Positions 1 through 64,000 of a stretch of DNA of 64,000 nucleotides are shown here, piece by piece (the first letter of the stretch is position 1; every line of letters starts with the position of its first letter). A program made the translations under genes and the position numbers. This stretch comes from Solirubrobacterales bacterium. GTDB taxonomy: Bacteria; Actinomycetota; Thermoleophilia; Solirubrobacterales; 70-9. The stretch is from NCBI GenBank assembly GCA_040900615.1, contig JBBDYP010000080.1:20090-84089 (forward strand), given 5' to 3'. The notes under the pieces are model-generated. The model saw only the letters and a list, made by a program, of their open reading frames with translations. It was not told the DNA's origin and did no database searches.

Positions 1-961
1 CGCCGAGGGATGTCGTCGGCTCGCGGGGGACAGCGGCTTGAGGACCATCCCCCTCTCCGAGAACCATCGCTCCTCTCAGAAGCTCTGCGATGTCGCTGCC
101 AACTTCAGCCGCCGGCAGGCCGACGTCGCGGTCGGCGAGAATCGAGATTGCGCCATCGAGCCCGAGCTCTTCCTTTATCCCCCGGATGACCCGCAGGCCG
201 CCGTCGCGCATTACCGGCATCGCCTGGAGGTCCACGAGATCGAGTGCTCGGAGGCGGCGCTGCTGGCGCGCAGTCACGCGATGCGCGTCCGGCTCGGGGG
301 CCAGCGCGAGCTGGTCGCTGTGAAACCCAAACCTCAGATGGTTGGCGAACTCGCCGCGGCCCTGGCGGCAGGGCGACTTGACCGGGTTCATCTAGGAAGG
401 GCCGAGGCCCTGATCGCCTGGGGCGCTTTCGACCTCAACCCCGCCGAGCTCGACCCGGAGACACGAGAGGAGGTGGCGCGCGCGACCAGGCGCTTCATCG
501 GGGCGCTTCCTGGGTTCGATGGCGATCTCCGCAGTTGGATCATCGCCGCACGTGAGTCCTACGGGGCCGCTCTCGATGCAGTGACTTCGGCACCCGCGCA
601 CAAGCCAGGAAACGCTCTTGCGAGCAGCGCCAGCCACGCTGACTTTGAAGCGGCCGAGGTCTTCGCGCCGCCGCCGGCCGACCTCCTTCCCCAGACGGTT
701 CACGCGCTTAAGGGAGAGGACCGCGAGGCGGTGATGGTCGTCCTCAAGAAGCACCACGGCAACGATCGGTCCGACCAGCTGCAGCTGATCCATTCGGTGC
801 TCGACGGAGAGGAGAGCTCAGAGGTAGACGAAGAGGAGCGGCGTATCGTCTACGTCGCCCTGACCCGCGCCGAACGGTTCTGCCTTCTTGCGCTGCCCGA
901 CGACCCGAAGGGTCGCGCGCTGGCCGCCCGGTGTGAATCGATCGGATTCACCGTGCGCTGA
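1..961 (+). CDS. UvrD/Rep-type superfamily-1 helicase, C-terminal part (5' end lies outside the window; frame open from base 2)
   Basis: The reading frame has no stop back to the window edge. The translation carries SF1 helicase motifs LSENHRSSQKL (motif IV-like), TVHALKGEDREAVMVV (motif V-like) and RIVYVALTRAERF (motif VI). Confidence 0.75.
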   Translation, partial: AEGCRRLAGDSGLRTIPLSENHRSSQKLCDVAANFSRRQADVAVGENRDCAIEPELFLYPPDDPQAAVAHYRHRLEVHEIECSEAALLARSHAMRVRLGGQRELVAVKPKPQMVGELAAALAAGRLDRVHLGRAEALIAWGAFDLNPAELDPETREEVARATRRFIGALPGFDGDLRSWIIAARESYGAALDAVTSAPAHKPGNALASSASHADFEAAEVFAPPPADLLPQTVHALKGEDREAVMVVLKKHHGNDRSDQLQLIHSVLDGEESSEVDEEERRIVYVALTRAERFCLLALPDDPKGRALAARCESIGFTVR

Positions 962-2204
962 GCGCCGCCGTCGGTGTGGTCTCCTGGAGGAGCCCCACGT
1001 CCGCTCGCGATCGCCTCAGGCAAGTCACTGGCAACGCGGAGGCACCTAGCTGCCAGCGTGCTGGAGACGACTCTTTGAAACAGCCGGCGCGAAGTGCAAT
1101 CTCAACGAAGGCTTCACTCTCTTTGATCTGGGCTCGGGGCAGCGCCTCCGTCAGCTCGGCCGCTGACATTTGGCCGTGCGGCGCGCGTGCCAGGTGGTGC
1201 ATCGCCAGGCGGGTCCACGCCGCACCGCGATTGCTCGCCGCCAACTGCTCCGGGCCGGGCACGTCGGGGGTCATGCGCGCGAAATCTGAGTAGGCGGCCT
1301 GGTACCTCGAGTAGGCATAAATGAGGCCGAAGCCGAACTCAACGGCAGCGTCACCGATCTTCTGCCTCGTAGCGGTTGAGGGTGGCCGCGCCCAGAGCAC
1401 CCCGGCAAGGCCGATCCCAAGTGCCGCCAGCACCCAGGGCGAGAAGCGATCAGCGATCCGCCGTGCGCCGGCGAGCAGGCCAGCGCCAGCGGCCATCGGA
1501 AGCGCCCCGGCCGAAAAGATCAGTTTCCCCAGCTGGCCGACGTCCCCACCGGCCATCAGGCATTGGAGCCATGCGTGATGAACGCTGCGGTCGACCTCCT
1601 CGCCGTAGACGGCGCGCAGGGCTGGTCCGTCCTCGCTCAGGTAGAAGGCCTCGATGGCGAGCGCCAGGGTCACTGACGGGATGTCGTCGGGGTCAGCCTG
1701 CTCCAGCGTCCGCACCCGCGCGACCTCGGCCGCGTCGAGCAGGTGTCGTGGAAGATCACGGTCCTCGATGACGCGGATCAGCGGCAGGTATTCCGAGCGC
1801 CACCGTGCCTTGAGCTGGTCAGGGGTGACTCCATCCGATTCCAGCGCCCATAGCTCGGCGTACTCGACCAGCTCATCGAGAACATGCGACGCAGCGAACA
1901 GGCGGATCGCCCCGGAGTTGGCCGCCGTGACCAGGACAGTGCGGCGGTCGTTTTCGCAGGCGTAGCGAAGGTCGTTGCGAAGGACGTTTGCATCGACGAC
2001 CACCGGCGGGACTCTTTGATCAAGGGGCCCTGGGCGCCAGGCCGAAGGGAAGGCACCGTACTCATCCGGACCGTTGATCGGCTCAGTCGCCGCATGCACG
2101 TGGCTGGCTCTCAGCACTCGCTCGACGGCCAGCATCACTCGCTGCTCGCCAGGCGACGGAGTGGAGCCAGCGAAGTAAGTCTGTGGTCTTGGGTGCACTG
2201 CCAT
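948..2204 (-). CDS. PIN-like domain protein with central hydrophobic segments and a C-terminal helical domain
   Basis: ORF 948..2339; the ATG at 2204 (MAVHPRPQ) is preferred because it removes the overlap with the upstream gene. VVVDANVL, SHVLDEL and DPDDIPSVTLALAIEAFYLSEDG resemble the PIN acidic-residue pattern. GALPMAAGAGLLAG and VLAALGIGLAGVLW are TM-like stretches. Confidence 0.5.
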   Translation of the reverse strand: MAVHPRPQTYFAGSTPSPGEQRVMLAVERVLRASHVHAATEPINGPDEYGAFPSAWRPGPLDQRVPPVVVDANVLRNDLRYACENDRRTVLVTAANSGAIRLFAASHVLDELVEYAELWALESDGVTPDQLKARWRSEYLPLIRVIEDRDLPRHLLDAAEVARVRTLEQADPDDIPSVTLALAIEAFYLSEDGPALRAVYGEEVDRSVHHAWLQCLMAGGDVGQLGKLIFSAGALPMAAGAGLLAGARRIADRFSPWVLAALGIGLAGVLWARPPSTATRQKIGDAAVEFGFGLIYAYSRYQAAYSDFARMTPDVPGPEQLAASNRGAAWTRLAMHHLARAPHGQMSAAELTEALPRAQIKESEAFVEIALRAGCFKESSPARWQLGASALPVTCLRRSRADVGLLQETTPTAALSAR

Positions 2205-2316
2205 GGATACCCAACGATTGCAGTTGGCCAAGACTGACGGGAGGCGGTCGCAGCTCTCGCGATGCGCTTGAGCCGGCCCGCTGGCATCACTCGATGGACG
2301 CTCGATGTGGGTAGCG

Positions 2317-3327
2317 TCAGCCCCCCGCCTCCGGACCACCCGAGCCAGTCAGATCGAGCAGCGCGGGATTGTCGGTCTCTTTTGCGAGAGCAGGCAGGGC
2401 AAGACCGGGTCGGATTCGATACCAGCTCCTCCAGAAAAGGCCGGCAACTCCTGGCGCCTGCCGGCGGGCCACGAGCTTTTGTAATGCGGCGCCCTCCCAC
2501 GCTCGCACGAGCGGGAGCTCGACGACGGGGCGGTCCAAGTTCGTGCCGGTCGGCTCACCCTCGGCGCTCCATTCCCAGACGAGCTGCAGCGCATGGTAAG
2601 CCCAGTGACTGCGCACGATGGTCGCCTTGTGCTCGTCGCGCGTGACCTCGCCGGTGATTGGGCCGAGGAACAGGTTTCCCGAGGTTCCGTGCGGAGTCGG
2701 GTTCTCTTTCAACAGTTGATTGATCGCGCCGAAGACGGCGTCGAGCTCGAAGGAGAGCACGAGGCCGGGCGGAAACTCGCCGCCGTCGAGGTAGCACGCA
2801 AACGAGCTCGGCACCTCGAAGCCGCAATCGGCGATCCGACAGCCGATGTGCTTGACGAAGTAGCGACAAACCTTCTCTGCGAGGCTTGCCCAGTCGGAGT
2901 CGATCTCCTCGAGCGGGAGTAGGCGGGAGGTTTCGACAGCGTCCTCGCTTTCGGCGAACCAGCCCACCAGGCGGTCGTAGGCCCGATCGAAGGGCTGGCT
3001 GCGGGCGTTATTGCAGCTGGCGCAGAAGACATCCTTGAATTTCACGGCACCGGCCTTCGGTCCTGCGACGGTTGTGGTCCGGTCGCCGCGACGGACGATC
3101 ACTTCGCCCTCGTTGTACTCCTCCCTGGAGAACTCGCGGCGCAGGTCGGTTGCCTTATATCGATGCTCTCGCGACCCTGCCGCCCCTTCACACCACCAGC
3201 AGGTGCCGGCGTGGTCGTGGCGACAGAGTGGAGGCGTGCTCGCTGCGGGCACGATCAACACTGTAAGTCCTGGGTGAATTGAGTTTGAGAATGTCGAGGA
3301 GCGGCATGGGCAAAGCGCCGGTTGCAT
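2317..3327 (-). CDS. hypothetical protein with an HNH-like zinc-finger nuclease signature (CxxC .. EH .. CxxCN)
   Basis: ORF 2317..3399; the ATG at 3327 or a GTG/TTG slightly downstream are plausible starts. Motifs CWWCEGAAGSREH and CASCNNARS are present. The roughly 230-aa C-terminal region has no motif I recognise. Confidence 0.4.
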   Translation of the reverse strand: MQPALCPCRSSTFSNSIHPGLTVLIVPAASTPPLCRHDHAGTCWWCEGAAGSREHRYKATDLRREFSREEYNEGEVIVRRGDRTTTVAGPKAGAVKFKDVFCASCNNARSQPFDRAYDRLVGWFAESEDAVETSRLLPLEEIDSDWASLAEKVCRYFVKHIGCRIADCGFEVPSSFACYLDGGEFPPGLVLSFELDAVFGAINQLLKENPTPHGTSGNLFLGPITGEVTRDEHKATIVRSHWAYHALQLVWEWSAEGEPTGTNLDRPVVELPLVRAWEGAALQKLVARRQAPGVAGLFWRSWYRIRPGLALPALAKETDNPALLDLTGSGGPEAGG

Positions 3328-3344
3328 GGATTCGGCGTGTTGGT

Positions 3345-3365
3345 CAGAATCGCGCGTACATTCTG
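3345..3365. promoter_or_regulatory. inverted repeat CAGAAT-N9-ATTCTG in the divergent intergenic region between the HNH-like gene and the 431-aa gene
   Basis: Read directly: cagaat (3345-3350) and attctg (3360-3365), in a comparatively AT-rich spacer. Confidence 0.3.
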
Positions 3366-3426
3366 CGTTGGTGAGGAGCCGCGCACCGGGAGAGCGCATA
3401 GCAACCGGGGAAGGGGTGCGTTATAG

Positions 3427-4722
3427 ATGAACATCGCCTTGCTCCACTTGCGCCTTAATGCTCAATACGAGGCGCTCGAGTACGGAGGCACCTTCACCGC
3501 CGTCTTGCCTGCCGGCGGAAGGAGTTGGGGGCAGCGGCGGCCGACCCTTCTCCTCTCGGGTGGGGAGATCGTCGAGCTGGGCCATGTCAGGGCCGAGGGC
3601 AAACGTATCGCCACCGGCATGCGGCGGATGCGCTACGAGCGCCTCCTCGCGCTCGACCCCGAGATCTCGGTCGCCGAGGTCGTGAGCAATCTGAGCTCCT
3701 CCATCCGACACCATTTCGAAGCCCGGCTAGGCGAAGACGTTGTTTTACCCGAGCGCACCAGCGCCGCCGTGGTCGAGGCCCTGGAGTCGCTCAGCGATGA
3801 GGTGGCTGAGGTCAGCGCTGACTTCCTGCGCCCGGTAGTGAGGCGAGTGCGGAGACTTGATGGGGCAGCGCTTCAGGCGACCGCCCAGGAGGCCGACGCG
3901 GTCCGCCTTGCACTCGACATCGCCGGCATCCCAAGACAGGAGCTGCACGGCACGCGCCCGGACGGCGAGACCCCCTATGTCCAGGCTCTCTCCGAAGTGC
4001 GGGTCTTTGAGGATCAGGCGATCGACTACGACGCCGGGAGGTTCCTGGACTTCGAGCGGATTGAGCGCCCCAACGGGATGGTTCATTTCTCCCGCGGCGC
4101 GGAGCGCCTAACCGTCCTCAACGTCAACCGCCGCCCACTTGAGCGGCTGACCGGCGCCGATCTGATCTACCACAACGAGACCCACGACAGTTTCGTCCTT
4201 GTCCAGTACAAGACGATGACTCGCGAGGGTGATCTCGGCGATACGCGCCTTGTCTATCGACCGGACTCCGACCGGAATCTCGCCGGCGAGCTAGAGCGGA
4301 TGCGTGCGCTTGCTGAGGTCCCCGGCGATGGCAGCGCGGAGCAGTGGCGGCTGAACCCGGGCTTCTGCTTCATCAAGCTCTGCCGGCCGGTTCTCAATCT
4401 CGACTACCCCGAGCGGGAGCTAGTCGGAGGCATGTATCTGCCGCTTTCCTATTGGGACCTACTCGTCGCCTCGCCTGTCACCGTAGGCCCGCGAGGCGGC
4501 AGCGTGCTGAGCTACGAGACGGTCACGCGCCGCTTCGACAACTCTCTGTTCGTCCAGCTAGTTCGCGGCAGCTGGCTCGGCTCACGGGCGGAGACGACCG
4601 AGACGATCACTGATTTGGTCCTTCAGGGACTCGACGCCAACCGCTCGGTGACCGTCGCCTCGGCGTGGAGCGTCGCGCCGACGCAGGGCGAGCCGCAAGA
4701 GGAAGTGGCTCGGGGTCAATGA
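3427..4722 (+). CDS. hypothetical 431-aa protein; possible Mrr/PD-(D/E)xK-type nuclease core
   Basis: The ATG at 3427 is preceded by GGGGAAGGGG. Amino-acid composition is coherent and non-repetitive. GADLIYHNETHDSFVLVQYK fits a D-x(n)-QxK restriction-endonuclease-fold pattern. Confidence 0.5.
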   Translation: MNIALLHLRLNAQYEALEYGGTFTAVLPAGGRSWGQRRPTLLLSGGEIVELGHVRAEGKRIATGMRRMRYERLLALDPEISVAEVVSNLSSSIRHHFEARLGEDVVLPERTSAAVVEALESLSDEVAEVSADFLRPVVRRVRRLDGAALQATAQEADAVRLALDIAGIPRQELHGTRPDGETPYVQALSEVRVFEDQAIDYDAGRFLDFERIERPNGMVHFSRGAERLTVLNVNRRPLERLTGADLIYHNETHDSFVLVQYKTMTREGDLGDTRLVYRPDSDRNLAGELERMRALAEVPGDGSAEQWRLNPGFCFIKLCRPVLNLDYPERELVGGMYLPLSYWDLLVASPVTVGPRGGSVLSYETVTRRFDNSLFVQLVRGSWLGSRAETTETITDLVLQGLDANRSVTVASAWSVAPTQGEPQEEVARGQ

Positions 4723-4871
4723 TCCGGAGCCACAATCCACCAGAATCGCCCGGCATCCACAGGAATCTCTCCGCTTTCGCGGGAGCTGCTACGCTTGGGT
4801 AGTGAGCGCATTTTTCCCATTTTAGAGCGCTTTTCCAGCGCCTGGAACCCCGGAATCACAACACTCCGACC

Positions 4872-4918
4872 GACGACTGAAAATCGTGGTGTCGTGGGTT
4901 CGATTCCCACCCTCGCCA
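4872..4918 (+). tRNA. orphan 3' half of a tRNA-Phe(GAA) gene (not a complete tRNA); putative att remnant
   Basis: Anticodon loop CTGAAAA (GAA at 4879-4881), variable region GTGTC, T arm GTGGG-TTCGATT-CCCAC, 3' acceptor CCTCGCC plus discriminator A. No complementary GGCGAGG and no D arm occur upstream. Confidence 0.6.
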
Positions 4919-4973
4919 TCGCCGCTCCCGGGCCCCGCGGGCACCGGAAGCTCAGGCTGACACGCCGGCCGTC

Positions 4974-5531
4974 TTACACACGCCGGTAGCGAACGTAGAC
5001 CACGCGAGAGCCAAACGTCCGTGTCTCGACCAGCTCCAGGGTGATCCTCTCGTCCAGGGCCGGGAAGTAAGGCGTGCCTCCGCCCAGGACGACCGGGCTG
5101 ACGAAGAGCCGGTACTCGTCGATGAGGCCCAGGCTGATGAAGGTGGAGGCCAGGCCAGCGCCGCCGACGGCCAGGTCCTTTCCTGGCTGTTCCTTCAGCT
5201 TGGCGAGCTCTTCGGCAACGCCGCCCCTGACCAGCCTGGCATTGCCCTCGACCTTCTCGAGGGTCTTCGAGAACACGATCTTCGGCAAGTTCTTCCAGAT
5301 GCGGGCGAACTCGAGCTCGTGCTCCGCGGCCGACGGGTTCTCCTCAGCGGTCTCCCAGTACGCCATCTCCTCGTAAAGCCGCCGTCCGCAGAGGTGCGCG
5401 CCGATCTCCCGCGTCTGCTGGTTATGGAACCGATGCAGCTCCTCGTCCGGCGCCGACCAGTCGATCTCGCCGCCCGGCCCAGCGATGAAGCCATCCAGCG
5501 ACACTCCCATCGAGTAGATCAGCTTGCGCAT
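4974..5531 (-). CDS. dihydrofolate reductase family protein (RibD C-terminal domain type)
   Basis: MRKLIYSMGVSLDGFIAGPGGEIDW ... LFVSPVVLGGGTPYF is typical of this family. The strong RBS AAGGAGGA lies 5 nt upstream of the ATG at 5531. Confidence 0.85.
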   Translation of the reverse strand: MRKLIYSMGVSLDGFIAGPGGEIDWSAPDEELHRFHNQQTREIGAHLCGRRLYEEMAYWETAEENPSAAEHELEFARIWKNLPKIVFSKTLEKVEGNARLVRGGVAEELAKLKEQPGKDLAVGGAGLASTFISLGLIDEYRLFVSPVVLGGGTPYFPALDERITLELVETRTFGSRVVYVRYRRV

Positions 5532-5695
5532 CACGGTCCTCCTTGGTTGGCGCCCATTCTTCCGTGATCTCCGCGATGCGGGTTTCCCGGTCCGGGACCG
5601 CGGCGCATCACCGATGGCGCCTCAGCTCCAGACGCCTAGCCTGGCATTGCCGACTGCGCGAGAGAAGCGCTTTCCCGCCGAGGAGGAACAGGGTC

Positions 5696-7066
5696 ATGAG
5701 CGCGCCGAGTCGTCAATCGATGCCAGCCGCGGACGCGGCCTGGCTGCACATGGATCGTTCGACCAACCCGATGGTGGTGAACGGGCTGGTGACGCTCGGA
5801 GAGACGCCGGCGGTCGAAGCGGTGGCCGAGGTGATCGAGGAGCGGTTGGTGGGGCGGTATCCCCGCTTCGGGCAGCGCGTTGTCGATCAACTCGGCCGCG
5901 CCCCTGCGTTCGAGGACGATCCGTTCTTCGATCTCAGGAACCACCTGCACCGGCGGATGCTGCCGGCGCCCGGGGACCAGGGGGCGCTGGAGGCGATGGT
6001 CAGCGACCTGATCACCTCGCCGCTCGATCCCGGCAAGCCCCTCTGGCACGCCTTCTTGATCGAGGGGTACGACGGCGGCTCGGCGATGCTCTGGCGCATC
6101 CACCACTGCATCGCCGACGGGATCGCGCTCGCGCAGGTGATGCTGTCGATCACGGACCGGCCTGAGTCGGGCCGGCAGCGAGCGGCGCCGGCCCCGCCTG
6201 AGCACGGCATCCTCGCCCGGGCCACGGCGGCGCCCGGCGAGGCCGCCTCCGCGGCCCGGGCGCTCGCCGGCGCCGCGGTCCACGAGGGCGCGGAGTCGCT
6301 CGCCCACCCCCGGCATCTGCGCGAGCTCGCCGGCGCCGCCCTCCGCGACGTCTCCACGGCGGCGAAGCTCCTCGCCTCCCCCGCGGACGCGCCCAGCACG
6401 CTGCGCCGGCCGCTCTCGGGCGCGCGGCGGGTGGCGTGGTCGGCGCCCTTCCCGCTGGACCGGGTCAAGGACGCCTGCCACCGGCGCCGCGTCACCGTCA
6501 ACGACATGCTGCTGAGCGCCCTCGCCGCCACCCTCGCCGAGAGCCTGAGGGGGGACGGCCTGCCGCGGGAGGAGATCCACGCGATGGTCCCGGTCAACCT
6601 GCGCCCGCTCGATCGGCCGGTCCCCGCCGACCTCGGCAACGACTTCGCCCTGATCCTGCTGGAGCTGCCGGTCGGCGACCTGCGGCCCGCCGAGCGCCTG
6701 CGCCAGGTGAACAGCCGCATGAACGCGATCAAGGACTCGCACGAGGCGCCGATCTCCTTCGGCCTCCTCAACGCGATCGGGATGACGCCGCCCTGGGTCG
6801 AGGACCGTCTGATCGGCTTCTTCACCGACAAGGCGAGCCTGGTCGTCACCAACGTCCCCGGCCCCAGCGAGCAGCTGAGCTTTGCCGGCGCCCCGGTCAC
6901 CGGCGTCCTCGTCTGGGCCCCCTGCTCGGGCAGCATCGGAATGACCGTCAGCATCTTCAGCTACGCCGGCGAGGTCACCGTCGGCTTCATGGCCGACACC
7001 GCCCTCGTCCCGGACCCCGAGCCGCTGGCGCGCAGCTACGAGGCCGAGCTGGAGCGACTCTGCTGA
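5696..7066 (+). CDS. wax ester synthase/diacylglycerol acyltransferase (WS/DGAT) family protein
   Basis: HHCIADG (HHxxxDG active-site motif) and the C-terminal TNVPGP motif are present. The ATG at 5696 is preceded by AGGAGGA. Confidence 0.85.
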   Translation: MSAPSRQSMPAADAAWLHMDRSTNPMVVNGLVTLGETPAVEAVAEVIEERLVGRYPRFGQRVVDQLGRAPAFEDDPFFDLRNHLHRRMLPAPGDQGALEAMVSDLITSPLDPGKPLWHAFLIEGYDGGSAMLWRIHHCIADGIALAQVMLSITDRPESGRQRAAPAPPEHGILARATAAPGEAASAARALAGAAVHEGAESLAHPRHLRELAGAALRDVSTAAKLLASPADAPSTLRRPLSGARRVAWSAPFPLDRVKDACHRRRVTVNDMLLSALAATLAESLRGDGLPREEIHAMVPVNLRPLDRPVPADLGNDFALILLELPVGDLRPAERLRQVNSRMNAIKDSHEAPISFGLLNAIGMTPPWVEDRLIGFFTDKASLVVTNVPGPSEQLSFAGAPVTGVLVWAPCSGSIGMTVSIFSYAGEVTVGFMADTALVPDPEPLARSYEAELERLC

Positions 7067-7965
7067 TCTACTCCCCGGCGGAAGCGCGCAACGGTCACCG
7101 AGACGAGGTCGGTGTGCTCGCCGGCGAGCGCGGTGAGGTCGGGATCGTGGTGGGCGCTGGGCCCCATCAGGGCGAGGCGGCGGGCGTCATCCTCGGAGAG
7201 GGCGATCTCGTACTCGACGGTGGCGGCGCCGGCGAGGTCGAACCACGGCTCGAGGCGCTCCGTGAGGCGGTCCAGCTTGTCCTCCTGAATGCCGATCAGG
7301 GTCAGCCGCTCGCGCAGGCGCTCGAGATGGCGGGGACCGGCGAGGGCGACGACCAGCCCACCGCCGGGCCGGGTGACGCGGCCGAGCTCGGGACCGGGCC
7401 TCGGGGCGAAGGCCGAGAGCACCAGGTCGGCGGCTGAGTCGCGGAGGGGGATCGCCTCTTCGACATCCGCGACGACGAAGCGGAGGTCGGGGTGGCGCCG
7501 GGCCGCGTGCGCGGCCGCCGCCTTGGAGAGGTCGAAGCCGAAGCCGCACCCGGGCCCTGAGCCACGCTCGCGCAGGGCGCGGACCACCGCGTCGAGGTAG
7601 TAGCCGGTTCCGGAGCCGACCTCGGCGACGACTGTCGCTCGGGCGGTGGCCTCGGCGGCTCCCGCCGCCGCCTCTCCCGCCGCCTCCTCGGGTCCGCACA
7701 CCGCCTCGACCGCCGCCGCCCGAACCGCCGCGGCGATCGGCTCGTAATGGCCCGTCGCCAGGAACTCCGCCCGCGCCCGCACCATCTCCGCCGTGTCGCC
7801 GACCCGTCCGCGACCGCCGCTCCTCCGCGTCAGGTTGAGATACCCCGACCGCGCGTAGTCGAAGGAGTGGCCCTCGGGGCAGCGAGCGCTGCCGCCGGCG
7901 TCGGCGAGCGGACTTGCGCACACCGGGCACGACAGAAGTGTGGTGCAGGGCTCGCGGTTATCCAC
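7036..7965 (-). CDS. RlmA-type 23S rRNA (guanine-N1)-methyltransferase-like protein
   Basis: N-terminal zinc ribbon CPVCASPL..CPEGHSFDYARSGYLNL, then SAM motif VAEVGSGTGYY. The GTG at 7965 is chosen as start; the ORF extends to 8526 only as an off-frame shadow. Confidence 0.75.
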   Translation of the reverse strand: MDNREPCTTLLSCPVCASPLADAGGSARCPEGHSFDYARSGYLNLTRRSGGRGRVGDTAEMVRARAEFLATGHYEPIAAAVRAAAVEAVCGPEEAAGEAAAGAAEATARATVVAEVGSGTGYYLDAVVRALRERGSGPGCGFGFDLSKAAAAHAARRHPDLRFVVADVEEAIPLRDSAADLVLSAFAPRPGPELGRVTRPGGGLVVALAGPRHLERLRERLTLIGIQEDKLDRLTERLEPWFDLAGAATVEYEIALSEDDARRLALMGPSAHHDPDLTALAGEHTDLVSVTVARFRRGVDQQSRSSSAS

Positions 7966-8022
7966 TCGGGGGTCGCCGACTCGACCTCGGTCCTCGGCCG
8001 CACCATACTTCCACCCAGGACC

Positions 8023-9390
8023 ATGCCGGCCTCGATCCCAGCGATTGCGCGCAGTCGCCTCCCCGAGCTCCTCGCCCGCGAGGAAACCCTGTTCGCCGAG
8101 CGTCACCCGCGCTCGCGCGAGCTCTTCGAGCAGGGGTCCGCGGCGCTCCTTGCCGGGGTCCCGATGAGCTGGATGTCGCGCTGGGCCGGCCCGCACCCCG
8201 TCTACCTCGACCGCGCCGAGGGGGCCGAGGTCCTCGACGTCGACGGCAACGCCTACGCGGACCTCTGCCTCGGCGATACCGGGGCGATGGCCGGCCACGC
8301 CCCGGCGCCGGTTCTGGAGGCCGTGCGCGAGCGCTACGCGAGCGGGGCCACGGCGATGCTGCCGACTGCGGACGCGGGCTGGGTCGCAGAGGAGCTGAGC
8401 CGCCGCTTCGGGACGCTGCGCTGGCAGTTCACCCTCACCGCCACCGACGCCAACCGCTTCGCGATCCGCGTCGCCCGCCATCTCACCGGGCGGCCGAAGG
8501 TCCTGGTCTTCAACTACTGCTACCACGGCACCGTCGACGAGAGCTTCGCGACGCTGCGCGGCGGCGAGGTCGTCGCCCGCGAGGGCAACGTCGGGCCGCC
8601 CGTCCCGCTGGCGGAGACGACGCGAGTGGTCGAGTTCAACGACCTGGCGGGCCTCGAGCGCGAGCTGGCGGTGGGCGACGTCGCCTGCGTCCTGACCGAG
8701 CCGGCGCTAACCAACATCGGCATCGTCCTGCCAGACGAGGGCTTCCACGACGGCCTGCGCGAGCTGACCGCCGCCGCCGGGACGCTGCTCGCGATCGACG
8801 AGACCCACACGCTCAGCGCCGGCCCCGGCGGTTGCACGCGCCGCTGGGGCCTGCGGCCCGACATGGTCACGCTCGGCAAGGCGATCGCCGGCGGCGTCCC
8901 GGCCGGCGCCCTCGGGATGAGGCCGGAGCTTGGGGCGCGCCTGCTCGGCGCACCCGACGCCGACGTCGAGGACACCGGCGGCGTCGGCGGCACCCTCGCC
9001 GGCAACGCCCTCTCCCTCGCCGCGGCCCGGGCCACGCTGGCCGAGGTGCTCGACGACTCCGCCTGGGAGCGCACCGAGCCGCTGGCCGCCCGCCTCGTCG
9101 CCGCGGTCGAGGAGGCGCTGCGTCGCCACGGGGTCGGCTGGCACATCGTCCAGCTCGGCTGCCGGGCCGAGTACCGGTTCTCGCCCGAGCCGCCTCGCAA
9201 CGGCGGCGAGGCCGCGGCGCTCGGCGACCCCGAGCTGGAGCGCTACCTGCACCTCTACGCGCTCAACCGCGGCGTCTTGATCGCGCCCTTCCACAACATG
9301 GCGCTGATCTGCCCGGCGACGCGGGCGGAGCACGTCGACCGCCACACCGAAGCGTTCGACGGCGCCTTGCGCGAGCTGCTCTCAGCCTGA
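8023..9390 (+). CDS. class III (PLP-dependent) aminotransferase, glutamate-1-semialdehyde aminomutase-like
   Basis: DLCLGDTGAMAGH, NYCYHGTVDE, IDETHT and TLGKAIAGG (PLP lysine context) are present. The ATG at 8023 lies within ORF 7747..9390. Confidence 0.8.
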   Translation: MPASIPAIARSRLPELLAREETLFAERHPRSRELFEQGSAALLAGVPMSWMSRWAGPHPVYLDRAEGAEVLDVDGNAYADLCLGDTGAMAGHAPAPVLEAVRERYASGATAMLPTADAGWVAEELSRRFGTLRWQFTLTATDANRFAIRVARHLTGRPKVLVFNYCYHGTVDESFATLRGGEVVAREGNVGPPVPLAETTRVVEFNDLAGLERELAVGDVACVLTEPALTNIGIVLPDEGFHDGLRELTAAAGTLLAIDETHTLSAGPGGCTRRWGLRPDMVTLGKAIAGGVPAGALGMRPELGARLLGAPDADVEDTGGVGGTLAGNALSLAAARATLAEVLDDSAWERTEPLAARLVAAVEEALRRHGVGWHIVQLGCRAEYRFSPEPPRNGGEAAALGDPELERYLHLYALNRGVLIAPFHNMALICPATRAEHVDRHTEAFDGALRELLSA

Positions 9391-9407
9391 GCGCGGAGCG
9401 GCCGCGG

Positions 9408-10145
9408 TCAGCCCCCGGTCGCCGAGAAGTGCTGGAAGTCCTTCGGCCAGGTCCAGTCGCCGCCCCACTCCCAGCCGGCATCGGCGAACGCCTCCACGAC
9501 CGGGCCCTCCCGGTGGATCAGCCCGGGGACCCGGCGGGAGCGGTCGGCGAAGCGGGCGCCGGCCGGCGGCGAGACGTAGCCATCGCCGCTCGCGTAGGGG
9601 TTCTCGATCGGGTTGACGTCGATCGCCCGGCCGTAGGCGTGCTCGGACCAGCGGTCGGTGCCGGAGACGAAGCGGCAGTTGAAGGCGGAGGTGTTGTCGG
9701 CGTCCATGCTGTGGTGGTCGTCGGCGCCGTAGGCGTCGACGAGGCGCATCCGCCGGATCGGGAAACGCAGCCGGTAGAGCTTGCGCATGACGCCGAGCAT
9801 CTCCTGGGCGGAATCGCGGTTGACGACCAACCGGCCGCGATGGACATCGCCGTCGAATCCCCAGTGGCTGACGCTGAGCAGGCGCAGCTCGTCGAGGCCG
9901 ACCGGGCAGCCGCGGTGCCAGGAGACGCCGGTCATCCGCTGCCTCGTCTCGGGATCGATCGGCGCCGCGTGGCCGCGGAAGTGCGGGGAGGTGTCGGCCC
10001 GCGGGGCGGCTTCGGTCGGTGGGGAGGTAGCCGCTCGCGGCGCGCTCGGCACCGAGCTGCCGAGCAGCGTCAGGGCGGCGATGCCGAGCGCGAGCAGGCT
10101 CACCTGGCGGCGCCCGCTATTTCGCCTGCGTGACCGCAAACGCAA
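9408..10145 (-). CDS. secreted M15-family metallopeptidase (VanY/D-Ala-D-Ala carboxypeptidase-like)
   Basis: Arg-rich n-region plus hydrophobic signal peptide. SEHAYGRAIDVNP and WEWGGDW..DFQHF are typical of M15 peptidases. The start is TTG at 10145. Confidence 0.8.
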   Translation of the reverse strand: MRLRSRRRNSGRRQVSLLALGIAALTLLGSSVPSAPRAATSPPTEAAPRADTSPHFRGHAAPIDPETRQRMTGVSWHRGCPVGLDELRLLSVSHWGFDGDVHRGRLVVNRDSAQEMLGVMRKLYRLRFPIRRMRLVDAYGADDHHSMDADNTSAFNCRFVSGTDRWSEHAYGRAIDVNPIENPYASGDGYVSPPAGARFADRSRRVPGLIHREGPVVEAFADAGWEWGGDWTWPKDFQHFSATGG

Positions 10146-10782
10146 CCGAGACCGTGGACGCCGGGGTGCAGTCGGGATCCCCGAAGACTTTGGCGGAGAT
10201 GGTCTGGGTGACGCCGGGGCTGGTCAGGCCGATCGGGGCGGTCGCGCCGGTAACCGGCAAGAGGCCGGTCGGGAACTCCGGGGTCGGGGCGAAGGCGACG
10301 ACGAGAAGGGCGCCTTCGGCCACGTCCCACTGGCTGCCGTTGACGAAGGGGACGACCCTGGCCGCGCATGCTTCTTCGCCGACGCGGCCGAGGTTTTCGC
10401 CCTTGGCTTCGACGCTGAGGAAGTCGACTGCTTCGGCGGTCGGGGTGAAGCTGGTGGTGCCGGTGAGGGTGACGGTCACCGGAGCGGAGCCGGACGCCGG
10501 GACCGGCCCGCCGCTGGCCCTGGCGATCACGTTGGCGCCCGTCGCGAGTTTGGCGAAGGTGACCGCGCCATCCTTGATCTTCGCCGTGGTCACGGCTTTG
10601 GCCCGGATTTTCGCCGTGGTCACCGCGTTGCGCTTGATCTTGCCGGCGCTGACCGAGTTCGCCTTCAGCTTCTTGGCGCCGATCTTCCCCGACGCCCAGA
10701 CGACCCCGCCGCTGAGGGCCAGGAACAGGGCCAGCGTCGCGATCACGTTGGCGTAGGTCAGTCGCCGCCTCACCGCTTCCAT
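10117..10782 (-). CDS. membrane-anchored hypothetical protein with 4 x 10-aa tandem repeats
   Basis: The ATG at 10782 is preceded by AAGGAGG. N-terminal TM segment VIATLALFLALSGGVVW. Repeats are NSVSAGKIKR/NAVTTAKIRA/KAVTTAKIKD/GAVTFAKLAT. Confidence 0.55.
   Translation of the reverse strand: MEAVRRRLTYANVIATLALFLALSGGVVWASGKIGAKKLKANSVSAGKIKRNAVTTAKIRAKAVTTAKIKDGAVTFAKLATGANVIARASGGPVPASGSAPVTVTLTGTTSFTPTAEAVDFLSVEAKGENLGRVGEEACAARVVPFVNGSQWDVAEGALLVVAFAPTPEFPTGLLPVTGATAPIGLTSPGVTQTISAKVFGDPDCTPASTVSVAFAVTQAK
10543..10674 (-). repeat. 30-nt (10-aa) tandem coding repeat, about 4 copies
   Basis: tcgccgtggtcac recurs at 10581 and 10611, with a degenerate copy near 10641. The repeats are periodic in the translation. 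Confidence 0.6.
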
Positions 10783-10891
10783 GCGTGCCTCCTTGGCTGC
10801 GTTCGCTCGAAGCCTCTTCAGCCAAAATAGCGGCGCCACGACCAGAATGTGGACATTCGGCTGTCCTGCGGCGCTGATAGGAGCTTCTGTA

Positions 10892-11296
10892 ATGCGGATG
10901 CCTCGACTCGACCGGCGGGAGCTGGCGGCTATCTACGCCGGTGGGGTGGTCGGGGCGCTGGCCCGGGTCGGGCTGGCTGAGGCGGCGCCGCACGGAGCCG
11001 CCGCCTGGCCCTGGGCGACCTTCGCCGCCAACATGGCCGGGGCGCTGCTGCTCGGCTACTTCGTCACCCGGCTGCAGGAGCGCCTGCCGCCGTCGAGCTA
11101 CCGGCGGCCGTTCCTCGGCACCGGGCTGTGCGGGGCGCTGACCACCTTCTCGACCCTGCAGCTGGAGCTGTTCGACATGCTCGAGGCTGGGCGGCTGGGG
11201 CTGTCGGCGGCCTACGTCGCGGCGACGCTGGCCGGCGGCTTCGCCTGCGTCCACCTGGCGACGGCGGCGGTGCGGCGCACGAGGACGGCCCGGTGA
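10892..11296 (+). CDS. crcB: fluoride ion channel CrcB/FluC, subunit 1
   Basis: LGTGLCGALTTFSTLQLE is the hallmark CrcB motif. The protein is small with 4 TM segments. The ATG at 10892 has the RBS-like sequence TAGGAGC upstream. Confidence 0.85.
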   Translation: MRMPRLDRRELAAIYAGGVVGALARVGLAEAAPHGAAAWPWATFAANMAGALLLGYFVTRLQERLPPSSYRRPFLGTGLCGALTTFSTLQLELFDMLEAGRLGLSAAYVAATLAGGFACVHLATAAVRRTRTAR

Positions 11297-11658
11297 GCGC
11301 CGCCGCCTGGATCGCGGTGGCGCTGCTCGGCGGGGTCGCGGCGCTGGCCCGCTTCGTGCTCGACGCGGCGATCTCCGAGCGGTTCGCCGGCCCGTTCCCG
11401 GCCGGGACGCTGGCCGTCAACCTCAGCGGCGCCGCCCTCCTCGGCCTGCTCGCCGGCGCCGCCCTGCACGGCACCGCGCTGACCGTCGTCGCCGGCGGCG
11501 GCCTCGGCTCCTACACCACCTTCTCGACCTGGATGTTCGAGTCCCACCGGCTCGGCGAGGTCGGCGACGCGCGGGCGCTCTGGCTCAACATCGTCCTCTC
11601 ACTGCTCGCCGGGCTGGCGGCGGTGGCGCTCGGCCACTGGCTCGGAGGCCTGCTGTGA
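11293..11658 (+). CDS. crcB: fluoride ion channel CrcB/FluC, subunit 2
   Basis: The GTG at 11293 overlaps the stop of the first crcB (GTGA). GLGSYTTFSTWMFE motif is present. Confidence 0.85.
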   Translation: MSAAAWIAVALLGGVAALARFVLDAAISERFAGPFPAGTLAVNLSGAALLGLLAGAALHGTALTVVAGGGLGSYTTFSTWMFESHRLGEVGDARALWLNIVLSLLAGLAAVALGHWLGGLL

Positions 11659-12719
11659 CGGCTGCGGCGGGGGGCGACGCCCTCAAGCTCGTCTTCTACT
11701 TCGGCGAGCACGACCGCCACCGCGGCCGCTTCCTCTCGGAGGCCGTCCTCGACCGCTTCGAGCGCCACCGGCTCGCGGCCGGCGTGCTGCTGCGGGGTGT
11801 CGAGGGCTTCGGCGCGCACCAGCGCCTCCAGACCGACCGCCTGCTCTCGCTCTCGGAGGACCTGCCGCTCGTCGCCACCGCGGTCGACCGCCCGGAGAGG
11901 ATCGAGGCCGTCGCCGCCGAGCTGGCCGGGCTCGCCGGCAAGGGCCTGCTGACCCTGGAGCGTGCGCGGCTCGCGGGAAGCGATCGCCGTCCCGAGGACG
12001 AACCCCACGGCGAGGTGAAGCTGACGGTCTATCTGGGACGGGGCGCTCGGCGCGGAGGCATGCCCGCCCACGTCAGCGTCGTCGCGGCCCTGCACCGCCA
12101 CGGCGTCGCCGGGGCGACGGCGCTGATCGGCGTCGACGGCGCCGCCGCGGGGCGCCGGCTCCGCGCCCGCTTCCTCTCCGCCAACAGCTGGGTGCCGGCG
12201 CTGGTCGTCGCGGTCGGCCGGCGCGAGCGGATCGCCGCCGCGCTTCGCGAGCTGGAGAGCGAAGGCGACCCAGCCCTGGCGACCCTCGAGGCGGTGCGGG
12301 TCTGCCGCCGCGACGGCACCGCGTTGGCGCTCCCACCCGACCCGCCTCCAGCGTTCCGTGGTTCCTCATCGACCGATGTGGTGCAAGAGGAACCACGGAC
12401 CGGACCCTGGACCAAGCTCAGCGTCTACTGCTCGGAGCGCTCCGAGCACGAGGGGCACCCGCTGTACCTGGAGCTGATCCGCCGCCTCCGGGCCGAGGGA
12501 GCGGCGGGCGCCACCGCGCTTCGCGGCGTCTGGGGCTACCACGGCGACCATGCCCCCCACGGCGACCGCCTGATGGCACTGCGCCGCCACGTCCCCGTCC
12601 TCACCACGCTGATCGACACTCCCTCGCGAAGCGAGCGCTGGTTCGAGATCGCCTCCGAGCTGACCGCGGAGACCGGTCTGCTGACCGCGGAGTCCGTTCC
12701 CCGGATCTTTACTTTGTAA
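11655..12719 (+). CDS. protein made of three tandem DUF190 (COG1993, PII-like) domains
   Basis: The GTG start overlaps the crcB2 stop. Three internally similar ~100-aa units begin KLVFYFGEHD, KLTVYLGRGA and KLSVYCSERS. Each contains a G(A/V)AGATAL/GVLLRGVxGxG-type segment. Confidence 0.7.
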   Translation: MTAAAGGDALKLVFYFGEHDRHRGRFLSEAVLDRFERHRLAAGVLLRGVEGFGAHQRLQTDRLLSLSEDLPLVATAVDRPERIEAVAAELAGLAGKGLLTLERARLAGSDRRPEDEPHGEVKLTVYLGRGARRGGMPAHVSVVAALHRHGVAGATALIGVDGAAAGRRLRARFLSANSWVPALVVAVGRRERIAAALRELESEGDPALATLEAVRVCRRDGTALALPPDPPPAFRGSSSTDVVQEEPRTGPWTKLSVYCSERSEHEGHPLYLELIRRLRAEGAAGATALRGVWGYHGDHAPHGDRLMALRRHVPVLTTLIDTPSRSERWFEIASELTAETGLLTAESVPRIFTL

Positions 12720-12781
12720 TCACTCCAAATTGGATAGGCTGGCCATGTGACCCGAACTGCATCAAGTTCCCCACCTGGCAG

Positions 12782-13261
12782 ATGGAGAGGTTGATGCAGT
12801 TCGCGCTCGCCAGTAGGGAGCAGATCGCCGAGCAGCTGCGCCGCCGCGGGCTGCGCGCGACCGGGCCGCGGGTCTCCGTCTACGCCGCGGTCGAGAGCCT
12901 TCCCGGCCACCCCGACGTGCAGGAGATCCTCGCCCGGGTCCACGAAAGCGGCGACCCCGTCTCCACCCAGGCGGTCTACGACTGCCTCGCGACCCTCGCC
13001 TCCGCCGGCCTGCTGCGGCGGATCGAGCCGGCCGGCAGCCCGGCTCGCTACGAGACCCGCGTCGGCGACAACCACCACCACATCGTCTGCCGGGCTTGCG
13101 GCGCGACCCGGGACGTCGACTGCGTCGCCGGCGCCGCGCCTTGCCTCGAGCCCGGCAGCGCCGGCGGCTTCGCCGTCGACGAGGCCGAGGTGACCTTCTG
13201 GGGCCTGTGCCCCGAGTGCCAGGCGGCAGCGACCCCGGCCGCCGCCAGTACCCAAGCCTGA
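12782..13261 (+). CDS. Fur-family transcriptional regulator (PerR/CatR-like)
   Basis: HHHIVCRACG ... CPEC metal-binding motifs and a winged-helix N-terminus. It lies immediately upstream of the catalase gene. Confidence 0.85.
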   Translation: MERLMQFALASREQIAEQLRRRGLRATGPRVSVYAAVESLPGHPDVQEILARVHESGDPVSTQAVYDCLATLASAGLLRRIEPAGSPARYETRVGDNHHHIVCRACGATRDVDCVAGAAPCLEPGSAGGFAVDEAEVTFWGLCPECQAAATPAAASTQA

Positions 13262-13300
13262 GATACAGAAAGCCAGATAACCGTAGGAGGACCAAAGAGC

Positions 13301-14806
13301 ATGAGCGACGAGAAGAAGCGACCCAGGACCACCACCGACTCCGGCGTCCCGCTGGCGAGCGACGAGCGCTCGCTGACCGTCGGCGAGCAGGGCCCGATCG
13401 TCCTCCACGACCACGCCACCGTGGCGAAGATGCAGCACTTCAACCGCGAGCGGGTCCCCGAGCGCGTCGTCCACGCCAAGGGCAGCGGTGCCCACGGCTT
13501 CTTCGAGGTGACCGAGGACGTCTCCCAGTTCACCAAGGCGGGCCTCTTCCAGCCCGGGGCGCGGACGCCGATGTTCGCTCGCTTCTCGACCGTCGCCGGC
13601 GAGCAGGGCTCCCCCGACACCGCCCGCGACCCGCGCGGCTTCGCGCTCAAGTTCTACACCGAGGAAGGCAACTACGACCTGGTCGGCAACAACACCCCGG
13701 TCTTCTTCATCCGCGACGCCTCCAAGTTCTCCGACTTCATCCACTCCCAGAAGCGGCTGCCCGACACCGGCATGCGCTCCAACGACATGCAGTGGGACTT
13801 CTGGACCCTCTCGCCGGAGAGCGCCCACCAGGTGACGATCCTGATGACCGACCGCGGCACCCCGCGCACCCTGCGCCACATGAACGGGTACGGCAGCCAC
13901 ACCTACTCCTGGATCAACGCCTCTGGGGAGAAGTTCTGGATCAAGTACCACTTCAAGACGGCTCAGGGGATCGAGAGCTACACCGAAGCGGAGGCGGTCC
14001 AGATGGCGTCGGAGGACCCCGACGCCCACCGCCGCGACCTGCGCGCCGCGATCGACGGGGGCAACGCTCCCGAATGGCGGCTGGAGATCCAGGTGATGCC
14101 GTTCGAGGAGGCGGCCGACTACCGCTTCAACCCGTTCGACCTGACCAAGATCTGGCCGCACGGGGACTACCCGCCGATCCAGGTAGGCCGGATGGTGCTC
14201 GACCGCAACCCGGAGCACTTCTTCGCCGAGGTCGAGCAGGCGGGCTTCTCGCCGTCGAACTTGGTGCCGGGGATCGGGCTCAGCCCCGACAAGATGCTGA
14301 TGGGCCGCATCTTCTCCTACCACGACACCCACCTGCACCGGATCGGCACCAACTACGAGCAGCTGCCGATCAACTCGCCCAAGGTCGAGGTCCACTCCTA
14401 CAACCAGGACGGCCCGATGACCTACCACCACTCAGGCGACCAGCCGCCCTACGCGCCGAACTCCTACGGCGGCCCGGTCGCCGACGCGGAGAGCGGCGCC
14501 GACCTGACCTGGTCGGTCGAGGCGGCCGAGATCGGCCGCTACGCCAACACCAAGCACGCCGAGGACGACGACTTCGGCCAGGCCGGGACCCTCTACCGCG
14601 AGGTGATGGACGACGCCGACCGCGATCACCTGGTCGAAAACATCGTCGGCCACGCCAGCGCCGAGGTCAGCGCCGAGGTCCAGGACCGCGTCGTCGCCTA
14701 CTGGACCCAGGTCGACGCCGAGCTTGGGTCGCGCGTGGGCAGCGGCCTGCTGGGCAGCGACGGCGGCGCCACTCCGCCGAAGGTCGAGGTTCCCAGCAAC
14801 GTCTGA
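13301..14806 (+). CDS. katA: monofunctional heme catalase
   Basis: [32 protein letters not shown] and [12 protein letters not shown] signatures. The RBS AGGAGGA lies upstream. Confidence 0.95.
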
Positions 14807-14831
14807 GGCCGTCTCTAATTTGGGTCGGGAT

Positions 14832-15824
14832 ATGCCAGAGCAGACGGCTATCCCGACCCCGATCGAACGGGTCGCCCTGCGCGATCTCGAGGACGGCCAG
14901 CGGGTGCGCGGGGTCTACGCGGTTCGCGAGCGCGAGCTGCGCCGCAAGCGCAACGGCGAGCCCTGGCTGCGACTCTCGGTCGGCGACGCCAGCGGCACGG
15001 CGGAGGCGGTCTCCTGGGAGGACGCGGAGGCCCGCTACGCGGCCGCCGCTCCGGGCAGTCCCGTCCTCGTCACCGGCGTCTTCGAGAACAGCGAACGCTG
15101 GGGCGCCAAGATCAAGGTCGCCGAGCTGCGCGAGGCCGAGCCGCACGAGTACACGACCGAGGACCTCGCCGCCGAGTCCCAGGTCTCCCTGGAGCTGCTC
15201 GAGCGCGACCTGCGGGCGCTGCTCGCCACGGTCCAGGACCCGCAGCTGCGGGTCCTGCTCGACCTCTTCTTCGGCGAGGACTCGCCCACATGGGCCCGCT
15301 TCCGCGACGCCCCGGCGGCGAAGGTCTACCACCAGGCCTACCGCCACGGGCTGCTCGAGCACACCCTCTCCGTCGCCCAGGCGGTCTCCGCCGCCGCCAA
15401 CTTCTTCCCCGGCATCGACCGCGACGTCGCCGTCACCGGCGCCCTCCTGCACGACATCGGCAAGACCGTCGCCTACAACGACGACCCGCTGGCGATCGAC
15501 CTCACCGACGCCGGCCGCCTCCAGGGCGAGATCCCGCTCGGCTACTACACGGTGCGCCGGGCGATCGAGGAGATCCCCGGCTTCGACCCCTCGCTCGGCC
15601 AGGCCGTCCTCCACATCATCCTCAGCCACCATGGCTCGCTCGAGCACGGCTCCCCGGTCGTGCCCGCCACCCGCGAGGCGGTCCTGGTCCACATGATCGA
15701 CAACCTCGGCGGCCGCCTCGGCAGCTTCGACCGCCTCGAGCGCCAGCTCCCCGCCGGCGAGTCCTGGTCGGGCTTCGATCGGGCGCTCTCCGGCTCGGCC
15801 TATTTCGGCGCCCGCGCCGCCTGA
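14832..15824 (+). CDS. OB-fold plus HD-domain 3'-5' exoribonuclease, YhaM family
   Basis: The N-terminal OB-like region is followed by HGLLEHTLSV, LLHDIGK and ILSHHGSLEHGSPV (HD domain). Confidence 0.7.
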   Translation: MPEQTAIPTPIERVALRDLEDGQRVRGVYAVRERELRRKRNGEPWLRLSVGDASGTAEAVSWEDAEARYAAAAPGSPVLVTGVFENSERWGAKIKVAELREAEPHEYTTEDLAAESQVSLELLERDLRALLATVQDPQLRVLLDLFFGEDSPTWARFRDAPAAKVYHQAYRHGLLEHTLSVAQAVSAAANFFPGIDRDVAVTGALLHDIGKTVAYNDDPLAIDLTDAGRLQGEIPLGYYTVRRAIEEIPGFDPSLGQAVLHIILSHHGSLEHGSPVVPATREAVLVHMIDNLGGRLGSFDRLERQLPAGESWSGFDRALSGSAYFGARAA

Positions 15825-15839
15825 AGCTCTGAGGATCCC

Positions 15840-16187
15840 TCAGTACTTGCGCGTGCACCGCTGAATGCGGTTCACGTTCTGATTCGCCCGCTTGATGCAG
15901 CGGACCAGCTTCTTCGGGTGGCCGTCTTTCTGCGCCGTGTGGAAGGAGCGGCGGATCTCGCGCTGGACCTGCTTGTTGACTTCTTCGATCGTGCCGCTGA
16001 TGTCGTCCAGCCCGTTGCCGCCGAACGATTTTTCGAAGCTGCTGTTGGTGGTCTTGATCGCGTCGCTCGTCGTCTTCAGGACGGGCTTGACGATGAAGAA
16101 GTAGGCCGCCGCGAGGATCCCGACCGTCACCAATAGCCGGATGATCCCGGAAGTCAGGCTCCCGAACAGGTTGCGCAGGATGTCCAT
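15840..16187 (-). CDS. small N-terminally anchored hypothetical membrane protein
   Basis: ATG start, one TM segment (IIRLLVTVGILAAAYFFIV) and ordinary amino-acid composition. GC is lower than in neighbouring genes. Confidence 0.5.
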   Translation of the reverse strand: MDILRNLFGSLTSGIIRLLVTVGILAAAYFFIVKPVLKTTSDAIKTTNSSFEKSFGGNGLDDISGTIEEVNKQVQREIRRSFHTAQKDGHPKKLVRCIKRANQNVNRIQRCTRKY

Positions 16188-16216
16188 GGCGTTCGTCGCA
16201 GACTATCCTGCCCAAC

Positions 16217-18268
16217 GTGGCGAAGGACACCGAGAAGCTGATTCGCCAGCTCTCGTTGATCTCGTTCCTGATGGCCCAGGGCAGGCCTGTATCGGCGCTC
16301 GAGATCAAGCGAGAGGTGGAGGGCTACAGCGACATGAACGACGACGCGTTCGCGCGTCGTTTCTATGCCGACCGGGCGGAGCTGGAGAGCCTTGGCATCC
16401 TGCTCGGGGTCGAGAAGCCCGGCGAGGGCTTCTTCGAGGCCGAGCTGTACTCGCTGCCGCCGGAGAACTTCTACCTCGACGCGATCAAATTCTCCGACGA
16501 CGAGCTGGCGGCGCTGAGCACGGCGCTGCTGCTGCTGACCGACGGGGGCTTCGCCTACGCCGAGCCGCTGCGGCTGGCCCTGCAGCAGGTCGCCTGGGGA
16601 CATCCCAACCCGCTCAAGGAGGCCGAGCGGGCGCCGGTCGAGATGGCGATGACCGCCTCCGCCGGCGGCCGCGACCTCTCCCAGCGCCTCTCCAAGATCG
16701 AGACCGCGATCTCGCGCCGCAAGACGATCGAGTTCACCTATTACACGATGGAGCGGGGCGAGACCGAGAAGCGCAAGGTCGACCCCTACCACCTGGTCTT
16801 CCGCGGCGGCCAGTTCTATTTGATCGGCCTCTCGCACGAGCGCGACGCGGTGCGGGTCTTCCGCCTCTCGCGGATCCAGGGCAAGGTCGGCTACGCCTCC
16901 AAGGCCGAGCACGACTTCTCCCCGCCCGAGGACTTCGACCGCCGCGACTACGGCAGCCGTGCCGACTGGCAGCTGGGGGAGACCAGGGGGACGGCGAAGA
17001 TCTTCATCCGCGAGCGGATCGCCTGGCTGATCGAGCGCGACTTCGGCAGCTACGGCGAGTTGCGCGAGGCCAAGAAGTCAGACGGCGCGCCCGGCAAGGG
17101 CAAGGTCTTCGAAACCAGCTACGCCTCCGATCGCGAGCTGATCGCCTGGGTGCTGCGCTGGCGCCAGAACGCCCAGGTGCTGGCGCCCGACGACCTGCGC
17201 GAGGAGGTCGAGGGGCGGCTGGCGCTGCTGCGCGACCGCCACCAGAACGGCTTCGAACCGGCCGAGATCGTCGACCGGCCGCTGCGCGACGAGCCGCGCC
17301 GGGCGCGCTCCAACGGCCGCGGCGAGGCGGCGATCCGGCCCGAGCGCTTCGCCCGTCTCGTCACTCTGGCGGGGATGCTGATCGACGCCGCGAAACGCGG
17401 CGAGCGGCTGCAGATCGCCGACCTGCGCCAGCGGCTGGAGCTGACCGACGAGGAGCTGCGCGAGGACGTCGAGCTGCTCAACGTCGTCAACTTCGGCGGC
17501 GGCACCTACGTCCTCTACGCGGAAATCCTCGGCGAGGAGATCGAGGTCGACTCCGAGCCCTACGGCGACAACTTCGCCCGCCCGGCGCGGCTGCTGCCGC
17601 TGGAGGCGAAGGCGCTGGTGGCGGCGATCGACCTCTTCGGCGAGCACCTGCCCCAGAGCGACCTGCAGTCCGCCCGCCGCAAAATCGTCAAGGCGCTCGG
17701 CCACGACCCCTCCAAGGAGGGCCTGGAGATCGCCTCGGCCGGCGGCGGGGACGCCGCGGTGGCGCGGATGGTCAACGACGCGATCGCCGCCAGCAAGATC
17801 CTGGAGCTCAGCTATTACAAGGAGAACGAGGACCAGTTCACCGACCGCCGCGTCGAGCCCTACCGGCTCGAGAACGGCAAAGAGGGCTGGTACGTCGAGT
17901 GCTACGACCTGACCAAAGGCGGCGTCCGCCACTTCAAGCTCGACCGGGTCAAGGAGGCAAGCCTCTCCGAGGAGAGCTTCGAGCCGCGCCCCGAGGTCGA
18001 GGAGCTGGCCGGAGTCGAGGGCTGGATGACCCACGGCGAGGTGCCGACCGCCGAGGTCGCGCGGGTCTGGGTCTCCCCCGAGCGGGCGCGCTGGCTGCGC
18101 GAGGAGCGCACCGTGGTCGAGGAGCTGGCCGACGGCGCCGTCGTCGTCGAGCTTCCCTACGCCGGCAAGCCGTGGCTGGTGCGGGAGATCCTGCGCGGCG
18201 CCGGCGACCTGGTCGTGCTCGAGCCAGAGGACGCGCGCGAGGCGATCGCCAAGGAGATCGCGAGCTGA
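16217..18268 (+). CDS. pafBC: fused PafB-PafC type HTH-WYL-domain transcriptional regulator
   Basis: There are two consecutive HTH + WYL + C-terminal extension units. The first begins LIRQLSLISFL ... KRKVDPYHLVFRGGQFYLIG; the second has RVEPYRLENGKEGWYVECYD. Confidence 0.75.
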   Translation: MAKDTEKLIRQLSLISFLMAQGRPVSALEIKREVEGYSDMNDDAFARRFYADRAELESLGILLGVEKPGEGFFEAELYSLPPENFYLDAIKFSDDELAALSTALLLLTDGGFAYAEPLRLALQQVAWGHPNPLKEAERAPVEMAMTASAGGRDLSQRLSKIETAISRRKTIEFTYYTMERGETEKRKVDPYHLVFRGGQFYLIGLSHERDAVRVFRLSRIQGKVGYASKAEHDFSPPEDFDRRDYGSRADWQLGETRGTAKIFIRERIAWLIERDFGSYGELREAKKSDGAPGKGKVFETSYASDRELIAWVLRWRQNAQVLAPDDLREEVEGRLALLRDRHQNGFEPAEIVDRPLRDEPRRARSNGRGEAAIRPERFARLVTLAGMLIDAAKRGERLQIADLRQRLELTDEELREDVELLNVVNFGGGTYVLYAEILGEEIEVDSEPYGDNFARPARLLPLEAKALVAAIDLFGEHLPQSDLQSARRKIVKALGHDPSKEGLEIASAGGGDAAVARMVNDAIAASKILELSYYKENEDQFTDRRVEPYRLENGKEGWYVECYDLTKGGVRHFKLDRVKEASLSEESFEPRPEVEELAGVEGWMTHGEVPTAEVARVWVSPERARWLREERTVVEELADGAVVVELPYAGKPWLVREILRGAGDLVVLEPEDAREAIAKEIAS

Positions 18269-18319
18269 ACGTGGGTCGTGGCGCGGCGAAACCTACGTTT
18301 CCGTCCGTATAGGAGGAAA

Positions 18320-19048
18320 ATGCAGGTCTCGTCCGCGCCAGGGCATCCCGACGTCATCCGCATCGTCGCGCCCAACCCGGGGCCGATGACGTTGGAAGGG
18401 ACGAACACCTACGTCTACGGCGCCGATCCCTGCGTCGTCATCGACCCCGGCGACGACGACCCCGCCCATCTCGACGCGATCCGCTCCGCGGCCGCCGGGC
18501 GCGGCGGGATCGGGCTCGTCCTGCTGACCCACTCCCACCGCGACCACAGCGAGGGCGCCGACCAGCTCGAAGCGGAGGTGGTGTTGCCGAGCGGTGGCGA
18601 GGTCCACGCCGGCCTCCGCGTCCTCGCCACCCCCGGCCACGCCGCCGACCACGTCTGCTTCATCGCCGCGAGCGGCGTCTGCTTCGCTGGCGACCTCGTG
18701 CTCGGGCTGGGCTCGACGATCGTCCCGCCCGGCGGCGGCTCGCTCGCCGCCTACATGGACTCCCTGCGTCTGCTCCAGGAGGAGGCGCTCGAGCTGATCG
18801 CCCCCGGCCACGGCCCCTGGGTCACCGACCCCGCCGCCAAGCTCGCCGAATACGTAGGGCACCGCGAGATGCGCGAGCGCCGCCTCCTCGCCGCCCTCGA
18901 AAGCGGCGAGCGCTCCCGCGCGGCGCTGCTCTCCCAGGTCTGGTCCGACGTCCCGATGGAGCTGCTGCCGATGGCGGCGATGGCGATGGAGGCCCACCTC
19001 GAAAAGCTTGAGGCGGAGGGCCGGCTGCCGGGCGACCTGCGGGAGTAG
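18320..19048 (+). CDS. MBL-fold metallo-hydrolase
   Basis: LLTHSHRDHSEG (HxHxDH motif). The ATG at 18320 is preceded by AGGAGGAAAA. Confidence 0.8.
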   Translation: MQVSSAPGHPDVIRIVAPNPGPMTLEGTNTYVYGADPCVVIDPGDDDPAHLDAIRSAAAGRGGIGLVLLTHSHRDHSEGADQLEAEVVLPSGGEVHAGLRVLATPGHAADHVCFIAASGVCFAGDLVLGLGSTIVPPGGGSLAAYMDSLRLLQEEALELIAPGHGPWVTDPAAKLAEYVGHREMRERRLLAALESGERSRAALLSQVWSDVPMELLPMAAMAMEAHLEKLEAEGRLPGDLRE

Positions 19049-19936
19049 CTAGCCGCCGAGGTACGCGCGACCGCGAAGCCGCCGCCGGTCGCCAGGCGCG
19101 GGCTGGAGACCAGTCCGCCGACCAGGATCCGCCCGCTTGCGTCGACGATCACCTGGGTCGCGTAGCTGTCGGTTGGCCCGCCGAAGCCGGTCTTCACGGA
19201 TCCGTGCCGTCCGAAGGAGCGTCCATCGCGCCGTCAGGCAGCAGTCGCATCGCCAGCTGCTGCGCCTCGTGCTTCCCCGTGTTGCGCCGGGACCCGAGCA
19301 GGAGGATCTTGCCGGACGGCGCCAGGGCGGCGACCGGGGCGCTCCTGTACCCGACCGAGCGGAAGCCGGAGAAGCCGAATCCGGGGACGAGATTGCCGTT
19401 GGTATCGAAGCTGCTCAGTGCCACCGGTGGCCCCGACCTGCCGGAGCAGCTGAACTTGGCGGAGCCGACGGCGAAGAGGTTCCCGCCAGGGAAGAGGTGT
19501 CCCTGCGCGAAGGAGGACAGGTCGGCGATCTGCCGCAAGCCGCCGTCGCCGAAGCTCGGGTCCGGAGCACCCGATTCAGTCAGGCGGGCGATGAAGCGGT
19601 GGAGACGGCCCTTTCGATTTCGTAGCAGCCGACGACTTCCGAGACCGAGCCCCCGGTCAGGACCGGTCGTCCCTGCGAGTCCACGACCGGGCTGCGGAGA
19701 CCGACCGAGGCCGCCTTGTATCGGTTCGGACCGATCTGCGGCGGTTCGATCCCGAAGTTGGTGATCAGCGTGCCTTCGTTGCCGAAGCTGCGATCGACAG
19801 AGCCGTTGCCGGGGTTTTCGGCCGGGAACGCGATCGCCGCCTTACTGCCCCTCCCGAAGCTCGGGTCGAGCCGGCCCGGGTCACAGCATCCCCCTTCTCC
19901 GTAGCGTTGAGAACCTCCGACCAGTTTATGTGACAT
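19049..19936 (-). pseudogene. delta-60 repeat (beta-propeller) protein gene disrupted by at least three frameshifts
   Basis: Repeat-like peptides (GNGSVDRSFGNEGT; SFDTNGNLVPGFGFSG; LLPDGAMD then, in the -1 frame, RSFGRHGSVKTGFGG; final FAVAR then YLGG-stop in another frame) are spread over three frames between the ATG at 19936 and the TAG at 19049. Confidence 0.55.
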
Positions 19937-19999
19937 GCACCGACCCAAAATCCCTGGATCGGCGAACTGGCTGGACAGCCAGTCTGATAAACACTCCGC

Positions 20000-22390
20000 A
20001 TGGGAAGGCGTCGTAGTCAGCACAGGGTGGCCAAGGCGGGGCTTCTCGCCGGCGCGGCCGGCACCGGGCTTGCGGCCGTCACTGCCGCGGCGGCATGGCA
20101 CTGGCTGGCGCGGCGGCCGCTGCCGAAGCAGAAGGGGACGATCGAGCTGGACGGGCTCGAAGGCCCGGTGCGGGTGCGCCGCGACCGCTGGGGCGTCCCC
20201 CACATCGATGCCTCCAATCGCGCCGACCTCTACTTCGCCCAGGGCTTCTCCCACGGGCAGGACCGGCTCTGGCAGATGGACTTCTACCGCCGCGTCGTCC
20301 GCGGCCGGGTATCCGAGATGGCCGGCCCCGAGGGGCTACCGGTCGATCGCCTCATGCGCACGCTCGGAATCCGCCGCGTCGCCGAAGGCGAGGAGGCGGC
20401 CCTCGACCCCGAGCTGCGGGCCCTGCTGGAGCGCTTCTGCGAGGGGGTCAACGCCGCCGCCGCGGACGCCTCGGCACCGCCGTTCGAGATGCAGCTGCTG
20501 CGGCTCGAGTTCGAGCCCTGGCAGCCGGTCGACATCCTCAGCCTCGGCAAGCTGCTCGCCTTCGGCCTCTCGACCAACTGGGAGCGGGAGCTGCTGCGCG
20601 CCGACATGCTGCGCGAGCTCGGGCCGGAGCTGACCGCCCGCCTCGACCCGACCTATCCCGCCGACAACCCGGTCGTCACCCAGGAAGCGTGGAGTGGCGA
20701 CGGCCTCGCGATCGTCGAGCAGATCGACGCCGTGCGGCGCTCGATGGGGCTGGCGGCGGAGGCAAGCGGCTCCAACAACTGGGCCGTCAGCGGCGCCCTC
20801 AGCGCCACCGGGTCGCCGCTGATCGCCGGTGACCCGCACCTGCCCCCGAGCATGCCGGGCATCTGGTACCAGGTGAGCCTGCGCCAGGGCGATCGCTTCG
20901 TCCGCGGCGCCTCGATGCCGGGGATGCCGGGCGTCTACATGGGCCAGAACAACGACGTCTGCTGGACCTTCACCAACGTCATGGCTGATGTCCAGGACCT
21001 CTTCGTCGAGCGGATCGAGGGCGACCGCTACCTGTTCGAGGACGAGTGGCGCCCGCTGGAGACCGTGCGCGAGGAGATCGCCGTCAAGGGGCGGACAGAG
21101 CCGGTCGTGCTCGACGTGCGCAGCACCCACCACGGCCCGATCGTCAACGAGGCGCTCGGCGCCGACGAGGCCGAGCCGCTGGCGCTGAGTTGGCAGACGC
21201 TGAGCGAACCGACCGCCTTCGCCGGCATGTTCGAGCTGCTCGACATCGGCACCGGCCCCGAGCTGGTCGCGAAGCTCGAGGCCCACACCTCGCCTGCCTC
21301 GAACCTCGTCTGGGCCGACCGCCACGGCTCGATCGGCTACAAGCTGATCGGCCGCCTGCCGCTGCGGCGCGGCGGCTGCCCTGACCTGCCGAAGCCGGGC
21401 TGGAGCGGGGAGTTCGAGTGGGAGGGGACGGTCCCCTACGACGAGCTGCCGGAGGTCGTCGACCCCGAGAGCGGGTTCCTCGTCACCGCCAACAACCGCA
21501 TCGTCGGCGACGACTACCCCCACCACATCACCAGCGAATGGCTGGACGGCTTCCGCGCCAAGCGGATCGAGCAGCTGCTCAGGGAGAGCGAGGAGCACGA
21601 CATCGCCGGCTTCGAGGCGATGCAGTCCGACAACCTCTCGCTGCCCGGGATCGAGGCGGCGCGCCGGCTGGGCCGCCTCTCACCGCGCGGCCAGCGCGAG
21701 CTCAGCGCGATCGAGCGGCTGCGCAGCTGGGACGGCCGGCTCGACCCCGGCACGATCGCCGGCACGATCTACCAGGCCTTCCTGCTGCGCCTGGCGCGCG
21801 AGGTCGCACGGGCCGCGATCGGCGACCGCGACCTCTCCGAGCGCTGGCTCGACCGCGCCGACAACGGCTTCATGCCCCACATCACCTCGCCCTGGCGCTG
21901 GCACTCGCACCTGATGGGCCTCTGGGAGGAGGGCGACGAGGAGCTGATCGGCCGCCCCTGGGACGAGCTGGTCCTCGAGGCCCTGGCGGGCGCCCTCGAC
22001 GACCTCGAGGAGCGCTTCGGGCCCGACCCCGAGGCCTGGCGCTGGGGCCACGTGCACGAGATGGAGTTCCCGCACCCGCTCGGCGACGCCAACCCGCTGC
22101 TGCGCCGGCTGCTCAACCGCAGCCTGCGGGCCGGGGGCGCACAGGAGACCGTGAGCCAGATCGCCTACGACCCCAACAACCCCTACAAGGCCGTCTGGGC
22201 GCCGAGCTGGCGGATGGTCGCCGACCCGACCGACCCCGACCGCTCGCGCTGGCAGATGTTCACCGGCCAGTCCGGGCACCCCGCCAGCCCCCACTACGAC
22301 GACCTCCAGCCTGACTGGCTCGAGGGCCGCACCCAGCCGATGAGCGGCGAGGGGCCGTGGCGGGAGCTTGACCTAGTCCCGAGCGCCTAG
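20000..22390 (+). CDS. penicillin acylase family (Ntn-hydrolase) protein
   Basis: RDRWGVPHI, LYFAQGFSHGQDRLWQMD, and the SNNWAV nucleophile-serine context followed by GDPHL. Confidence 0.85.
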   Translation: MGRRRSQHRVAKAGLLAGAAGTGLAAVTAAAAWHWLARRPLPKQKGTIELDGLEGPVRVRRDRWGVPHIDASNRADLYFAQGFSHGQDRLWQMDFYRRVVRGRVSEMAGPEGLPVDRLMRTLGIRRVAEGEEAALDPELRALLERFCEGVNAAAADASAPPFEMQLLRLEFEPWQPVDILSLGKLLAFGLSTNWERELLRADMLRELGPELTARLDPTYPADNPVVTQEAWSGDGLAIVEQIDAVRRSMGLAAEASGSNNWAVSGALSATGSPLIAGDPHLPPSMPGIWYQVSLRQGDRFVRGASMPGMPGVYMGQNNDVCWTFTNVMADVQDLFVERIEGDRYLFEDEWRPLETVREEIAVKGRTEPVVLDVRSTHHGPIVNEALGADEAEPLALSWQTLSEPTAFAGMFELLDIGTGPELVAKLEAHTSPASNLVWADRHGSIGYKLIGRLPLRRGGCPDLPKPGWSGEFEWEGTVPYDELPEVVDPESGFLVTANNRIVGDDYPHHITSEWLDGFRAKRIEQLLRESEEHDIAGFEAMQSDNLSLPGIEAARRLGRLSPRGQRELSAIERLRSWDGRLDPGTIAGTIYQAFLLRLAREVARAAIGDRDLSERWLDRADNGFMPHITSPWRWHSHLMGLWEEGDEELIGRPWDELVLEALAGALDDLEERFGPDPEAWRWGHVHEMEFPHPLGDANPLLRRLLNRSLRAGGAQETVSQIAYDPNNPYKAVWAPSWRMVADPTDPDRSRWQMFTGQSGHPASPHYDDLQPDWLEGRTQPMSGEGPWRELDLVPSA

Positions 22391-23026
22391 CCGCGAGTCG
22401 CTCGCGCCGGCGGCGGCCGTGACCGCCTCGACGATCGCGGCTGGCGCCTTCTGCGGCGAGCCGGCATCGAACGGAGGCCGGGGGTCGTACTCGATCGCCA
22501 GCTGGACCGATTCGGCGACCTCCGGGCCGGCCTCGCGGCCGACCAGGTGCAGGGCCATGTCGATCCCGGCGGAGACGCCGGCGGCGGTCATCACCTTGCC
22601 GTCCTCGACGAAGCGGCCGCCCACCGGGTCGGCGCCGTAGCCCCGCAGCGGCTCCAGGTAGAGCCAGTGGCCGGTCGCCCGCTTGCCCTCGAGCAGGCCG
22701 GCGGCGCCGAGCAGGAGGGAGCCGGTGCAGACCGAGGTGGTCCAGGTGGTCTGGCGGTCGACGTCGCGCAGCCAGCCGAGCAGCCCCTCGTCCTTCAGCA
22801 GAGGCCGGTTCCCGGCGCCGCCCGGGATCAGGACGATGTCCGGGTCCGCTACTTCCGCCAGCGCGCGGTCGGCGCTGAGCCCGAGGGCGCCGCTGTCGGT
22901 TCGCACCTCGCCCCGTTCCTTGGCGACGAACTCGACCTCCCAGCCGGGAACCGAGCGAAGCACCTCGTAGGGGCCGACCGCGTCAAGCGCGGTGAGTCCA
23001 TCGAAGATCAGGATCGCGGTCTTCAC
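22373..23026 (-). CDS. DJ-1/PfpI family protein
   Basis: ILIFDGLTALDAVGPYEVL and the nucleophile-elbow motif SVCTGSLLLGAAGLL. The start is GTG. Confidence 0.85.
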   Translation of the reverse strand: MKTAILIFDGLTALDAVGPYEVLRSVPGWEVEFVAKERGEVRTDSGALGLSADRALAEVADPDIVLIPGGAGNRPLLKDEGLLGWLRDVDRQTTWTTSVCTGSLLLGAAGLLEGKRATGHWLYLEPLRGYGADPVGGRFVEDGKVMTAAGVSAGIDMALHLVGREAGPEVAESVQLAIEYDPRPPFDAGSPQKAPAAIVEAVTAAAGASDSRLGARD

Positions 23027-23120
23027 GGCCCAATTGTCGCCCCCTGAAGCCTTTTGGTGCCGATAGGCCCCAAGATCCCTCAGTGGTTCGCGACTCCGGC
23101 CCTCGCGTAGAGTCCCGCGG

Positions 23121-23588
23121 GTGAGTCGCCGCGACGAGATGAAGCTCAGCGACGCCGAGCTGGCGGAGCTGATGGACGCCGAGCGGGTCGCGGTCGTCTC
23201 CAGCCTCGGGCCGCGTGGCTGGCCGCACTCGACGCCGCTCTGGTTCGTGGTCCGCGAGGGCGAGGTCTGGATCTGGACCTACGCCAAGTCGCAGAAGGTC
23301 CGCAACCTCGAACGCGACCCGCGGGCAACGGTGCTGATCGAGGCCGGCGAGGACTACTCGGAGCTGCGGGGGGCGATGATCGAGACCGAGGCGGTGCTCC
23401 ATCGTGACTTCGAGACGGTGCTCGGCTTCGCCGAAGAGCTGGCGCTGCGCTACGGCGGCAGCCTCGCCTCGCTCGGCGCCGACGCCAAGGCAGGGCTCGA
23501 AGCCCAGGCGCCGAAACGGGTCGCGATCCAGTTCAAGCCGCTGCGCACGGCGACCTGGGACCACCGCAAGCTCGGCGGCACCTACTGA
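23121..23588 (+). CDS. pyridoxamine 5'-phosphate oxidase family (PPOX-class, possibly F420-dependent) protein
   Basis: Size is about 155 aa. VAVVSSLGPRGWPHSTPLWFVV and SQKVRNLERDPRATVLI are typical of the split-barrel family. Confidence 0.75.
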   Translation: MSRRDEMKLSDAELAELMDAERVAVVSSLGPRGWPHSTPLWFVVREGEVWIWTYAKSQKVRNLERDPRATVLIEAGEDYSELRGAMIETEAVLHRDFETVLGFAEELALRYGGSLASLGADAKAGLEAQAPKRVAIQFKPLRTATWDHRKLGGTY

Positions 23589-23661
23589 GCCGGCGGTGGG
23601 CCGCGACATTCGGCCCGTGGCCGTGTTCCAACCTGACCCAACCGCTACCGTTCCCAGCTCG

Positions 23662-24783
23662 ATGAAACGACGCCTCACAGCCCTCCTCCTCACGGTCTGC
23701 CTGGCCGGTGCCCTCCTGATCGGAGTCCAGGCCGGGTCGGCGAAGCTGCCCCCGGGCGCGCCGAAGGGGTTCTTCGGGATCGGCCCGCAGACGGGCGTCA
23801 CCCAGGAGGACGCCAGCTACATGAGGGCGGGCGGGATCGAAAGCATTCGCGTCCCCGTCTCCTGGGCGGCGATCCAGCCGACGAGGAACGGCGGCTACGA
23901 CTGGGCCGGTCTGGACGAAGCGGTGGAGACCGCCACCCGCGCCGGCCTGCGCGTGCTCCCCTTCCTCTACACCACGCCGCGCTGGCTGGCTGGGAACTGG
24001 CGCACGCTGCCGGTCAACAACGGCAAGCAGCGGTCGGCATGGCAGGCATTCCTGAGAGCGGCCGTCGAACGCTACGGCCCGGGCGGCGACTTCTGGAACG
24101 AGCACGCGCCAGGGGCCGTCCAGTACGAGCCGGCGATCGGCGCCCCGCTGCCGATCCGCACCTGGCAGATCTGGAACGAGGCCAACTTCTTCTACTTCGC
24201 CCACCCGGTCTCCCCGGCCCGCTACGCGAAGCTGGCGATGATCTCCGGCGGCGCGATCAAGTCCGTCGACCCCAGCGCCCAGGTCGTCCTCAGCGGGCTC
24301 TTCGGCGAACCGACGGCGAAGGGCGCGCGGGGGATGGACGCGACCGACTTCCTCAGCGCCGTCTACCGCAAGCCGGGCATCAAGAGCCGCTTCGACGGGA
24401 TCGCGCTGCACCCCTACGCGGTCGACGCCGAATCGCTCGAAGAGATGATCGAAGGGATCCATGAGGTGACCGTGGAAAACCACGACCGGCCCGGCCTCTA
24501 CATCACCGAGATGGGCTGGGGGTCCCAGAACAACTTCCAGCAGGTCGCCTTCGAGCAGGGGGTCAGGGGGCAGGTGAAGCAGCTTCGCGCCGCCTACGGC
24601 TTCATGCTGGAGAACTACCGCCGCCTCAACCTCAAGGGCGCATACTGGTTCTCATGGAAGGATCTGCCGGGGTCCTGCAACTTCTGCGACTCGGTCGGGC
24701 TCTTCCGCGCCGGTCCGAAGTTCCGCGCCAAGCCCGCCTGGCACGCCTTCGTCGCGATCACCGGCGGTCGCGCCCGTCCGTAG
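23662..24783 (+). CDS. secreted clan GH-A (TIM-barrel) glycoside hydrolase-like protein, paralog 1
   Basis: Signal peptide MKRRLTALLLTVCLAGALL. IRTWQIWNEANF (acid/base NE) and LYITEMGW (nucleophile E) motifs. It is homologous to 56405..57556. Confidence 0.65.
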   Translation: MKRRLTALLLTVCLAGALLIGVQAGSAKLPPGAPKGFFGIGPQTGVTQEDASYMRAGGIESIRVPVSWAAIQPTRNGGYDWAGLDEAVETATRAGLRVLPFLYTTPRWLAGNWRTLPVNNGKQRSAWQAFLRAAVERYGPGGDFWNEHAPGAVQYEPAIGAPLPIRTWQIWNEANFFYFAHPVSPARYAKLAMISGGAIKSVDPSAQVVLSGLFGEPTAKGARGMDATDFLSAVYRKPGIKSRFDGIALHPYAVDAESLEEMIEGIHEVTVENHDRPGLYITEMGWGSQNNFQQVAFEQGVRGQVKQLRAAYGFMLENYRRLNLKGAYWFSWKDLPGSCNFCDSVGLFRAGPKFRAKPAWHAFVAITGGRARP

Positions 24784-24794
24784 TCTCCGCAGAT

Positions 24795-25973
24795 GTGAAA
24801 CTTGTACTCGGGACGAACCACCTGGGGCTGGGCGGTAGCGAGTCGTATCTGATCACCGTCGCCGAGCAGCTTGACCGGCTCGGCCACGAGGTCGTCCTCT
24901 ACGCGTCAGAAACAGGCGAAGGCGTCGCCGTCGCCCTGGAGCGGGGGCTGACGCTCGTCGACGAGGCGGAGTTGCCGGAGGACTGCGACGCGGCCCTGGT
25001 CCAGGACGGCGCCGTCTCCTACCAGCTCGCCGAGCTCCTGCCTTCGCTGCCGCAGCTCTTCGTCGCCCACAGCGAGAGCTTCGACCTGCAGGCCCCGCCG
25101 CAGCTCGAGGGAATCGTGGGCGCCATCGTCGCGCTCAACGATCGCGTGGCGGCGCGGCTGCGCAGCTACGCGCTGGAGGTCGACGTCGTCCGCCTGCACC
25201 AGCCGATCGACACCGAGCGCTTCATGCCACGATCGGCCCTGCCGAGGGTTGCGCGCCGCGCGCTGCTTTTCAGCAACACGCCCCACACCGATCGGCTCGG
25301 CATGCTGGAGTGGGCGTGCGCCGAGGTGGGGCTCGAACTGGTGCGACTGGGGACGCTGAGTGGTCAGACCAGGGACCCGCGTCCGGCTCTCGCAAGCGCT
25401 GAGATCGTGATCGGCTACGGTCGCTCGATCCTCGAGGCGATGGCCTGCGGCCGCGCCGCCTTCGTGTACGACTGGAACGGCGGCGAGGGCTGGATGACGC
25501 CCGACGCCTACCCGGCGATCGAGGCCGACGGCATCGCCGGCAGGAGCGGCCGCGTGATCCTCGACGCGGATGGGCTCGCCGAGGGCCTTCGCGGATATGA
25601 CCCGTCGATGGGACCCGCCAACCACGATCTGGTGATGGCGCACCATCGCGCCAACGTCCATGCCCAGGAGCTGGTCGAGCAGTTCCGGAGGCTCTCCGCC
25701 CCGGCACCGCGGCCGCGGTCGCCGCTGCAGGAGATGGCGCGGCTGGTCCGTCTCGAGTGGCGCGCCCGCGGCGACGTTCACTCCCTCCAGCAGGAGAACG
25801 CGATGCTGCGGCGGCTGCTGGGAGAAAGCGAGCAGAGCGCCCGCGAGGCGCGAGAGCACGCTGCCAGAACGGAAGCGCGGGTTCGGCACTCCTACGAGGC
25901 CAGCGTCAGCTGGCGCTTCACCGCACCCCTGCGCGCAGTGAAACGGGCGATCCGCCGCCTCCTGCGTATCTGA
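24795..25973 (+). CDS. GT-B fold (GT4-like) glycosyltransferase with C-terminal coiled-coil tail
   Basis: The GTG at 24795 lies within ORF 24654..25973. GGSESYL and ILEAMACGRAAFVYD are motifs of the GT4 type. The C-terminus LQQENAMLRRLLGESEQSAREAREH is heptad-like. Confidence 0.7.
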   Translation: MKLVLGTNHLGLGGSESYLITVAEQLDRLGHEVVLYASETGEGVAVALERGLTLVDEAELPEDCDAALVQDGAVSYQLAELLPSLPQLFVAHSESFDLQAPPQLEGIVGAIVALNDRVAARLRSYALEVDVVRLHQPIDTERFMPRSALPRVARRALLFSNTPHTDRLGMLEWACAEVGLELVRLGTLSGQTRDPRPALASAEIVIGYGRSILEAMACGRAAFVYDWNGGEGWMTPDAYPAIEADGIAGRSGRVILDADGLAEGLRGYDPSMGPANHDLVMAHHRANVHAQELVEQFRRLSAPAPRPRSPLQEMARLVRLEWRARGDVHSLQQENAMLRRLLGESEQSAREAREHAARTEARVRHSYEASVSWRFTAPLRAVKRAIRRLLRI

Positions 25974-25980
25974 AACCGGA

Positions 25981-27633
25981 TCAGCCGGAAAGCTCGCTCG
26001 CGTCGACCTCGCGCAGGCAGTCGCGGTAGCGGCGCCACCAGGCGTGGAGCAGGCTCACAGCCTCCATCCCCAGGCGCAGGTCCCCGGACAGCTCGACTCC
26101 GTCGGGCGCGGCGAGCCAGGCGCGAAGCTGCGGTGAGAGATGCTCGGCCAGCGGGCCCTCGGCGAGCAGCCGGCGGTGGGCGTCGAGGGCAGGCTGCGAG
26201 CGCCAGCGGCGTTCCAGACGCGGTCCCGAGCGCGGCGTGTCGGTGGTGGAGGGCAGCCGACCCGCCATCGGGTCGAGGCGCTCGAAGATCGCCCGATAGA
26301 GAGCGCCGCCGTCCTTCTCGAGCTGAGTGGCGGACAGCGCCGCACTCACCACGGCGTCGCTCGCGCCGGGCGTCAGCACCCGGGCCTCACGGCCGAGCAA
26401 CCCGGTCGGGTAGGTCGCGACGCCGCGTACGGAGCGGGTCGCGTAGGTCGAGAGCAGGTTCTGCGACGGGTGCCCCCGGAAGCGGCGCGTCGCCGCCAGG
26501 AACTGCTCCCGCGCGCGGGAGACGACCGGGTCGTGGAGGTCATCGGCGAGGGCGCGATGAGCGAGGCCGTAGCGTCGCAGCGCCTCGAACAGCGTCAGGC
26601 TCGCGCCCTCGCGCCGCCGATGCTCGAGCGCCCCGGGCGGGTTGAAGTGCCGCTCCGACTGGACGAAGACGTCGATGGCGAAGCCGTCGGGGACCGGAGT
26701 TCGCAGGCCCTCGACCCGGCGCGCGACCGGGACCAGCCAGGCGTGGTCGACGAACTGGTACTCGACTCGCATCGCCCGCTCGTGCCAGTCCTGCGGATAG
26801 CTCGCCGGCGATCCGGAGAGGCGCTCGTGGGTGACGCCGAAGGCCGCGGCGACCGCCGCAGCGAGGTCCTCCTCGATCGTTTCCCCCTCGTCGTCGGAGA
26901 CGGTCACGGCGCGCTCCACCCGGCCCTCGGCGGCGAGCGCGCTGAAGAGCATGCGGGAGTCGCGGCCGCCGCTCAGCGGGCAGATGACGCTTCTCCCGAT
27001 CGGCGAGAGCGCCTCGCGCAGGCCCTCGACCGCGGCGTCCGCCGCGCCGGCGAGGCCGGCGCCGGGCTCGATCTGCTCCCACGGCGAGGTGTGTGCCCTG
27101 GGCCGGGCGGCCCCGAGGCGACGCCGCAGGGTCGAGAACGGGGGTAGACGGCGGACCTCGGCGAACGGGGTGCGGTCTCCCAGCGGGTAGCGGAGCGCGA
27201 TGATCGCCGCCCAGGCGTCCCAGTCGATCGAGAGCAAGTCGGGTGAGCTGCGGACCAGCGGGTCGATCCGCGAGGAGAAGTAGGTGGTGCCGCGATCCTC
27301 GATCCAGTACAGGGGCGCCAGCCCGTTGACGGCCGAGTGCAGGAATCTGCGCCGGCCTTCCAGCACCAGCCCGGTGGCGCCGCATCGAGCCGCGCCGCGC
27401 CAGTCGACGACGTCCGGGCGCGCTCGCCAGATCTCACCCTCGATCCAGCCGAGACCGCGCTGCCGCCTTCCATTCCATTCGATCGGCTCGCGGTCGAGCA
27501 TCAGGATCGAGGAGTCGTCCTCGTGCACGGTGCGCGGTGCGTCGCCGAGCAGGCCGGCGAGCCGGCGCATCCGCTCCGGGTCGAAGGAGCCGATGGCGCC
27601 GCAGACGACCGGGGCTCTAGCCGGAGCGGACAC
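25981..27633 (-). CDS. asparagine synthetase B-like amidotransferase family protein
   Basis: The Ntn-type CGAIG lies near the N-terminus, and SGGRDS (PP-loop SGGxDS) is mid-protein. Confidence 0.8.
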   Translation of the reverse strand: MSAPARAPVVCGAIGSFDPERMRRLAGLLGDAPRTVHEDDSSILMLDREPIEWNGRRQRGLGWIEGEIWRARPDVVDWRGAARCGATGLVLEGRRRFLHSAVNGLAPLYWIEDRGTTYFSSRIDPLVRSSPDLLSIDWDAWAAIIALRYPLGDRTPFAEVRRLPPFSTLRRRLGAARPRAHTSPWEQIEPGAGLAGAADAAVEGLREALSPIGRSVICPLSGGRDSRMLFSALAAEGRVERAVTVSDDEGETIEEDLAAAVAAAFGVTHERLSGSPASYPQDWHERAMRVEYQFVDHAWLVPVARRVEGLRTPVPDGFAIDVFVQSERHFNPPGALEHRRREGASLTLFEALRRYGLAHRALADDLHDPVVSRAREQFLAATRRFRGHPSQNLLSTYATRSVRGVATYPTGLLGREARVLTPGASDAVVSAALSATQLEKDGGALYRAIFERLDPMAGRLPSTTDTPRSGPRLERRWRSQPALDAHRRLLAEGPLAEHLSPQLRAWLAAPDGVELSGDLRLGMEAVSLLHAWWRRYRDCLREVDASELSG

Positions 27634-29140
27634 GCCGCGGCTGGATCTTGAGGCGACGCGAGACGGCGGCTTCGAAGCTGTCGTCGGCGAGGACCCTCGC
27701 CCGGAAGCTCGAGCGCCGCTTGATCCGGGGCCGGAAGCGAACCGTGCAGGCGCGGTCGAGATGGCGGGTGCCGAGCCGCTGGCGACCGCGATACAACCTC
27801 ACCGGCTCGCCACGGCGGCCTTTGCAGGGGGAGACCCAGGCGGTGATCAGGGCCCGGTCGCCGCGCCTCACCCTGCGGCTCAGGGCCTTGACACCGACGT
27901 AGGAGCGGCCGAGCTGCTTCTGCCCGGCGGAGCTGTCCGTGGCACACGGATTCGGCGACGCCCCCACCAGCCGCGAGACCGAGCTGCCCCCGGAGACGAC
28001 ATAGAGCCGCCCGCAGGAGTCCTCGCCGAAGGAGTGGAGGCCTTCGACCACGATGCCCTCCGTGCGATCGGTCGGGAGCGGGTTGGCGAGGCTCAGCGAG
28101 CGCAGCTCGCCGGTGCAGAGGTCGCCGTACAGATAGCGGCCGTAGAGATCGCTGCCGAGGCTCTGGTCGCGGACCACGTAGCCGCCGATGATCGCGCAGC
28201 CGAAGGCGCCGCCGTCGCCGGGATCGGCATGCGGGTAGTCGAAGGCGGGGTTGACGAAGCCGCCCTCTTCTTTGCCGGTGCAGAGCGGGTCTTCGGTGAC
28301 TTCGGAAGTGATCCCGGCGGGTCCGGCCAAGAATCCCTCGCGGCAGCTCCAGCCGTAGTTGGCTTCGGCGCCGAGACCCGGGGCCGGCGCGTAGTCGACC
28401 TCCTCCGCGGTGTCCTGCCCGACGTCCCCGATCGTCAGATCGCCGCTGAGCCGGTCGAAGGAGAAGCGGAAGGGATTGCGCAGTCCAGAACTCCAGATCG
28501 TGTCGAACGGCGACGTCGCTGCGGGGAACGGGTTGTCGGCCGGGACCGTGTAGGGCGCGGGCCCGCTCTGGCGGGGGTCGATCCGCAGCATCTTCCCCAG
28601 CAGGCTTTCCATGTCCTGGGCGTTGTGCTGTTCGTCGTTTTCTCCGCCGCCGTCGCCGGTGGCGAGGTAGAGGTATCCGTCGGGCCCGAACTGGACCTGG
28701 CCGCCGTTGTGATTGGCCAACGGATGTTCGATGGCGATCACCTCGCGCAGGGTGGAGATCGGTGCGGTCGCCCCGACGGCCCGCAGCTCGGCGACGTGGA
28801 TCTCCCCCGGTTCTTCGGTGCCCGTGTAGTAGAGGTAGAGCAGGCCGCTGCTGTCGAAGTCGGGCGCGAGGGCGATCGAGAGCAGGCCGCGCTCGCTCGC
28901 ACAGCAGCTCACCTTTTCGCGCACGTCGGCGAAGACGCTCACCGTCCCGCTCTGGACCTGCATGACCCGCCCCTCGCGCTCGACCACGAAGAGCCGGTTC
29001 GGGTCCCCCGGGTCCGAGGTCACGTAGATCGGCTGGTCGAAGTTGCCGATCGGTTCGAGGGTGGCGGCGTTGGCGCCGGCGGCGCTCAGAAGGCCGAGCA
29101 GCAGCGCGATGAGTCCCGCAGCTCGAATCACCGTTCCCAA
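27617..29140 (-). CDS. secreted PQQ-dependent sugar dehydrogenase (SGDH beta-propeller) family protein
   Basis: Signal peptide. HNGGQVQFGPDGYLYLATGDGG and GLRNPFRFSFD motifs. The start is TTG at 29140. Confidence 0.8.
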   Translation of the reverse strand: MGTVIRAAGLIALLLGLLSAAGANAATLEPIGNFDQPIYVTSDPGDPNRLFVVEREGRVMQVQSGTVSVFADVREKVSCCASERGLLSIALAPDFDSSGLLYLYYTGTEEPGEIHVAELRAVGATAPISTLREVIAIEHPLANHNGGQVQFGPDGYLYLATGDGGGENDEQHNAQDMESLLGKMLRIDPRQSGPAPYTVPADNPFPAATSPFDTIWSSGLRNPFRFSFDRLSGDLTIGDVGQDTAEEVDYAPAPGLGAEANYGWSCREGFLAGPAGITSEVTEDPLCTGKEEGGFVNPAFDYPHADPGDGGAFGCAIIGGYVVRDQSLGSDLYGRYLYGDLCTGELRSLSLANPLPTDRTEGIVVEGLHSFGEDSCGRLYVVSGGSSVSRLVGASPNPCATDSSAGQKQLGRSYVGVKALSRRVRRGDRALITAWVSPCKGRRGEPVRLYRGRQRLGTRHLDRACTVRFRPRIKRRSSFRARVLADDSFEAAVSRRLKIQPRRVRSG

Positions 29141-29170
29141 CTTAGCGATGCGGCGAGCGGTTCCCTCGGC

Positions 29171-29754
29171 TCAACTGCGGCGCCGCCAGGCGAAGCCGGT
29201 CCAGTCGATCTGCTCCATCGGCTCGTCGATGCCGTTGACGCGGCGGAAGTCATCGACGGCCTGCCGGCACTGCGGGATCGCGCCGTAGTCGTCGATGATC
29301 ACGAAGCCTCCCGGCGAGAGATCGGGATAGAGGCTCTCCAGGGCGACGATGGTCGACTCGTACATGTCCCCGTCAAGGCGCAGGAGCGACCAGCGATTCT
29401 TCCCCAGGAGCGGCGGCAGCGTATCGCTGAACCATCCGCGCAGGAAGCGGACCCGCTCGTCCATCAAGCCGTATCGCTCGAACGCGCTGCGGACGTCCTC
29501 TTCGGGCACGGCGAGGAAGTCGAATTTGTGGTGCGGGTCGCCGGCGTCGGCCGGGTACTGCTCCGGCCGGGACTGCGGCAGGTGCCGTTCAGCGGCCAGT
29601 CGGACCCGGTTTTGCGGCGTTCGCGCTGGTCATCCGGCAGCACGGCGGGGACGACCGAGCCGTCCGGCTGCAGCTGGGCGGAGAAGGTGTGGTACCCGAG
29701 CAGGTCGCAGAGCGAGCGCTTCAGAATCTCGAGGTACGCGGCACCGGTATCCAT
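29171..29754 (-). pseudogene. TylF/MycF-type O-methyltransferase gene remnant (frameshift plus internal deletion)
   Basis: The N-terminal part (MDTGAAYLEILKRSL...GSDWP) is in one frame. The C-terminal part (RPEQYPADAGDPHHKFDFLAVPEEDVRSAFERYGL...LRLDGDMYESTIVALESLYPDLSPGGFVIIDDY) is in another. The two are joined after only about 30 codons, with no SAM-binding glycine-rich motif between them. Confidence 0.55.
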
Positions 29755-29842
29755 CGGCGGCAAGCCTATTCTTCGGGCCGGGCCGAAACCCTGCGTGTCC
29801 GATCGCACCCGGGCGGGCAACGGTCCGATAGCGTCAGGCGCC

Positions 29843-30937
29843 GTGGAGCGCCTGCTGATAACCGGTGGGGCCGGGTTCGTCGGCTCGAACCTCGCCGTCT
29901 CGCTCGCCACCCGCCACTCCGACTGGGAGATCCTGGCGCTCGACAACCTCTACCGGAAGGGCTCGGAGCTGAACCTGCCGCGGTTGGAGGAGGCCGGCGT
30001 CGAGTTCGTCCGCGGCGACGTCCGCGAGGCGGGCGAGCTCGCAGCCCTGCCCGCCTGCTCGGCGCTGATCGAGTGCTCGGCGGAGCCGTCCGTGATGAGC
30101 GGGGTCGACGGTGATACCGGCTACCTCGTCCACACCAACCTCACCGGCGCCTACAACTGCCTCGAGCTGGCCCGCCGCGACGGCGCCTTCGTCGTCTTCC
30201 TCTCGACCAGCCGCGTCTACCCGGTGGCGCCGCAGGTCTCGCTCAATCTCGACGAGATCGAGACCCGCTTCGAGATCGCCGCCGAGCAGCAGGTTGCGGG
30301 AGCTTCCCCGGCGGGCATCTCCGAGCAGTTCCCGATGGACGGGCCCCGCACCCTCTACGGCGCCACCAAGCTCGCCGCCGAGCTGCTGATCGAGGAGTAC
30401 CGGGCGGGGTTGGGCGTGCCGGCGGTGATCGACCGCTGCGGCGTGATCGCCGGACCGTGGCAGATGGGCAAGGTCGACCAGGGCGTCTTCACCCACTGGA
30501 TGCTCGCCCACCACTTCCGCAACCCGCTCAGCTACATCGGGTTTGGGGGGCATGGCAAGCAGGTCAGAGACCTACTGCACGTCGAGGACCTCGTCGACCT
30601 GGTCGAGCGGCAGCTTCTCGACCCCGACGCTTGGGACGGTCGCACCGTCAACGTCGGCGGCGGGCGCGAGTGCAGCCTCTCGCTATTGGAGACGACCGAG
30701 ATCTGCCGCCGGTTGACCGGCAACGATGTACCCATCGAGCCCGTCGAGGAGACCAGGGCGGGTGACGTGCCGATATACCTCTCCGACTGCACGAGACTCT
30801 TTGACATGGACGATTGGCGACCTCGCCGCAGCGCCGAGCAGGTGCTGACCGACATCCACCAGTGGATCGCGGCGGACGAGGAGCGGATCGCCCAGGCGCT
30901 CAACATCAATGCCCCGCCAGCCGGGGGAAGGGAGTAG
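29843..30937 (+). CDS. NAD-dependent epimerase/dehydratase (extended SDR, CDP-paratose-2-epimerase-like)
   Basis: The GTG at 29843 lies within the 1217-aa composite [15 protein letters not shown] Rossmann motif and YGATK catalytic YxxxK. Confidence 0.8.
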
Positions 30938-30941
30938 ACGA

Positions 30942-32015
30942 ATGCCGGTTGCGATCATCACGGGCGCGGGAGGCCTGATCGGCTCGGAGGCGGTCGAGCA
31001 TTTCGTCGCCGAGGGCTTCGACGTGGTCGGGATCGAGAACGACATGCGGGCCCGCTTCTTCGGCCCCGAGTCCTCGACCTCGCACGTGACCGAGCGGCTC
31101 GTCGCCGAGCACCCCGAGTTCCGCTGGGAGAACGCCGACATCCGCGACGCAGACACAGTCGAGCGGATCTTCCGCGAGCACGCCGGCAGGATCGAGCTGG
31201 TCGTCCACACGGCCGCCCAGCCCTCCCATGACTGGGCCGCCAGCGAGCCCCAAACCGACTTCGGCGTCAACGCCAACGGCACCCTGAACCTGCTCGAGGC
31301 CGCCCGCGCCCACTCGCCCGACGCCCCGTTCATCTTCTGCTCGACCAACAAGGTCTACGGCGACACCCCCAACCGCCTGCCGCTGCAAGACCTCGAGAAA
31401 CGGCTCGAGCTGCCCGAGGACCATCCCTACTACAAGGGGATCGATACCTCGATGTCGATCGACGCCTCCACGCACTCGTTGTTCGGCGTCTCCAAGGCAG
31501 CCGCCGACCTGCTGGTGCAGGAGTACGGCCGCTACTTCGGGATGCCCACCGTCGCCTTCCGCGGCGGCTGCCTCACCGGTCCCCAGCACGCCGGCGCCAA
31601 GCTGCACGGCTTCCTCGCCTACCTGATGAAGTGCACCGTCACCGGCACCCCCTACACGGTCTTCGGCTATGCCGGCAAGCAGGTCCGCGACAACATCCAC
31701 AGCGCCGACCTGATCGCCGCCTTCGCCGCCTTCCACAAGGCGCCTCGGCCAGCGGCGGTCTACAACATCGGCGGCGGCCGCTTCAGCAACTGCTCGATGC
31801 TGGAGGCGATCGAGGTCTGCGAGCGGATCTCGGGCCGCGAGCTGAGCTGGGAGATGGGGGAGGAGCCGCGGATCGGCGACCACCGCTGGTGGATCTCCGA
31901 CCTGGCCCCGTTCCAGGCCGATTACCCGGACTGGGAGCTGCGCTACGGGATCGAGGAGATCCTGCAGGAGATTTACGAGCAGAACCTCGAGCGCTGGACC
32001 GTGAGCGCGGCATGA
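30942..32015 (+). CDS. NAD-dependent epimerase/dehydratase-like SDR with non-canonical catalytic motif (FGVSK instead of YxxxK)
   Basis: The ATG at 30942 follows [23 protein letters not shown] Rossmann motif and STNKVYG. The position of the catalytic Tyr reads SLFGVSK. Confidence 0.8.
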
Positions 32016-32791
32016 AGCTCTCGGTGGTGATGCCGGCCCAGAACGAGGAGGGCTCGGTCGGGGCGACGGTGGAGGGGATCGTCGCTGCCTTGGAGCGGGA
32101 GGAGATCGACTACGAGGTCGTCGTCATCAACGACGACAGCGAAGACTCGACCGAGGAGGTCGTCGCCGCGATCGGCGCCGAGAACGAGCGGGTCCGCTGC
32201 CACCGCTCACATTACGAGCGTGGCTTCGGGATGGCGATCAGGGCCGGTCTCGACGTCTTCGAGGGAGACGCCGTCGCGATTGTGATGGCCGATGCCTCCG
32301 ACGATCCCGAGGATCTCGTGCGCTACCACCGGTTGCTCGAAGACGGCTGGGACTGCGCCTTCGGGTCGCGCTTCGTCCCCGGCGCCCAGGTCAACGACTA
32401 CCCGCGCCTGAAGCTGACGATCAACCGGCTCGCCAACTGGTTCATCCGCGTCCTCTTCCGCCACCGCTACAACGACACGACGAACGCCTTCAAGGCGTAC
32501 CGGCGCGAGGTGATCGAGACGATCCAGCCGCTGCTCTCCAAGCACTTCAACCTGACCGTCGAGATTCCGCTGAAGGCGATCGTGCGCGGCCACACCTACG
32601 AGGTGGTCCCGACCAACTGGACGAACCGCACCAGCGGCGTGCCGAAGCTGGCGATGCGGGAGATGGGCAGCCGTTATCTCTTCATCGTCCTCTACGTCTG
32701 GCTCGAGAACGCCCTCAGCCGCGGCGACTACCAGGTGCGCAAGCCCACCCATCGCCGTCGCTTCCCGACCGGCGGGCCGACGCCGCGCTAG
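32012..32791 (+). CDS. GT2 polyprenyl-phosphate glycosyltransferase (DPM1/GtrB/ArnC-like)
   Basis: The ATGA overlaps the previous stop. [30 protein letters not shown] and the [10 protein letters not shown] pattern match this subfamily. There is a C-terminal hydrophobic segment. Confidence 0.8.
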
Positions 32792-33435
32792 TCCTTGCGC
32801 CCGATCACGAGGAACTGCTTGCCCAGCAGCCTCCAGGCCGGCGGCGTCTTCAGGTAGAGCCGGGTCAGCTGCGGGGAGGGAGGCAGGATCCCGCGGAACG
32901 AGTAGGGCAGGTAGCGCGGGATGATCCGCTCCGGCTCGAAGCCGGCGGCGTAGAGGTGCTCCCCGATCGCCACGTGGGTCAGCGCGACGTAGTGGTCGGC
33001 GCAGTCCCAGTACTCGTCCGAGCAGTAGCGGTAGTTGGGCCCCATGATCGCGATCCGCCCGCCGCGCTCCATCACCCCGTGCATCTTTTCGAGGAAGGCG
33101 GCGATCGCCTCCTGGTCGTAGAGGTGCTCGAGGAAGTTGGAGACGTAGACGCCGTCGAAGTGGTCCTGGGGAAGCTCCGCGTCCATGATCGGCGCGGTGA
33201 TCACGATCGTGTCGGGCTTGTGCGCGGCCTCCTCGTAGCTGACCGCGTCGACCGCCCAGGTCTCCTTCGCCGGGACGGCTCCGATGAACTCACCGCGACC
33301 GGCCGCCGGGTCGAGGACCTTCTGCGGCTTCCCCATCAGCCCGTGGACGTGGGGGCCGATCTCCTGCCAGACGGCGATCCTGCCGCTCTGGTCGATGTCG
33401 CGGAAGCGGTACTGGTAGAGCCGTTCGTAGTTCAT
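32788..33435 (-). CDS. class I SAM-dependent methyltransferase
   Basis: The ATG at 33435 lies within ORF 32788..34047. VLDPAAGRGEF (motif I-like) and VYVSNFLEHL. Confidence 0.7.
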   Translation of the reverse strand: MNYERLYQYRFRDIDQSGRIAVWQEIGPHVHGLMGKPQKVLDPAAGRGEFIGAVPAKETWAVDAVSYEEAAHKPDTIVITAPIMDAELPQDHFDGVYVSNFLEHLYDQEAIAAFLEKMHGVMERGGRIAIMGPNYRYCSDEYWDCADHYVALTHVAIGEHLYAAGFEPERIIPRYLPYSFRGILPPSPQLTRLYLKTPPAWRLLGKQFLVIGRKD

Positions 33436-33582
33436 GTCAGGCGAATTGCTCCTTGGTCGGGTGACATGGCAGCCTCGTGGCCGTCGCGGAATATGCGAAC
33501 CTACCGGCCGATGCACGTGGCGGGGGTTCACGGTCCGGGGGCTGGCTCGGAATTGCCGGTGTCTCGGGGCGTCCGTTAACCG

Positions 33583-35283
33583 ATGGAACAGGCCGAGCTG
33601 CTCTTGCTGCTGGTCGCGCATCTGGCCCTGACCGCCCTGCCCGGCGCCGCCGCGGCCCTGCTCGGCGCCCGGTTGGGCGTGCGGCAGGTGCCGGTCCTGC
33701 TGGCGATTGGCATGGCCGCCACGGGCGCCGTCGCGATGCTCTCCTTCTGGGGCTTCTACGGCGACCCGGTGGTGGGAGAAGCCCTCTCCTTCTTCGTCGT
33801 CTTCGGCTCGATGCTGCTGATCGGTTGGGCGCTCTACGGCGGGCGCGTCGACCCCGGTCTGCTCAGGAGCCTGGCCACACCGCTTGCGCTGTGGGCCCTC
33901 GGATCGGCCTTTCTGCTGCTGCTCGGCTTCGTGCACGGCGGCATGGATGCGCCGCTGGCGACGGGTGCGACGCGGTTCTCGCACGCCCTGCCGACCGACA
34001 GCACGATTCCCGTCTTCTACGCGGACTGGTTCTTTCAGCACGGCCATAGCGGCGCGCCTCCGGTATTCCCCGGGGAATGGCTATCCAGCGACCGGCCACC
34101 GCTGCAGGTGGGCTACGTGCTCTCGCAGCGGCCTTTCGGCTGGGACGAGGGCGACCTCAACTACCAGGTGCTCGCGGTGGCGCTGCAGCAGCTGTGGATC
34201 GTCGGGCTGTGGGCCCTGCTCGTGGCCGCGGGGGTGGGTCGCGTGACCCGGGCCCTGGCAATGGTGGCGGTGCTCCTCAGCGGCCTGGCGATCGTCAACG
34301 GCTTCTTCGTCTGGCCCAAGATGCTCCCTGCGGCGATGCTGCTGGCGGCGGCGGCGCTGGTGTTGACGCCACTCTGGGCGCAGTTGCGCAACAGCCTCTG
34401 GGCGGCGGCGCTGTTCGCGGCGCTCTGCGGGCTGGCCCTGCTCGGGCACGGGGCGAGCGTCTATGGGGTCATCGCGCTCGTCCTCGTCGCCGCCTTCCGC
34501 GGGCTGCCGAGCTGGCGCTGGCTTGGCGTCGCCGCGGCGGTCGGGATAGTGCTGATGGCGCCCTGGTCGGCTTACCAAAAGTACGGAGACCCACCCGGCA
34601 ACCGCCTCACCAAGTGGACGCTCGCCGGGGTGGTCGAAATCGACGATCGCGGCGTCCTCGAGTCGATTCGCGACTCCTACTCGGAAGCCGGCTTCGATGG
34701 CATGATCGACAACAAGGTCCAGAACTATCTGGCCATGTACGGCGGCGAGCAGACGGTCGAAGCCCTCGACCACGCGCTCGAGACCGGCGAGCTTGAGGAA
34801 GTCGTCCGGACGCTCCGCGGAATCTCCTTCTTCAATCTGCTTCCCTCGATGGGCCTGCTGCTGATCGCGCCGGTGGCGATGGCGGTGGCCTGGCGTCGCT
34901 GCCGACGCAATGCGGCCGAATGGGACCTCGCCCTCGTCTGCCTCACGGCATTCGCCGCCGGCGCGATCGTCTGGGGACTGCTGGCCTTCGGCAATCTGGC
35001 CGCCAGGACCTTCATCCACGTCGGCACCTATCTGGTGCCCCTGCTGGGGATCTGCGGTGCGGTCGTGGGCCTGCGGGCGTCATTCCCGCGCTTTGCCCTC
35101 TACTTCGTCGGCCTCAGCGCCCTCCTCGGCCTCGCCGTCTACGCGCCGGCTCTCGATCCGCTGCCCGGCACCGCCTACTCGCCCCTCGCCATCGCGATCG
35201 CCGCCGCCAGTCTGGCGGGCTTCGCGGCCGTCGCGCTGCGCGAGGACGGCACCCCCTCGCCGGCGGCGAGCGAGGCCAGCTGA
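33583..35283 (+). CDS. large polytopic integral membrane protein (GT-C-like candidate), function unknown
   Basis: 566 aa with more than 10 hydrophobic helices and proper codon bias. It sits next to the GtrB-like GT2. Confidence 0.6.
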   Translation: MEQAELLLLLVAHLALTALPGAAAALLGARLGVRQVPVLLAIGMAATGAVAMLSFWGFYGDPVVGEALSFFVVFGSMLLIGWALYGGRVDPGLLRSLATPLALWALGSAFLLLLGFVHGGMDAPLATGATRFSHALPTDSTIPVFYADWFFQHGHSGAPPVFPGEWLSSDRPPLQVGYVLSQRPFGWDEGDLNYQVLAVALQQLWIVGLWALLVAAGVGRVTRALAMVAVLLSGLAIVNGFFVWPKMLPAAMLLAAAALVLTPLWAQLRNSLWAAALFAALCGLALLGHGASVYGVIALVLVAAFRGLPSWRWLGVAAAVGIVLMAPWSAYQKYGDPPGNRLTKWTLAGVVEIDDRGVLESIRDSYSEAGFDGMIDNKVQNYLAMYGGEQTVEALDHALETGELEEVVRTLRGISFFNLLPSMGLLLIAPVAMAVAWRRCRRNAAEWDLALVCLTAFAAGAIVWGLLAFGNLAARTFIHVGTYLVPLLGICGAVVGLRASFPRFALYFVGLSALLGLAVYAPALDPLPGTAYSPLAIAIAAASLAGFAAVALREDGTPSPAASEAS

Positions 35284-35284
35284 G

Positions 35285-36937
35285 TCAGGCCGGCTGGCGC
35301 GCTCGTCGCAGGCGCGGCAACCGGCGTCGGGCCCAGAAGAGGTGCGCCGGCAGCCGGGTCAGCCCGTGTCGTAGGCCGGGGTTCCCGAAGGGGTCCCGTG
35401 CCGCGACCCGGTGCCAGCGGCTGACGAGCTTGCGGCACTCCCATTCCTCGACCTCGGGCGTGCGACTGGACGACTCGAAGTGGTACAGGACCAGGTCGGG
35501 GTCGTAGACGATGCGGCGACCGCTGACGTGCAACTTGAGGCAGTAGTCGATGTCGTTGAAGTTCACCGGCAGCGCGTTCGTCAGCCCCCCGACCTCCTCG
35601 AAGATGTCGCGCCGGGTCATCAGGCAGGCGCCGGTCACGGCGAGGCAGTTCCGTGCGATCAGCACCGCGTTCATGTAGCCGTTGTAGTCGCCGGCGAACC
35701 CACGGTAGGTGTGGCCGGGCAGCCCGTCGTCGAAGCCGACGCCGACGTGCTGCAGGCGACCGTCCCCCCACAGCAGCCTGCCGCCGACGGCTCCGACCCC
35801 CTCGCGCTCGGAGTACATGACCATGCGCTCGATCCAGTTCGGAGTCGTGACCTCGATGTCGTCGTTGAGCAGCAGGAGGTGGTCGCCCTCGCTCCTGATC
35901 GCGCCGAGGTTGACCTTGGCCGAGAAGTTGAAGGGACCCTCGAAGCCGACCAGGCGGAGGCGGTCGCCGGCGATGTCGCGCAGCTCCTGGACGATCTTCG
36001 GGTCGACCGAGCTGTCGACGACGCAGACGATCTCGTAGTTCTCGTAGGTGGACCGCTCGACGATGCTGCGAACGCAGTTGACGACCAGGACGACCGGTTC
36101 GAAGCGGACCTCACGAACCTGCCCGCCGGTGGGGATGACGATGCTGACCAGCGGTTGCCGCTCGAGCTGCGGCTGCAGGTGAAGGACGCCGGGGTCCTCG
36201 GCGTCGCGTTCGACCTTGGCGGGAAGGCCGATCCGGTCGCAATGGGCCTGCACCGCACGGCAGCCCGCTTCGAAGGCCCACGGCTTCGCCGTCTCCCCGC
36301 CCCCGGCCGCCGAGGTCTCGAGCATGCGCCAGTGGTAGAGGACGCGCGGCACGTGGACGATCGCGCGGGCGCGCTCGGTCACCTTCAGCACCAGGTCCCA
36401 GTCCTGCGATCCCTCGAACTCCGCGTCGAAGCCACCCACCTCCTCGACGAGGGACCGGCGCATGACGCTGAGGTGGCAGGTGTACATCTGGGTCCGCATC
36501 CGCTCCGGTGACCAGTCCGGCTTGAAGAAGGGCCGCGAGTGCATCCCGATCAGGTCGATCTTGTCCTCGTCGGTGTAGGCGTAGTCGACTTCGGGGGTGC
36601 CGTCGATCGCCTCGGCGACGTGCGCGAGGGCGTCGGGGTGAAGCGTGTCGTCGTGATCGAGCAGGGCGATGAACTCACCGCGGGCCATCGCCAGCGCGTC
36701 GTTCGAGGCGGCGACGATCCCGCTGTTGCCCTCCCTGTGCTCGACCCGGATTCGCGCGTCCTCTCGCTGCGCCTGCTCGAGGATCTCGCGCACGTGCGCC
36801 TGCCGGGAGCCGTCGTCCACCAGGCACAGCTCCCAGTCGGCGTAGCTCTGCGAGCGGACCGAGCGCAGCATCTTCCGCAGGACGCCGGCCGGCGTCTCGT
36901 AGACCGGGGTGAGGATCGAGAAGCGCGGCGCGGCCAC
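35285..36937 (-). CDS. bifunctional glycosyltransferase with two tandem GT2 domains (candidate polymerising enzyme)
   Basis: First GT2: FSILTPVYETP ... LVDDGS ... LDHDD. Second GT2: VSIVIPTGG ... VVDSS ... LLNDDIE. Confidence 0.8.
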   Translation of the reverse strand: MAAPRFSILTPVYETPAGVLRKMLRSVRSQSYADWELCLVDDGSRQAHVREILEQAQREDARIRVEHREGNSGIVAASNDALAMARGEFIALLDHDDTLHPDALAHVAEAIDGTPEVDYAYTDEDKIDLIGMHSRPFFKPDWSPERMRTQMYTCHLSVMRRSLVEEVGGFDAEFEGSQDWDLVLKVTERARAIVHVPRVLYHWRMLETSAAGGGETAKPWAFEAGCRAVQAHCDRIGLPAKVERDAEDPGVLHLQPQLERQPLVSIVIPTGGQVREVRFEPVVLVVNCVRSIVERSTYENYEIVCVVDSSVDPKIVQELRDIAGDRLRLVGFEGPFNFSAKVNLGAIRSEGDHLLLLNDDIEVTTPNWIERMVMYSEREGVGAVGGRLLWGDGRLQHVGVGFDDGLPGHTYRGFAGDYNGYMNAVLIARNCLAVTGACLMTRRDIFEEVGGLTNALPVNFNDIDYCLKLHVSGRRIVYDPDLVLYHFESSSRTPEVEEWECRKLVSRWHRVAARDPFGNPGLRHGLTRLPAHLFWARRRLPRLRRARQPA

Positions 36938-36945
36938 GGGCAGGG

Positions 36946-37938
36946 TCAGCCTCGGCCGCGGAGCAGCCTCAGGACCGGGCCCACAAGCCGGCGGAAGAAC
37001 GGGATCCGGGATTCGATCCGGCTTTTCGCGCTGGTGAGCCGTCGCGAACGTTCCTCCAGCTCGGTGACCCGGCCCCTCGCGGAGCCCAGTTCAGCTTCCA
37101 TCCCGATCAGCAGGTCGCGCAGCCTGAGGATCTCCTCGTTGCGGCGGTCGAGCTCGGCCATCAGCTCGGGCCGGCTGCCGCCGGGTTGATCCTCGAGTTC
37201 GGCGAAACGCTTCTGAGCGGCGAGCAGGGAGTCGCGCAGCTGATCGGCCTCGCGGCGCTGCCGCACCCAGGAGCGGTCATACCGGCGCACGGTCTCCGAC
37301 ACCGGCTCGTCCTGGCGGACGTACAGGGCGGCCCATGGCGTGACGAAGGTGAAGTCGCGCTCGACGTCCCTCATGAACCCCTCGGCGGCGAGCATCGCCG
37401 ACCACGCCTCGGGCGGCTGGACGTTGTGGTGCGTCGCCTCGGTGTAATCGTCCGGCGTGGTCGAGAGCAGGAGCCGGTCGGTGGCGGCGCAGAGATTGGC
37501 GATGACGGTGTTCGCCTCGGTCGGGGGGATGTGCTCGAGTACCTCGATGCTGACGATCAGGTCGTAGCGCCGGGGGATCGGGTCGGCGAGGGAAGCGACG
37601 CTGCAGTACTCGCGCACGGACTCGCCGACCTGGGAGATGGCGTAGTCGGAGACGTCGATCCCCCAAGCGTCGACGCCCCGCGCTCGAAGCGCATCGACCA
37701 GGAATCCCATCGCACAGCCGGCGTCGAGGACCGAGGCTGGTCGCAGATCGCGGACGATGCCATCAGCGATCTTGCCGAAGAACCCGAGCCAGTGCTCATT
37801 CCGCTCGTACGGGATGCCGCAGTCGTGGCGGTAGTAATAGCGCCCGTACTCCGCGCTCTGGTCGTTCTGCTGGCCGGGGCTCGTCGAGGTTGCCTGCTCG
37901 GACACTGCGGCGCAGTCTACCCGTGCGCCTGCCCGCAA
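36946..37938 (-). CDS. class I SAM-dependent methyltransferase with about 100-aa C-terminal coiled coil (WbdD-like chain terminator candidate)
   Basis: VLDAGCAMGFLV motif I and SIEVLEHI. The C-terminal segment READQLRDSLLAAQKRFAELEDQ...EEILRLRDLLIGMEAELGSARGRVTELEERSRRL is heptad-rich. The start is TTG at 37938 or GTG at 37905. Confidence 0.7.
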   Translation of the reverse strand: MRAGARVDCAAVSEQATSTSPGQQNDQSAEYGRYYYRHDCGIPYERNEHWLGFFGKIADGIVRDLRPASVLDAGCAMGFLVDALRARGVDAWGIDVSDYAISQVGESVREYCSVASLADPIPRRYDLIVSIEVLEHIPPTEANTVIANLCAATDRLLLSTTPDDYTEATHHNVQPPEAWSAMLAAEGFMRDVERDFTFVTPWAALYVRQDEPVSETVRRYDRSWVRQRREADQLRDSLLAAQKRFAELEDQPGGSRPELMAELDRRNEEILRLRDLLIGMEAELGSARGRVTELEERSRRLTSAKSRIESRIPFFRRLVGPVLRLLRGRG

Positions 37939-37976
37939 TTCGTGCGCCGTCTCCCCGAATACACTCCCGCACCTCG

Positions 37977-39629
37977 ATGGAGAGGCTCAACCGCAACGCG
38001 CCGGCCCTGCTCCTGGCCGCGGCGCTGGTGGCAGCGGCCGCGATGACGCTCGTCCTGTCGCGGGACATGACGTTCTTCCAGGACACGTGGTCCTACCTGA
38101 TCACCAGGCGCGAGATCACCGTCGACACGGTGCTACAACCGCACAACGAGCACATCGTCGTCATCCCGGTCCTGATCGAGCAGTTGTTCCTGCGGCTGTT
38201 CGGGATGACCTCGGCCACGCCCGAATACGTGTTGCTGACGATCCTTCTCGTCGCCACGGTATTCCTGCTCTACGTGTACGTAAGGCGCCGGGTCGGGCCC
38301 TGGCTGGCGCTGTTCGCATCGATCCTGATCCTCTGCATCGGCCCGGCCTGGGAGGTCCTTCTCTGGCCCTTCGAGATCAGCCTCGTCGGCTCCGTCTTCT
38401 TCGGGCTCGCGATGCTGCTCGCCTTCGAACGCGAAGACCGCCGGGCCGATATCGCCGCCTGCCTGTTCCTGACCCTGTCGGTGGGCTTCTCCAGCCTTGG
38501 GATCCCGTTCATCGCCGCGGCTGCGGTCGCCGTCCTGCAGGGCCCGCGGGAGGCCTGGCTACGTCGCGCGTACATATTCGCGATCCCCGCCGTGCTCTTT
38601 GCCGCCTGGTACCTGGGATGGGGCCACGAGGCCGAATCGGGGATGTCCCTGCGCAACCTGTTGGCCTCACCCCGGTTCGTGGCCGACACGATCGCGGTTG
38701 CCCTGGGCTCCCTCGTCGGCCTCGGTCCGGCCCCGGGCGGAACCTCGGGAGATCCGCTCTGGGGCCGCGCGCTCCTCGTCGCCCTGGTCGTGGTCCTGGG
38801 CTTCCGACAGCTGCGAAAGCCCGGAGTCTTCCCGGGGCTCTGGCCCGTCGCGGCTGCGGCAGCCACCAACTGGTTCCTCACCGCCTTCAACCAGATCCCC
38901 GGCCGCGACCCGACCTCGAGCCGCTACCAGTACGTCGGTGCCATCTTCATCGTGCTGATCCTGGCCAACCTCCTGAAGGGCGTCCGCCTGAGCAGGTCGG
39001 CCCTGATCGTCGCGGGAGCCGTGACGGTCCTGGCGGTGGGACCGAACCTGATCATCCTTGACGACGGGCGCGAGATCCTCGACCGCGAAGCGATCTACAC
39101 GCGCGCCGACGGGGCGGCGATCGAAATCGCCCGCGGCACCGTCGACCCGGAATTCCAGCTGAATCCGGAAGTGGCGGGCACTCCGTCCCTGATCAACATC
39201 TACGCTGGTCCCTACCTTGAAGCGGTCGACGAATACGGCTCGCCGGCCTACTCGGTGGAGGAGCTGATCTCCGCGCCGGAGGAGGGCCGCCGGCAGGCCG
39301 ACATCGTCCTCTCGCAGGCGCTGCCGCTCTCGATGGTGACCAGCCTCGCGGCCTACACCGGCAGCGGCGGCCGCGATTGCGTCGCCCTCGCCCCCGGCGA
39401 CGCCGGGGATCGCGAGGTGGAGCTCGATGCGGGTCGGACGAGGATCGAAATCGCCCCCGGGCCACATGCGGAGCTGACGCTGCGGCGGTTTGCGACCGGC
39501 GAGTATCCGGTCGTCTCCGAGGGTGCACCCGGGGATTCGGTGACTTTGCTGGAGATTCCCCGCGACGAATCCACGCAGCCCTGGTACCTGCACGTGGAAG
39601 CGAGCCAGTTGGCACGCGTCTGCCGCTGA
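37977..39629 (+). CDS. polytopic membrane protein with about 200-aa C-terminal extracytoplasmic domain, function unknown
   Basis: The ATG at 37977 lies within ORF 37890..39629. About 9-10 hydrophobic helices are followed by a soluble domain. Confidence 0.6.
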   Translation: MERLNRNAPALLLAAALVAAAAMTLVLSRDMTFFQDTWSYLITRREITVDTVLQPHNEHIVVIPVLIEQLFLRLFGMTSATPEYVLLTILLVATVFLLYVYVRRRVGPWLALFASILILCIGPAWEVLLWPFEISLVGSVFFGLAMLLAFEREDRRADIAACLFLTLSVGFSSLGIPFIAAAAVAVLQGPREAWLRRAYIFAIPAVLFAAWYLGWGHEAESGMSLRNLLASPRFVADTIAVALGSLVGLGPAPGGTSGDPLWGRALLVALVVVLGFRQLRKPGVFPGLWPVAAAAATNWFLTAFNQIPGRDPTSSRYQYVGAIFIVLILANLLKGVRLSRSALIVAGAVTVLAVGPNLIILDDGREILDREAIYTRADGAAIEIARGTVDPEFQLNPEVAGTPSLINIYAGPYLEAVDEYGSPAYSVEELISAPEEGRRQADIVLSQALPLSMVTSLAAYTGSGGRDCVALAPGDAGDREVELDAGRTRIEIAPGPHAELTLRRFATGEYPVVSEGAPGDSVTLLEIPRDESTQPWYLHVEASQLARVCR

Positions 39630-39644
39630 GGCCGGCAGGGCCTC
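39628..39644. terminator. short GC hairpin between convergent membrane-protein genes
   Basis: gaggcc-ggcag-ggcctc is read directly. It overlaps the TGA of the plus-strand gene. Confidence 0.35.
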
Positions 39645-39650
39645 GCGCGA

Positions 39651-41474
39651 CTAACGTCCCTTGCCGAGGCCGCGGCCGGTTTCGCACCATACGACCGCGA
39701 CGATGCCCACCGAGCAGGCAACGATCGTGGCCACCGCAAACGCGTCGCTGAGCGCGAACTGATCGCTGAGCAGGGCGAAATCGTGGGTGCCCAGGGTGGT
39801 GGCGACCGCGACCGCCAGCACCTCCACTCCCCGCACGGCGAGGATCGCCCGGATCGGGGTCGAGCGCAGCCAGGGGAACCCCACCGCCGCCTGCTGCAGC
39901 GCCACCACCGCCAGCAGCACCAGAGCCCACGACTGCATTCCCTCTCGCAGCATCCCGCTCAACGACGCGCCCCAGTAGATCGTGAAGCTGACAGCCGGCA
40001 CGACGACCACGGCGAACACGGGCCACGGCCAGCGCCGGCCGGCGCGCCAGACGCTGACCAGCAGCAGTGGGAAGAAGACGATCCCGAATCCGAACGGGAC
40101 CCCGGTCCAGTACTGGAAGAAGAAGTGGACGATGCCGGGGGAGATGCCGCCGATGGTGTTGATCGAGACGTCGTGGCCGTGGACGAGCGGTAGGAACAGC
40201 GGCACGAAGGTGTTGCCGAGGGAGTTGAGCCGGAAGTCGATCCAGGCCCCGAGCGGCGGCTCGGTTTCCGGATAGGCCTGGTGGACGTAGTCGAGGAACC
40301 CCTCCTGCATGAAGTGCGACCCGTTGACCAACCGCCAGCCGAGCATGCCGACCGCCACGCCGGCGACCAGCAGGACCGCCGCGCGCAGGTCGGGGCGCCA
40401 CCACCTCGCCCCCTTGAGCGGCCACAGCGACAGCAGGCCCACTCCGGAGAGGCCGAGCAGCGCGCTCGGGTGCATCAGGTAACCGAGACCGACGAGCAGG
40501 CCGCTGCGGAACGAGCGTCGCTCGACGATGCAGAGACCGGCCAGGAGCACGAACGAGGCGCCGAGCAGTTTCGGCCAGGTGAACCAGAGATCGGCCAGCA
40601 GGAAGGGAGTGCTGACGGCGAGCACCAGCGCCAGCCTCGCCGCCCTGACGCCGCCGATCCGCCTGACCAGTTCCCAGAGCGAGAGGAAGACGGTGCAGCT
40701 GAAGGTCATCATCGCCAGGCGGAAGGCCATGAATCCCTGTGCGTCGAACGGCTGCCACGGCGCCTCCGGGTAGGTGAGTTCCGGGCTGCCGCCGGTGAGG
40801 AGGACGACCGGAGTAGTGGCCATGCCCGGGAGGGGCCCACGACTGGAGAAGTTGTACGGGGCGAACAGGGCGCTCGCGGCTTCGCCGTAGGGACCGGCGC
40901 CGTTGGCGATCATCTCGGGGAGCAGAAAGGAAATGCGGCTGTCGGGGCGCCCCTCGGGCACGAGGTTGCGCGAGATCGTGCCTTCGTAGAGTTCGCCGGC
41001 CGGGCCGAGTGACCACAGCGACCGCCCGATCGCGACTCCGAGCGCCAGCGAGGTGATCAACAGCGCTCGCTGCTCCTCGCGGTCGAGCATGTCCTCCGGA
41101 CCCGCGCCTAGCAACCCGCCGAGCAGCAGGCCCAGCAGTGGCGCGAAGACGGCGAAGCAGATCAGCCGCGGGTCGACGTCGGGGGCGAGGACCCAGGCCA
41201 GGCCGGCCGTCGCGGTCAGCAGACCCAGGCCCGGCAGCGGCAGGAAGGCCAGGCCGATGTGACGTTCGCTCGTCGCCCGCCAGAGGATCCCGGGGCCGAG
41301 CAGCAGGGTGATGGTCAGAGCGGTGGTCGAGGCGACTCGGACCAGGTCGAGAGCCTCCCGTCCCAGGACGGCATGGCTTCCGTCGGCCGGCGGGTTCGCG
41401 GCCCCGAGCACGCAGGCGACGGCGGCAGCCGTCCACACGGCGAGCATCGCTGCCCTCTCGCCGCTGATCCTCAA
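39651..41474 (-). CDS. large polytopic integral membrane protein, function unknown (last gene of the wzt-wzm operon)
   Basis: 607 aa with more than 12 hydrophobic helices. Its start abuts the wzm stop. Confidence 0.6.
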   Translation of the reverse strand: MRISGERAAMLAVWTAAAVACVLGAANPPADGSHAVLGREALDLVRVASTTALTITLLLGPGILWRATSERHIGLAFLPLPGLGLLTATAGLAWVLAPDVDPRLICFAVFAPLLGLLLGGLLGAGPEDMLDREEQRALLITSLALGVAIGRSLWSLGPAGELYEGTISRNLVPEGRPDSRISFLLPEMIANGAGPYGEAASALFAPYNFSSRGPLPGMATTPVVLLTGGSPELTYPEAPWQPFDAQGFMAFRLAMMTFSCTVFLSLWELVRRIGGVRAARLALVLAVSTPFLLADLWFTWPKLLGASFVLLAGLCIVERRSFRSGLLVGLGYLMHPSALLGLSGVGLLSLWPLKGARWWRPDLRAAVLLVAGVAVGMLGWRLVNGSHFMQEGFLDYVHQAYPETEPPLGAWIDFRLNSLGNTFVPLFLPLVHGHDVSINTIGGISPGIVHFFFQYWTGVPFGFGIVFFPLLLVSVWRAGRRWPWPVFAVVVVPAVSFTIYWGASLSGMLREGMQSWALVLLAVVALQQAAVGFPWLRSTPIRAILAVRGVEVLAVAVATTLGTHDFALLSDQFALSDAFAVATIVACSVGIVAVVWCETGRGLGKGR

Positions 41475-42329
41475 TTACAGCTCCTCGGCGATCCGGGGGG
41501 CTTCGCGGTTGAAGATCCAGACTCCGAAGACGCAGACAGCGATGTAGATGACGGTCGCCGGCAGCAGGCCAAGCGCGCTGCCGGCGGCCTCGGCGGCGGT
41601 TGGCGCGCCGGGTTCGACGACCCAGACTCGCACCTGCTCGAAGATCGGCGCCAGCGGATTTACCATCAGCAGACGTTCGTAGGTTTCGTTCCCCAGGGCT
41701 TCGATCGGATAGAGGATCGGCGTTCCGTAGAACAGCACCTGGGCGATCACGGTCCAGATGATCGCGACATCGCGGAAGCGCACGTAGAGCACCGAGAGCG
41801 CCATGCTGACCGCGGCCGTGAAGGTGACCAACAGCACCAGCGCGAGCGGGAACAGTAGCCAGGTCCAGGTCGGGTCGACTCCGAAGGCGAGGAGGAAGCC
41901 GAAGACGACGATCATGTTGAGGCAGAAATTGAAGCTGCCGGTGACGACGATGGCGAGCGGGATCACCAGGCGCGGGAACTGGGTCTTGCGGACGACGCCC
42001 TCCTGGGTGACGACCGAGGTGACGGCGTTAATCGTCGATTCCTGGAAGAGCGTGAAGAGAACGATGCCGAGCAACAGCAGCACCGGGTAGTGCTCGGCTT
42101 CTTCGCTGCCGATTTTGAATACCTTGGTGAAGACGAACAGCAGCACCCCGAAAAGCATGAGTGGCCTGATCAGCGACCACAGATAGCCGAGGACGGTGCC
42201 GAAGTAGACCCGCTTGAACTCGGTGACCGACATCAGCCAGAGCAGGTCGAAGAAGCGCCGCGACCCACCACCCAGCGCGGACGGGCCGCGTACCTCGCGC
42301 AGCGGGGGCTCGGATGGCGGTGCGCTCAC
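41475..42329 (-). CDS. wzm: ABC-2 type polysaccharide export permease (Wzm/TagG-like)
   Basis: TEFKRVYFGTVLGYLWSLIRPLMLFGV is the typical N-terminal motif, with 6 TM segments. The stop of wzt overlaps the start (4 nt). Confidence 0.8.
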   Translation of the reverse strand: MSAPPSEPPLREVRGPSALGGGSRRFFDLLWLMSVTEFKRVYFGTVLGYLWSLIRPLMLFGVLLFVFTKVFKIGSEEAEHYPVLLLLGIVLFTLFQESTINAVTSVVTQEGVVRKTQFPRLVIPLAIVVTGSFNFCLNMIVVFGFLLAFGVDPTWTWLLFPLALVLLVTFTAAVSMALSVLYVRFRDVAIIWTVIAQVLFYGTPILYPIEALGNETYERLLMVNPLAPIFEQVRVWVVEPGAPTAAEAAGSALGLLPATVIYIAVCVFGVWIFNREAPRIAEEL

Positions 42330-43558
42330 CGTTCCCCCCCGCTCACGATCTCTGCCTTGATCTGATGGGGGAGGTCAACGATCCCGTGCGAACGGGGCTC
42401 CCCTCCGAAGACGATGAAATCGGCGGCGTTGTGGACGTAGAGGGCGACGCCCGCGTTCTGCACTCGGTTGACGCCGCAGTGCACGAAGTAGTGGCCCGGC
42501 ACCAGGAGGTTGTCGACGTCGGCGCTGACCCTGAATCGCTCGCCTGCGGCAAGGGCGGTCGAACCGTCCGCCTTCGCGACGCCGGTCCCGAACTGGAAGA
42601 CGCCGACGCCGTCGGCGTTGGCGATGATGAACCCGACTCCCACTCCGGGAAGATCCCGCCAGGCCTCCAGCTCGACCCGCAGCCGGATCTGCTGCCCGTG
42701 CTCCACGTTGGCCAGCCGGTCGCCGCCGTCGTCCTCGATCCAGGCATCGAGCAGCCGCACCTCCTCGCTCTCCGCGGGCGCGGCCTCCCGGCCGGCCTCT
42801 GCGCCCCGCTCGAAATTGAGGCGCAGGTAGCGGCGACCCACCTCGCCGGGGTCGCCGATGTGCTGGATCCGCCCGCTGTCGATCAGCATCGCGCGATGGC
42901 AATACGCTTCCACGGTCCCCATGTCGTGCGTCACCAGCACGATCGTCTTGCCCATCGCTTTCATCTCGCGAAAGGCGTCGGCGCACTTCTGCTGGAAGGC
43001 GGCATCCCCGACCGCGAGCACCTCGTCGATCAGGAGGATGTCGGCGTCCGCCTCCATCATCACCGAGAACGCCAGGCGGACGAGCATCCCCGAGGAGTAG
43101 TTCTTCAGCTTCAGATCGATGAACTCGGAGAGTTCGGCGAACTCCACCACGGCGTCAAGGCGGCTCCGGGTCTCGTGGGGGGTGAGGCCCATCATCACGC
43201 CGTTCAGGACCACGTTCTCGCGGGCCGTCAGCTCCTCGTTGAAGCCGACGCCGAGCTCGATGAACGGCGCCAGGCGGCCGGCCATCCGAATCGTCCCCGC
43301 GTCGGCCCGGTAGATGCTCGCGAGCAGCTTCAGCAGCGTGCTCTTCCCCGAGCCGTTGCGGCCGACGATCCCGAAGAACTCCCCCTGGCGGATGTCGAAG
43401 GAGATCCCGTCGAGCGCGCGCAGGTCGCGGTAGTCGCGGGCGGCGAACGGCCTGACGAGGCGCTCTTTGAGCGAGTCGACTCGGTGGGTGGGGATGCGGA
43501 AGGTCTTGTAGAGATCCTCGACCCGGATCGCGGGCGGGGCGTCGGCGCCGAGTGTCAC
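42326..43558 (-). CDS. wzt: polysaccharide ABC exporter ATP-binding protein with C-terminal beta-rich extension (Wzt-like, putative glycan-terminus-binding module)
   Basis: Walker A GRNGSGKST, signature YSSGM and Walker B ILLIDEVLAVGD, plus a further domain of about 160 aa. The GTG at 43558 lies 12 nt after the upstream stop. Confidence 0.85.
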   Translation of the reverse strand: MTLGADAPPAIRVEDLYKTFRIPTHRVDSLKERLVRPFAARDYRDLRALDGISFDIRQGEFFGIVGRNGSGKSTLLKLLASIYRADAGTIRMAGRLAPFIELGVGFNEELTARENVVLNGVMMGLTPHETRSRLDAVVEFAELSEFIDLKLKNYSSGMLVRLAFSVMMEADADILLIDEVLAVGDAAFQQKCADAFREMKAMGKTIVLVTHDMGTVEAYCHRAMLIDSGRIQHIGDPGEVGRRYLRLNFERGAEAGREAAPAESEEVRLLDAWIEDDGGDRLANVEHGQQIRLRVELEAWRDLPGVGVGFIIANADGVGVFQFGTGVAKADGSTALAAGERFRVSADVDNLLVPGHYFVHCGVNRVQNAGVALYVHNAADFIVFGGEPRSHGIVDLPHQIKAEIVSGGER

Positions 43559-43569
43559 GAGGCGGAACG

Positions 43570-44961
43570 CTACCGTGCCGAGGGGGCGTGTCCGTCGATC
43601 AGGCGATCGCAGGGGACGATCACGGTCCAGCCGGGCGGAGAGGTCGCAACCTTGACTTCGGGGAGACGCTTGGCTTCGCAGGCCAGGGTGGCGTCGTTGA
43701 GCGCGTCGCCCCAGGACGGCGTCCCGCGAGCCGTGCCTTCGCTGAGGTCGAGCGAGGTGGCGATGGTCACCAGCACCACGCACGCAGCCGCCATGCTCGG
43801 CCACGGCAGCGCCTTCGGCCCCGATCTCGGTCGCTTCGATTGGCTCACCAGCACCAATGCGACGCTTACCAGGAGCAGGGCGGGCACGATCGCGTAACGC
43901 CCGCCGAAACCGGAGTACGCATCGGGCAGCCACTTCAAGGCGGTCCCGGCGGCGCGCTGGTAGGCCGAGCCCAAGAACATCAGCACCGAGGTCGGAAGGG
44001 CGATCGCGGCGAACCAGCGGGCGGGCGTGGTCGCGCGCATGAAGCCGAACGCGAAGCCGGCGCTCATGCAAACGAGCAGGAGGATCAGGAACGGCCAGCC
44101 CCACGTGGCCCAGGCCTCTCCACCCAGATGCTCGCCCAGCGCGGCGCCGTCGACGACGCGCTGGACGTAGCTCACCCAGATGTCGTTGGACCACGTCGGC
44201 TCGACGATGGTTTCGTTGCCGAGGGCGACCACCGGCACCTGGATCGCCGCCCCGAGCGCAAATGAGCCGACGATCAGGACGTCGCGCCGGTCGCGTGCGG
44301 CAAGTGCCCGCAGGGCGGCGAGCGGAGCGAAGTACCAGACCCCCGGGGTGCTTAGCGCGGTGGCGAGGACGAACAGCGCCGCGAGGCCGGCCACCCAGGT
44401 CTTGCTTGGACGCCAGAGCAGTATCCAGAAGGTCGCGAACAGCATGTACCAGGCGACGTAGGTACCGGAGGTCACCGCCTCGAGGCTGGCCACCGGAGCC
44501 AGGATCGTCGCCGCGACGAGAGTCCCCCGCAGGATCGGGTTCGGCAGGTGCGCGGCGCTCGCGTACCAGACCACCAGTCCGCTGATCGCCACGACGGAGG
44601 CGGAGACGAGCGCGAGCGCCGCGGCGGCGTCGCGCAGCGGGACCAGGGCTCCCACCTCCCCGATCAGACGCGGCATCAGCACGAGGTAGCCGGCATACGG
44701 CGAGAAGACCGTCGACGTGAAGCCTTCCGAGATGGCTCGCTGCAGGAAGATGGGTCCGTCCTCGGCCCAGACCGTGCCGAGGGCGAACGAGGGTCCCGCG
44801 CGGAAGAGCTGCAGGACTATCGCCAGCGCCAGCACGGCGAGCAGGACGACGACGCGTTCGATCGGGCCGAGCGTCGAGCCGTCGGCGCCCGCGGCCGGGA
44901 ACAGCGACGTGTTGAGGCGCCGACGCAGCTCCCGGATCGCGTTCCCCGCCTGCGCTTGCAT
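43570..44961 (-). CDS. polytopic integral membrane protein, function unknown (first gene of the wzt-wzm operon)
   Basis: The ATG at 44961 is preferred over 45003 to avoid a divergent overlap. There are about 10 hydrophobic helices and a Cys-containing C-terminal tail. Confidence 0.6.
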   Translation of the reverse strand: MQAQAGNAIRELRRRLNTSLFPAAGADGSTLGPIERVVVLLAVLALAIVLQLFRAGPSFALGTVWAEDGPIFLQRAISEGFTSTVFSPYAGYLVLMPRLIGEVGALVPLRDAAAALALVSASVVAISGLVVWYASAAHLPNPILRGTLVAATILAPVASLEAVTSGTYVAWYMLFATFWILLWRPSKTWVAGLAALFVLATALSTPGVWYFAPLAALRALAARDRRDVLIVGSFALGAAIQVPVVALGNETIVEPTWSNDIWVSYVQRVVDGAALGEHLGGEAWATWGWPFLILLLVCMSAGFAFGFMRATTPARWFAAIALPTSVLMFLGSAYQRAAGTALKWLPDAYSGFGGRYAIVPALLLVSVALVLVSQSKRPRSGPKALPWPSMAAACVVLVTIATSLDLSEGTARGTPSWGDALNDATLACEAKRLPEVKVATSPPGWTVIVPCDRLIDGHAPSAR

Positions 44962-44984
44962 CGCGGGCACGATACTTCCACCGC

Positions 44985-45932
44985 GTGAACGAACCTCGAT
45001 CACTTGCCGTCGTGATTCCCAGCTGGAACTCCATCGACCTGCTGCCGCGCTGCCTGGACTCCCTCGCGGCGCAGGACGTGGCGGTGGAGGTCCTGATCGT
45101 CGACAACGGCTCCAGCGACGGCACCGTGAGCTACCTGGAGGAGTGCGCTGTGCCCCACCTCTCGCTGTCGCGCAACCTCGGCTTCGCCGCGGCGATGAAC
45201 ATCGGCGCCAGGCGTGTCTCGGCGGACGCGATCCTCGCCCTGAACGCCGACACCGCCCTCGAGCCGGGATGCATGCGCGCGCTTCAGGAGGCGCTGCTGG
45301 CGGATCCCACGCTGGGGGGCGTGCAGCCGCGCATCCTCCAGCTCGAGGACGGCGCGAGCGTCGAGAGCGCCCGCATCTACAGCGCCGGGCAGGCGCTGAC
45401 GCGGGACGGCAGGGCGTTCGAGGAGGGCGCCGGTGAGGCCCAGCGCCCCGGCTTCCTGCGAGGGCACGAGGTCTTCGGAGTCTGCGGCGCCGCCTGCCTG
45501 CTCCGCAGGGAGCTGTTCGACCAGCTCGGCGGCTACGACGAGTCCTACTTCGCCTTCTATGAGGACGTCGACCTCAACGTGCGGGCGCGGATTGGCGGCT
45601 GGAGCTTTGCCTACGTCCCCGAGGCCGTCGTCTGGCACATCGGCAACGCCTCCTGGTCGGCGGGCTTCCGCCAGCCCGGCGTCGAGAACGCGCGGCTGGT
45701 AGCCCGCAACCGCCTCGCCACCCAGATCAAGTTCATGCCGCTCGGCGCCGCCCCGCGGATCGCGGCCGTCGAGGTCGGCTCTCTGGGGCGGGCCGCGGCC
45801 CAGCGTCGCTTGCTGGCGACGCTAAGCGGCAAGCTCGCAGCCCTGCGCTGGCTGCCGCGCCTGCTGCGGCTGCGCCGCCGGCTGCGCCGCGAGGGCGACC
45901 CGGCGAAGGCCCGCCGCTGGCTTGGCGCCTAG
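44985..45932 (+). CDS. GT2 family glycosyltransferase (rhamnosyltransferase-like)
   Basis: AVVIPSWNS, IVDNGSSDGT, LSRNLGFAAAMN and FYEDVDLNVR motifs. Confidence 0.8.
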   Translation: MNEPRSLAVVIPSWNSIDLLPRCLDSLAAQDVAVEVLIVDNGSSDGTVSYLEECAVPHLSLSRNLGFAAAMNIGARRVSADAILALNADTALEPGCMRALQEALLADPTLGGVQPRILQLEDGASVESARIYSAGQALTRDGRAFEEGAGEAQRPGFLRGHEVFGVCGAACLLRRELFDQLGGYDESYFAFYEDVDLNVRARIGGWSFAYVPEAVVWHIGNASWSAGFRQPGVENARLVARNRLATQIKFMPLGAAPRIAAVEVGSLGRAAAQRRLLATLSGKLAALRWLPRLLRLRRRLRREGDPAKARRWLGA

Positions 45933-46891
45933 CCCCGCCGCCGCCTCCGCAGCGCCAGGGCCCGCCGCGCCGAGATCTCCAGCAGCGGCGCCCCCTCGAC
46001 ATCGCGGGGCTCGAGCCCGCCGCCGTCGCGCCAGCCCCGCAGGCGCCCGCCGATCCCCTTCGCGGTGTGGTCGATCAGCAGCTGGCCGGCGCAGATCGCT
46101 CCCTCGCAGGCAAGCGCTCGCAGCGCCAGCCGCGGCTGCGACATCACCCCGTAGCGACGCAGCATGTAGCCGCGGCTCCAGCCGGTCGCGGCGTACTTGC
46201 GGGCGCTGCCGGCGCCGAGGCTGGCCGAGTAGGCGTGCAGCGCCCGCGCCCCGCCGGCGAGGCGGCAGCGGCCCCCGGCCGCCGCCAGCCGCAGCGCCAG
46301 GTCGAGGTCCTCGTAGTAGAGGAAGATGCGCTCGTCGAAGCCGCCCACCGCCTCGAAGGCGGCGCGGCGGTAGAGGGCGGCGCCGCCGGTCGGCCCGAGC
46401 GGGTCGGGAGCGCCCAGCGCCGCCGCTAGCGGCTCGCCGTGCAGGTAGTCGAAGCCCATCAGGGTCGCGTCGGCGACGACCCCGGCGGAGTCGATCAGGT
46501 CCGGCGAGCGTTCCTGGACGAGCACGCCGGCCACCGACTGCACGCCCTCGCCGAGCCCGTCGAGCAGCGCCTCGGCGAAGCGCGGCTCGCACTCGACGTC
46601 GTTGTTGAGCAGGATCAGCGCGTCGGCCGGATGCGCCGCGACGGCGCGGTTGAGCGCCGGCCCGAAGCCGAGGTTGCGCTCCAGCTCGAGGATCTTCACC
46701 TCCGGGAAGTCCCGTCGCGTCGCCACCACCGAGTCGTCCTCGGAGCCGTTGTCGACGACGACGACGTCGAGCGGGCGGGTCTGCTCGGCCAGGCTGCGCA
46801 GCGTCCGCGCCAGGCGCGCGGATCCGTTGTAGTTGGGGATGTAGACGGCGGCTCGCACGGCTCGGTGACCGGTGCGCGGCGAAGGTGGCAC
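45929..46891 (-). CDS. GT2 family glycosyltransferase
   Basis: VYIPNYNG, VVDNGSEDDS, LERNLGFGPALN and YYEDLDLALR motifs. It is convergent with the previous gene and overlaps it by 4 nt. Confidence 0.8.
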   Translation of the reverse strand: MPPSPRTGHRAVRAAVYIPNYNGSARLARTLRSLAEQTRPLDVVVVDNGSEDDSVVATRRDFPEVKILELERNLGFGPALNRAVAAHPADALILLNNDVECEPRFAEALLDGLGEGVQSVAGVLVQERSPDLIDSAGVVADATLMGFDYLHGEPLAAALGAPDPLGPTGGAALYRRAAFEAVGGFDERIFLYYEDLDLALRLAAAGGRCRLAGGARALHAYSASLGAGSARKYAATGWSRGYMLRRYGVMSQPRLALRALACEGAICAGQLLIDHTAKGIGGRLRGWRDGGGLEPRDVEGAPLLEISARRALALRRRRRG

Positions 46892-46915
46892 GTTGCGCCT
46901 TCCTACCGCCGGCGC

Positions 46916-47326
46916 TCAGTCGATCTGGCCCTGGGCAAAGGCGGCGAATTGGCGCAGGTCGTCGAGGCGAGAGAGCGCGCTCCAAACGGCTTCGTCGTCC
47001 ACCTCGAGGTAGCCGTGGACGAGGATGTTGCGCATCCCGGCCGCCTCACCCAGCCGCTTCGCAAGCTGGGGTTCGAGACCGGCCGAGCGCAGGCTGTCGA
47101 AGATGCCTCGGTAATCAGAAGGGGCCTCGAGTCCCAGCTCGGCGATCAAGTGGGCGCCGACGTCGATGCAGACCTGGACAGCGAGCTGAATCGCGTGGGC
47201 GGCGGCAAGGCGAGTGCGAAAATCGCTCTTGTACGTGGCGTGGCCGCCGGCTCGAATCTCCTCCAGCTCCTCGAGGAGCTGTGAGAGACGGGCAAGTCGG
47301 ACCGAGACGCTCTCAGCGTCGACCAA
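46916..47326 (-). CDS. hepT: HepT-type HEPN toxin (DUF86), type VII toxin-antitoxin
   Basis: RNILVHGY (Rx4HxY HEPN motif). The TTG at 47326 overlaps the mntA stop by 14 nt; the ORF extends to 47392. Confidence 0.75.
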   Translation of the reverse strand: MVDAESVSVRLARLSQLLEELEEIRAGGHATYKSDFRTRLAAAHAIQLAVQVCIDVGAHLIAELGLEAPSDYRGIFDSLRSAGLEPQLAKRLGEAAGMRNILVHGYLEVDDEAVWSALSRLDDLRQFAAFAQGQID

Positions 47327-47774
47327 AGCGGCCCTCTTCGATGCGGTGGCGCATGCCTTGCGCAAACTCCGCGCGGAGTGGCTTGGTGTCAAGGTAGTCG
47401 AGGATTGCCTTCGCCTCGAGATGCACTCTGGTCTTGGGGTCCCGTTCGACCAGGCGCCGCGCGTCGCGAATTGCCCGGTGGCGCATCAGCGGGGTCGCAT
47501 GGTTGAGGAGAACGACGTCGACCTCGTCAGTGCCCAGCGCGGCGGCGGCCGCGGCGGCAAGCTCCAGCTGAAGCTCGAGACGCTCGTCCGGGCCGAGGCC
47601 GGGCTCGTGCCAAACGCCGATATCGACATCGGACAGCGGACCCGCCTTGGCTCGGGCCTGCGAGCCGATCAGCATCGCGGCCACGACGCCCTCTCGATCG
47701 AACGCGCCGGCGAGTCGCGCGAGCGCCCCTGAATCCAGCGGCGGTACCCGGGTCCGCTCGTCGACGATCGTCAT
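47313..47774 (-). CDS. mntA: MntA-type minimal nucleotidyltransferase antitoxin
   Basis: LIGSQARAKAGPLSDVDIGV (GSxxRGxxxxxSDxD nucleotidyltransferase motif). It lies directly upstream of hepT. Confidence 0.8.
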   Translation of the reverse strand: MTIVDERTRVPPLDSGALARLAGAFDREGVVAAMLIGSQARAKAGPLSDVDIGVWHEPGLGPDERLELQLELAAAAAAALGTDEVDVVLLNHATPLMRHRAIRDARRLVERDPKTRVHLEAKAILDYLDTKPLRAEFAQGMRHRIEEGRFGRR

Positions 47775-47822
47775 CCCGGCATCGTCGCTGATCGGGCGGA
47801 CCGAGTCCAGGAAACGACCGAT

Positions 47823-47836
47823 GGACGCGCGCGTCC
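47823..47836. promoter_or_regulatory. perfect 14-nt palindrome GGACGCGCGCGTCC in the divergent mntA / rmlA intergenic region
   Basis: Read directly from the sequence. It lies between the mntA start (47774) and the rmlA start (47867). Confidence 0.3.
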
Positions 47837-47866
47837 GCCGTCGGCTAAGTAGGGTTGCAGCCTCGC

Positions 47867-48943
47867 ATGGAGCCGTTAAAGGGATTGATCCTCTCCGGCG
47901 GCGCTGGAACGCGGCTTCGACCGATCACCCACACCTCGGCGAAGCAGCTCGTTCCCGTCGCCAACAAGCCCGTCCTGTTCTACGGGATCGAGGCGCTGGT
48001 CGACGCCGGGGTGGAGGAGATCGGGATCATCATCGCCCCGGAGACCGGCGAGGAGATCCGGGAAGCCGCCGGCGACGGCTCCGCCTTCGGCGCCAGGATC
48101 ACCTACATCGTCCAGGACGAACCGGCCGGCCTCGCCCACGCGGTGCTGACCGCGGAGGAGTTCATCGGCGGCTCGCCGTTCGTGATGTACCTCGGCGACA
48201 ATCTCCTGCGCGACGGGCTGCGCGGCCTCGTCTCGACCTTCCGCGAGCACGAGCCGGACGCGCTGATCCTGCTCACCCCGGTTGACGATCCGCAGCACTA
48301 CGGGGTCGCCGAGCTCGACGGGGAACGGATCGTCCGCCTGATCGAGAAGCCGAAAGACCCGCCGTCGAACCTGGCGCTGGTCGGCGTCTACCTCTTCATG
48401 CCGGCGATCTTCGACGCCGCCCGCGCCCTCGAGCCCTCCTGGCGCGGCGAGCTGGAGATCACCGAGGCGATCCAGGCTCTGATCGACGACGGCCACCGGG
48501 TTCAGTCCGAGGTCGTGCGCGGCTGGTGGAAGGACACCGGCCAGCTCGCCGACATGCTCGAGGCCAACCGGCTCGTGCTGGAGGAGCTGGAGAAGCGCCT
48601 GGAGGGGGAGATCGACGAGGAGTCGCGGGTCGAGGGCCGGGTCGTGCTCGAGCCGGGTGCCTCGCTGACCCGCTCCGTGGTCCGCGGGCCGGCCGTGATC
48701 GGCGCCGGCGCCTGCATCGAGGACGCCTACATCGGCCCCTACACCTCGATCGGCGAGGGCGTCCACGTCCGCCGCTCCGAGGTCGAGCACTCGATCGTCC
48801 TCTCCGGCTCGGTGGTCGAGGACCTCGGCACGCGGATGGAGGCGAGCCTGCTCGGGCGCAACGTGAAGCTGACCCGCAGCGACGGGATGCCGAAGACCCT
48901 GCGGCTCCTGGTCGGCGACAACTGCGAGATCGAAATCGTCTAG
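47867..48943 (+). CDS. rmlA: glucose-1-phosphate thymidylyltransferase, long form with C-terminal left-handed beta-helix
   Basis: GLILSGGAGTRLRPITHTSAKQLVPVANKP. The C-terminal hexapeptide-like repeats are present. The start is ATG at 47867 (TTG at 47855 is an alternative). Confidence 0.85.
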   Translation: MEPLKGLILSGGAGTRLRPITHTSAKQLVPVANKPVLFYGIEALVDAGVEEIGIIIAPETGEEIREAAGDGSAFGARITYIVQDEPAGLAHAVLTAEEFIGGSPFVMYLGDNLLRDGLRGLVSTFREHEPDALILLTPVDDPQHYGVAELDGERIVRLIEKPKDPPSNLALVGVYLFMPAIFDAARALEPSWRGELEITEAIQALIDDGHRVQSEVVRGWWKDTGQLADMLEANRLVLEELEKRLEGEIDEESRVEGRVVLEPGASLTRSVVRGPAVIGAGACIEDAYIGPYTSIGEGVHVRRSEVEHSIVLSGSVVEDLGTRMEASLLGRNVKLTRSDGMPKTLRLLVGDNCEIEIV

Positions 48944-48956
48944 TGAGGCCGGTTCG

Positions 48957-49808
48957 ATGAAGCTCCTCGTGACCGGCGCCGCCGGCATGCTGGGTCGCGA
49001 CGTGATGCTCGCCGCCGGCAACGCCGGCCACGACATGGTCGGCTTCGGCCGCGCCGAGCTCGACGTCACCGACGCCGCCTAGGTCGAGCGCAAGCTCGAC
49101 CTCGAGCGACCCGACGTCGTCATCAACTGCTCCGCCTGGACCGACGTCGACGGCGCCGAGGAGGCCGAGCAGGCCGCCTTCGCCGTCAACGGCACCGGCG
49201 CCGGCAATGTCGCCGGGGCGGCCGCGGAGATCGGCGCCAGCGTCGTCTACGTCTCCACCGATTACGTCTTCGACGGCGCCAAGGGCGCGCCCTACGTGGA
49301 GAGCGACCAGCCGGCCCCGCTCTCGGCCTACGGCCGCACCAAGCTGGCCGGGGAGGAGGCGACCGCGGCCGCCAACAAGCGCCACTTCATCGTCCGCTCC
49401 GCCGGCCTGTTCGGCATCGGCGGCGCCAACTTCGTTGAGACGATGCTGCGCCTGGCGGCCACCCAGAACGAGGTCCTGGTCGTCCGCGACCAGGTCGGCT
49501 CGCCCACCTACACCTGGCACCTCGCCTACGGGCTGGTCCGCCTGATCGAGGGGATCGAGTTCGGCATCCACCACATGGCGGCCGCCGGACAGTGCTCCTG
49601 GTACGAGTTCGCACGGGAAATCTTCGAGCAGGCCAAGATCGACTGCAAAGTGCTCTCGGGGACGACCGAGATGCTGGGCCGCCCGGCGCCGCGCCCGGCC
49701 TTCTCGGCCCTGGTCAGCCAGCGCGAGCACGCGATCCGGCTGCCCTCCTGGCAGGACGGGCTGGCAGGCTATCTCGCCCAACGACAAGCGGAGAGGGAGG
49801 CGGCATGA
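48957..49808 (+). pseudogene. rmlD: dTDP-4-dehydrorhamnose reductase interrupted by one in-frame TAG (49080-49082)
   Basis: MKLLVTGAAGMLGRDV...ELDVTDAA-TAG-VERKLDLERPDVVINCSAWTDVD...YGRTKLAGE all lie in a single frame. Only codon 42 is a stop. Confidence 0.8.
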
Positions 49809-50788
49809 AACTCCTCGTCACCGGCGCCGCCGGTTTCATCGGTTCCACCTACGTGCGACTGGTCGCCGACGAGCACGACGTGGTGGTGCTGGACAAGCTC
49901 ACCTACGCCGGCCGGCGTGAGAACCTCCCCGAGGGGGTGGAGCTGATCGTCGGCGGGATCGAGGACCCGGCGATCGTCCGCGAGGCGATGGCGGGCGTCG
50001 ACGCGGTCGTCAACTTCGCCGCCGAGTCCCACGTCGACCGCTCGATCGACGACCAGGACGCCTTCGCCCGCACCCACGTGATCGGCACCGGCACCCTGCT
50101 CGACGCCGCCCGCGAGCTCGGCGTCGGCCGCTACCTGCAGGTCTCCACCGACGAGGTCTACGGCTCGATCGAGTCCGGCTCCTTCACCGAGACCTCGCCG
50201 CTCGACCCCTCCTCGCCCTACTCGGCGACCAAGGCCGCCGGCGACCTGCTCGTCTCCGCTCACGTCCACACCTACGGCATCGAGGCCTCGATCGTCCGTG
50301 GCTCCAACAACTACGGCCCCCGCCAGTATCCGGAGAAGTTGATTCCCCTGACGGTCCTGAATGCGCTCCACGGAGACTCGCTGCCCGTGTATGGAGACGG
50401 GCGCCAGGTCCGCAACTGGCTCTACGTCGAGGACTTCTGCCGCGGCATCCACACGGTGCTGATGAACGGCCGCGCCGGCCAGGCCTACAACGTCGGCGGC
50501 CCCGACGAGTGCGAGAACATCGAGGTGGTGAAGCGGGTGATCGAGCTGACCGGCGCCGAGGAGTCGCTGATCGAGTACGTCAGCGACCGCCCCGGCCACG
50601 ACCGCCGCTACTCACTCGCCTCCAACAAGATCCGCGATGAGCTGGGATGGGAGGCGCAGGTCCATTTCGCCGAGGGCCTGGAGAAGACCGTCGCCTGGTA
50701 CCGCGACAACGAGGAGTGGTGGGGCCCGATCCGCTCCGGCGAGTACCGCGAGTACTACGAGAAGCAGTACGGAAGGTCTCTGGGCTGA
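49805..50788 (+). CDS. rmlB: dTDP-glucose 4,6-dehydratase
   Basis: The ATGA overlaps the rmlD stop. VTGAAGFIGS, DKLTYAG, STDEVYG, YSATKAAGD and RPGHDRRY signatures. Confidence 0.92.
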   Translation: MKLLVTGAAGFIGSTYVRLVADEHDVVVLDKLTYAGRRENLPEGVELIVGGIEDPAIVREAMAGVDAVVNFAAESHVDRSIDDQDAFARTHVIGTGTLLDAARELGVGRYLQVSTDEVYGSIESGSFTETSPLDPSSPYSATKAAGDLLVSAHVHTYGIEASIVRGSNNYGPRQYPEKLIPLTVLNALHGDSLPVYGDGRQVRNWLYVEDFCRGIHTVLMNGRAGQAYNVGGPDECENIEVVKRVIELTGAEESLIEYVSDRPGHDRRYSLASNKIRDELGWEAQVHFAEGLEKTVAWYRDNEEWWGPIRSGEYREYYEKQYGRSLG

Positions 50789-50791
50789 TGT

Positions 50792-50957
50792 GGGGGTCAT
50801 TCCAGGTCCCCGCGCGCGCGTCTGGCGGCGGCGGACACACTGCGCGGCGCGGCGTCCTCGGTCGGCCAAATAGCGCTGCTATTCGGCCTCCCTGCGTCCT
50901 TGCCCCGCTTGGTCCGCCACTCGCCAGCCGCACACGGGGGGACCTGGAATGACCCCC
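50792..50957. repeat. perfect 20-bp inverted repeat (GGGGGTCATTCCAGGTCCCC / GGGGACCTGGAATGACCCCC) enclosing a 126-nt spacer; the right arm contains the rmlC start codon
   Basis: Left arm 50792-50811 and right arm 50938-50957 are exact reverse complements. The spacer has an internal hairpin at 50864-50888. Confidence 0.7.
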
Positions 50958-51500
50958 GAGCGGTTGCCGACGAAGCTCGACGGTGTCGTGCTGCTGGAGC
51001 CCGACGTCCACGGCGACGAGCGCGGGTTCATGGTCGAGACCTTCAGCCGCGACGCCTGGGCGGAACTCGGGATCGAGATCGACTTCGTCCAGCACAACCA
51101 CTCGCGCTCGGCCAGGGGCACCCTGCGCGGGATTCACTTCCAGACCGAGCCGGGCCAGGCGAAGCTGGTCCGCTGCGCCCGCGGCGAGATCCTCGACGTC
51201 GCCGTCGACCTGCGCCGCGCCTCGCCGACCTTCGGGCAGTGGGAGGCGCACCTGCTCGACGACGTCAGGCACCGCCAGCTCTTCGTCCCGGTCGGCTTCG
51301 GCCACGGCTTCGCCGTCCTCAGCGACGTCGCCGACGTCACCTACCAGGTCTCCAGCCTCTACGACCCGGCGACCGAGAAGGGGATCGCCTGGGACGACCC
51401 CGACGTCGCCGTCGACTGGCAAGTCCCCGAGCCGCTCCTCTCCGAGCGCGACAAGACCGCCCCGACTCTCACCGAGATCCGCGACACCCTCCCGTTCTAA
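50949..51500 (+). CDS. rmlC: dTDP-4-dehydrorhamnose 3,5-epimerase
   Basis: GVVLLEPDVHGDERGFMVETF, RGIHFQ and FVPVGFGHGF cupin motifs. Confidence 0.9.
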   Translation: MTPERLPTKLDGVVLLEPDVHGDERGFMVETFSRDAWAELGIEIDFVQHNHSRSARGTLRGIHFQTEPGQAKLVRCARGEILDVAVDLRRASPTFGQWEAHLLDDVRHRQLFVPVGFGHGFAVLSDVADVTYQVSSLYDPATEKGIAWDDPDVAVDWQVPEPLLSERDKTAPTLTEIRDTLPF

Positions 51501-51503
51501 GCG

Positions 51504-51552
51504 GTCGACGGGCCGAAATGTCGCCTATGGCGCGACATTTCGGCCCGTCGAC
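51504..51552. terminator. 21-bp perfect-stem hairpin between convergent rmlC and GT2 genes (bidirectional terminator candidate)
   Basis: GTCGACGGGCCGAAATGTCGC - CTATGGC - GCGACATTTCGGCCCGTCGAC. The right arm encodes the last residues of the minus-strand GT2, and the loop contains its TAG. Confidence 0.6.
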
Positions 51553-52412
51553 GCGGAGATCGCGAGGCTGGCGGCGAGTTTGGCGCCGATGCCGGCGTAG
51601 ACGGCGGCGTTGACGAGCGGGTTGTGCGCGGGGGCGTCGAAGCGGCGGTAGAAGCGGCCCATGCCGCGGTGGAAGGCGATTTCCTGGCGGGCGGCGCGTC
51701 GGGCGGCGCTGGAGCCGCCCTTGACGTGGAGGGCGACGCCGGCCGGCTCGTAGAAGACCTTCCAGCCGGCGTCCCAGAAGCGGTGGCACCAGTCGAGGTC
51801 CTCCATGTAGAGCCAGTAGCCCTCGTCCAGCAGGCCGACCTCGCGGATCGCCTCCGCCCGGCAGAGCATGAAGGCGCCGTTGACGGCGTCGACCTCGCCG
51901 GGCTCGTCGGCGCCCAGGTGCGTCGCCCGGTACTGGCTGAGGGCGCCGCCGGCGTCTGCCGAGCGCCCGATGCCGGCAAAGTGGGCGAGGGCGCCGAGCG
52001 GGGTCGGGAAGGAGCGCTTGCAGGCGTGGTCGAGGTCCCCGCTCTCGGTCACCAGCTTGACCCCGACCATGCCGATCCTCGGCTCGGAGCGCAGCCGCGC
52101 CAGGGCGGCGTCGAGGGTCCCGGCGTAGACCTCGGTGTCGGGATTGAGCAGCAGCACGGCGGCGGCCTCGCTCTCGCGCAGGACCAGGTTGTTGGCGGCG
52201 GAGAAGCCGATGTTGGCGCGCCGCAGCAGCCGCACTGCGGGGAACTCCCGCTCGACCGTGTCCGGGGTCGAGTCGGGGCTGCCGCTGTCGACGACCGTCA
52301 CCCGCATCTCGCCGCTGGCCGGGTGCTCGGCCAGCGAGCGCAGGCACCGCCGCAGCAGCCCTTCGGCCCCGTGGCTGACGATCACGACCTCGAGGTCGGG
52401 CGGGGCCGGCAT
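51525..52412 (-). CDS. GT2 family glycosyltransferase
   Basis: VVIVSHGA, VVDSGSPDST, RRANIGFSAANN and LYMEDLDWCHR motifs. Confidence 0.8.
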   Translation of the reverse strand: MPAPPDLEVVIVSHGAEGLLRRCLRSLAEHPASGEMRVTVVDSGSPDSTPDTVEREFPAVRLLRRANIGFSAANNLVLRESEAAAVLLLNPDTEVYAGTLDAALARLRSEPRIGMVGVKLVTESGDLDHACKRSFPTPLGALAHFAGIGRSADAGGALSQYRATHLGADEPGEVDAVNGAFMLCRAEAIREVGLLDEGYWLYMEDLDWCHRFWDAGWKVFYEPAGVALHVKGGSSAARRAARQEIAFHRGMGRFYRRFDAPAHNPLVNAAVYAGIGAKLAASLAISASTGRNVAP

Positions 52413-52422
52413 CTGCCGGAGG

Positions 52423-53919
52423 CTAGTAGGCGCCGTCGCCGCGGATGATCGCGCGCGGCGTACGCAACAGGATCGCCAGGTCGGTCAGCAGCGAGAGATT
52501 GTCGAGGTAGTCGCGCTCCATCGCCAGCCGCTCCTCGAAGGTGAGGTCGCTGCGGCCGTAGACCTGCATCGGCCCGGTCATCCCGGGCTTGACCGCAAGC
52601 CTTCCCCGCTGGCGCTCGTCGTAGAGAGCGACGACGCCCTCCTCCTCCGGCCGCGGCCCCACCAGCGACATGTCCCCGCGCAGGACGTTGATCAGCTGCG
52701 GCAGCTCGTCGACGCTGCTGCGCCGCAGGACCCGGCCGATCCTCGTCACCCGCGGGTCGTCGGGGATCTTGAAGGCCGGCTGCTCGAGCTTCGCCAGGTC
52801 GACCAGCTCCGCCAGCCGCTCCTCGGCGTCGGTGACCATGGTGCGGAACTTCAGCATCGTGAAGGTCTTGCCTTCCTCACCGGCGCGGCGCTGGCGGAAG
52901 AAGACGGGTCGGCCGGAGTCGAGCAGGATCGCGATCGCGATCGCGAGCAGGAGCGGCGAGAGCAGCGCCAGCAGGGTGGCGGAGACGACGACGTCCATGG
53001 CGCGCTTCATCGCGACCGTGGAGCGCGGCGGGTCGCTGAAACGGAAGTCGAGCACCGGCAGCTCGGCCAGCCGGTTCAGCTCGATCCCCGGGCCCAGCAG
53101 GCCGTAGTGCCGCGGCAGGAAGGTGAGCGCCAGGCCCTCCGCCTTGCACTCCTCGATCAGCCGCTCCGCCTCCTGCTCGCTCATCTCCTGTTCGGTCACG
53201 ACCACGCGCTCGATCACCTGCTCGTGGGCGACCCTGGAGATGTCGGCGATGGAGCCGAGGCGGGGAAGCTCGATCGACTTGTCGTCTCCGGGCGAGGAGA
53301 GGTACCCGACCAGCGCCAGGCGGGTCTCGGGATGGGTGGAGACGCGCCGCGCGACCATGTCGGCGGCCGCCGAGGGCCCAACCACGATGCCGATCGCCAG
53401 GCCGGTCAGGTGGTGCCAGAGGAAGCGCAGCACCCCGCGCAGTACGAAGCTCCCCCCGAGCGTCCCGATTCCGAGCGCGATCGCGCTCATCGGCGAGAGT
53501 GGGCCGACCGGACTCAGCGCCAGCAGGCCGTCGAGGACGAGGGTCCCGACGACGCTCGCCGAGACCAGCGAGGGCAACTCGTCCAGGGTGCTGTGACGGA
53601 TCCGGCGGTGGTCGTTGTCGTAGAGCCCGTGGAGCTTCACCACCAGGATCCAGGCGGGGCTGAACAGCACCGCCCAGAACAGCGTCGCGACGTCCGTGCT
53701 CGAGGTCGCCGCGGTGACGACGAAGAGCGAGCCCACCAGCGCCGTCCAGTCGCCGAGGGCGAGCAGACGGCGCAGCAGCGCTCCGCGCCGGCGTGAGCCG
53801 CTCGGCCCCGACAGCCCGAGGCGCCCAGCGTCCGGGCGCTCGCCCGGCGGCTCGGGCCTGGGCCGGGCTGTAGCTGTTTCCCGGGCTCTTTCCTTCTGGG
53901 CGTCAGACGCTCGGCTCAT
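52423..53919 (-). CDS. polyprenyl-phosphate hexose-1-phosphate transferase (WbaP/WcaJ-type initiating sugar transferase)
   Basis: N-terminal TM block, then KRAMDVVVSATLLALLSPLLL, FRQRRAG, KFRTM, PQLINVLRGDMSLVGPRP and KPGMTG motifs. Confidence 0.88.
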   Translation of the reverse strand: MSRASDAQKERARETATARPRPEPPGERPDAGRLGLSGPSGSRRRGALLRRLLALGDWTALVGSLFVVTAATSSTDVATLFWAVLFSPAWILVVKLHGLYDNDHRRIRHSTLDELPSLVSASVVGTLVLDGLLALSPVGPLSPMSAIALGIGTLGGSFVLRGVLRFLWHHLTGLAIGIVVGPSAAADMVARRVSTHPETRLALVGYLSSPGDDKSIELPRLGSIADISRVAHEQVIERVVVTEQEMSEQEAERLIEECKAEGLALTFLPRHYGLLGPGIELNRLAELPVLDFRFSDPPRSTVAMKRAMDVVVSATLLALLSPLLLAIAIAILLDSGRPVFFRQRRAGEEGKTFTMLKFRTMVTDAEERLAELVDLAKLEQPAFKIPDDPRVTRIGRVLRRSSVDELPQLINVLRGDMSLVGPRPEEEGVVALYDERQRGRLAVKPGMTGPMQVYGRSDLTFEERLAMERDYLDNLSLLTDLAILLRTPRAIIRGDGAY

Positions 53920-55823
53920 CCGCAGCCTTCAAACCCTTCCCGGAGGCATTCTTCTTCGGGGTTGAGCCGCTGCGCTTCGCGCAGGTCGGCTCGGGCAGCT
54001 CCGGATTCGCCGGCTTCGTTCTCGATCTTCGCGCGCAGGTAGTGGAGGACCCAGTTGCGGTCTTCGCGGTCGATCGCCTCGCTCATCCGTTCGTTGGCGG
54101 TCGCGTAGTCCTGCTGGAACTGGGCCAGGAGACCGAGCTGCACGTAAGGGGACGCGGCCCAGGGCTCGATCGACCGCGCCGTGTTCGCGTGTTCGACGGC
54201 GCTGGCGATGTTGCCGTCGGCAGCCGCCCCTTTGCTGGCGTCGATCTCGCGGTCGACCAGGAGCGGCCCGATCAGCGCCAGCGCGGCGATCCAGGCGACC
54301 GCCAGGCCGGCAACTGCGAGGCCGTACCGGCGCTCCTCGCCGTGTCCGTTGGAGCTGGCCCGCGCGCGAACCAGCTGGGCGCAGCGGGCGGCGACGAGGG
54401 CGCCGCTGGCGAGGAAGAAGACCGCGCCGACCGCCGCGATCTCCCAGAACCAGTCGATCGCGGCACCGACTGCGAAGGCGAGGCAGGCGGCGAGCAGTGC
54501 CGCGTAGAGCTCACGTTGCTCCCCGCTACCGGCTCGCCAGGCCCCTAACCCGGTCCACAAGAGGGTGAGGACGAGGGCCAGTACGAGCAGGCCGCCGACC
54601 AGCCCCAGCTCGGCGAAGGCCTCCAGGTAGAGCGAGTGGGCGTCCAGCACCGGCGTCGGGACATGCCGGAGCTGCTCCCAGGAGAATTTGTAGGTGCCGG
54701 CGCCGTGGCCGATCAGCGGCTCTTCGCCGAAGGCGTCGATCGCGACGCGGAAGAATTCGTCGCGTCCAGCCCCGGAGAGATCGCCGAAGTGCTGCTCGGG
54801 CCGGCTCGGGAATTGCAGGTCGGGGCTGGTGAACTGGTCCCAGGCACGGCCACCGACGGCGATCGCGGCGCCAATCGCGACCAGCGCCGCGACCAGCGCG
54901 ATCCGTTTCAGCACGACGCGGTTGCGCGACAGCTCCACCGCCCGCCCAGTCAAGCCGCCACCGCGGCGCTCGAGCCGGCGCAGCCCGGCGAACAGCAACA
55001 GGGCCAGCACCGTCCCGGCGACCAGGATCAACAGCACCGTCACGCCCTGGTCGACCGCGGCCTGGTTGTCGATGTTGTCGGCGAGGCTGCGCCTTGCCTG
55101 CACGGCGATCACCGCCGGCAGCGCGCCGATCGCGCCGATCGCCAACGTTCCCAGCAGCCAGAGACGGTCGTGGGAGAGCGCCAGCAGGCAGCCGCAGGCG
55201 ACGAGCAGAGCCAGCAGCCCGCCCCGCGAGTAGGTGAGGTAGAGCGCCAGCAGGGTCGTCGGCAGCGACGCGACCGCGAGCCACCGCAGCGTCTTGTTCA
55301 GCGAATGCCGGCTCATCCAGAGGGTGAGGGCCGTGGAAATGCCGAAGGCGATGCCGTTGGCGTTCCAGTACCCGAGCGGGTAGCGCAACCTCGGACCGCT
55401 GCCGAGGCCCTCTCCGACGCTGACGACGTGCGGCAGCAGGCGGGCCGCGAGGGCGGCGACCGCGATGCCGATCAGGGCAATTGCGATCCCCTCAGCGAAA
55501 CGTTGGCGCGTTTGGTCGGTTTGGGCGATCAGGAATGCGACAAGGAAGAGCCCGAGGTAGACCAGGACACGGTCAGCTTCCACGACGCTGAGCTCAGTCG
55601 ACCCCGACCAGAGAGATGAGGATGCGGAAACAAGCGCCAATGCCCCGATCAGCCCACTCGCCCAGTAAAACGGCCGCGCGAGCCTCGCTCGCCCAGCGGC
55701 GCCGAGGGCCAGCATGCCCGCCACGATCAACCATACGGCCAGGCCGGCGACGTGGCGCTCGCCCAGCACGAAGCCCCCACCAGCCAGGGCCAGCCCGAGG
55801 ACCAAGACGAGCGGACTTATCAA
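53916..55823 (-). CDS. O-antigen ligase/polymerase-like (Wzy_C) membrane protein with C-terminal TPR domain
   Basis: LTYSRGG and GHGAGTY..DAHSLYLE..ELGLVGG motifs, with TPR-like C-terminal repeats. The TTG at 55823 is preceded by AAGGAA and is preferred. The ORF is open to 56003 but would overlap the divergent gene. Confidence 0.7.
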   Translation of the reverse strand: MISPLVLVLGLALAGGGFVLGERHVAGLAVWLIVAGMLALGAAGRARLARPFYWASGLIGALALVSASSSLWSGSTELSVVEADRVLVYLGLFLVAFLIAQTDQTRQRFAEGIAIALIGIAVAALAARLLPHVVSVGEGLGSGPRLRYPLGYWNANGIAFGISTALTLWMSRHSLNKTLRWLAVASLPTTLLALYLTYSRGGLLALLVACGCLLALSHDRLWLLGTLAIGAIGALPAVIAVQARRSLADNIDNQAAVDQGVTVLLILVAGTVLALLLFAGLRRLERRGGGLTGRAVELSRNRVVLKRIALVAALVAIGAAIAVGGRAWDQFTSPDLQFPSRPEQHFGDLSGAGRDEFFRVAIDAFGEEPLIGHGAGTYKFSWEQLRHVPTPVLDAHSLYLEAFAELGLVGGLLVLALVLTLLWTGLGAWRAGSGEQRELYAALLAACLAFAVGAAIDWFWEIAAVGAVFFLASGALVAARCAQLVRARASSNGHGEERRYGLAVAGLAVAWIAALALIGPLLVDREIDASKGAAADGNIASAVEHANTARSIEPWAASPYVQLGLLAQFQQDYATANERMSEAIDREDRNWVLHYLRAKIENEAGESGAARADLREAQRLNPEEECLREGFEGCG

Positions 55824-55852
55824 CGCCGCTGATTCCTTTAACCTTGCCCGCC

Positions 55853-56401
55853 ATGCTTCGGACCCGCCATTCCCGCGCCCGTAGTTCGGCCCGACCCGTT
55901 TCCTCGCTTCTGTCAGTGCTTGTTCTGCTGGCAATGGCTTGCTTTCCGGTTCTGGCTCATGCCGAAGATTCGAGCGGCATCCAGTACGAACCTGAAGTAC
56001 CAACCGTCACGGGGCACCAAGGTTCCAACATTCCCCCTGCCAAGTCCTCGAACTCGGGCGGTGGCATGTCTCCGACCGAATCGGGAGCTTCCCACTCTGG
56101 TTCGTCAGGCGGAGCATCGGCAAGGGGCGACCATCCAAGCACGGGTGCCGGTGGTAGTACGGGCCAGGGTAGCCAAGCCAACGTCTCCAGCGGCGGCCAG
56201 AACCCGAATGGCTCGCAGCGTTCAGGCGACCTGGCGGCCAATTCGCAGCCGGGCGGCGTTACCGGCGACAGCTCTTCCTCCTCACCCCTGGTCCCGATCC
56301 TGATCGCCATCGCTGCTCTCGCCGCGGTCTCGATCGGGGCGGTCGTTTACCGACAGCGGCGCCAGCGCCCGGGCTCCAGCGTCTCGCCCAAGGCGAGCTG
56401 A
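55853..56401 (+). CDS. Ser/Gly-rich secreted protein with C-terminal membrane anchor
   Basis: Signal peptide LLSVLVLLAMACFPVLAHA-ED, a low-complexity S/G/N/Q region, and a C-terminal TM segment PILIAIAALAAVSIGAVVY followed by RQRRQR. GC is locally lower. Confidence 0.5.
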   Translation: MLRTRHSRARSSARPVSSLLSVLVLLAMACFPVLAHAEDSSGIQYEPEVPTVTGHQGSNIPPAKSSNSGGGMSPTESGASHSGSSGGASARGDHPSTGAGGSTGQGSQANVSSGGQNPNGSQRSGDLAANSQPGGVTGDSSSSSPLVPILIAIAALAAVSIGAVVYRQRRQRPGSSVSPKAS

Positions 56402-56404
56402 GCC

Positions 56405-57556
56405 GTGTCGAAAGCGAGCGAGCGCATGGGCAGGAGAATGCGTGCCTGGATGGCGGTGGTGGCCACGGCGGTTCTCGCCGGATCCTTCGCGTCCGCGGCG
56501 CAGGCCCTGCCGTCCGGCTTCTGGGGCGTGGCTCCCCAGGGCCTTCTCAGCCAAGAACAGTTCCAACGGCTCAGCCGTGGTGGGGTCGAAAGCCTGCGGA
56601 TCCCGTTCGGTTGGGCGGGCGTGCAGCCGAGCAAGGGCGGCGCCTTCGGCTGGGCCACCATCGACGGCCAGGTGGGAGCGGCCTCCCAGGCGGGCATCCA
56701 GGTTCTCCCCTTCCTCGCGGGCGCTCCCGAGTGGGCGGTGCCGTCCGTGTTCGTCCCAGGTTCGGGCCGCAGCGTCAAAGCGCCGGGGCACCTGCCCGTG
56801 ACCGGAGCCGCTCGCAGCGGCTGGACCAACTTCGTCAAGGCGGCTGTCGCCCGCTACGGGCCCAACGGCACTTTCTGGGCGGAGAACCCGACGCTCCCCA
56901 ACCGGCCGATCCGCACTTGGCAGATCTGGAACGAGCAGAACTTCAAGTACTTCGTGGCCAAGCCCAATCCGGGCGAATACAGCCGACTCGTGAAGTTCTC
57001 CCACGCGGCGGTCAGGGGCGTTGACCCCGGCGCCAAGGTCATCCTCGGCGGCATGTTCGCGCGACCGAAGGGCGCGAGGAACACGAAGTCGGGCAAGCAC
57101 AAGAGCCTCAACTACTACGCGGCCGACTTTCTGGAAGAGATGTACCGGGGGACCCCGGGAATCCGGTCGAGCTACGACGGCGTCGCCTTGCACCCCTACA
57201 CCTACAACTTCCAGGAACTCGCTCCGGAGATCGAGGAACTGAGATCCCTGATGAAGCAGAACCAGGACGGCGCCACCGGCCTCTGGATCACCGAGGTGGG
57301 CTGGAGCTCAGAACACCCGACCCACAGCGATCTCTTCGCCAAGGGGATGGCCGGACAGGCGCAACAGCTGAAGGGCGCCTTCTCCGAATTCAAGGCCAGG
57401 CAGTCGAAATGGCGCCTGAAGCAGATCATCTGGTTCTCGGTCGACGACCAGGACGGCGCCTGCAACTTCTGTGGTGGCTCCGGGCTCTTCGGCAAAGGCT
57501 TCGTCCCGAAGAAGGCCTGGTACGCCTACGTCAAGTTCGCCGGCGGGACGCCCTAG
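56405..57556 (+). CDS. secreted clan GH-A glycoside hydrolase-like protein, paralog 2
   Basis: IRTWQIWNEQNF, LWITEVGW and CNFCGGSGLF. It is clearly homologous along its length to 23662..24783. Confidence 0.65.
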   Translation: MSKASERMGRRMRAWMAVVATAVLAGSFASAAQALPSGFWGVAPQGLLSQEQFQRLSRGGVESLRIPFGWAGVQPSKGGAFGWATIDGQVGAASQAGIQVLPFLAGAPEWAVPSVFVPGSGRSVKAPGHLPVTGAARSGWTNFVKAAVARYGPNGTFWAENPTLPNRPIRTWQIWNEQNFKYFVAKPNPGEYSRLVKFSHAAVRGVDPGAKVILGGMFARPKGARNTKSGKHKSLNYYAADFLEEMYRGTPGIRSSYDGVALHPYTYNFQELAPEIEELRSLMKQNQDGATGLWITEVGWSSEHPTHSDLFAKGMAGQAQQLKGAFSEFKARQSKWRLKQIIWFSVDDQDGACNFCGGSGLFGKGFVPKKAWYAYVKFAGGTP

Positions 57557-57579
57557 AGACGCCTTCGACGAGGGTGTGC

Positions 57580-57606
57580 GTGAGGGGAGGCGATGGCCCT
57601 CCTCAC
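57580..57606 (+). terminator. GC-rich hairpin downstream of the GH gene
   Basis: gtgaggggagg-cgatgg-ccctcctcac gives about an 8-10 bp stem with one G-U pair or bulge and no U-tract. Confidence 0.35.
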
Positions 57607-57683
57607 TCGCAACTCGTCGATGGAGAGTCCTCCGGCTGACGCCATGAAGGCGCTCCCCTCCTCCCGCGCAAAACGTTCGGAGG

Positions 57684-60600
57684 GTGATCGGATCCCCTTC
57701 CCCACCCACCCCGCTGCGTAAGATCGGTGGGTTGGCGACCAACGCGAAATCGAGCACGAAGTCTGACCCGCTGGCCCCTTTCAGCGCGCCCGTCAGGCGC
57801 TGGTTCGAGGCATCCTTCGAGGGGCCGACGCCGGCGCAGGCGGGTGGCTGGGCGGCGATCTCCGGGGGCGCCAACGCTCTCATCTGCGCGCCGACCGGTT
57901 CCGGCAAGACGCTCGCCAGCTTCCTCTGGGGCATCGACAAGCTGGCCCGCTCAGCCGAGCTGGGCACTGGAGTGCGCCTCGTTTACGTGTCTCCCCTGAA
58001 GGCGCTCTCCTATGACATCGAGCGCAACCTGCGGGCGCCGTTGCGGGGGATCGGCGCAGACATCTCGGTCGGGCTGCGCACCGGCGACACCTCTCAGGCC
58101 GAACGCCGGGCGATGCGCAAAACCCCGCCCGACATCCTCATCACCACCCCGGAGTCGCTCTACCTGATGCTCTCCTCCGGCGTCCGCGAGATCCTCGCCA
58201 CGACCGAAGCGGTGATCGTCGACGAGATCCACGCGGTTGCGCAATCCAAGCGGGGGTCGCACCTGGCGTTGACGCTCGAGCGGTTGGATCACTTGGCGAA
58301 GACGTCCCGGCCCGCGGGTCCTGTCACGGGTGATGGGGGGGCGCTGCGGGCGGGGTCGTTCTCGACCCCCCCATCACCCGCGCCACCCGCGGGAGGGGCG
58401 GATTCGCCGGAGATCCAGCGGATCGGGCTGTCGGCGACGCAGCGCCCGCTGGAGCGGATTGCTCGGTTCCTCGTGGGGCCGAAGAGGGAGTGCAGGATCG
58501 TCGACGCCGGGCACAGGAAGGCGCTGGACCTGGAGATCGTGGTGCCGGTCGAGGACATGGCGGATCCGGGAGCGCCGGCCTATCCGAGCGAGGACGGCCT
58601 GCCGCCGACCGAAGTCGAGCCCTCCGCCCACATCCGCTCGATCTGGCCGGCGATCTATCCGAAGCTCCTCGAGCTCGTCCAGGAACACACCTCGACGATC
58701 ATCTTCGTCAACAACCGCCGCGCCTCCGAGCGCCTCGCCAAGCGCTTGAACGAGCTGGCCAACGGAGAAGGGGAGAGCGAGCTTCCAGCTACCGAGCACG
58801 CGGGACACGCTTCGGGAGGATCGGATGAGGGTCCGAGAACGAATACCTCGCCCGCAGGATCCTCATCCGATCCTTCGGATGGGCGTTTCGTCGAGATCGC
58901 ACGGGCTCATCACGGCTCGCTCTCTCACGAGGAGCGGACGCTGGTCGAGGAGATGCTCAAGTCGGGAGAGCTTCCTTGTCTCGTCGCCACCAGCTCGCTG
59001 GAGCTCGGCATCGACATGGGCGCCGTCGATCTGGTGATCCAGGTCGAGTCGCCGAAGTCGGTGACCCGCGGCCTGCAGCGGATCGGCCGCGCCGGGCACG
59101 GCCTCGGCGAGGTCTCCAAAGGCCGGATCTTCCCCAAATATCGCGGCGACCTGCTCGAGTGCGCGGTGGTCGCGCGGCGCATGCGCGAAGGGGAGATCGA
59201 GGAGACGGTGATCCCCCAGAACCCGCTCGACGTGCTCGCCCAGCACCTCGTCTCGATGGCCGCGCTGGACGAGTGGGAGGTCGACGAGGTGGAGCGCCTC
59301 GTCACCGCCACCGAGCCCTTCCACGACCTCTCCCGCGAGCAGCTGGAGAACGTCCTCGACATGCTCGACGGCCGCTACCCCTCCGACCGCTTCGCCGAGC
59401 TGCGGCCGCGGATCGTCTGGGACCGCATCGGCGGCACCATCCACGGCCGCAAAGGCTCGCGCCAGCTGGTCGTCACCAACGCCGGCACGATCCCCGACCG
59501 GGGCCTCTACGGCGTCCACCTGCCCGACGGCCGCCGGGTCGGCGAGCTCGACGAGGAGATGGTCTACGAGGCCCGGCCCGGCCAGACCTTCCTGCTCGGC
59601 GCCACCACCTGGCGGATCGAGGAAATCACCCGCGACCGGGTCATCGTCACCCCCGCACCCGGCGCACCCGGCGCCGTCCCCTTCTGGAAGGGCGACGGGA
59701 TCGGCCGCCCGGCCGAGCTGGGCCGGGCGATCGGCGCCTTCGCCCGCGAGGCGGTCTCGCGCGAGCCGGCCGAGCTGGCCGCCGAGTACGACCTCGACCC
59801 CCGCGCCGCCAACAACCTCGTCACCTACCTGCGCGAGCAGCAGGCCGCCACCCGCGTCGTCCCCTCCGACCAGACGATCGTCGTCGAGCGCTTCCGCGAC
59901 GAGATCGGAGACTGGCGCCTCTGCGTGCTCTCGCCCTTCGGCGGCCGCGTCCACTCCGCCTGGGGACTTGCCCTGGCGGCGAAGATCCGCGCCGAGCACG
60001 ACCTCGAGGCGGACGCGATCTGGTCCGACGACGGCATCGTCATCCACCTCCCCGACGCCGACGAGCCGCCGGCCGCCGAGATGGTCCTGATCGAGCCCGA
60101 CGAAATCGAGGACCTGATCGTCTCCGAGCTGTCCGGCTCGGCCCTGTTCGGCGCCCGCTTCCGCGAGAACGCCTCTCGCTCGCTGCTGATCCCCCGCGCC
60201 TACCCCGGCAAGCGCACGCCGCTCTGGCAGCAGCGCCTCAAGTCCCAGAGCCTGCTCGAGGTGGCGCGGGACTTCCCCCGCTTCCCGGTCATCCTCGAGA
60301 CCTACCGCGAGTGCCTCCAGGACGTCCTCGACCTGCCCTCGCTCGCCGACCTCCTGCGCAAGCTCCACGCCCGCCAGATCAGCCTGGTCGAGGTCGAGAC
60401 CCCGACCGCCTCGCCCTTCGCCTCCTCGCTGCTGTTCGACTACGTCGCCACCTACATGTACGAGGGGGACACGCCGAACGCCGAGCGGCGGGCGGCGGCG
60501 CTGGCGCTCGACCGCGACCTGCTGCGCGAGCTGCTGGGGCAGGAGGAGCTGCGCGAGCTGATCGACCCCGAGGCGCTGGAGGAGGTCGAGGAACAGCTCC

Positions 60601-62351
60601 AGCACCGCACCGAGGCCGGCCGCGCCGGCGACCGCGACGCCCTCCAGCAGCTGCTGCGCAACATCGGCGACCTCACCGCCGCCGAGTGCGACGAGCGGGT
60701 CGCCGAGGGCTACTCAGCCGCCTCGATGCTGGGGAAGCTCGTCGCCGAGCGCCGTGTCGCCCTGGTCCGGGTCAACGGCGAGGAGCGCTACATCGCCGCC
60801 GAGGACGCCGGCCTCTACCGCGACGCCCTCGGGGTCCCGCCCCCGGCGGGCCTGCCCGAGACCTTCCTCGAGGAGCACCCGGACGCGATGCGGGCCCTGG
60901 TCCGCCGCTTCGCCCGCACCCACGGTCCCTTCCCGACCGCCCGCCTCGCCGAGCGCTACGGCGTCGACCCCTCACCCGCCCTGCGCGAGCTGGAGAGCGA
61001 AGGGGCGATGGTCCGCGGTGAGCTGCTGCCGGGGGGCACCGAGCGCGAGTGGTGTGACTCCGAAGTCCTGCGGCGGGTCCGTCGCGCCAGTCTCGCCCGC
61101 CTGCGCAAGGAGGTCGAGGCCGCCGACCGCAGCGAGCTGGCCCGCTTCCTGCCGAGCTGGCAGAACGTCGACGCCTACCGCCCCGCCGGCGCCGGTCCCG
61201 ACCGCCTGCGCGAGGCGCTGGTGCCGCTGCAGGGGGTGGCGCTGACCCCGAAGGTCTGGGAGCGCGACGTGCTGCCGCGCCGCCTCGGCGCCTACTCGCC
61301 GACCTGGCTCGACGAGCTCTGCACCAGCGGCGAGCTGGTCTGGGTCGGCGCCGGCGCCCTCGGCCGGTCCGACGGCCGCGTCGCCCTCTACTTCCGCGAA
61401 GACGTCCGCCTCGCCGGCCCGCCGCCGGCCAACGCCAAGCTGGAGCCGGCGCAGGGAGAGGTCCACGACGCGATCCGCGGGCGGCTCGACGCCGGCCCCT
61501 CCTTCTGGCTCGACCTCCTCGCCGACCTCGACCACCCCGCCGAGGAGCTGCACAACGCCCTCTGGGACCTCGCCTGGACGGGAGAGGTCACCAACGACGC
61601 CTTCTCGCCGCTGCGGGCGCCGCGCCTGCGGGCGGTGGCGCCGAGCGAGCGCCAGGGCCGCCGCTTCGCCCGCCGCCGCTCGACCACGGGCGCCGCCGTG
61701 CAGGGCCGCTGGTCCCTGACCGCGCCGATCTTCGCCGGCGCCCCCGGGCCCGGCGCCCGCCTCCGCGCCCAGGCCGAGCTGATGATGGAGCGCTACGGAA
61801 TCGTCACCCGCGAGACCGTCCTCGCCGAGGGCGTCCCCGGCGGCTTCGCCACCCTCTACGCCGAGCTCGGCAACCTGGAGCTGCTCGGCACCGCCCGCCG
61901 CGGCTACTTCGTCGAGGGCCTCGGCGGCGCCCAGTTCGCCCTCCCCGGCGCGGTCGAGCGGCTGCGCTCGCTGCCCGAAGCCAATGGCTCCCACCTCGTC
62001 CTCGCCGCCACCGACCCGGCCAACCCCTACGGCGCCTCGCTGCCCTGGCCGAAGCTGGAGGGCGGCCGGCGCCCGGGCCGCACCCCCGGCGCCCACCTCC
62101 TCCTGCGCGACGGTGTGCCAGTCGTCTTCGTCGAGCGCGGCGGCCGCGGCATCCTGCGGCTGGCGCCGATTGCGGGGGCCGAGCTGGAGGAGGCGATGCG
62201 GGCGCTGGCCGGCGGTGTGTCGGCCGGCCACCTGCCGAAGCTGGCGATCGAGAAGCTCGACGGCGAGCCGGTGATCGGCTCCGGTCACGAGGAGGCGCTG
62301 ATCGGCGCCGGCTTCAGCCGCGGACCGCGGAAACTGACCGCGTCCGCCTAG
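57684..62351 (+). CDS. lhr: ATP-dependent DNA helicase Lhr (large helicase-related, SF2)
   Basis: 1555 aa. APTGSGKTL (motif I), VIVDEIHAV (motif II), GLSATQRP, ARAHHGSLSHEER and ATSSLELGIDMG, plus the long Lhr-type C-terminal region. Confidence 0.92.
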   Translation: MIGSPSPPTPLRKIGGLATNAKSSTKSDPLAPFSAPVRRWFEASFEGPTPAQAGGWAAISGGANALICAPTGSGKTLASFLWGIDKLARSAELGTGVRLVYVSPLKALSYDIERNLRAPLRGIGADISVGLRTGDTSQAERRAMRKTPPDILITTPESLYLMLSSGVREILATTEAVIVDEIHAVAQSKRGSHLALTLERLDHLAKTSRPAGPVTGDGGALRAGSFSTPPSPAPPAGGADSPEIQRIGLSATQRPLERIARFLVGPKRECRIVDAGHRKALDLEIVVPVEDMADPGAPAYPSEDGLPPTEVEPSAHIRSIWPAIYPKLLELVQEHTSTIIFVNNRRASERLAKRLNELANGEGESELPATEHAGHASGGSDEGPRTNTSPAGSSSDPSDGRFVEIARAHHGSLSHEERTLVEEMLKSGELPCLVATSSLELGIDMGAVDLVIQVESPKSVTRGLQRIGRAGHGLGEVSKGRIFPKYRGDLLECAVVARRMREGEIEETVIPQNPLDVLAQHLVSMAALDEWEVDEVERLVTATEPFHDLSREQLENVLDMLDGRYPSDRFAELRPRIVWDRIGGTIHGRKGSRQLVVTNAGTIPDRGLYGVHLPDGRRVGELDEEMVYEARPGQTFLLGATTWRIEEITRDRVIVTPAPGAPGAVPFWKGDGIGRPAELGRAIGAFAREAVSREPAELAAEYDLDPRAANNLVTYLREQQAATRVVPSDQTIVVERFRDEIGDWRLCVLSPFGGRVHSAWGLALAAKIRAEHDLEADAIWSDDGIVIHLPDADEPPAAEMVLIEPDEIEDLIVSELSGSALFGARFRENASRSLLIPRAYPGKRTPLWQQRLKSQSLLEVARDFPRFPVILETYRECLQDVLDLPSLADLLRKLHARQISLVEVETPTASPFASSLLFDYVATYMYEGDTPNAERRAAALALDRDLLRELLGQEELRELIDPEALEEVEEQLQHRTEAGRAGDRDALQQLLRNIGDLTAAECDERVAEGYSAASMLGKLVAERRVALVRVNGEERYIAAEDAGLYRDALGVPPPAGLPETFLEEHPDAMRALVRRFARTHGPFPTARLAERYGVDPSPALRELESEGAMVRGELLPGGTEREWCDSEVLRRVRRASLARLRKEVEAADRSELARFLPSWQNVDAYRPAGAGPDRLREALVPLQGVALTPKVWERDVLPRRLGAYSPTWLDELCTSGELVWVGAGALGRSDGRVALYFREDVRLAGPPPANAKLEPAQGEVHDAIRGRLDAGPSFWLDLLADLDHPAEELHNALWDLAWTGEVTNDAFSPLRAPRLRAVAPSERQGRRFARRRSTTGAAVQGRWSLTAPIFAGAPGPGARLRAQAELMMERYGIVTRETVLAEGVPGGFATLYAELGNLELLGTARRGYFVEGLGGAQFALPGAVERLRSLPEANGSHLVLAATDPANPYGASLPWPKLEGGRRPGRTPGAHLLLRDGVPVVFVERGGRGILRLAPIAGAELEEAMRALAGGVSAGHLPKLAIEKLDGEPVIGSGHEEALIGAGFSRGPRKLTASA
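58327..58380. repeat. 15-bp perfect inverted repeat (CGGGTGATGGGGGGG / CCCCCCCATCACCCG) inside an lhr-specific insertion
   Basis: Arms at 58327-58341 and 58366-58380 are exact reverse complements with a 24-nt loop. Confidence 0.65.
58815..58876. repeat. about 20-bp inverted repeat (core AGGATCGGATGAGG / CCTCATCCGATCCT) inside the second low-complexity lhr segment
   Basis: The core arms 58817-58830 and 58861-58874 are exact reverse complements. The stem is extendable with two G-U pairs. Confidence 0.6.
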
Positions 62352-62435
62352 CGTCCTGAGTCGGTGATCCGCCGTCATCCCGGCCCCGTGGCGCCGATCC
62401 GGCTGCGGCACGCGGCCCGAGGGGGCTGCTCGGCG

Positions 62436-62483
62436 ACGCTTCCGAGATTGACCACACTGGGGTGGGGTCAATGTCGGAAGCGT
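62436..62483. promoter_or_regulatory. 18-bp inverted repeat ACGCTTCCGAGATTGACC-N12-GGTCAATGTCGGAAGCGT (one mismatch), 85 nt downstream of lhr
   Basis: Read directly. It could be the lhr terminator or a protein-binding palindrome (half-site ATTGACC). Confidence 0.45.
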
Positions 62484-62662
62484 GCGCCAGTGACCGGCTC
62501 CGAGCTGGCTCTTGAGCGCTCGGGGGCCTGCCTGGGCGAACCGGATGCTCATGACCCTCATGAGCCGCTCCATATCAGTGGTTTTCGGCCCGTTGACCGA
62601 ACAGCCATCCCCCGGACTCGTCTATCGGGCGTTATGCCTGCGAACTGACGACTCGGATCACT

Positions 62663-62824
62663 AGCTTTGTGGCGCGTACCGGGCCAGCTCCATCCGGAGG
62701 CCGGGATCGCGGCCTCGGCGGTCCCGCGAGCCCGGCGGGGCGCCTTTGTCAACCATGGGTTTGCAAAGTCGCCCCGGCTGGCCGACAACCGCCTTGGAGC
62801 TGACCCGGTACGCGCCAGCTTTGT
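62663..62824. mobile_element. MITE-like element: 146-bp body (62671-62816) with 20-bp terminal inverted repeats (19/20) flanked by the 8-bp direct repeat AGCTTTGT
   Basis: TIR-L is GGCGCGTACCGGGCCAGCTC (62671-62690) and TIR-R is GAGCTGACCCGGTACGCGCC (62797-62816). AGCTTTGT occurs at 62663-62670 and 62817-62824, immediately adjacent to the TIRs. There is no ORF inside. Confidence 0.6.
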
Positions 62825-63069
62825 ACGTAATTCCCGTACACGGATGTACGGTGAATCCGCCGATCGGGCAGCGTGGTCGCGGACGAGCACCGGATCGCCC
62901 GTTCGACCCTTCAGCAGGCACTGGACGGTTGCTCACCGATCAGCAGCATGTCCGCCGCGACGCGGAGGGCAGGCCCTACCTTCTCGATCCCCTCCTGGGA
63001 GAGTGGCTGAGGCGACGGTGATTCCCCCTTGTGTCCGCTCTCGTCCGGCCCGTTGCCATAATCGCCTTA

Positions 63070-63762
63070 GTGTCTGACAGGGAGCAGAGCGCGGTCGAGC
63101 TGCTGAGGAGCGTGGCGCTCTTCGCCGATCTCGAGCAGGGCGCGCTGGAGCGCTTCTCCCAAGTCGCCGTGCCGCGGACGTTTCCGGCCGGCACCCGGGT
63201 CTTCCACGAGGGCGACAACTCGGACGCCTGCTACATCGTCAAGGAGGGCAGCTTCCGGGTCACCCGCGAGCACACCGACGGGCGCGCGATCACCCTCGCC
63301 ACGCTCGGCCCCGGGGAGATCTTCGGCGAGCTGGCGATGCTCGACGGCGACAAGCGCTCGGCCAGCGCCGAGGCGCTCACCGACGGCGAGCTGTTGGCGC
63401 TGCCGGCCGGCGACGTGCGCTCGCTGCTCGCCCGCCATCCGGAGATCGCGCTGAAGCTGGTCGCCGGCCTGGTGCGGCGGCTGCGCGCCGCCAACGTGCG
63501 GCTCTCGCGCCAGTCCTTCCAGACCGTGCCCAGCCGGGTCGCCGGGATCCTCTCCCAGCTCAGCCGGGAGGCCCAGGACGGGGGCGAGCCCGGCGAGGTG
63601 ACGATCCGCATGAACCAGACCGACCTGGCCCAGCTGGCGGGCACCTCGCGGGAGAGCGTCAGCCGCTTCCTGGCCGAGCTCGAGCGCGCCGGCGTCGTCC
63701 GCTCGGGCCGCGGCCGCGTCACCGTGTTGGACCCCTCGAAGCTGCGGAACTACATCTATTAG
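63070..63762 (+). CDS. Crp/Fnr family transcriptional regulator
   Basis: cNMP-binding domain ([11 protein letters not shown]..., [18 protein letters not shown]) and C-terminal HTH ([25 protein letters not shown]). The GTG at 63070 is preferred; the ORF is open from 63031. Confidence 0.85.
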
Positions 63763-63766
63763 GCCG

Positions 63767-64000
63767 ATGGCCGACTTCGCCGCTCGCCGCGCGAAGATGG
63801 TCGAGCGGCAGCTGCGGGGACGTGGGATCCGGGACGAGCGGGTGCTGGTGGCGATGGCCACGGTGCCGAGGGAGACGTTCGTACCCAGCCGCGAACGCCA
63901 CCGCGCCTACGCCGACTCGGCGCTGCCGATCGGCGAGGCGCAGACGATCTCTCAGCCCTGGATCGTCGCCGCGATCTGCCAGGCGCTGGAGCTGAACGGC
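63767..64000 (+). CDS. pcm: protein-L-isoaspartate O-methyltransferase, N-terminal part (runs off the window)
   Basis: The ATG at 63767 opens a frame that runs to the window end. VPRETFVP and [13 protein letters not shown] motifs. Confidence 0.8.

Follow-up and report, generated by a model that had tools for sequence, protein, structure and literature searches.

Genes A and B, two adjacent minus-strand genes in a metagenome-assembled genome of the Solirubrobacterales, are independent single genes that adjoin each other here and do not form a two-gene defence system with conserved pairing. Each behaves as a cassette in its own right, acquired and lost separately from the other, and both reside at the left end of the window (the whole stretch of 64,000 nucleotides that was analysed), in a defence-type tRNA-Phe island of about 11.3 kb adjoining a Gabija system. 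The probable explanation is that each of the two is an independent accessory cassette of one gene and that they fill neighbouring variable slots of the island, whose core consists of gene C, gene B and Gabija, and each of the two is a possible single-gene defence or toxin candidate. A preliminary description of this DNA had read them as an operon and as a candidate defence module composed of an HNH-like zinc-finger protein and a membrane-associated PIN-domain protein. Both open reading frames are indeed present where it placed them, real and conserved, and the start that it gave for gene A, ATG 3327, is in frame; it is the pairing that does not hold. The features are the following.

38..961, plus strand: C-terminal part of GajB, the UvrD-type helicase of Gabija (PADLOC GajB, E 3.7e-23)
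948..2204, minus strand: gene B, a solitary 418-aa PIN-domain protein without a conserved partner gene
1047..1220, minus strand: predicted C-terminal winged-helix-like module of gene B (three helices and a beta-hairpin in the AF2 secondary structure)
1389..1523, minus strand: two Ala/Gly-rich hydrophobic helices of gene B (residues 205-223 and 231-249)
1605..2006, minus strand: PIN domain of gene B (VapC-type, PIN_2, Pfam PF10130)
2205..2316, minus strand: A-B spacer of 112 nt, still present upstream of B where A has been lost
2317..3261, minus strand: gene A, a solitary 314-aa protein (P0001) of a large uncharacterised family
2986..3201, minus strand: conserved putative zinc/His-Me-like motif of gene A (residues 21-92, columns invariant or nearly so)
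3427..4722, plus strand: gene C, 431 aa, divergent from A and found in every sister island
4869..4921, plus strand: island boundary, a 3' tRNA-Phe fragment (anticodon loop CTGAAAA, T arm and acceptor 3' strand)

Co-occurrence speaks clearly against a module. No B homologue was found within 10 kb of an A homologue at any of 55 genomic loci, and just one of the 67 metagenomic loci with a B homologue also carries an A homologue. Clustering of the neighbouring genes gave no conserved partner for either family, no PIN gene recurs beside members of the A family, and the two proteins had 0 matches at E ≤ 1 in PADLOC-DB v2. Since the pair is not co-conserved across genomes, an outcome specified beforehand as refuting, a two-gene module is not supported.

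The separate turnover of the two genes can be followed in six sister versions of the island, which share the order gene C, gene B, GajB and GajA, with gene A optionally placed between C and B and a 159/174-aa gene optionally placed between B and GajB. Gene A is present in the window and its Logan-assembled counterpart L123, in L124 and in L057, and absent from L125, L056 and L126-128, where the boundaries of the missing segment are different in all three cases. L125 lacks window positions 3270..2313, with 5 nt of microhomology at the junction, L056 lacks 3402..2240, and L126-128 lacks 3395..2473 while keeping a 156-nt 3' remnant of A, which indicates a deletion in that island rather than an insertion. 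Gene B, which is 77-90% identical among the sister islands, is intact in all three and under purifying selection (dN/dS 0.21-0.37; 0.21-0.23 between islands without A), as is gene A (dN/dS 0.30). The two genes are co-directional on the minus strand with a gap of 112 nt, and because this spacer is retained in islands without A, gene B keeps its own upstream region. A consensus scan of 2205..2316 found neither a terminator nor a sigma-70 promoter, a result that is uninformative for Actinobacteria. Within this lineage, A and B may be co-transcribed and may have some functional interplay.

The suspected tRNA-Phe island is borne out by L123, which is identical to the window across 1..4919 and reveals in the boundary fragment, whose tRNA-Phe part covers 4869..4918, a 48-bp direct repeat of the 3' half of the true tRNA-Phe, about 11.3 kb to the left; the window itself contains no complete tRNA. 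The GC content is 64-68% in 1..6000 compared to 70-76% in 6001..13000. The helicase previously noted next to the pair is the C-terminus of GajB, which places both genes in the context of Gabija defence, and GajA together with the remainder of GajB lies beyond the window's left end, where L123 encodes a 568-aa UvrD helicase and a 596-aa AAA_15/AAA_21/OLD-TOPRIM protein. Gene C, which had been termed another nuclease-like gene, gave no significant family match in Pfam, PADLOC, NCBIfam or PHROGs, and outside the sister islands it was found beside no further B or A homologue. Elsewhere, the neighbours of both families are variable mobile-element and defence genes, in a survey of two genes to either side at roughly 40-45 loci per family, in which the association with defence is qualitative and without a background control. 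Members of the A family adjoin integrases (6), TrwC, transposases, Mrr, ResIII, OLD/AriA, TIR-TM and type III restriction-modification genes, and members of the B family adjoin SNF2/DrmD-like helicases, HNH_5, HipA, DarT, an ABC-3C CTD7 domain, integrases and TrwC. An HNH_5 gene different from A divergently adjoins B homologues in one peat-metagenome lineage (L088/L090/L093/L094/L109).

The open frame of gene A spans 2317..3399, and the NCBI-called product (P0001, 314 aa, 100% identical) begins at GTG 3261. This start agrees with the short N-termini of A homologues and with the exact deletion seen in one sister island, whose edge lies 9 nt upstream of the GTG. The family comprises 1407 clusters at 50% identity. 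The protein has no match in Pfam, PADLOC, NCBIfam or PHROGs, with zero Pfam matches even at E ≤ 10.

The motifs CWWCEGAAGSREH and CASCNN that first drew attention to gene A are both found in its product, with the spacing amended to CWWC-x7-EH (equivalent to CWWCEG-x5-EH) and with CASCNN beginning 46 residues past H33. The full motif reads C21-W-W-C24, E32-H33, K36, an insert of about 40 residues and C80-x-x-C83-N84-N85-x-R-S-Q-P-F-D92. Across alignments of 46 and 132 family members, C21, W22, W23, C24, E32, H33, K36, C80, C83, N84, S88 and D92 either never vary or show at least 90% conservation. The two CxxC pairs C21/C24/C80/C83 thus qualify as a putative zinc site, and E32-H33 (at least 90%) and the invariant N84 provide the acidic-His pair and the Asn after the second CxxC. 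Judged by these columns, the motif is not a chance pattern, and the invariant polar residues E32, H33, K36, N84, S88 and D92 beside the putative zinc site resemble an active site more than an ordinary zinc finger.

Of the original HNH assignment, the CxxC..EH..CxxCN motif stands, and neither a profile above threshold nor a structural neighbour accompanies it. HNH_5 (PF14279) is the most recurrent weak Pfam match in the family, with sub-threshold hits in 14 of 132 members (best E 0.0026) and any other family in at most 5 of 132; Endonuclease_7 (PF02945) matches one member at E 0.27, and weak matches to zf-FCS and zf-RVT also recur. Neither HNH profile (PF14279, PF02945) exceeds its curated threshold for the gene A protein or its 132 family members. 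The AF2 model has a pLDDT of 89.4 and a pTM of 0.87, and a whole-chain Foldseek search against the PDB and BFVD returned no neighbour (best E 0.09-0.2, TM about 0.1), while PDB profile searches came back empty. In the model, H33 occupies a beta position and a helix starts at C80 (C80-R87), an arrangement compatible with a beta-beta-alpha-metal fold, and the C-terminal part of about 230 aa is predicted to be an alpha/beta domain without a structural neighbour. Motif and weak profile matches together therefore suggest an HNH-like fold.

The closest layout is that of T4 endonuclease VII, in which C23/C26, D40-H41 and C58/C61-N62, residues with established roles in that enzyme, can be set against the CxxC - (D/E)H - CxxC-N order of gene A. 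The gene A segment 'GPKAGxVK..FCxxCNxAxxQ' likewise resembles the endonuclease VII segment 'GPKAGKVRGLLCNLCNAAEGQ', the T4 endonuclease VII sequence having been checked against PDB 1e7d/1en7. However, the distance from EH to the second CxxC is about 46 residues in gene A compared to about 16 in endonuclease VII, and unlike HNH_5 and endonuclease VII, gene A carries WW within its first CxxC, K36/K137/C141 as invariant residues and the C-terminal domain of about 230 aa without a structural neighbour. Alignment by hhalign to T4 endonuclease VII gave a probability of 14% (A1 against the T4 sequence) or 4.8% (A4 against the endonuclease VII family), in differing registers and without significance, and alignment to an HNH_5 neighbour protein was likewise insignificant.

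On this evidence, gene A would encode a zinc-stabilised HNH_5-like His-Me-finger nuclease that acts alone. C21/C24/C80/C83 would bind zinc, H33 would serve as the general base and N84 would hold the catalytic metal together with E32 or D92, the insert of about 40 residues being placed within the beta-hairpin. Target selection, or else restraint of the nuclease, presumably falls to the new C-terminal alpha/beta domain. McrA and ScoMcrA are type IV, modification-dependent HNH nucleases, solitary enzymes on mobile DNA that carry an additional domain and lack a partner methyltransferase. They suggest, by mechanistic analogy, a way in which a solitary nuclease such as A could spare host DNA, although the domain order is reversed, the HNH-like part being N-terminal in A, and no similarity to SRA, SBD or another reader domain was detected with Pfam or Foldseek.

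Gene B has an open frame spanning 948..2339, with a Logan-called start at ATG 2204 (418 aa) and an NCBI-called start at 2135 (395 aa); ATG 2204 is supported, since conservation in the family reaches upstream of the NCBI start. Its product contains all of the motifs VVVDANVL, SHVLDEL, DPDDIPSV and LSEDG, and the PIN domain proposed for it is confirmed by Pfam PIN_2 (PF10130) with 25.3 bits, above the gathering cut-off of 22.4 (E 1.9e-5, residues 114-237 of the 463-aa ORF). Among its acidic residues (D48, E88, D148/D150/D151 and D169 in P0062 numbering), D48, D148, D151 and D169 are invariant in the B family, and conservation reaches at least 90% at E88 and D150. The best Foldseek matches of the AF2 model (pLDDT 83.8) are PIN/VapC proteins (2fe1, 8ssg, 7vwo, 5ecw, 1v8o and 3tnd), with probabilities of 0.9-0.99 and TM scores (target) of 0.48-0.62, yet with E values of just 0.035-0.3. 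A PIN domain with an intact set of acidic active-site residues is therefore well supported.

The TM-like helices reported for gene B correspond to two hydrophobic segments with borderline Kyte-Doolittle 19-residue maxima of 1.64 and 1.72, and they are weakly conserved across the family: homologues mostly reach 1.4-1.9, and in two members no segment exceeds 1.4. AF2 gives long helices in this region, with lower pLDDT at residues 190-230. The two may fold into a hairpin, either in the membrane or as buried helices, and membrane association would be one reading of the hydrophobicity. The C-terminal module carries the conserved motif 'SAAEL...GRWQxG', and its predicted secondary structure suggests a winged-helix fold.

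Gene B matches no named system in PADLOC, NCBIfam or PHROGs, in keeping with the initial impression that the pair resembled none. It shares with VapC/PIN_2 toxins a score above the PIN_2 gathering threshold, the four acidic positions and its best superposition on VapC and PAE PIN proteins. It differs from them in its length (395-418 aa compared to about 130 aa in VapC toxins), in the fusion of the PIN domain to hydrophobic helices and a winged-helix-like domain, and in having no VapB-type antitoxin upstream: the genes upstream at 67 B loci differ in size, in strand and in family, without a conserved one among them. PIN_2 proteins are classed with VapC toxins (PMC5499597). DS-3 of DefensePredictor is a recently validated one-protein PIN defence system that requires the PIN active site against phage and is proposed to be auto-inhibited (PMC13092281). 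As another solitary PIN protein without an antitoxin, likened to gene B by its description, DS-3 appears to be the best functional analogy. Gene B would be a VapC-type PIN ribonuclease extended by a helical region and by a C-terminus resembling a winged helix. It has no cognate antitoxin gene and most likely works by itself, as an RNase that restrains its own activity. Its C-terminal part would keep the RNase inactive or autoregulated until a trigger such as infection or stress, and its release would cause growth arrest or abortive infection.

We infer catalytic activity for both proteins and a role in defence. A bolder form of this view, which we hold only tentatively, is that the A family consists of solitary zinc-dependent nucleases forming a new single-gene, restriction-like system against phages or plasmids, that B is an independent one-protein PIN-winged-helix abortive-infection RNase, and that defence catalogues have missed both. 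It is unlikely, if still conceivable, that neither gene is defensive, A being a non-catalytic zinc-finger DNA-binding or regulatory protein and B a fused toxin-regulator that serves a mobile element in addiction or maintenance as toxin-antitoxin systems do. The absence of defence-database matches for either gene, the recurrent zf-FCS and zf-RVT hits in the A family, the classification of PIN_2 proteins as TA toxins (PMC5499597) and the integrases and relaxases adjoining both families are in line with such roles, whereas the active-site-like residues E32, H33, K36, N84, S88 and D92 beside the putative zinc site of A, the lack of an antitoxin gene for B and the occurrence of defence genes as often as mobility genes among the neighbours of B argue against them.

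It is improbable that gene A is a selfish element, a free-standing HNH homing endonuclease without a cellular function that has inserted itself between C and B. Its HNH-like motif, its clean presence or absence in a segment of roughly CDS size and its solitary occurrence among variable neighbours, often on mobile elements, would fit, but the 3' remnant in L126-128 reflects a deletion, the three boundaries all differ, A has neither multiple copies nor conserved target sites and shows a dN/dS of 0.30, and a tblastn search with the window's A found one of 50,697 phage records, with a partial match (37% of the query, 34% identity, E 4e-7). More doubtful still is that B, perhaps together with C, serves the neighbouring Gabija system as an accessory component. 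Gabija is the immediate neighbour of the two genes, and C-B-GajB-GajA forms the constant core of the island versions (window/L123, L124, L125, L056 and L126-128), but the islands are closely related and owe this synteny to shared ancestry, GajA/GajB and C are lacking at about 60 further B loci, and B is convergent with GajB. A and B also have no PADLOC Gabija match and lie outside the GajAB operon. The least credible reading is a lineage-specific two-gene system (an HNH DNase and a PIN RNase together, or a sensor and an executor), to which the co-directional arrangement with its 112-nt spacer, the adjacency of A and B in three related islands (window/L123, L124 and L057) and the other HNH_5 gene beside B homologues in the peat lineage lend some appeal, and against which stand the 0/55 and 1/67 co-occurrence, the absence of A, with three different boundaries, from three sister islands in which B is intact at a dN/dS of about 0.2, the upstream spacer that B retains and the lack of a recurrent PIN neighbour in the A family.

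Recognising the A-B pairing as incidental avoids a false lead on a new two-gene defence system and leaves two independent, uncharacterised and widely distributed families in a genuine defence island beside Gabija. The sister islands, with their three boundaries around the missing A, provide a clean natural experiment in how cassettes come and go at defence hotspots. Gene B would add an actinobacterial case to the antitoxin-less PIN effectors, a class that is now emerging. The A family, which is large, absent from Pfam, PADLOC and NCBIfam and represented by a confident model without a structural relative, is a reasonable candidate both for family definition and for testing as a single-gene defence system.

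The minus strand of the window, whose DNA is high-GC and actinobacterial, holds two long open reading frames at 2317..3399 and 948..2339, in the frames of an HNH-like motif protein (gene A) and a PIN-domain protein (gene B), respectively, and all of the motifs quoted for them in the preliminary description are found there. For gene A, 61 word-indexed homologues and 1407 representatives at 50% identity (E <= 1e-3) were retrieved and for gene B at least 75 homologues, with dN/dS values of 0.30 for gene A and 0.21-0.37 for gene B. Reading frames, homologues and dN/dS confirm the initial observation of two genes, both of which are real. The start proposed for gene B (2204, 418 aa) is the same as that of the Logan gene call and is supported by the stretch AGxTPSPGEQRVM, conserved among its homologues. 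The start proposed for gene A, ATG 3327, is in frame but probably lies upstream of the true start. The NCBI product P0001 (314 aa) begins at GTG 3261, a choice favoured by the family alignment, where homologues have just 10-20 residues ahead of the CWWC motif, and by a deletion of gene A in a related island, whose edge falls 9 nt before this GTG, directly upstream of AGGA. A promoter and terminator consensus scan of 800..3600 was uninformative.

Scans of gene A against Pfam, PADLOC, NCBIfam and PHROGs gave zero matches. Its family alignment conserves C21-W-W-C24, E32-H33, K36 and F75, a second cluster (C80-x-x-C83-N84-N85-x-R87-S88-Q89-P-F-D92) and, further toward the C-terminus, Y134, K137 and C141. 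T4 endonuclease VII, the sequence of which was checked against PDB 1e7d, and other zinc-bearing His-Me-finger nucleases share the CxxC..(D/E)H..CxxC-N layout found here, and the roles of the residues in this layout are established for T4 endonuclease VII. Homology of gene A to endonuclease VII itself was rejected, since two hhalign runs gave non-significant probabilities of 14% and 4.8% in disagreeing registers. Profile searches of the PDB with 46 and 132 family sequences returned nothing relevant, and the whole AF2 model (pLDDT 89.4, pTM 0.87) has no meaningful Foldseek neighbour in the PDB or BFVD; longin/roadblock-like matches (E 0.35-0.64, TM about 0.1) are noise. The only Pfam family recurring often when 132 members were scanned singly is HNH_5 (PF14279; 14 members, best E 0.0026), followed by zinc-finger motifs in 5 and 4 members, and this recurrence is the best positive evidence for an HNH reading. 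The proposed HNH-like character thus stands on the conserved motif and recurrent weak HNH_5 matches, although a significant profile or fold match did not emerge. We consider it fairly likely that gene A encodes a divergent HNH_5-like nuclease with a hairpin insert of ~40 residues and a C-terminal alpha/beta domain of ~230 aa without known fold. Nine family members of 437-535 aa (P0032, P0036, P0037, P0142, P0156, P0162, P0186, P0204 and P0209) carry a C-terminal extension of ~190 aa; the seven of these scanned against Pfam (all but P0186 and P0204) gave no match, and no informative fused domain was found in the longer homologues (417-535 aa).

The PIN domain proposed for gene B was borne out by a PIN_2 (PF10130) match of 25.3 bits, above the gathering score of 22.4, by the PIN acidic set in the family alignment (D48, D148, D151 and D169 invariant, E88 and D150 near-invariant) and by the AF2 model (pLDDT 83.8, pTM 0.82), whose best Foldseek matches are all PIN proteins (PAE0151, HARP, M. 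tuberculosis VapC, Shigella VapC, PAE2754 and SMG6; probability 0.9-0.99, TM on the target 0.5-0.6). A PDB sequence-profile search with the B family matched only calmodulin and was judged spurious. The PIN domain is followed by long helices, two of which are Ala/Gly-rich hydrophobic segments of borderline hydropathy (1.64 and 1.72), a trait missing from some homologues, and by a C-terminus that in the model looks like a three-helix and beta-hairpin module, winged helix-like. PIN_2 has been grouped with the VapC toxins (PMC5499597), but in contrast to these, no conserved antitoxin-like gene was found upstream of gene B among the loci of its homologues.

Gene B probably encodes a stand-alone VapC-type RNase, whose C-terminal helical and winged-helix part would restrain or regulate the RNase until a trigger arrives. 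A similar restraint was proposed for DS-3, a validated one-protein PIN system that likewise has no antitoxin (PMC13092281). Gene A would be a stand-alone zinc-stabilised His-Me nuclease whose novel C-terminal domain presumably serves target discrimination or auto-inhibition, and a type IV-like, modification-dependent mode would be one plausible way of sparing host DNA. Catalysis, triggers, a defence role and membrane association are what we infer for the two proteins.

For every homologue, the nearest two genes to the left and to the right were scanned, giving 150 proteins around A and 118 around B. Around A these include mobility genes (six Phage_integrase proteins, a TrwC relaxase, transposases) as well as Mrr_cat, ResIII, OLD/AriA-type ATPases, a TIR-TM protein, a type III R-M system and housekeeping genes; around B they include SNF2/DrmD-like helicases, HNH_5, HipA, DarT, the ABC-3C CTD7 domain, integrases and TrwC. 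In tblastn searches, the A protein of the window matched only one of 50,697 phage records, by which a phage-borne gene was rejected, and solitary 'hypothetical protein' genes on six plasmids, one of them a conjugative Legionella plasmid; gene B was not found in the phage and plasmid collections. In qualitative terms, the neighbour sets and these searches indicate that A and B are accessory genes of mobile, defence-rich regions. That they instead provide non-defensive regulator or addiction functions to mobile elements appears unlikely.

The preliminary description had placed both genes in a tRNA-Phe island next to a helicase, which agrees with the following features, including those of L123, a Logan contig identical to window 1..4919:

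Features of the island
38..961 (+), running off the left end of the window: C-terminal part of GajB (UvrD-type helicase; PADLOC E 3.7e-23)
4869..4921 (+): tRNA-Phe 3' fragment, island end; repeated at L123 11321..11376
L123 7771..11000: rest of the island cargo, with Phage_P4_cII-like, Beta_protein, HigB-like and HTH_3/Peptidase_M78 genes

The helicase belongs to a complete Gabija system bordering A and B (L123 3959..7452; GajB of 568 aa and GajA of 596 aa with AAA_15/AAA_21/OLD-TOPRIM), of which the window holds only the final 307 codons of GajB. ARAGORN and Rfam reported no tRNA in the window, but an anticodon loop (CTGAAAA), T arm and acceptor strand of a tRNA-Phe 3' half can be read at 4869..4918, across which the ORF 4716..4919 (-), starting MARVGIEPTT, is a spurious reading. 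In L123, a 48-bp copy (89.6% identical) is found at the far end, within the 3' half of a real tRNA-Phe gene cut by the contig end. This direct repeat on both sides places the genes in an island of ~11.3 kb, in which no integrase gene was seen; GC is 64-68% in 1..6000 versus 70-76% in 6001..13000. The cargo, with a Beta_protein (PF14350) match of E 5.7e-54, a weak HigB-like gene of 115 aa and an ImmA/IrrE-type HTH_3 and Peptidase_M78 gene, is typical of a satellite or integrative element.

Six versions of the island from related organisms (B 77-90% identical) share a constant order: the divergent gene C (3427..4722, + strand, 431 aa), gene A where present, gene B, a TM/zinc-ribbon gene of 159 or 174 aa where present, GajB and GajA. 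Gene A occurs in the window and L123, in L124 and in L057, and is missing from L125, L056 and L126-128. In L125, window 3270..2313, roughly the A coding sequence plus or minus 10 nt, is gone with a 5-nt overlap at the junction; in L056, 3402..2240 is replaced by 47 bp; in L126-128, 3395..2473 is replaced by 45 bp and the last 156 nt of A remain. This remnant marks at least that difference as a loss, and the three differing boundaries point to three separate events. A homing endonuclease is accordingly an improbable identity for gene A, given the remnant, the differing boundaries among islands lacking it and its near absence from phages. The 112-nt spacer upstream of gene B is kept in the islands without A. 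A 484-aa B call (P0066) has an N-terminal extension formed by the leftover 3' fragment of A in a different frame (L126 5949..6190, also L127 and L128), likely a start-codon mis-annotation. Some sister islands, though not the window, hold a second variable cassette between B and GajB, whose product (159-174 aa) combines several helices of hydrophobic character with a zinc-ribbon (CPEC..CxC; weak UPF0547 match) at its C-terminus:

L056 7915..8439: second cassette
L124 3896..4375: second cassette
L126 7514..7993: second cassette

Gene C was not matched significantly in Pfam, PADLOC or PHROGs, and the one hit it gave was to the YraN family of NCBIfam, below threshold (E 0.0087; 16.2 bits, cut-off 171). 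It is kept in all sister islands under the strongest constraint among the island genes (dN/dS 0.09-0.16), but was rejected as a partner of B because it is confined to them and was not seen next to homologues of A or B elsewhere. That genes B and C are Gabija accessories is very improbable, as common descent explains the shared synteny and the C/Gabija synteny is absent at other B loci.

The domain guesses of the preliminary description were largely reasonable, whereas its defining interpretation, that A and B form a two-gene defence module, is refuted by a criterion of its own, the lack of joint conservation of the pair in other genomes. An HMM search found no B homologue within the 10-kb flanks at any of 55 genomic loci of A homologues, all of which thus have A without B, and gene A near only one of 67 metagenomic B loci, that of the close relative L057 (78%). 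Neighbour clustering yielded no conserved partner for either gene. Gene B is intact in islands lacking A, with dN/dS of 0.21-0.23 even when these are compared, from which it follows that B does not need A; a lineage-specific two-gene system of A and B is likewise very improbable. B homologues of one peat-metagenome lineage (~38% identical to the B of the window) neighbour a divergently oriented gene for a 311-aa protein with a genuine HNH_5 domain, at the following positions:

L088 3..935: HNH_5 neighbour
L090 2173..3108: HNH_5 neighbour
L093 4020..4955: HNH_5 neighbour
L094 8642..9577: HNH_5 neighbour
L109 1..417: HNH_5 neighbour

Its motif, CPLC..TVEH..CRACNSRSGSQLD, followed by a C-terminal domain without assignment, resembles that of gene A, but homology was rejected at an hhalign probability of 1%. 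This neighbour may be there by coincidence, as part of what defence islands contain, or may reflect an HNH/PIN association that recurs.

Taken together, A and B are two solitary, uncharacterised nuclease-type cassettes in a Gabija-bearing island, which would represent, respectively, an HNH-like nuclease that acts on its own and a PIN effector without antitoxin, and the A family in particular is worth defining as a family and testing for defence as a single gene.

Follow-up and report, generated by a model that had tools for sequence, protein, structure and literature searches.

Introduction

Classical tRNA-integrating islands and prophages include P4-type elements, ICEs, pSAM2, and others. In these islands, the element carries the 3' part of the tRNA, the gene is rebuilt at the proximal junction, and a repeat of 40-60 nt is found. 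That such boundaries carry orphan tRNA halves is textbook knowledge. The anticodon loop was reportedly catalogued by Williams (in Nucleic Acids Res, 2002) among the crossover sublocations in tRNA genes.

A strategy in which the integrating element supplies a replacement tRNA has so far been described, to our knowledge, only for some temperate phages. This tRNA-dependent lysogeny was reported for the actinobacteriophages Fionnbharth, LeBron, Gaia, and others (Guerrero-Bustamante & Hatfull, mBio 2024; PMC10865867). These phages use cores of 8-17 bp and carry a cognate tRNA, which is sometimes encoded right after int. The strategy is found from mycobacteriophages and Gordonia phages with hints elsewhere, and in the same article it was proposed to be more widespread; a compact phage integration tool for mycobacteria was proposed as well (PMC10865867).

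Here, a stretch of 64,000 nucleotides from a Solirubrobacterales contig (hereafter, the window) was analyzed, and the orphan 3' portion of a tRNA-Phe gene at positions 4873-4918 was compared with related loci. This scar is probably the attR of an island of ~14 kb, belonging to the integrase family designated as B below, that splits tRNA-Phe(GAA) and brings its own replacement tRNA-Phe.

Orphan 3' Portion of tRNA-Phe

In the first-pass annotation, window positions 4872-4918 were read as the 3' half of a tRNA-Phe at an island boundary. A degenerate pattern of the tRNA-Phe 3' half was run over 185,579 species genomes, and at least 120 blocks were obtained, nearly all from Solirubrobacterales metagenome-assembled genomes. 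The commonest intact tRNA-Phe(GAA) of Solirubrobacterales among the matches listed is GGCGAGGTAGCTCAGTTGGTAGAGCACACGA-CTGAAAA-TCGTG-GTGTC-GTGGG-TTCGATT-CCCAC-CCTCGCCA, and window 4873-4918 is identical to its positions 28-73 at 46 of 46 bases. The same gene is intact in about 60 Solirubrobacterales loci among the matches listed. The parts that had been recognized are all present as described: the loop CTGAAAA with the anticodon GAA, the variable region GTGTC, the T arm GTGGG/TTCGATT/CCCAC, and the 3' acceptor strand CCTCGCC followed by the discriminator A. The extent is to be shortened by one base on the left, where the G at 4872 is a mismatch to the tRNA; the DNA further left is unrelated to tRNA. 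A search of the window with up to 3 mismatches revealed this site only, and no site was found in 100 shuffles.

The features around the scar are as follows.

4703-4872, plus strand: non-coding P arm of the putative attR, aligned to the right-end arm of the related element L212
4873-4918, plus strand: orphan 3' portion (positions 28-73) of the native tRNA-Phe(GAA), 46/46 identity, no tRNA called
4873-4888, plus strand: common core ACGACTGAAAATCGTG, anticodon stem-loop, tRNA positions 28-43; 5' pieces end at 43 and 3' pieces begin at 28
4919-4966, plus strand: native DNA just past the tRNA gene (B' side), by comparison with the flanks of intact tRNA-Phe in L009, L027, L044, and L058

No tRNA was called anywhere in the 64-kb window by ARAGORN, and Rfam gave none at the gathering score, in agreement with the earlier view that the fragment is not a functional tRNA. 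With a relaxed threshold, Rfam gave only a local match to the T arm (13.8 bits). Neither the 5' acceptor strand GGCGAGG nor a D arm was found in the 150 nt upstream of the fragment, the first reading having noted their absence from ~100 nt. Since no complete tRNA is called and no 5' half lies upstream, window 4873-4918 is confirmed to be a genuine orphan 3' portion of the host-type tRNA-Phe, not a complete tRNA.

Conserved Backbone on the Right Side and the Empty Site

Two features are found on the right side of the B' side.

4967-5572, minus strand: RibD_C (dihydrofolate-reductase-like) gene, Pfam RibD_C with e-value 4.6e-26, between scar and backbone
5574-19031, plus strand: chromosomal backbone downstream of tRNA-Phe across Solirubrobacterales (WS/DGAT, RlmA-like methyltransferase, and further genes), collinear by BLASTN

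From 5574 to ~19,000, the window is collinear, in a constant orientation, with 27 related loci among the matches listed, and in all 27 of them the matching DNA lies 3' of the tRNA-Phe or its orphan. No homologue of window 1-4900 was found in any of the 27 backbone-sharing loci. The locus L040 represents the empty site: its intact tRNA-Phe is followed, after 45 nt, by the orthologue of the WS/DGAT gene (84% nucleotide identity). The collinear right flank and this empty site place the scar at the ancestral position of the tRNA-Phe 3' end. The B' side begins with TCGC, the same start as in several related genomes, and the BLAST match runs 20-25 nt beyond the tRNA in L021, L027, and L105.

The position thus shows what is expected of an attR, namely conserved backbone on one side, strain-specific DNA on the other, and an empty site in a relative. 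The proposed island boundary stands, with the backbone of the 27 loci on its right and unique defense cargo on its left, and the comparison with relatives that had been suggested for finding an empty site was successful. The lower GC content claimed for the left side is real but modest, 0.656 for window 1-4872 versus 0.704 for 5573-64000.

The RibD_C gene is missing from the empty-site genome L040, where tRNA and backbone are separated by 45 nt. Together with its ribosome-binding region it forms a module of ~605 nt. Copies of this module in five unrelated contexts reach 92-94% nucleotide identity, while the neighboring backbone genes show only 75-85% identity between genomes. The block of identity extends from ~35 nt before the start codon to ~10 nt after the stop codon. 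No terminal repeats were seen in the module. Judged from these alignments, it looks like a promoterless gene module moving between genomes. RibD_C was also tried as a synteny anchor for empty sites, and it was discarded: 90%-identical homologues occur in unrelated contexts with no tRNA-Phe nearby, which makes it useless for synteny.

Defense Cargo on the Left Side

Four genes precede the P arm in the window.

1-961, plus strand: 3' part of gajB (UvrD-type helicase, Gabija), Pfam UvrD_C on 38-961
948-2204, minus strand: PIN_2-domain protein of 418 aa, Pfam PIN_2, gene call on the Logan contigs L001/L209
2317-3261, minus strand: Cys-rich protein of 314 aa, gene call
3427-4722, plus strand: protein of 431 aa, exact protein on L001 only

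The Logan contig L001 (11,376 bp) is identical to window 1-4919 in its positions 6458-11376 and extends 6.4 kb further left. It was the only Logan contig matched in exact-protein look-ups for the island genes, including the gene for the 431-aa protein. L001 ends exactly at the scar end, and another Logan contig, L002, starts 30 nt earlier. This overlap of exactly 30 nt indicates that the assembly graph branches inside the scar. No single independent Logan contig spans the join of island and backbone, as both L001 and L002 break inside the scar.

The gajB gene starts 745 bases before the window, and gajA is further upstream, outside the window. PADLOC identified GajB at L001 5712-7418 (8e-64) and GajA at L001 3925-5715 (6e-126). 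The two genes are adjacent with a 4-nt overlap and show the Pfam domains AAA_21/OLD-like_TOPRIM and UvrD-helicase, as expected for Gabija. The helicase and PIN genes that the first-pass annotation had placed on this side are both recovered by Pfam, as UvrD_C (38-961) and PIN_2 (948-2204). Further cargo on L001 consists of a PD-Lambda-2_B-like HTH/M78 protein, a HigB-like protein, a Beta protein (PD-Lambda-2_C-like), and an sce7726/P4-cII-like protein. Component A of PD-Lambda-2 was not recognized beside the B and C homologues. A metagenome scan with the PD-Lambda-2_B-like protein gave a best match of 55% identity, with no tRNA-Phe nearby.

Three adjacent genes without a match to defense families occupy window 948-4722, between Gabija and the island end. 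The 418-aa PIN_2 protein belongs to no PADLOC, NCBIfam, or PHROG family; the 314-aa Cys-rich protein has no match in Pfam, PADLOC, NCBIfam, and PHROGs, and the 431-aa protein has no significant family match in the same four collections. A nuclease-like D...QYK motif was recognized in the latter, by eye only. The PIN_2, Cys-rich, and 431-aa genes could be an undescribed defense module.

Among the proteins encoded in the 11.4 kb of the island read, none shows an integrase or recombinase signature, and this copy could therefore be truncated or immobile. Genes for capsid, tail, terminase, and lysis proteins were found neither in L001 nor in the complete related element L212. Viral-contig scans with the tRNA-Phe 3' half and with the 431-aa protein gave no match.

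Divergent tRNA-Phe and Integrase-B Elements

At the left end of L001 (1-53), 11.3 kb left of the scar, there is a tRNA-Phe with the anticodon GAA (Rfam, 43 bits), whose 5' end is cut by the contig end. Six positions distinguish it from the scar, among them compensatory changes in both the anticodon stem (28/42) and the T stem. No second tRNA-Phe-like fragment was found inside L001. An intact upstream tRNA-Phe with an identical 3' segment of ~45 nt, which would be anticipated for a duplication of the 3' half, was accordingly not found, the only upstream copy being the one with 6 differences. The hallmark of a classical island, a proximal intact tRNA repeating the orphan with an identity block of ~40-60 nt, is not observed here.

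L001 1-145, which comprises the tRNA and 92 nt including a hairpin, is 92% identical to L210 12423-12567 and L211 12421-12561. In L210 and L211, the matching tRNA follows a family-B integrase at a distance of ~0.85 kb, and the native tRNA is represented by a 5' fragment ~2.6 kb before it. The element tRNA-Phe and the native one can be distinguished by their D-loop types, AGGTCGGTA and AGTTGGTA, respectively. A complete cloverleaf of the element type is present in L210, L211, L212, L107, L022, and L073.

By a motif scan and tblastn, two families of tyrosine integrases (A and B) were recognized at the tRNA-Phe locus. Integrase B, a tyrosine integrase of ~510 aa with 774 homologues at E<=1e-30 in a protein search, precedes all six divergent (type-2) tRNA-Phe genes with readable upstream DNA; it is upstream of the type-2 module in L210, L211, L212, L107, L022, and L073. 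A native 5' fragment followed by integrase B was found in L022, L107, L210, L211, L212, and L213. The element tRNA-Phe comes next in five of the six, and L213, a short contig that begins inside the 5' fragment, ends before it.

In L107 and L022, the upstream backbone runs into a native 5' fragment ending at position 43 (...CACGACTGAAAATCGTG|TGCTTAAA...), and integrase B and the type-2 tRNA-Phe follow. This upstream backbone, with conserved genes for a glycosyl hydrolase 15-like protein, LDcluster4, and an HRQ1-type helicase, is collinear with the empty-site locus L040 until tRNA position ~43. The 5' pieces in L022, L107, L211, and L213 end at position 43 (...CTGAAAATCGTG|TGCT...). Taken together, the attL of relatives ends at position 41-43, and the shared core is 14-16 bp. 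The 3' piece in the elements covers positions 28-76, and it overlaps the 5' piece only in the 16-bp anticodon stem-loop; this core, ACGA-CTGAAAA-TCGTG, is the only stretch common to both pieces of the split tRNA. The core is thus short and no functional tRNA is seen at the junctions, with attR starting from position 28 in the window and in L212, and attL judged in relatives. The partner junction sharing the core is seen in six homologous elements, and in the copy studied here L001 ends before the predicted site. L212 is a complete element of 11.7 kb with both tRNA pieces, the native 3' part following the right-end core.

The gene order in L210 and L211 is 5' fragment, integrase, RHH protein, small or PIN protein, tRNA-Phe, and defense-type cargo, and their tRNA-Phe has a TATAGAAT box and a terminator hairpin. 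Next to the replacement tRNA, L210-L213 all keep an RHH antitoxin-like gene, after which L211, L212, and L213 have a PIN (VapC-like) gene. Since tRNAs are common targets of VapC toxins, a functional link between the VapC-like gene and the diverged tRNA-Phe allele is conceivable.

Another tRNA-like sequence was seen at L001 143-215 (approximately window -6314 to -6242). It is degenerate with a well-formed 3' half, has the loop CTGCCAA, and is Gly-GCC-like; its counterpart at L073 1716-1781 has the loop CTTTCAA and is Glu-like. The remnant in L001 lies exactly between the part homologous to other integrase-B elements and the variable cargo. It may represent an additional attachment scar inside the element, used for cargo exchange.

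In about ten public runs, Logan contigs with integrase B are only 2.1-3.3 kb long. Assemblies that break at both the native 5' fragment and the element tRNA would yield contigs of this length, and integrase-B elements are likely to be systematically fragmented in short-read assemblies.

The Probable attR Arm

Window 4700-4960 was aligned with L212 13110-13379, and the mean column identity is 79%. The alignment includes an arm of ~175 nt left of the core. The junctions are ...CTCCGACACCG|ACGACTGAAAATCGTG for the attR of L212 and ...CTCCGACCG|ACGACTGAAAATCGTG for the window, and both read CCG|core. The P arm contains the conserved motifs GAGCCACAATCCACC and GGAATCTC, which are candidate arm-binding sites of the integrase. 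BLAST also matches the arms of L212 and L064, the match to L064 being weak (53 nt).

The comparison of the window P arm with the P' arms of related elements revealed no significant likeness: the number of shared 8-mers was equalled in 38 of 500 shuffles, and the local alignments reached z values of at most 2. The link to the family consequently comes from the tRNA module and the arm homology with L212. Since L212 is a complete integrase-B element, the homology between its arm and the one next to the scar suggests that scar and element family go together. With the tRNA module at the other end of L001 and no other tRNA-Phe fragment in this contig, the island of the window can probably be assigned to family B.

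Other Elements at the tRNA-Phe Locus

The tRNA-Phe locus is an integration hot spot. Among the matches listed, drawn from the at least 120 blocks, there are at least 33 orphan 3' portions, of which 18 start exactly at the anticodon loop and the others keep 1-7 nt of the stem. Several tandem arrays were also found at the locus among these matches.

Integrases of family A are ~375-415 aa long and are encoded at the orphan end (L038 4980-6227, L012 4379-5503, and L092 3789-4922). The integrase gene ends 52 nt from the orphan in L038, and is ~2-2.6 kb away in L012 and L092. An arm of the CAACAGCCGCAAA type is conserved at the orphans of L038, L092, and others such as L024, L057, and L104. Family-A elements rebuild the tRNA.

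At the orphans of L042, L104 (2994-3035), and L106, the element arm carries GAGGGTGGGA. This sequence is complementary to the T-arm/acceptor strand, so that ARAGORN calls these three orphans tRNAs. They represent a distinct element family, in which a tRNA-like hairpin can form at the right junction.

L011 (3400-3900 on the minus strand, and 2-43) contains an intact tRNA-Phe that is native up to position 27, whereas its anticodon stem (TCCC/GGGA) and T arm are foreign. After 190 nt comes a native-type copy whose 5' half is degenerate, and then another orphan. The replacement pattern in L011 is not explained by crossover in the loop.

Proposed Mechanism and Alternatives

An integrase-B element would recombine at the host tRNA-Phe, with which it shares only the 16-bp anticodon stem-loop. 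The inverted core sites would be formed by the two strands of the stem, and the crossover or overlap region by the 7-nt loop. [quoted passage not shown] The element would compensate with its own complete tRNA-Phe(GAA), provided with a promoter-like box and a terminator hairpin, just downstream of the integrase and usually after an RHH/PIN toxin-antitoxin pair. Variable cargo would come next, represented here by the PD-Lambda-2-like genes, the sce7726/Beta-protein pair, Gabija, and the PIN_2 protein with two further proteins. The integrase and the 5' piece of this copy are predicted ~0.9-2.7 kb left of L001, and the element tRNA would be needed for the viability of the carrier cells. In window coordinates, the element tRNA-Phe should start near -6478; a small RHH/PIN pair, the integrase (PF00589 plus PF13102), and a P' arm of ~200 nt with GAGCCA repeats should come next in leftward order, before a native tRNA-Phe fragment ending ...CACGACTGAAAATCGTG near -9100 and the conserved upstream genes, of which the glycosyl hydrolase 15-like gene would be on the minus strand. 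The tRNA-Phe of the element would be the single functional copy in the genome.

The first-pass annotation had assumed a classical element that rebuilds its tRNA. In such an island, L001 1-53 would be a chimeric intact tRNA at the left junction, composed of a native 5' half and a foreign 3' half, the native 3' half would have been displaced to the right, and the integrase would have been lost later. The absence of an integrase from L001 fits such a loss, and the classical arrangement is the commonest here, with at least 11 intact/orphan tRNA-Phe pairs having identical 3' halves; the intact tRNA-Phe of L011, with a native 5' part, a foreign 3' part, and native orphans behind it, also speaks for it. 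However, in the anticodon stem the L001 copy and the scar disagree on both strands (28/42), which a loop crossover cannot produce. Furthermore, this copy and its adjoining 92 nt are 92% identical to a module inside integrase-B elements, 2.6 kb from the left junction, and the arm in the window has its counterpart at the right end of L212, an element that has a non-restored 5' fragment as its left junction. The L001 copy is thus better described as an internal module of the element than as a junction, and the partner of the scar in relatives is a 5' fragment (1-43), so that the classical arrangement is unlikely for this island.

A composite locus, in which an older unrelated element left the scar, an integrase-B element came later, and recombination between scars removed the intervening DNA, is somewhat less probable again; scar and present cargo would then differ in origin. 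Tandem scars and nested islands are common (L104 and L112 have two orphans each, and L011 three tRNA-Phe-like copies), the RibD_C module by the scar looks like a separate acquisition, and the degenerate tRNA-Gly-like remnant at L001 143-215 lies where the homology to other elements ends. These points are opposed by the lack of an internal tRNA-Phe fragment in L001 and by the ~175-nt arm next to the scar, which is homologous to that of L212, a complete integrase-B element. An assembly artifact that joined two strains through a shared tRNA-Phe, or a chance or pseudo-tRNA sequence, is very improbable. The sample is a diverse soil-type metagenome, and the independent Logan contigs, which end within the scar, overlap by no more than k-1, a setting in which a false join could arise, but the attR of L212 is likewise followed by non-element DNA after the same junction, the bases after the scar (TCGC...) resemble native tRNA-Phe flanks, and such a scar must precede the downstream backbone of tRNA-Phe in whichever strain. 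A chance sequence is excluded by the 46/46 identity and the absence of matches in shuffles.

Two other candidates were set aside as unnecessary given the internal-tRNA architecture. In one, a loop crossover was followed by compensatory mutation of position 28; in the other, the native tRNA was of type 2 and the crossover took place at its extreme 3' end.

Implications and Comparison with Known Systems

Under the preferred reading, an unrepaired split by an integrase-B element, the first-pass annotation is refined in that the scar is half of a split tRNA gene left without repair, and the nearby tRNA-Phe is the replacement copy of the island. A broader generalization, whose chances are judged evenly balanced, is that widespread defense islands of soil Solirubrobacterales, free of phage genes, split tRNA-Phe and add a diverged replacement beside a VapBC-like pair. 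Phenylalanine decoding in the host would then require the island unless it had been precisely excised, which would be a 'tRNA addiction' stabilizing the defense cargo, and the replacement allele might be insensitive to tRNA-cleaving toxins.

If the preferred reading is true, the strategy reaches beyond phages to small defense islands, to tRNA-Phe, and to a deep-branching uncultured order of actinobacteria. Island finders that seek a long tRNA-derived repeat beside an intact tRNA would mis-set or miss such boundaries, because no more than 16 bp are repeated and the nearby intact tRNA lies inside the element. A tRNA carried by the element would be a simple stabilizer of the defense cargo. The integrase, the 16-bp core, and the tRNA module would together be a compact candidate integration tool for high-GC actinobacteria.

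In its cargo, the island resembles islands with Gabija and PD-Lambda-2: gajA and gajB are adjacent with strong PADLOC matches, and the homologues of PD-Lambda-2 B and C occur with a HigB-like small protein. The Gabija and PD-Lambda-2 genes are cargo here, and PD-Lambda-2 A was not recognized in it.

The likeness to classical tRNA islands consists of the tyrosine integrase, which is seen here in the relatives, the tRNA target, the orphan 3' portion at the distal end, and the accessory cargo of lower GC content. Unlike in classical islands, the repeat is 16 nt, a dead 5' fragment stands at the proximal junction in relatives, and a separate complete tRNA would replace the function.

These differences are shared with tRNA-dependent lysogeny in the following respects. 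The site lies within a tRNA gene of an actinobacterial host and is used by a tyrosine integrase, which is predicted for the present copy and found in its relatives, the core is short (8-17 bp in the phages, 14-16 bp here), and an element tRNA of the same isotype is encoded near the integrase, as in Gaia. Unlike in tRNA-dependent lysogeny, no recognizable phage genes are present in the 11.4 kb of L001 and the window or in the 11.7 kb of L212, and neither element has the character of a temperate phage. The cargo consists of anti-phage defense and toxin-antitoxin genes, which together with the absence of phage genes points to an island rather than a prophage. The phages of tRNA-dependent lysogeny use tRNA genes for Lys, Ile2, or Leu, whereas the target here is tRNA-Phe(GAA), and the host belongs to Thermoleophilia/Solirubrobacterales, in a clade known only from metagenomes, whose carriers would depend on the tRNA of the element.
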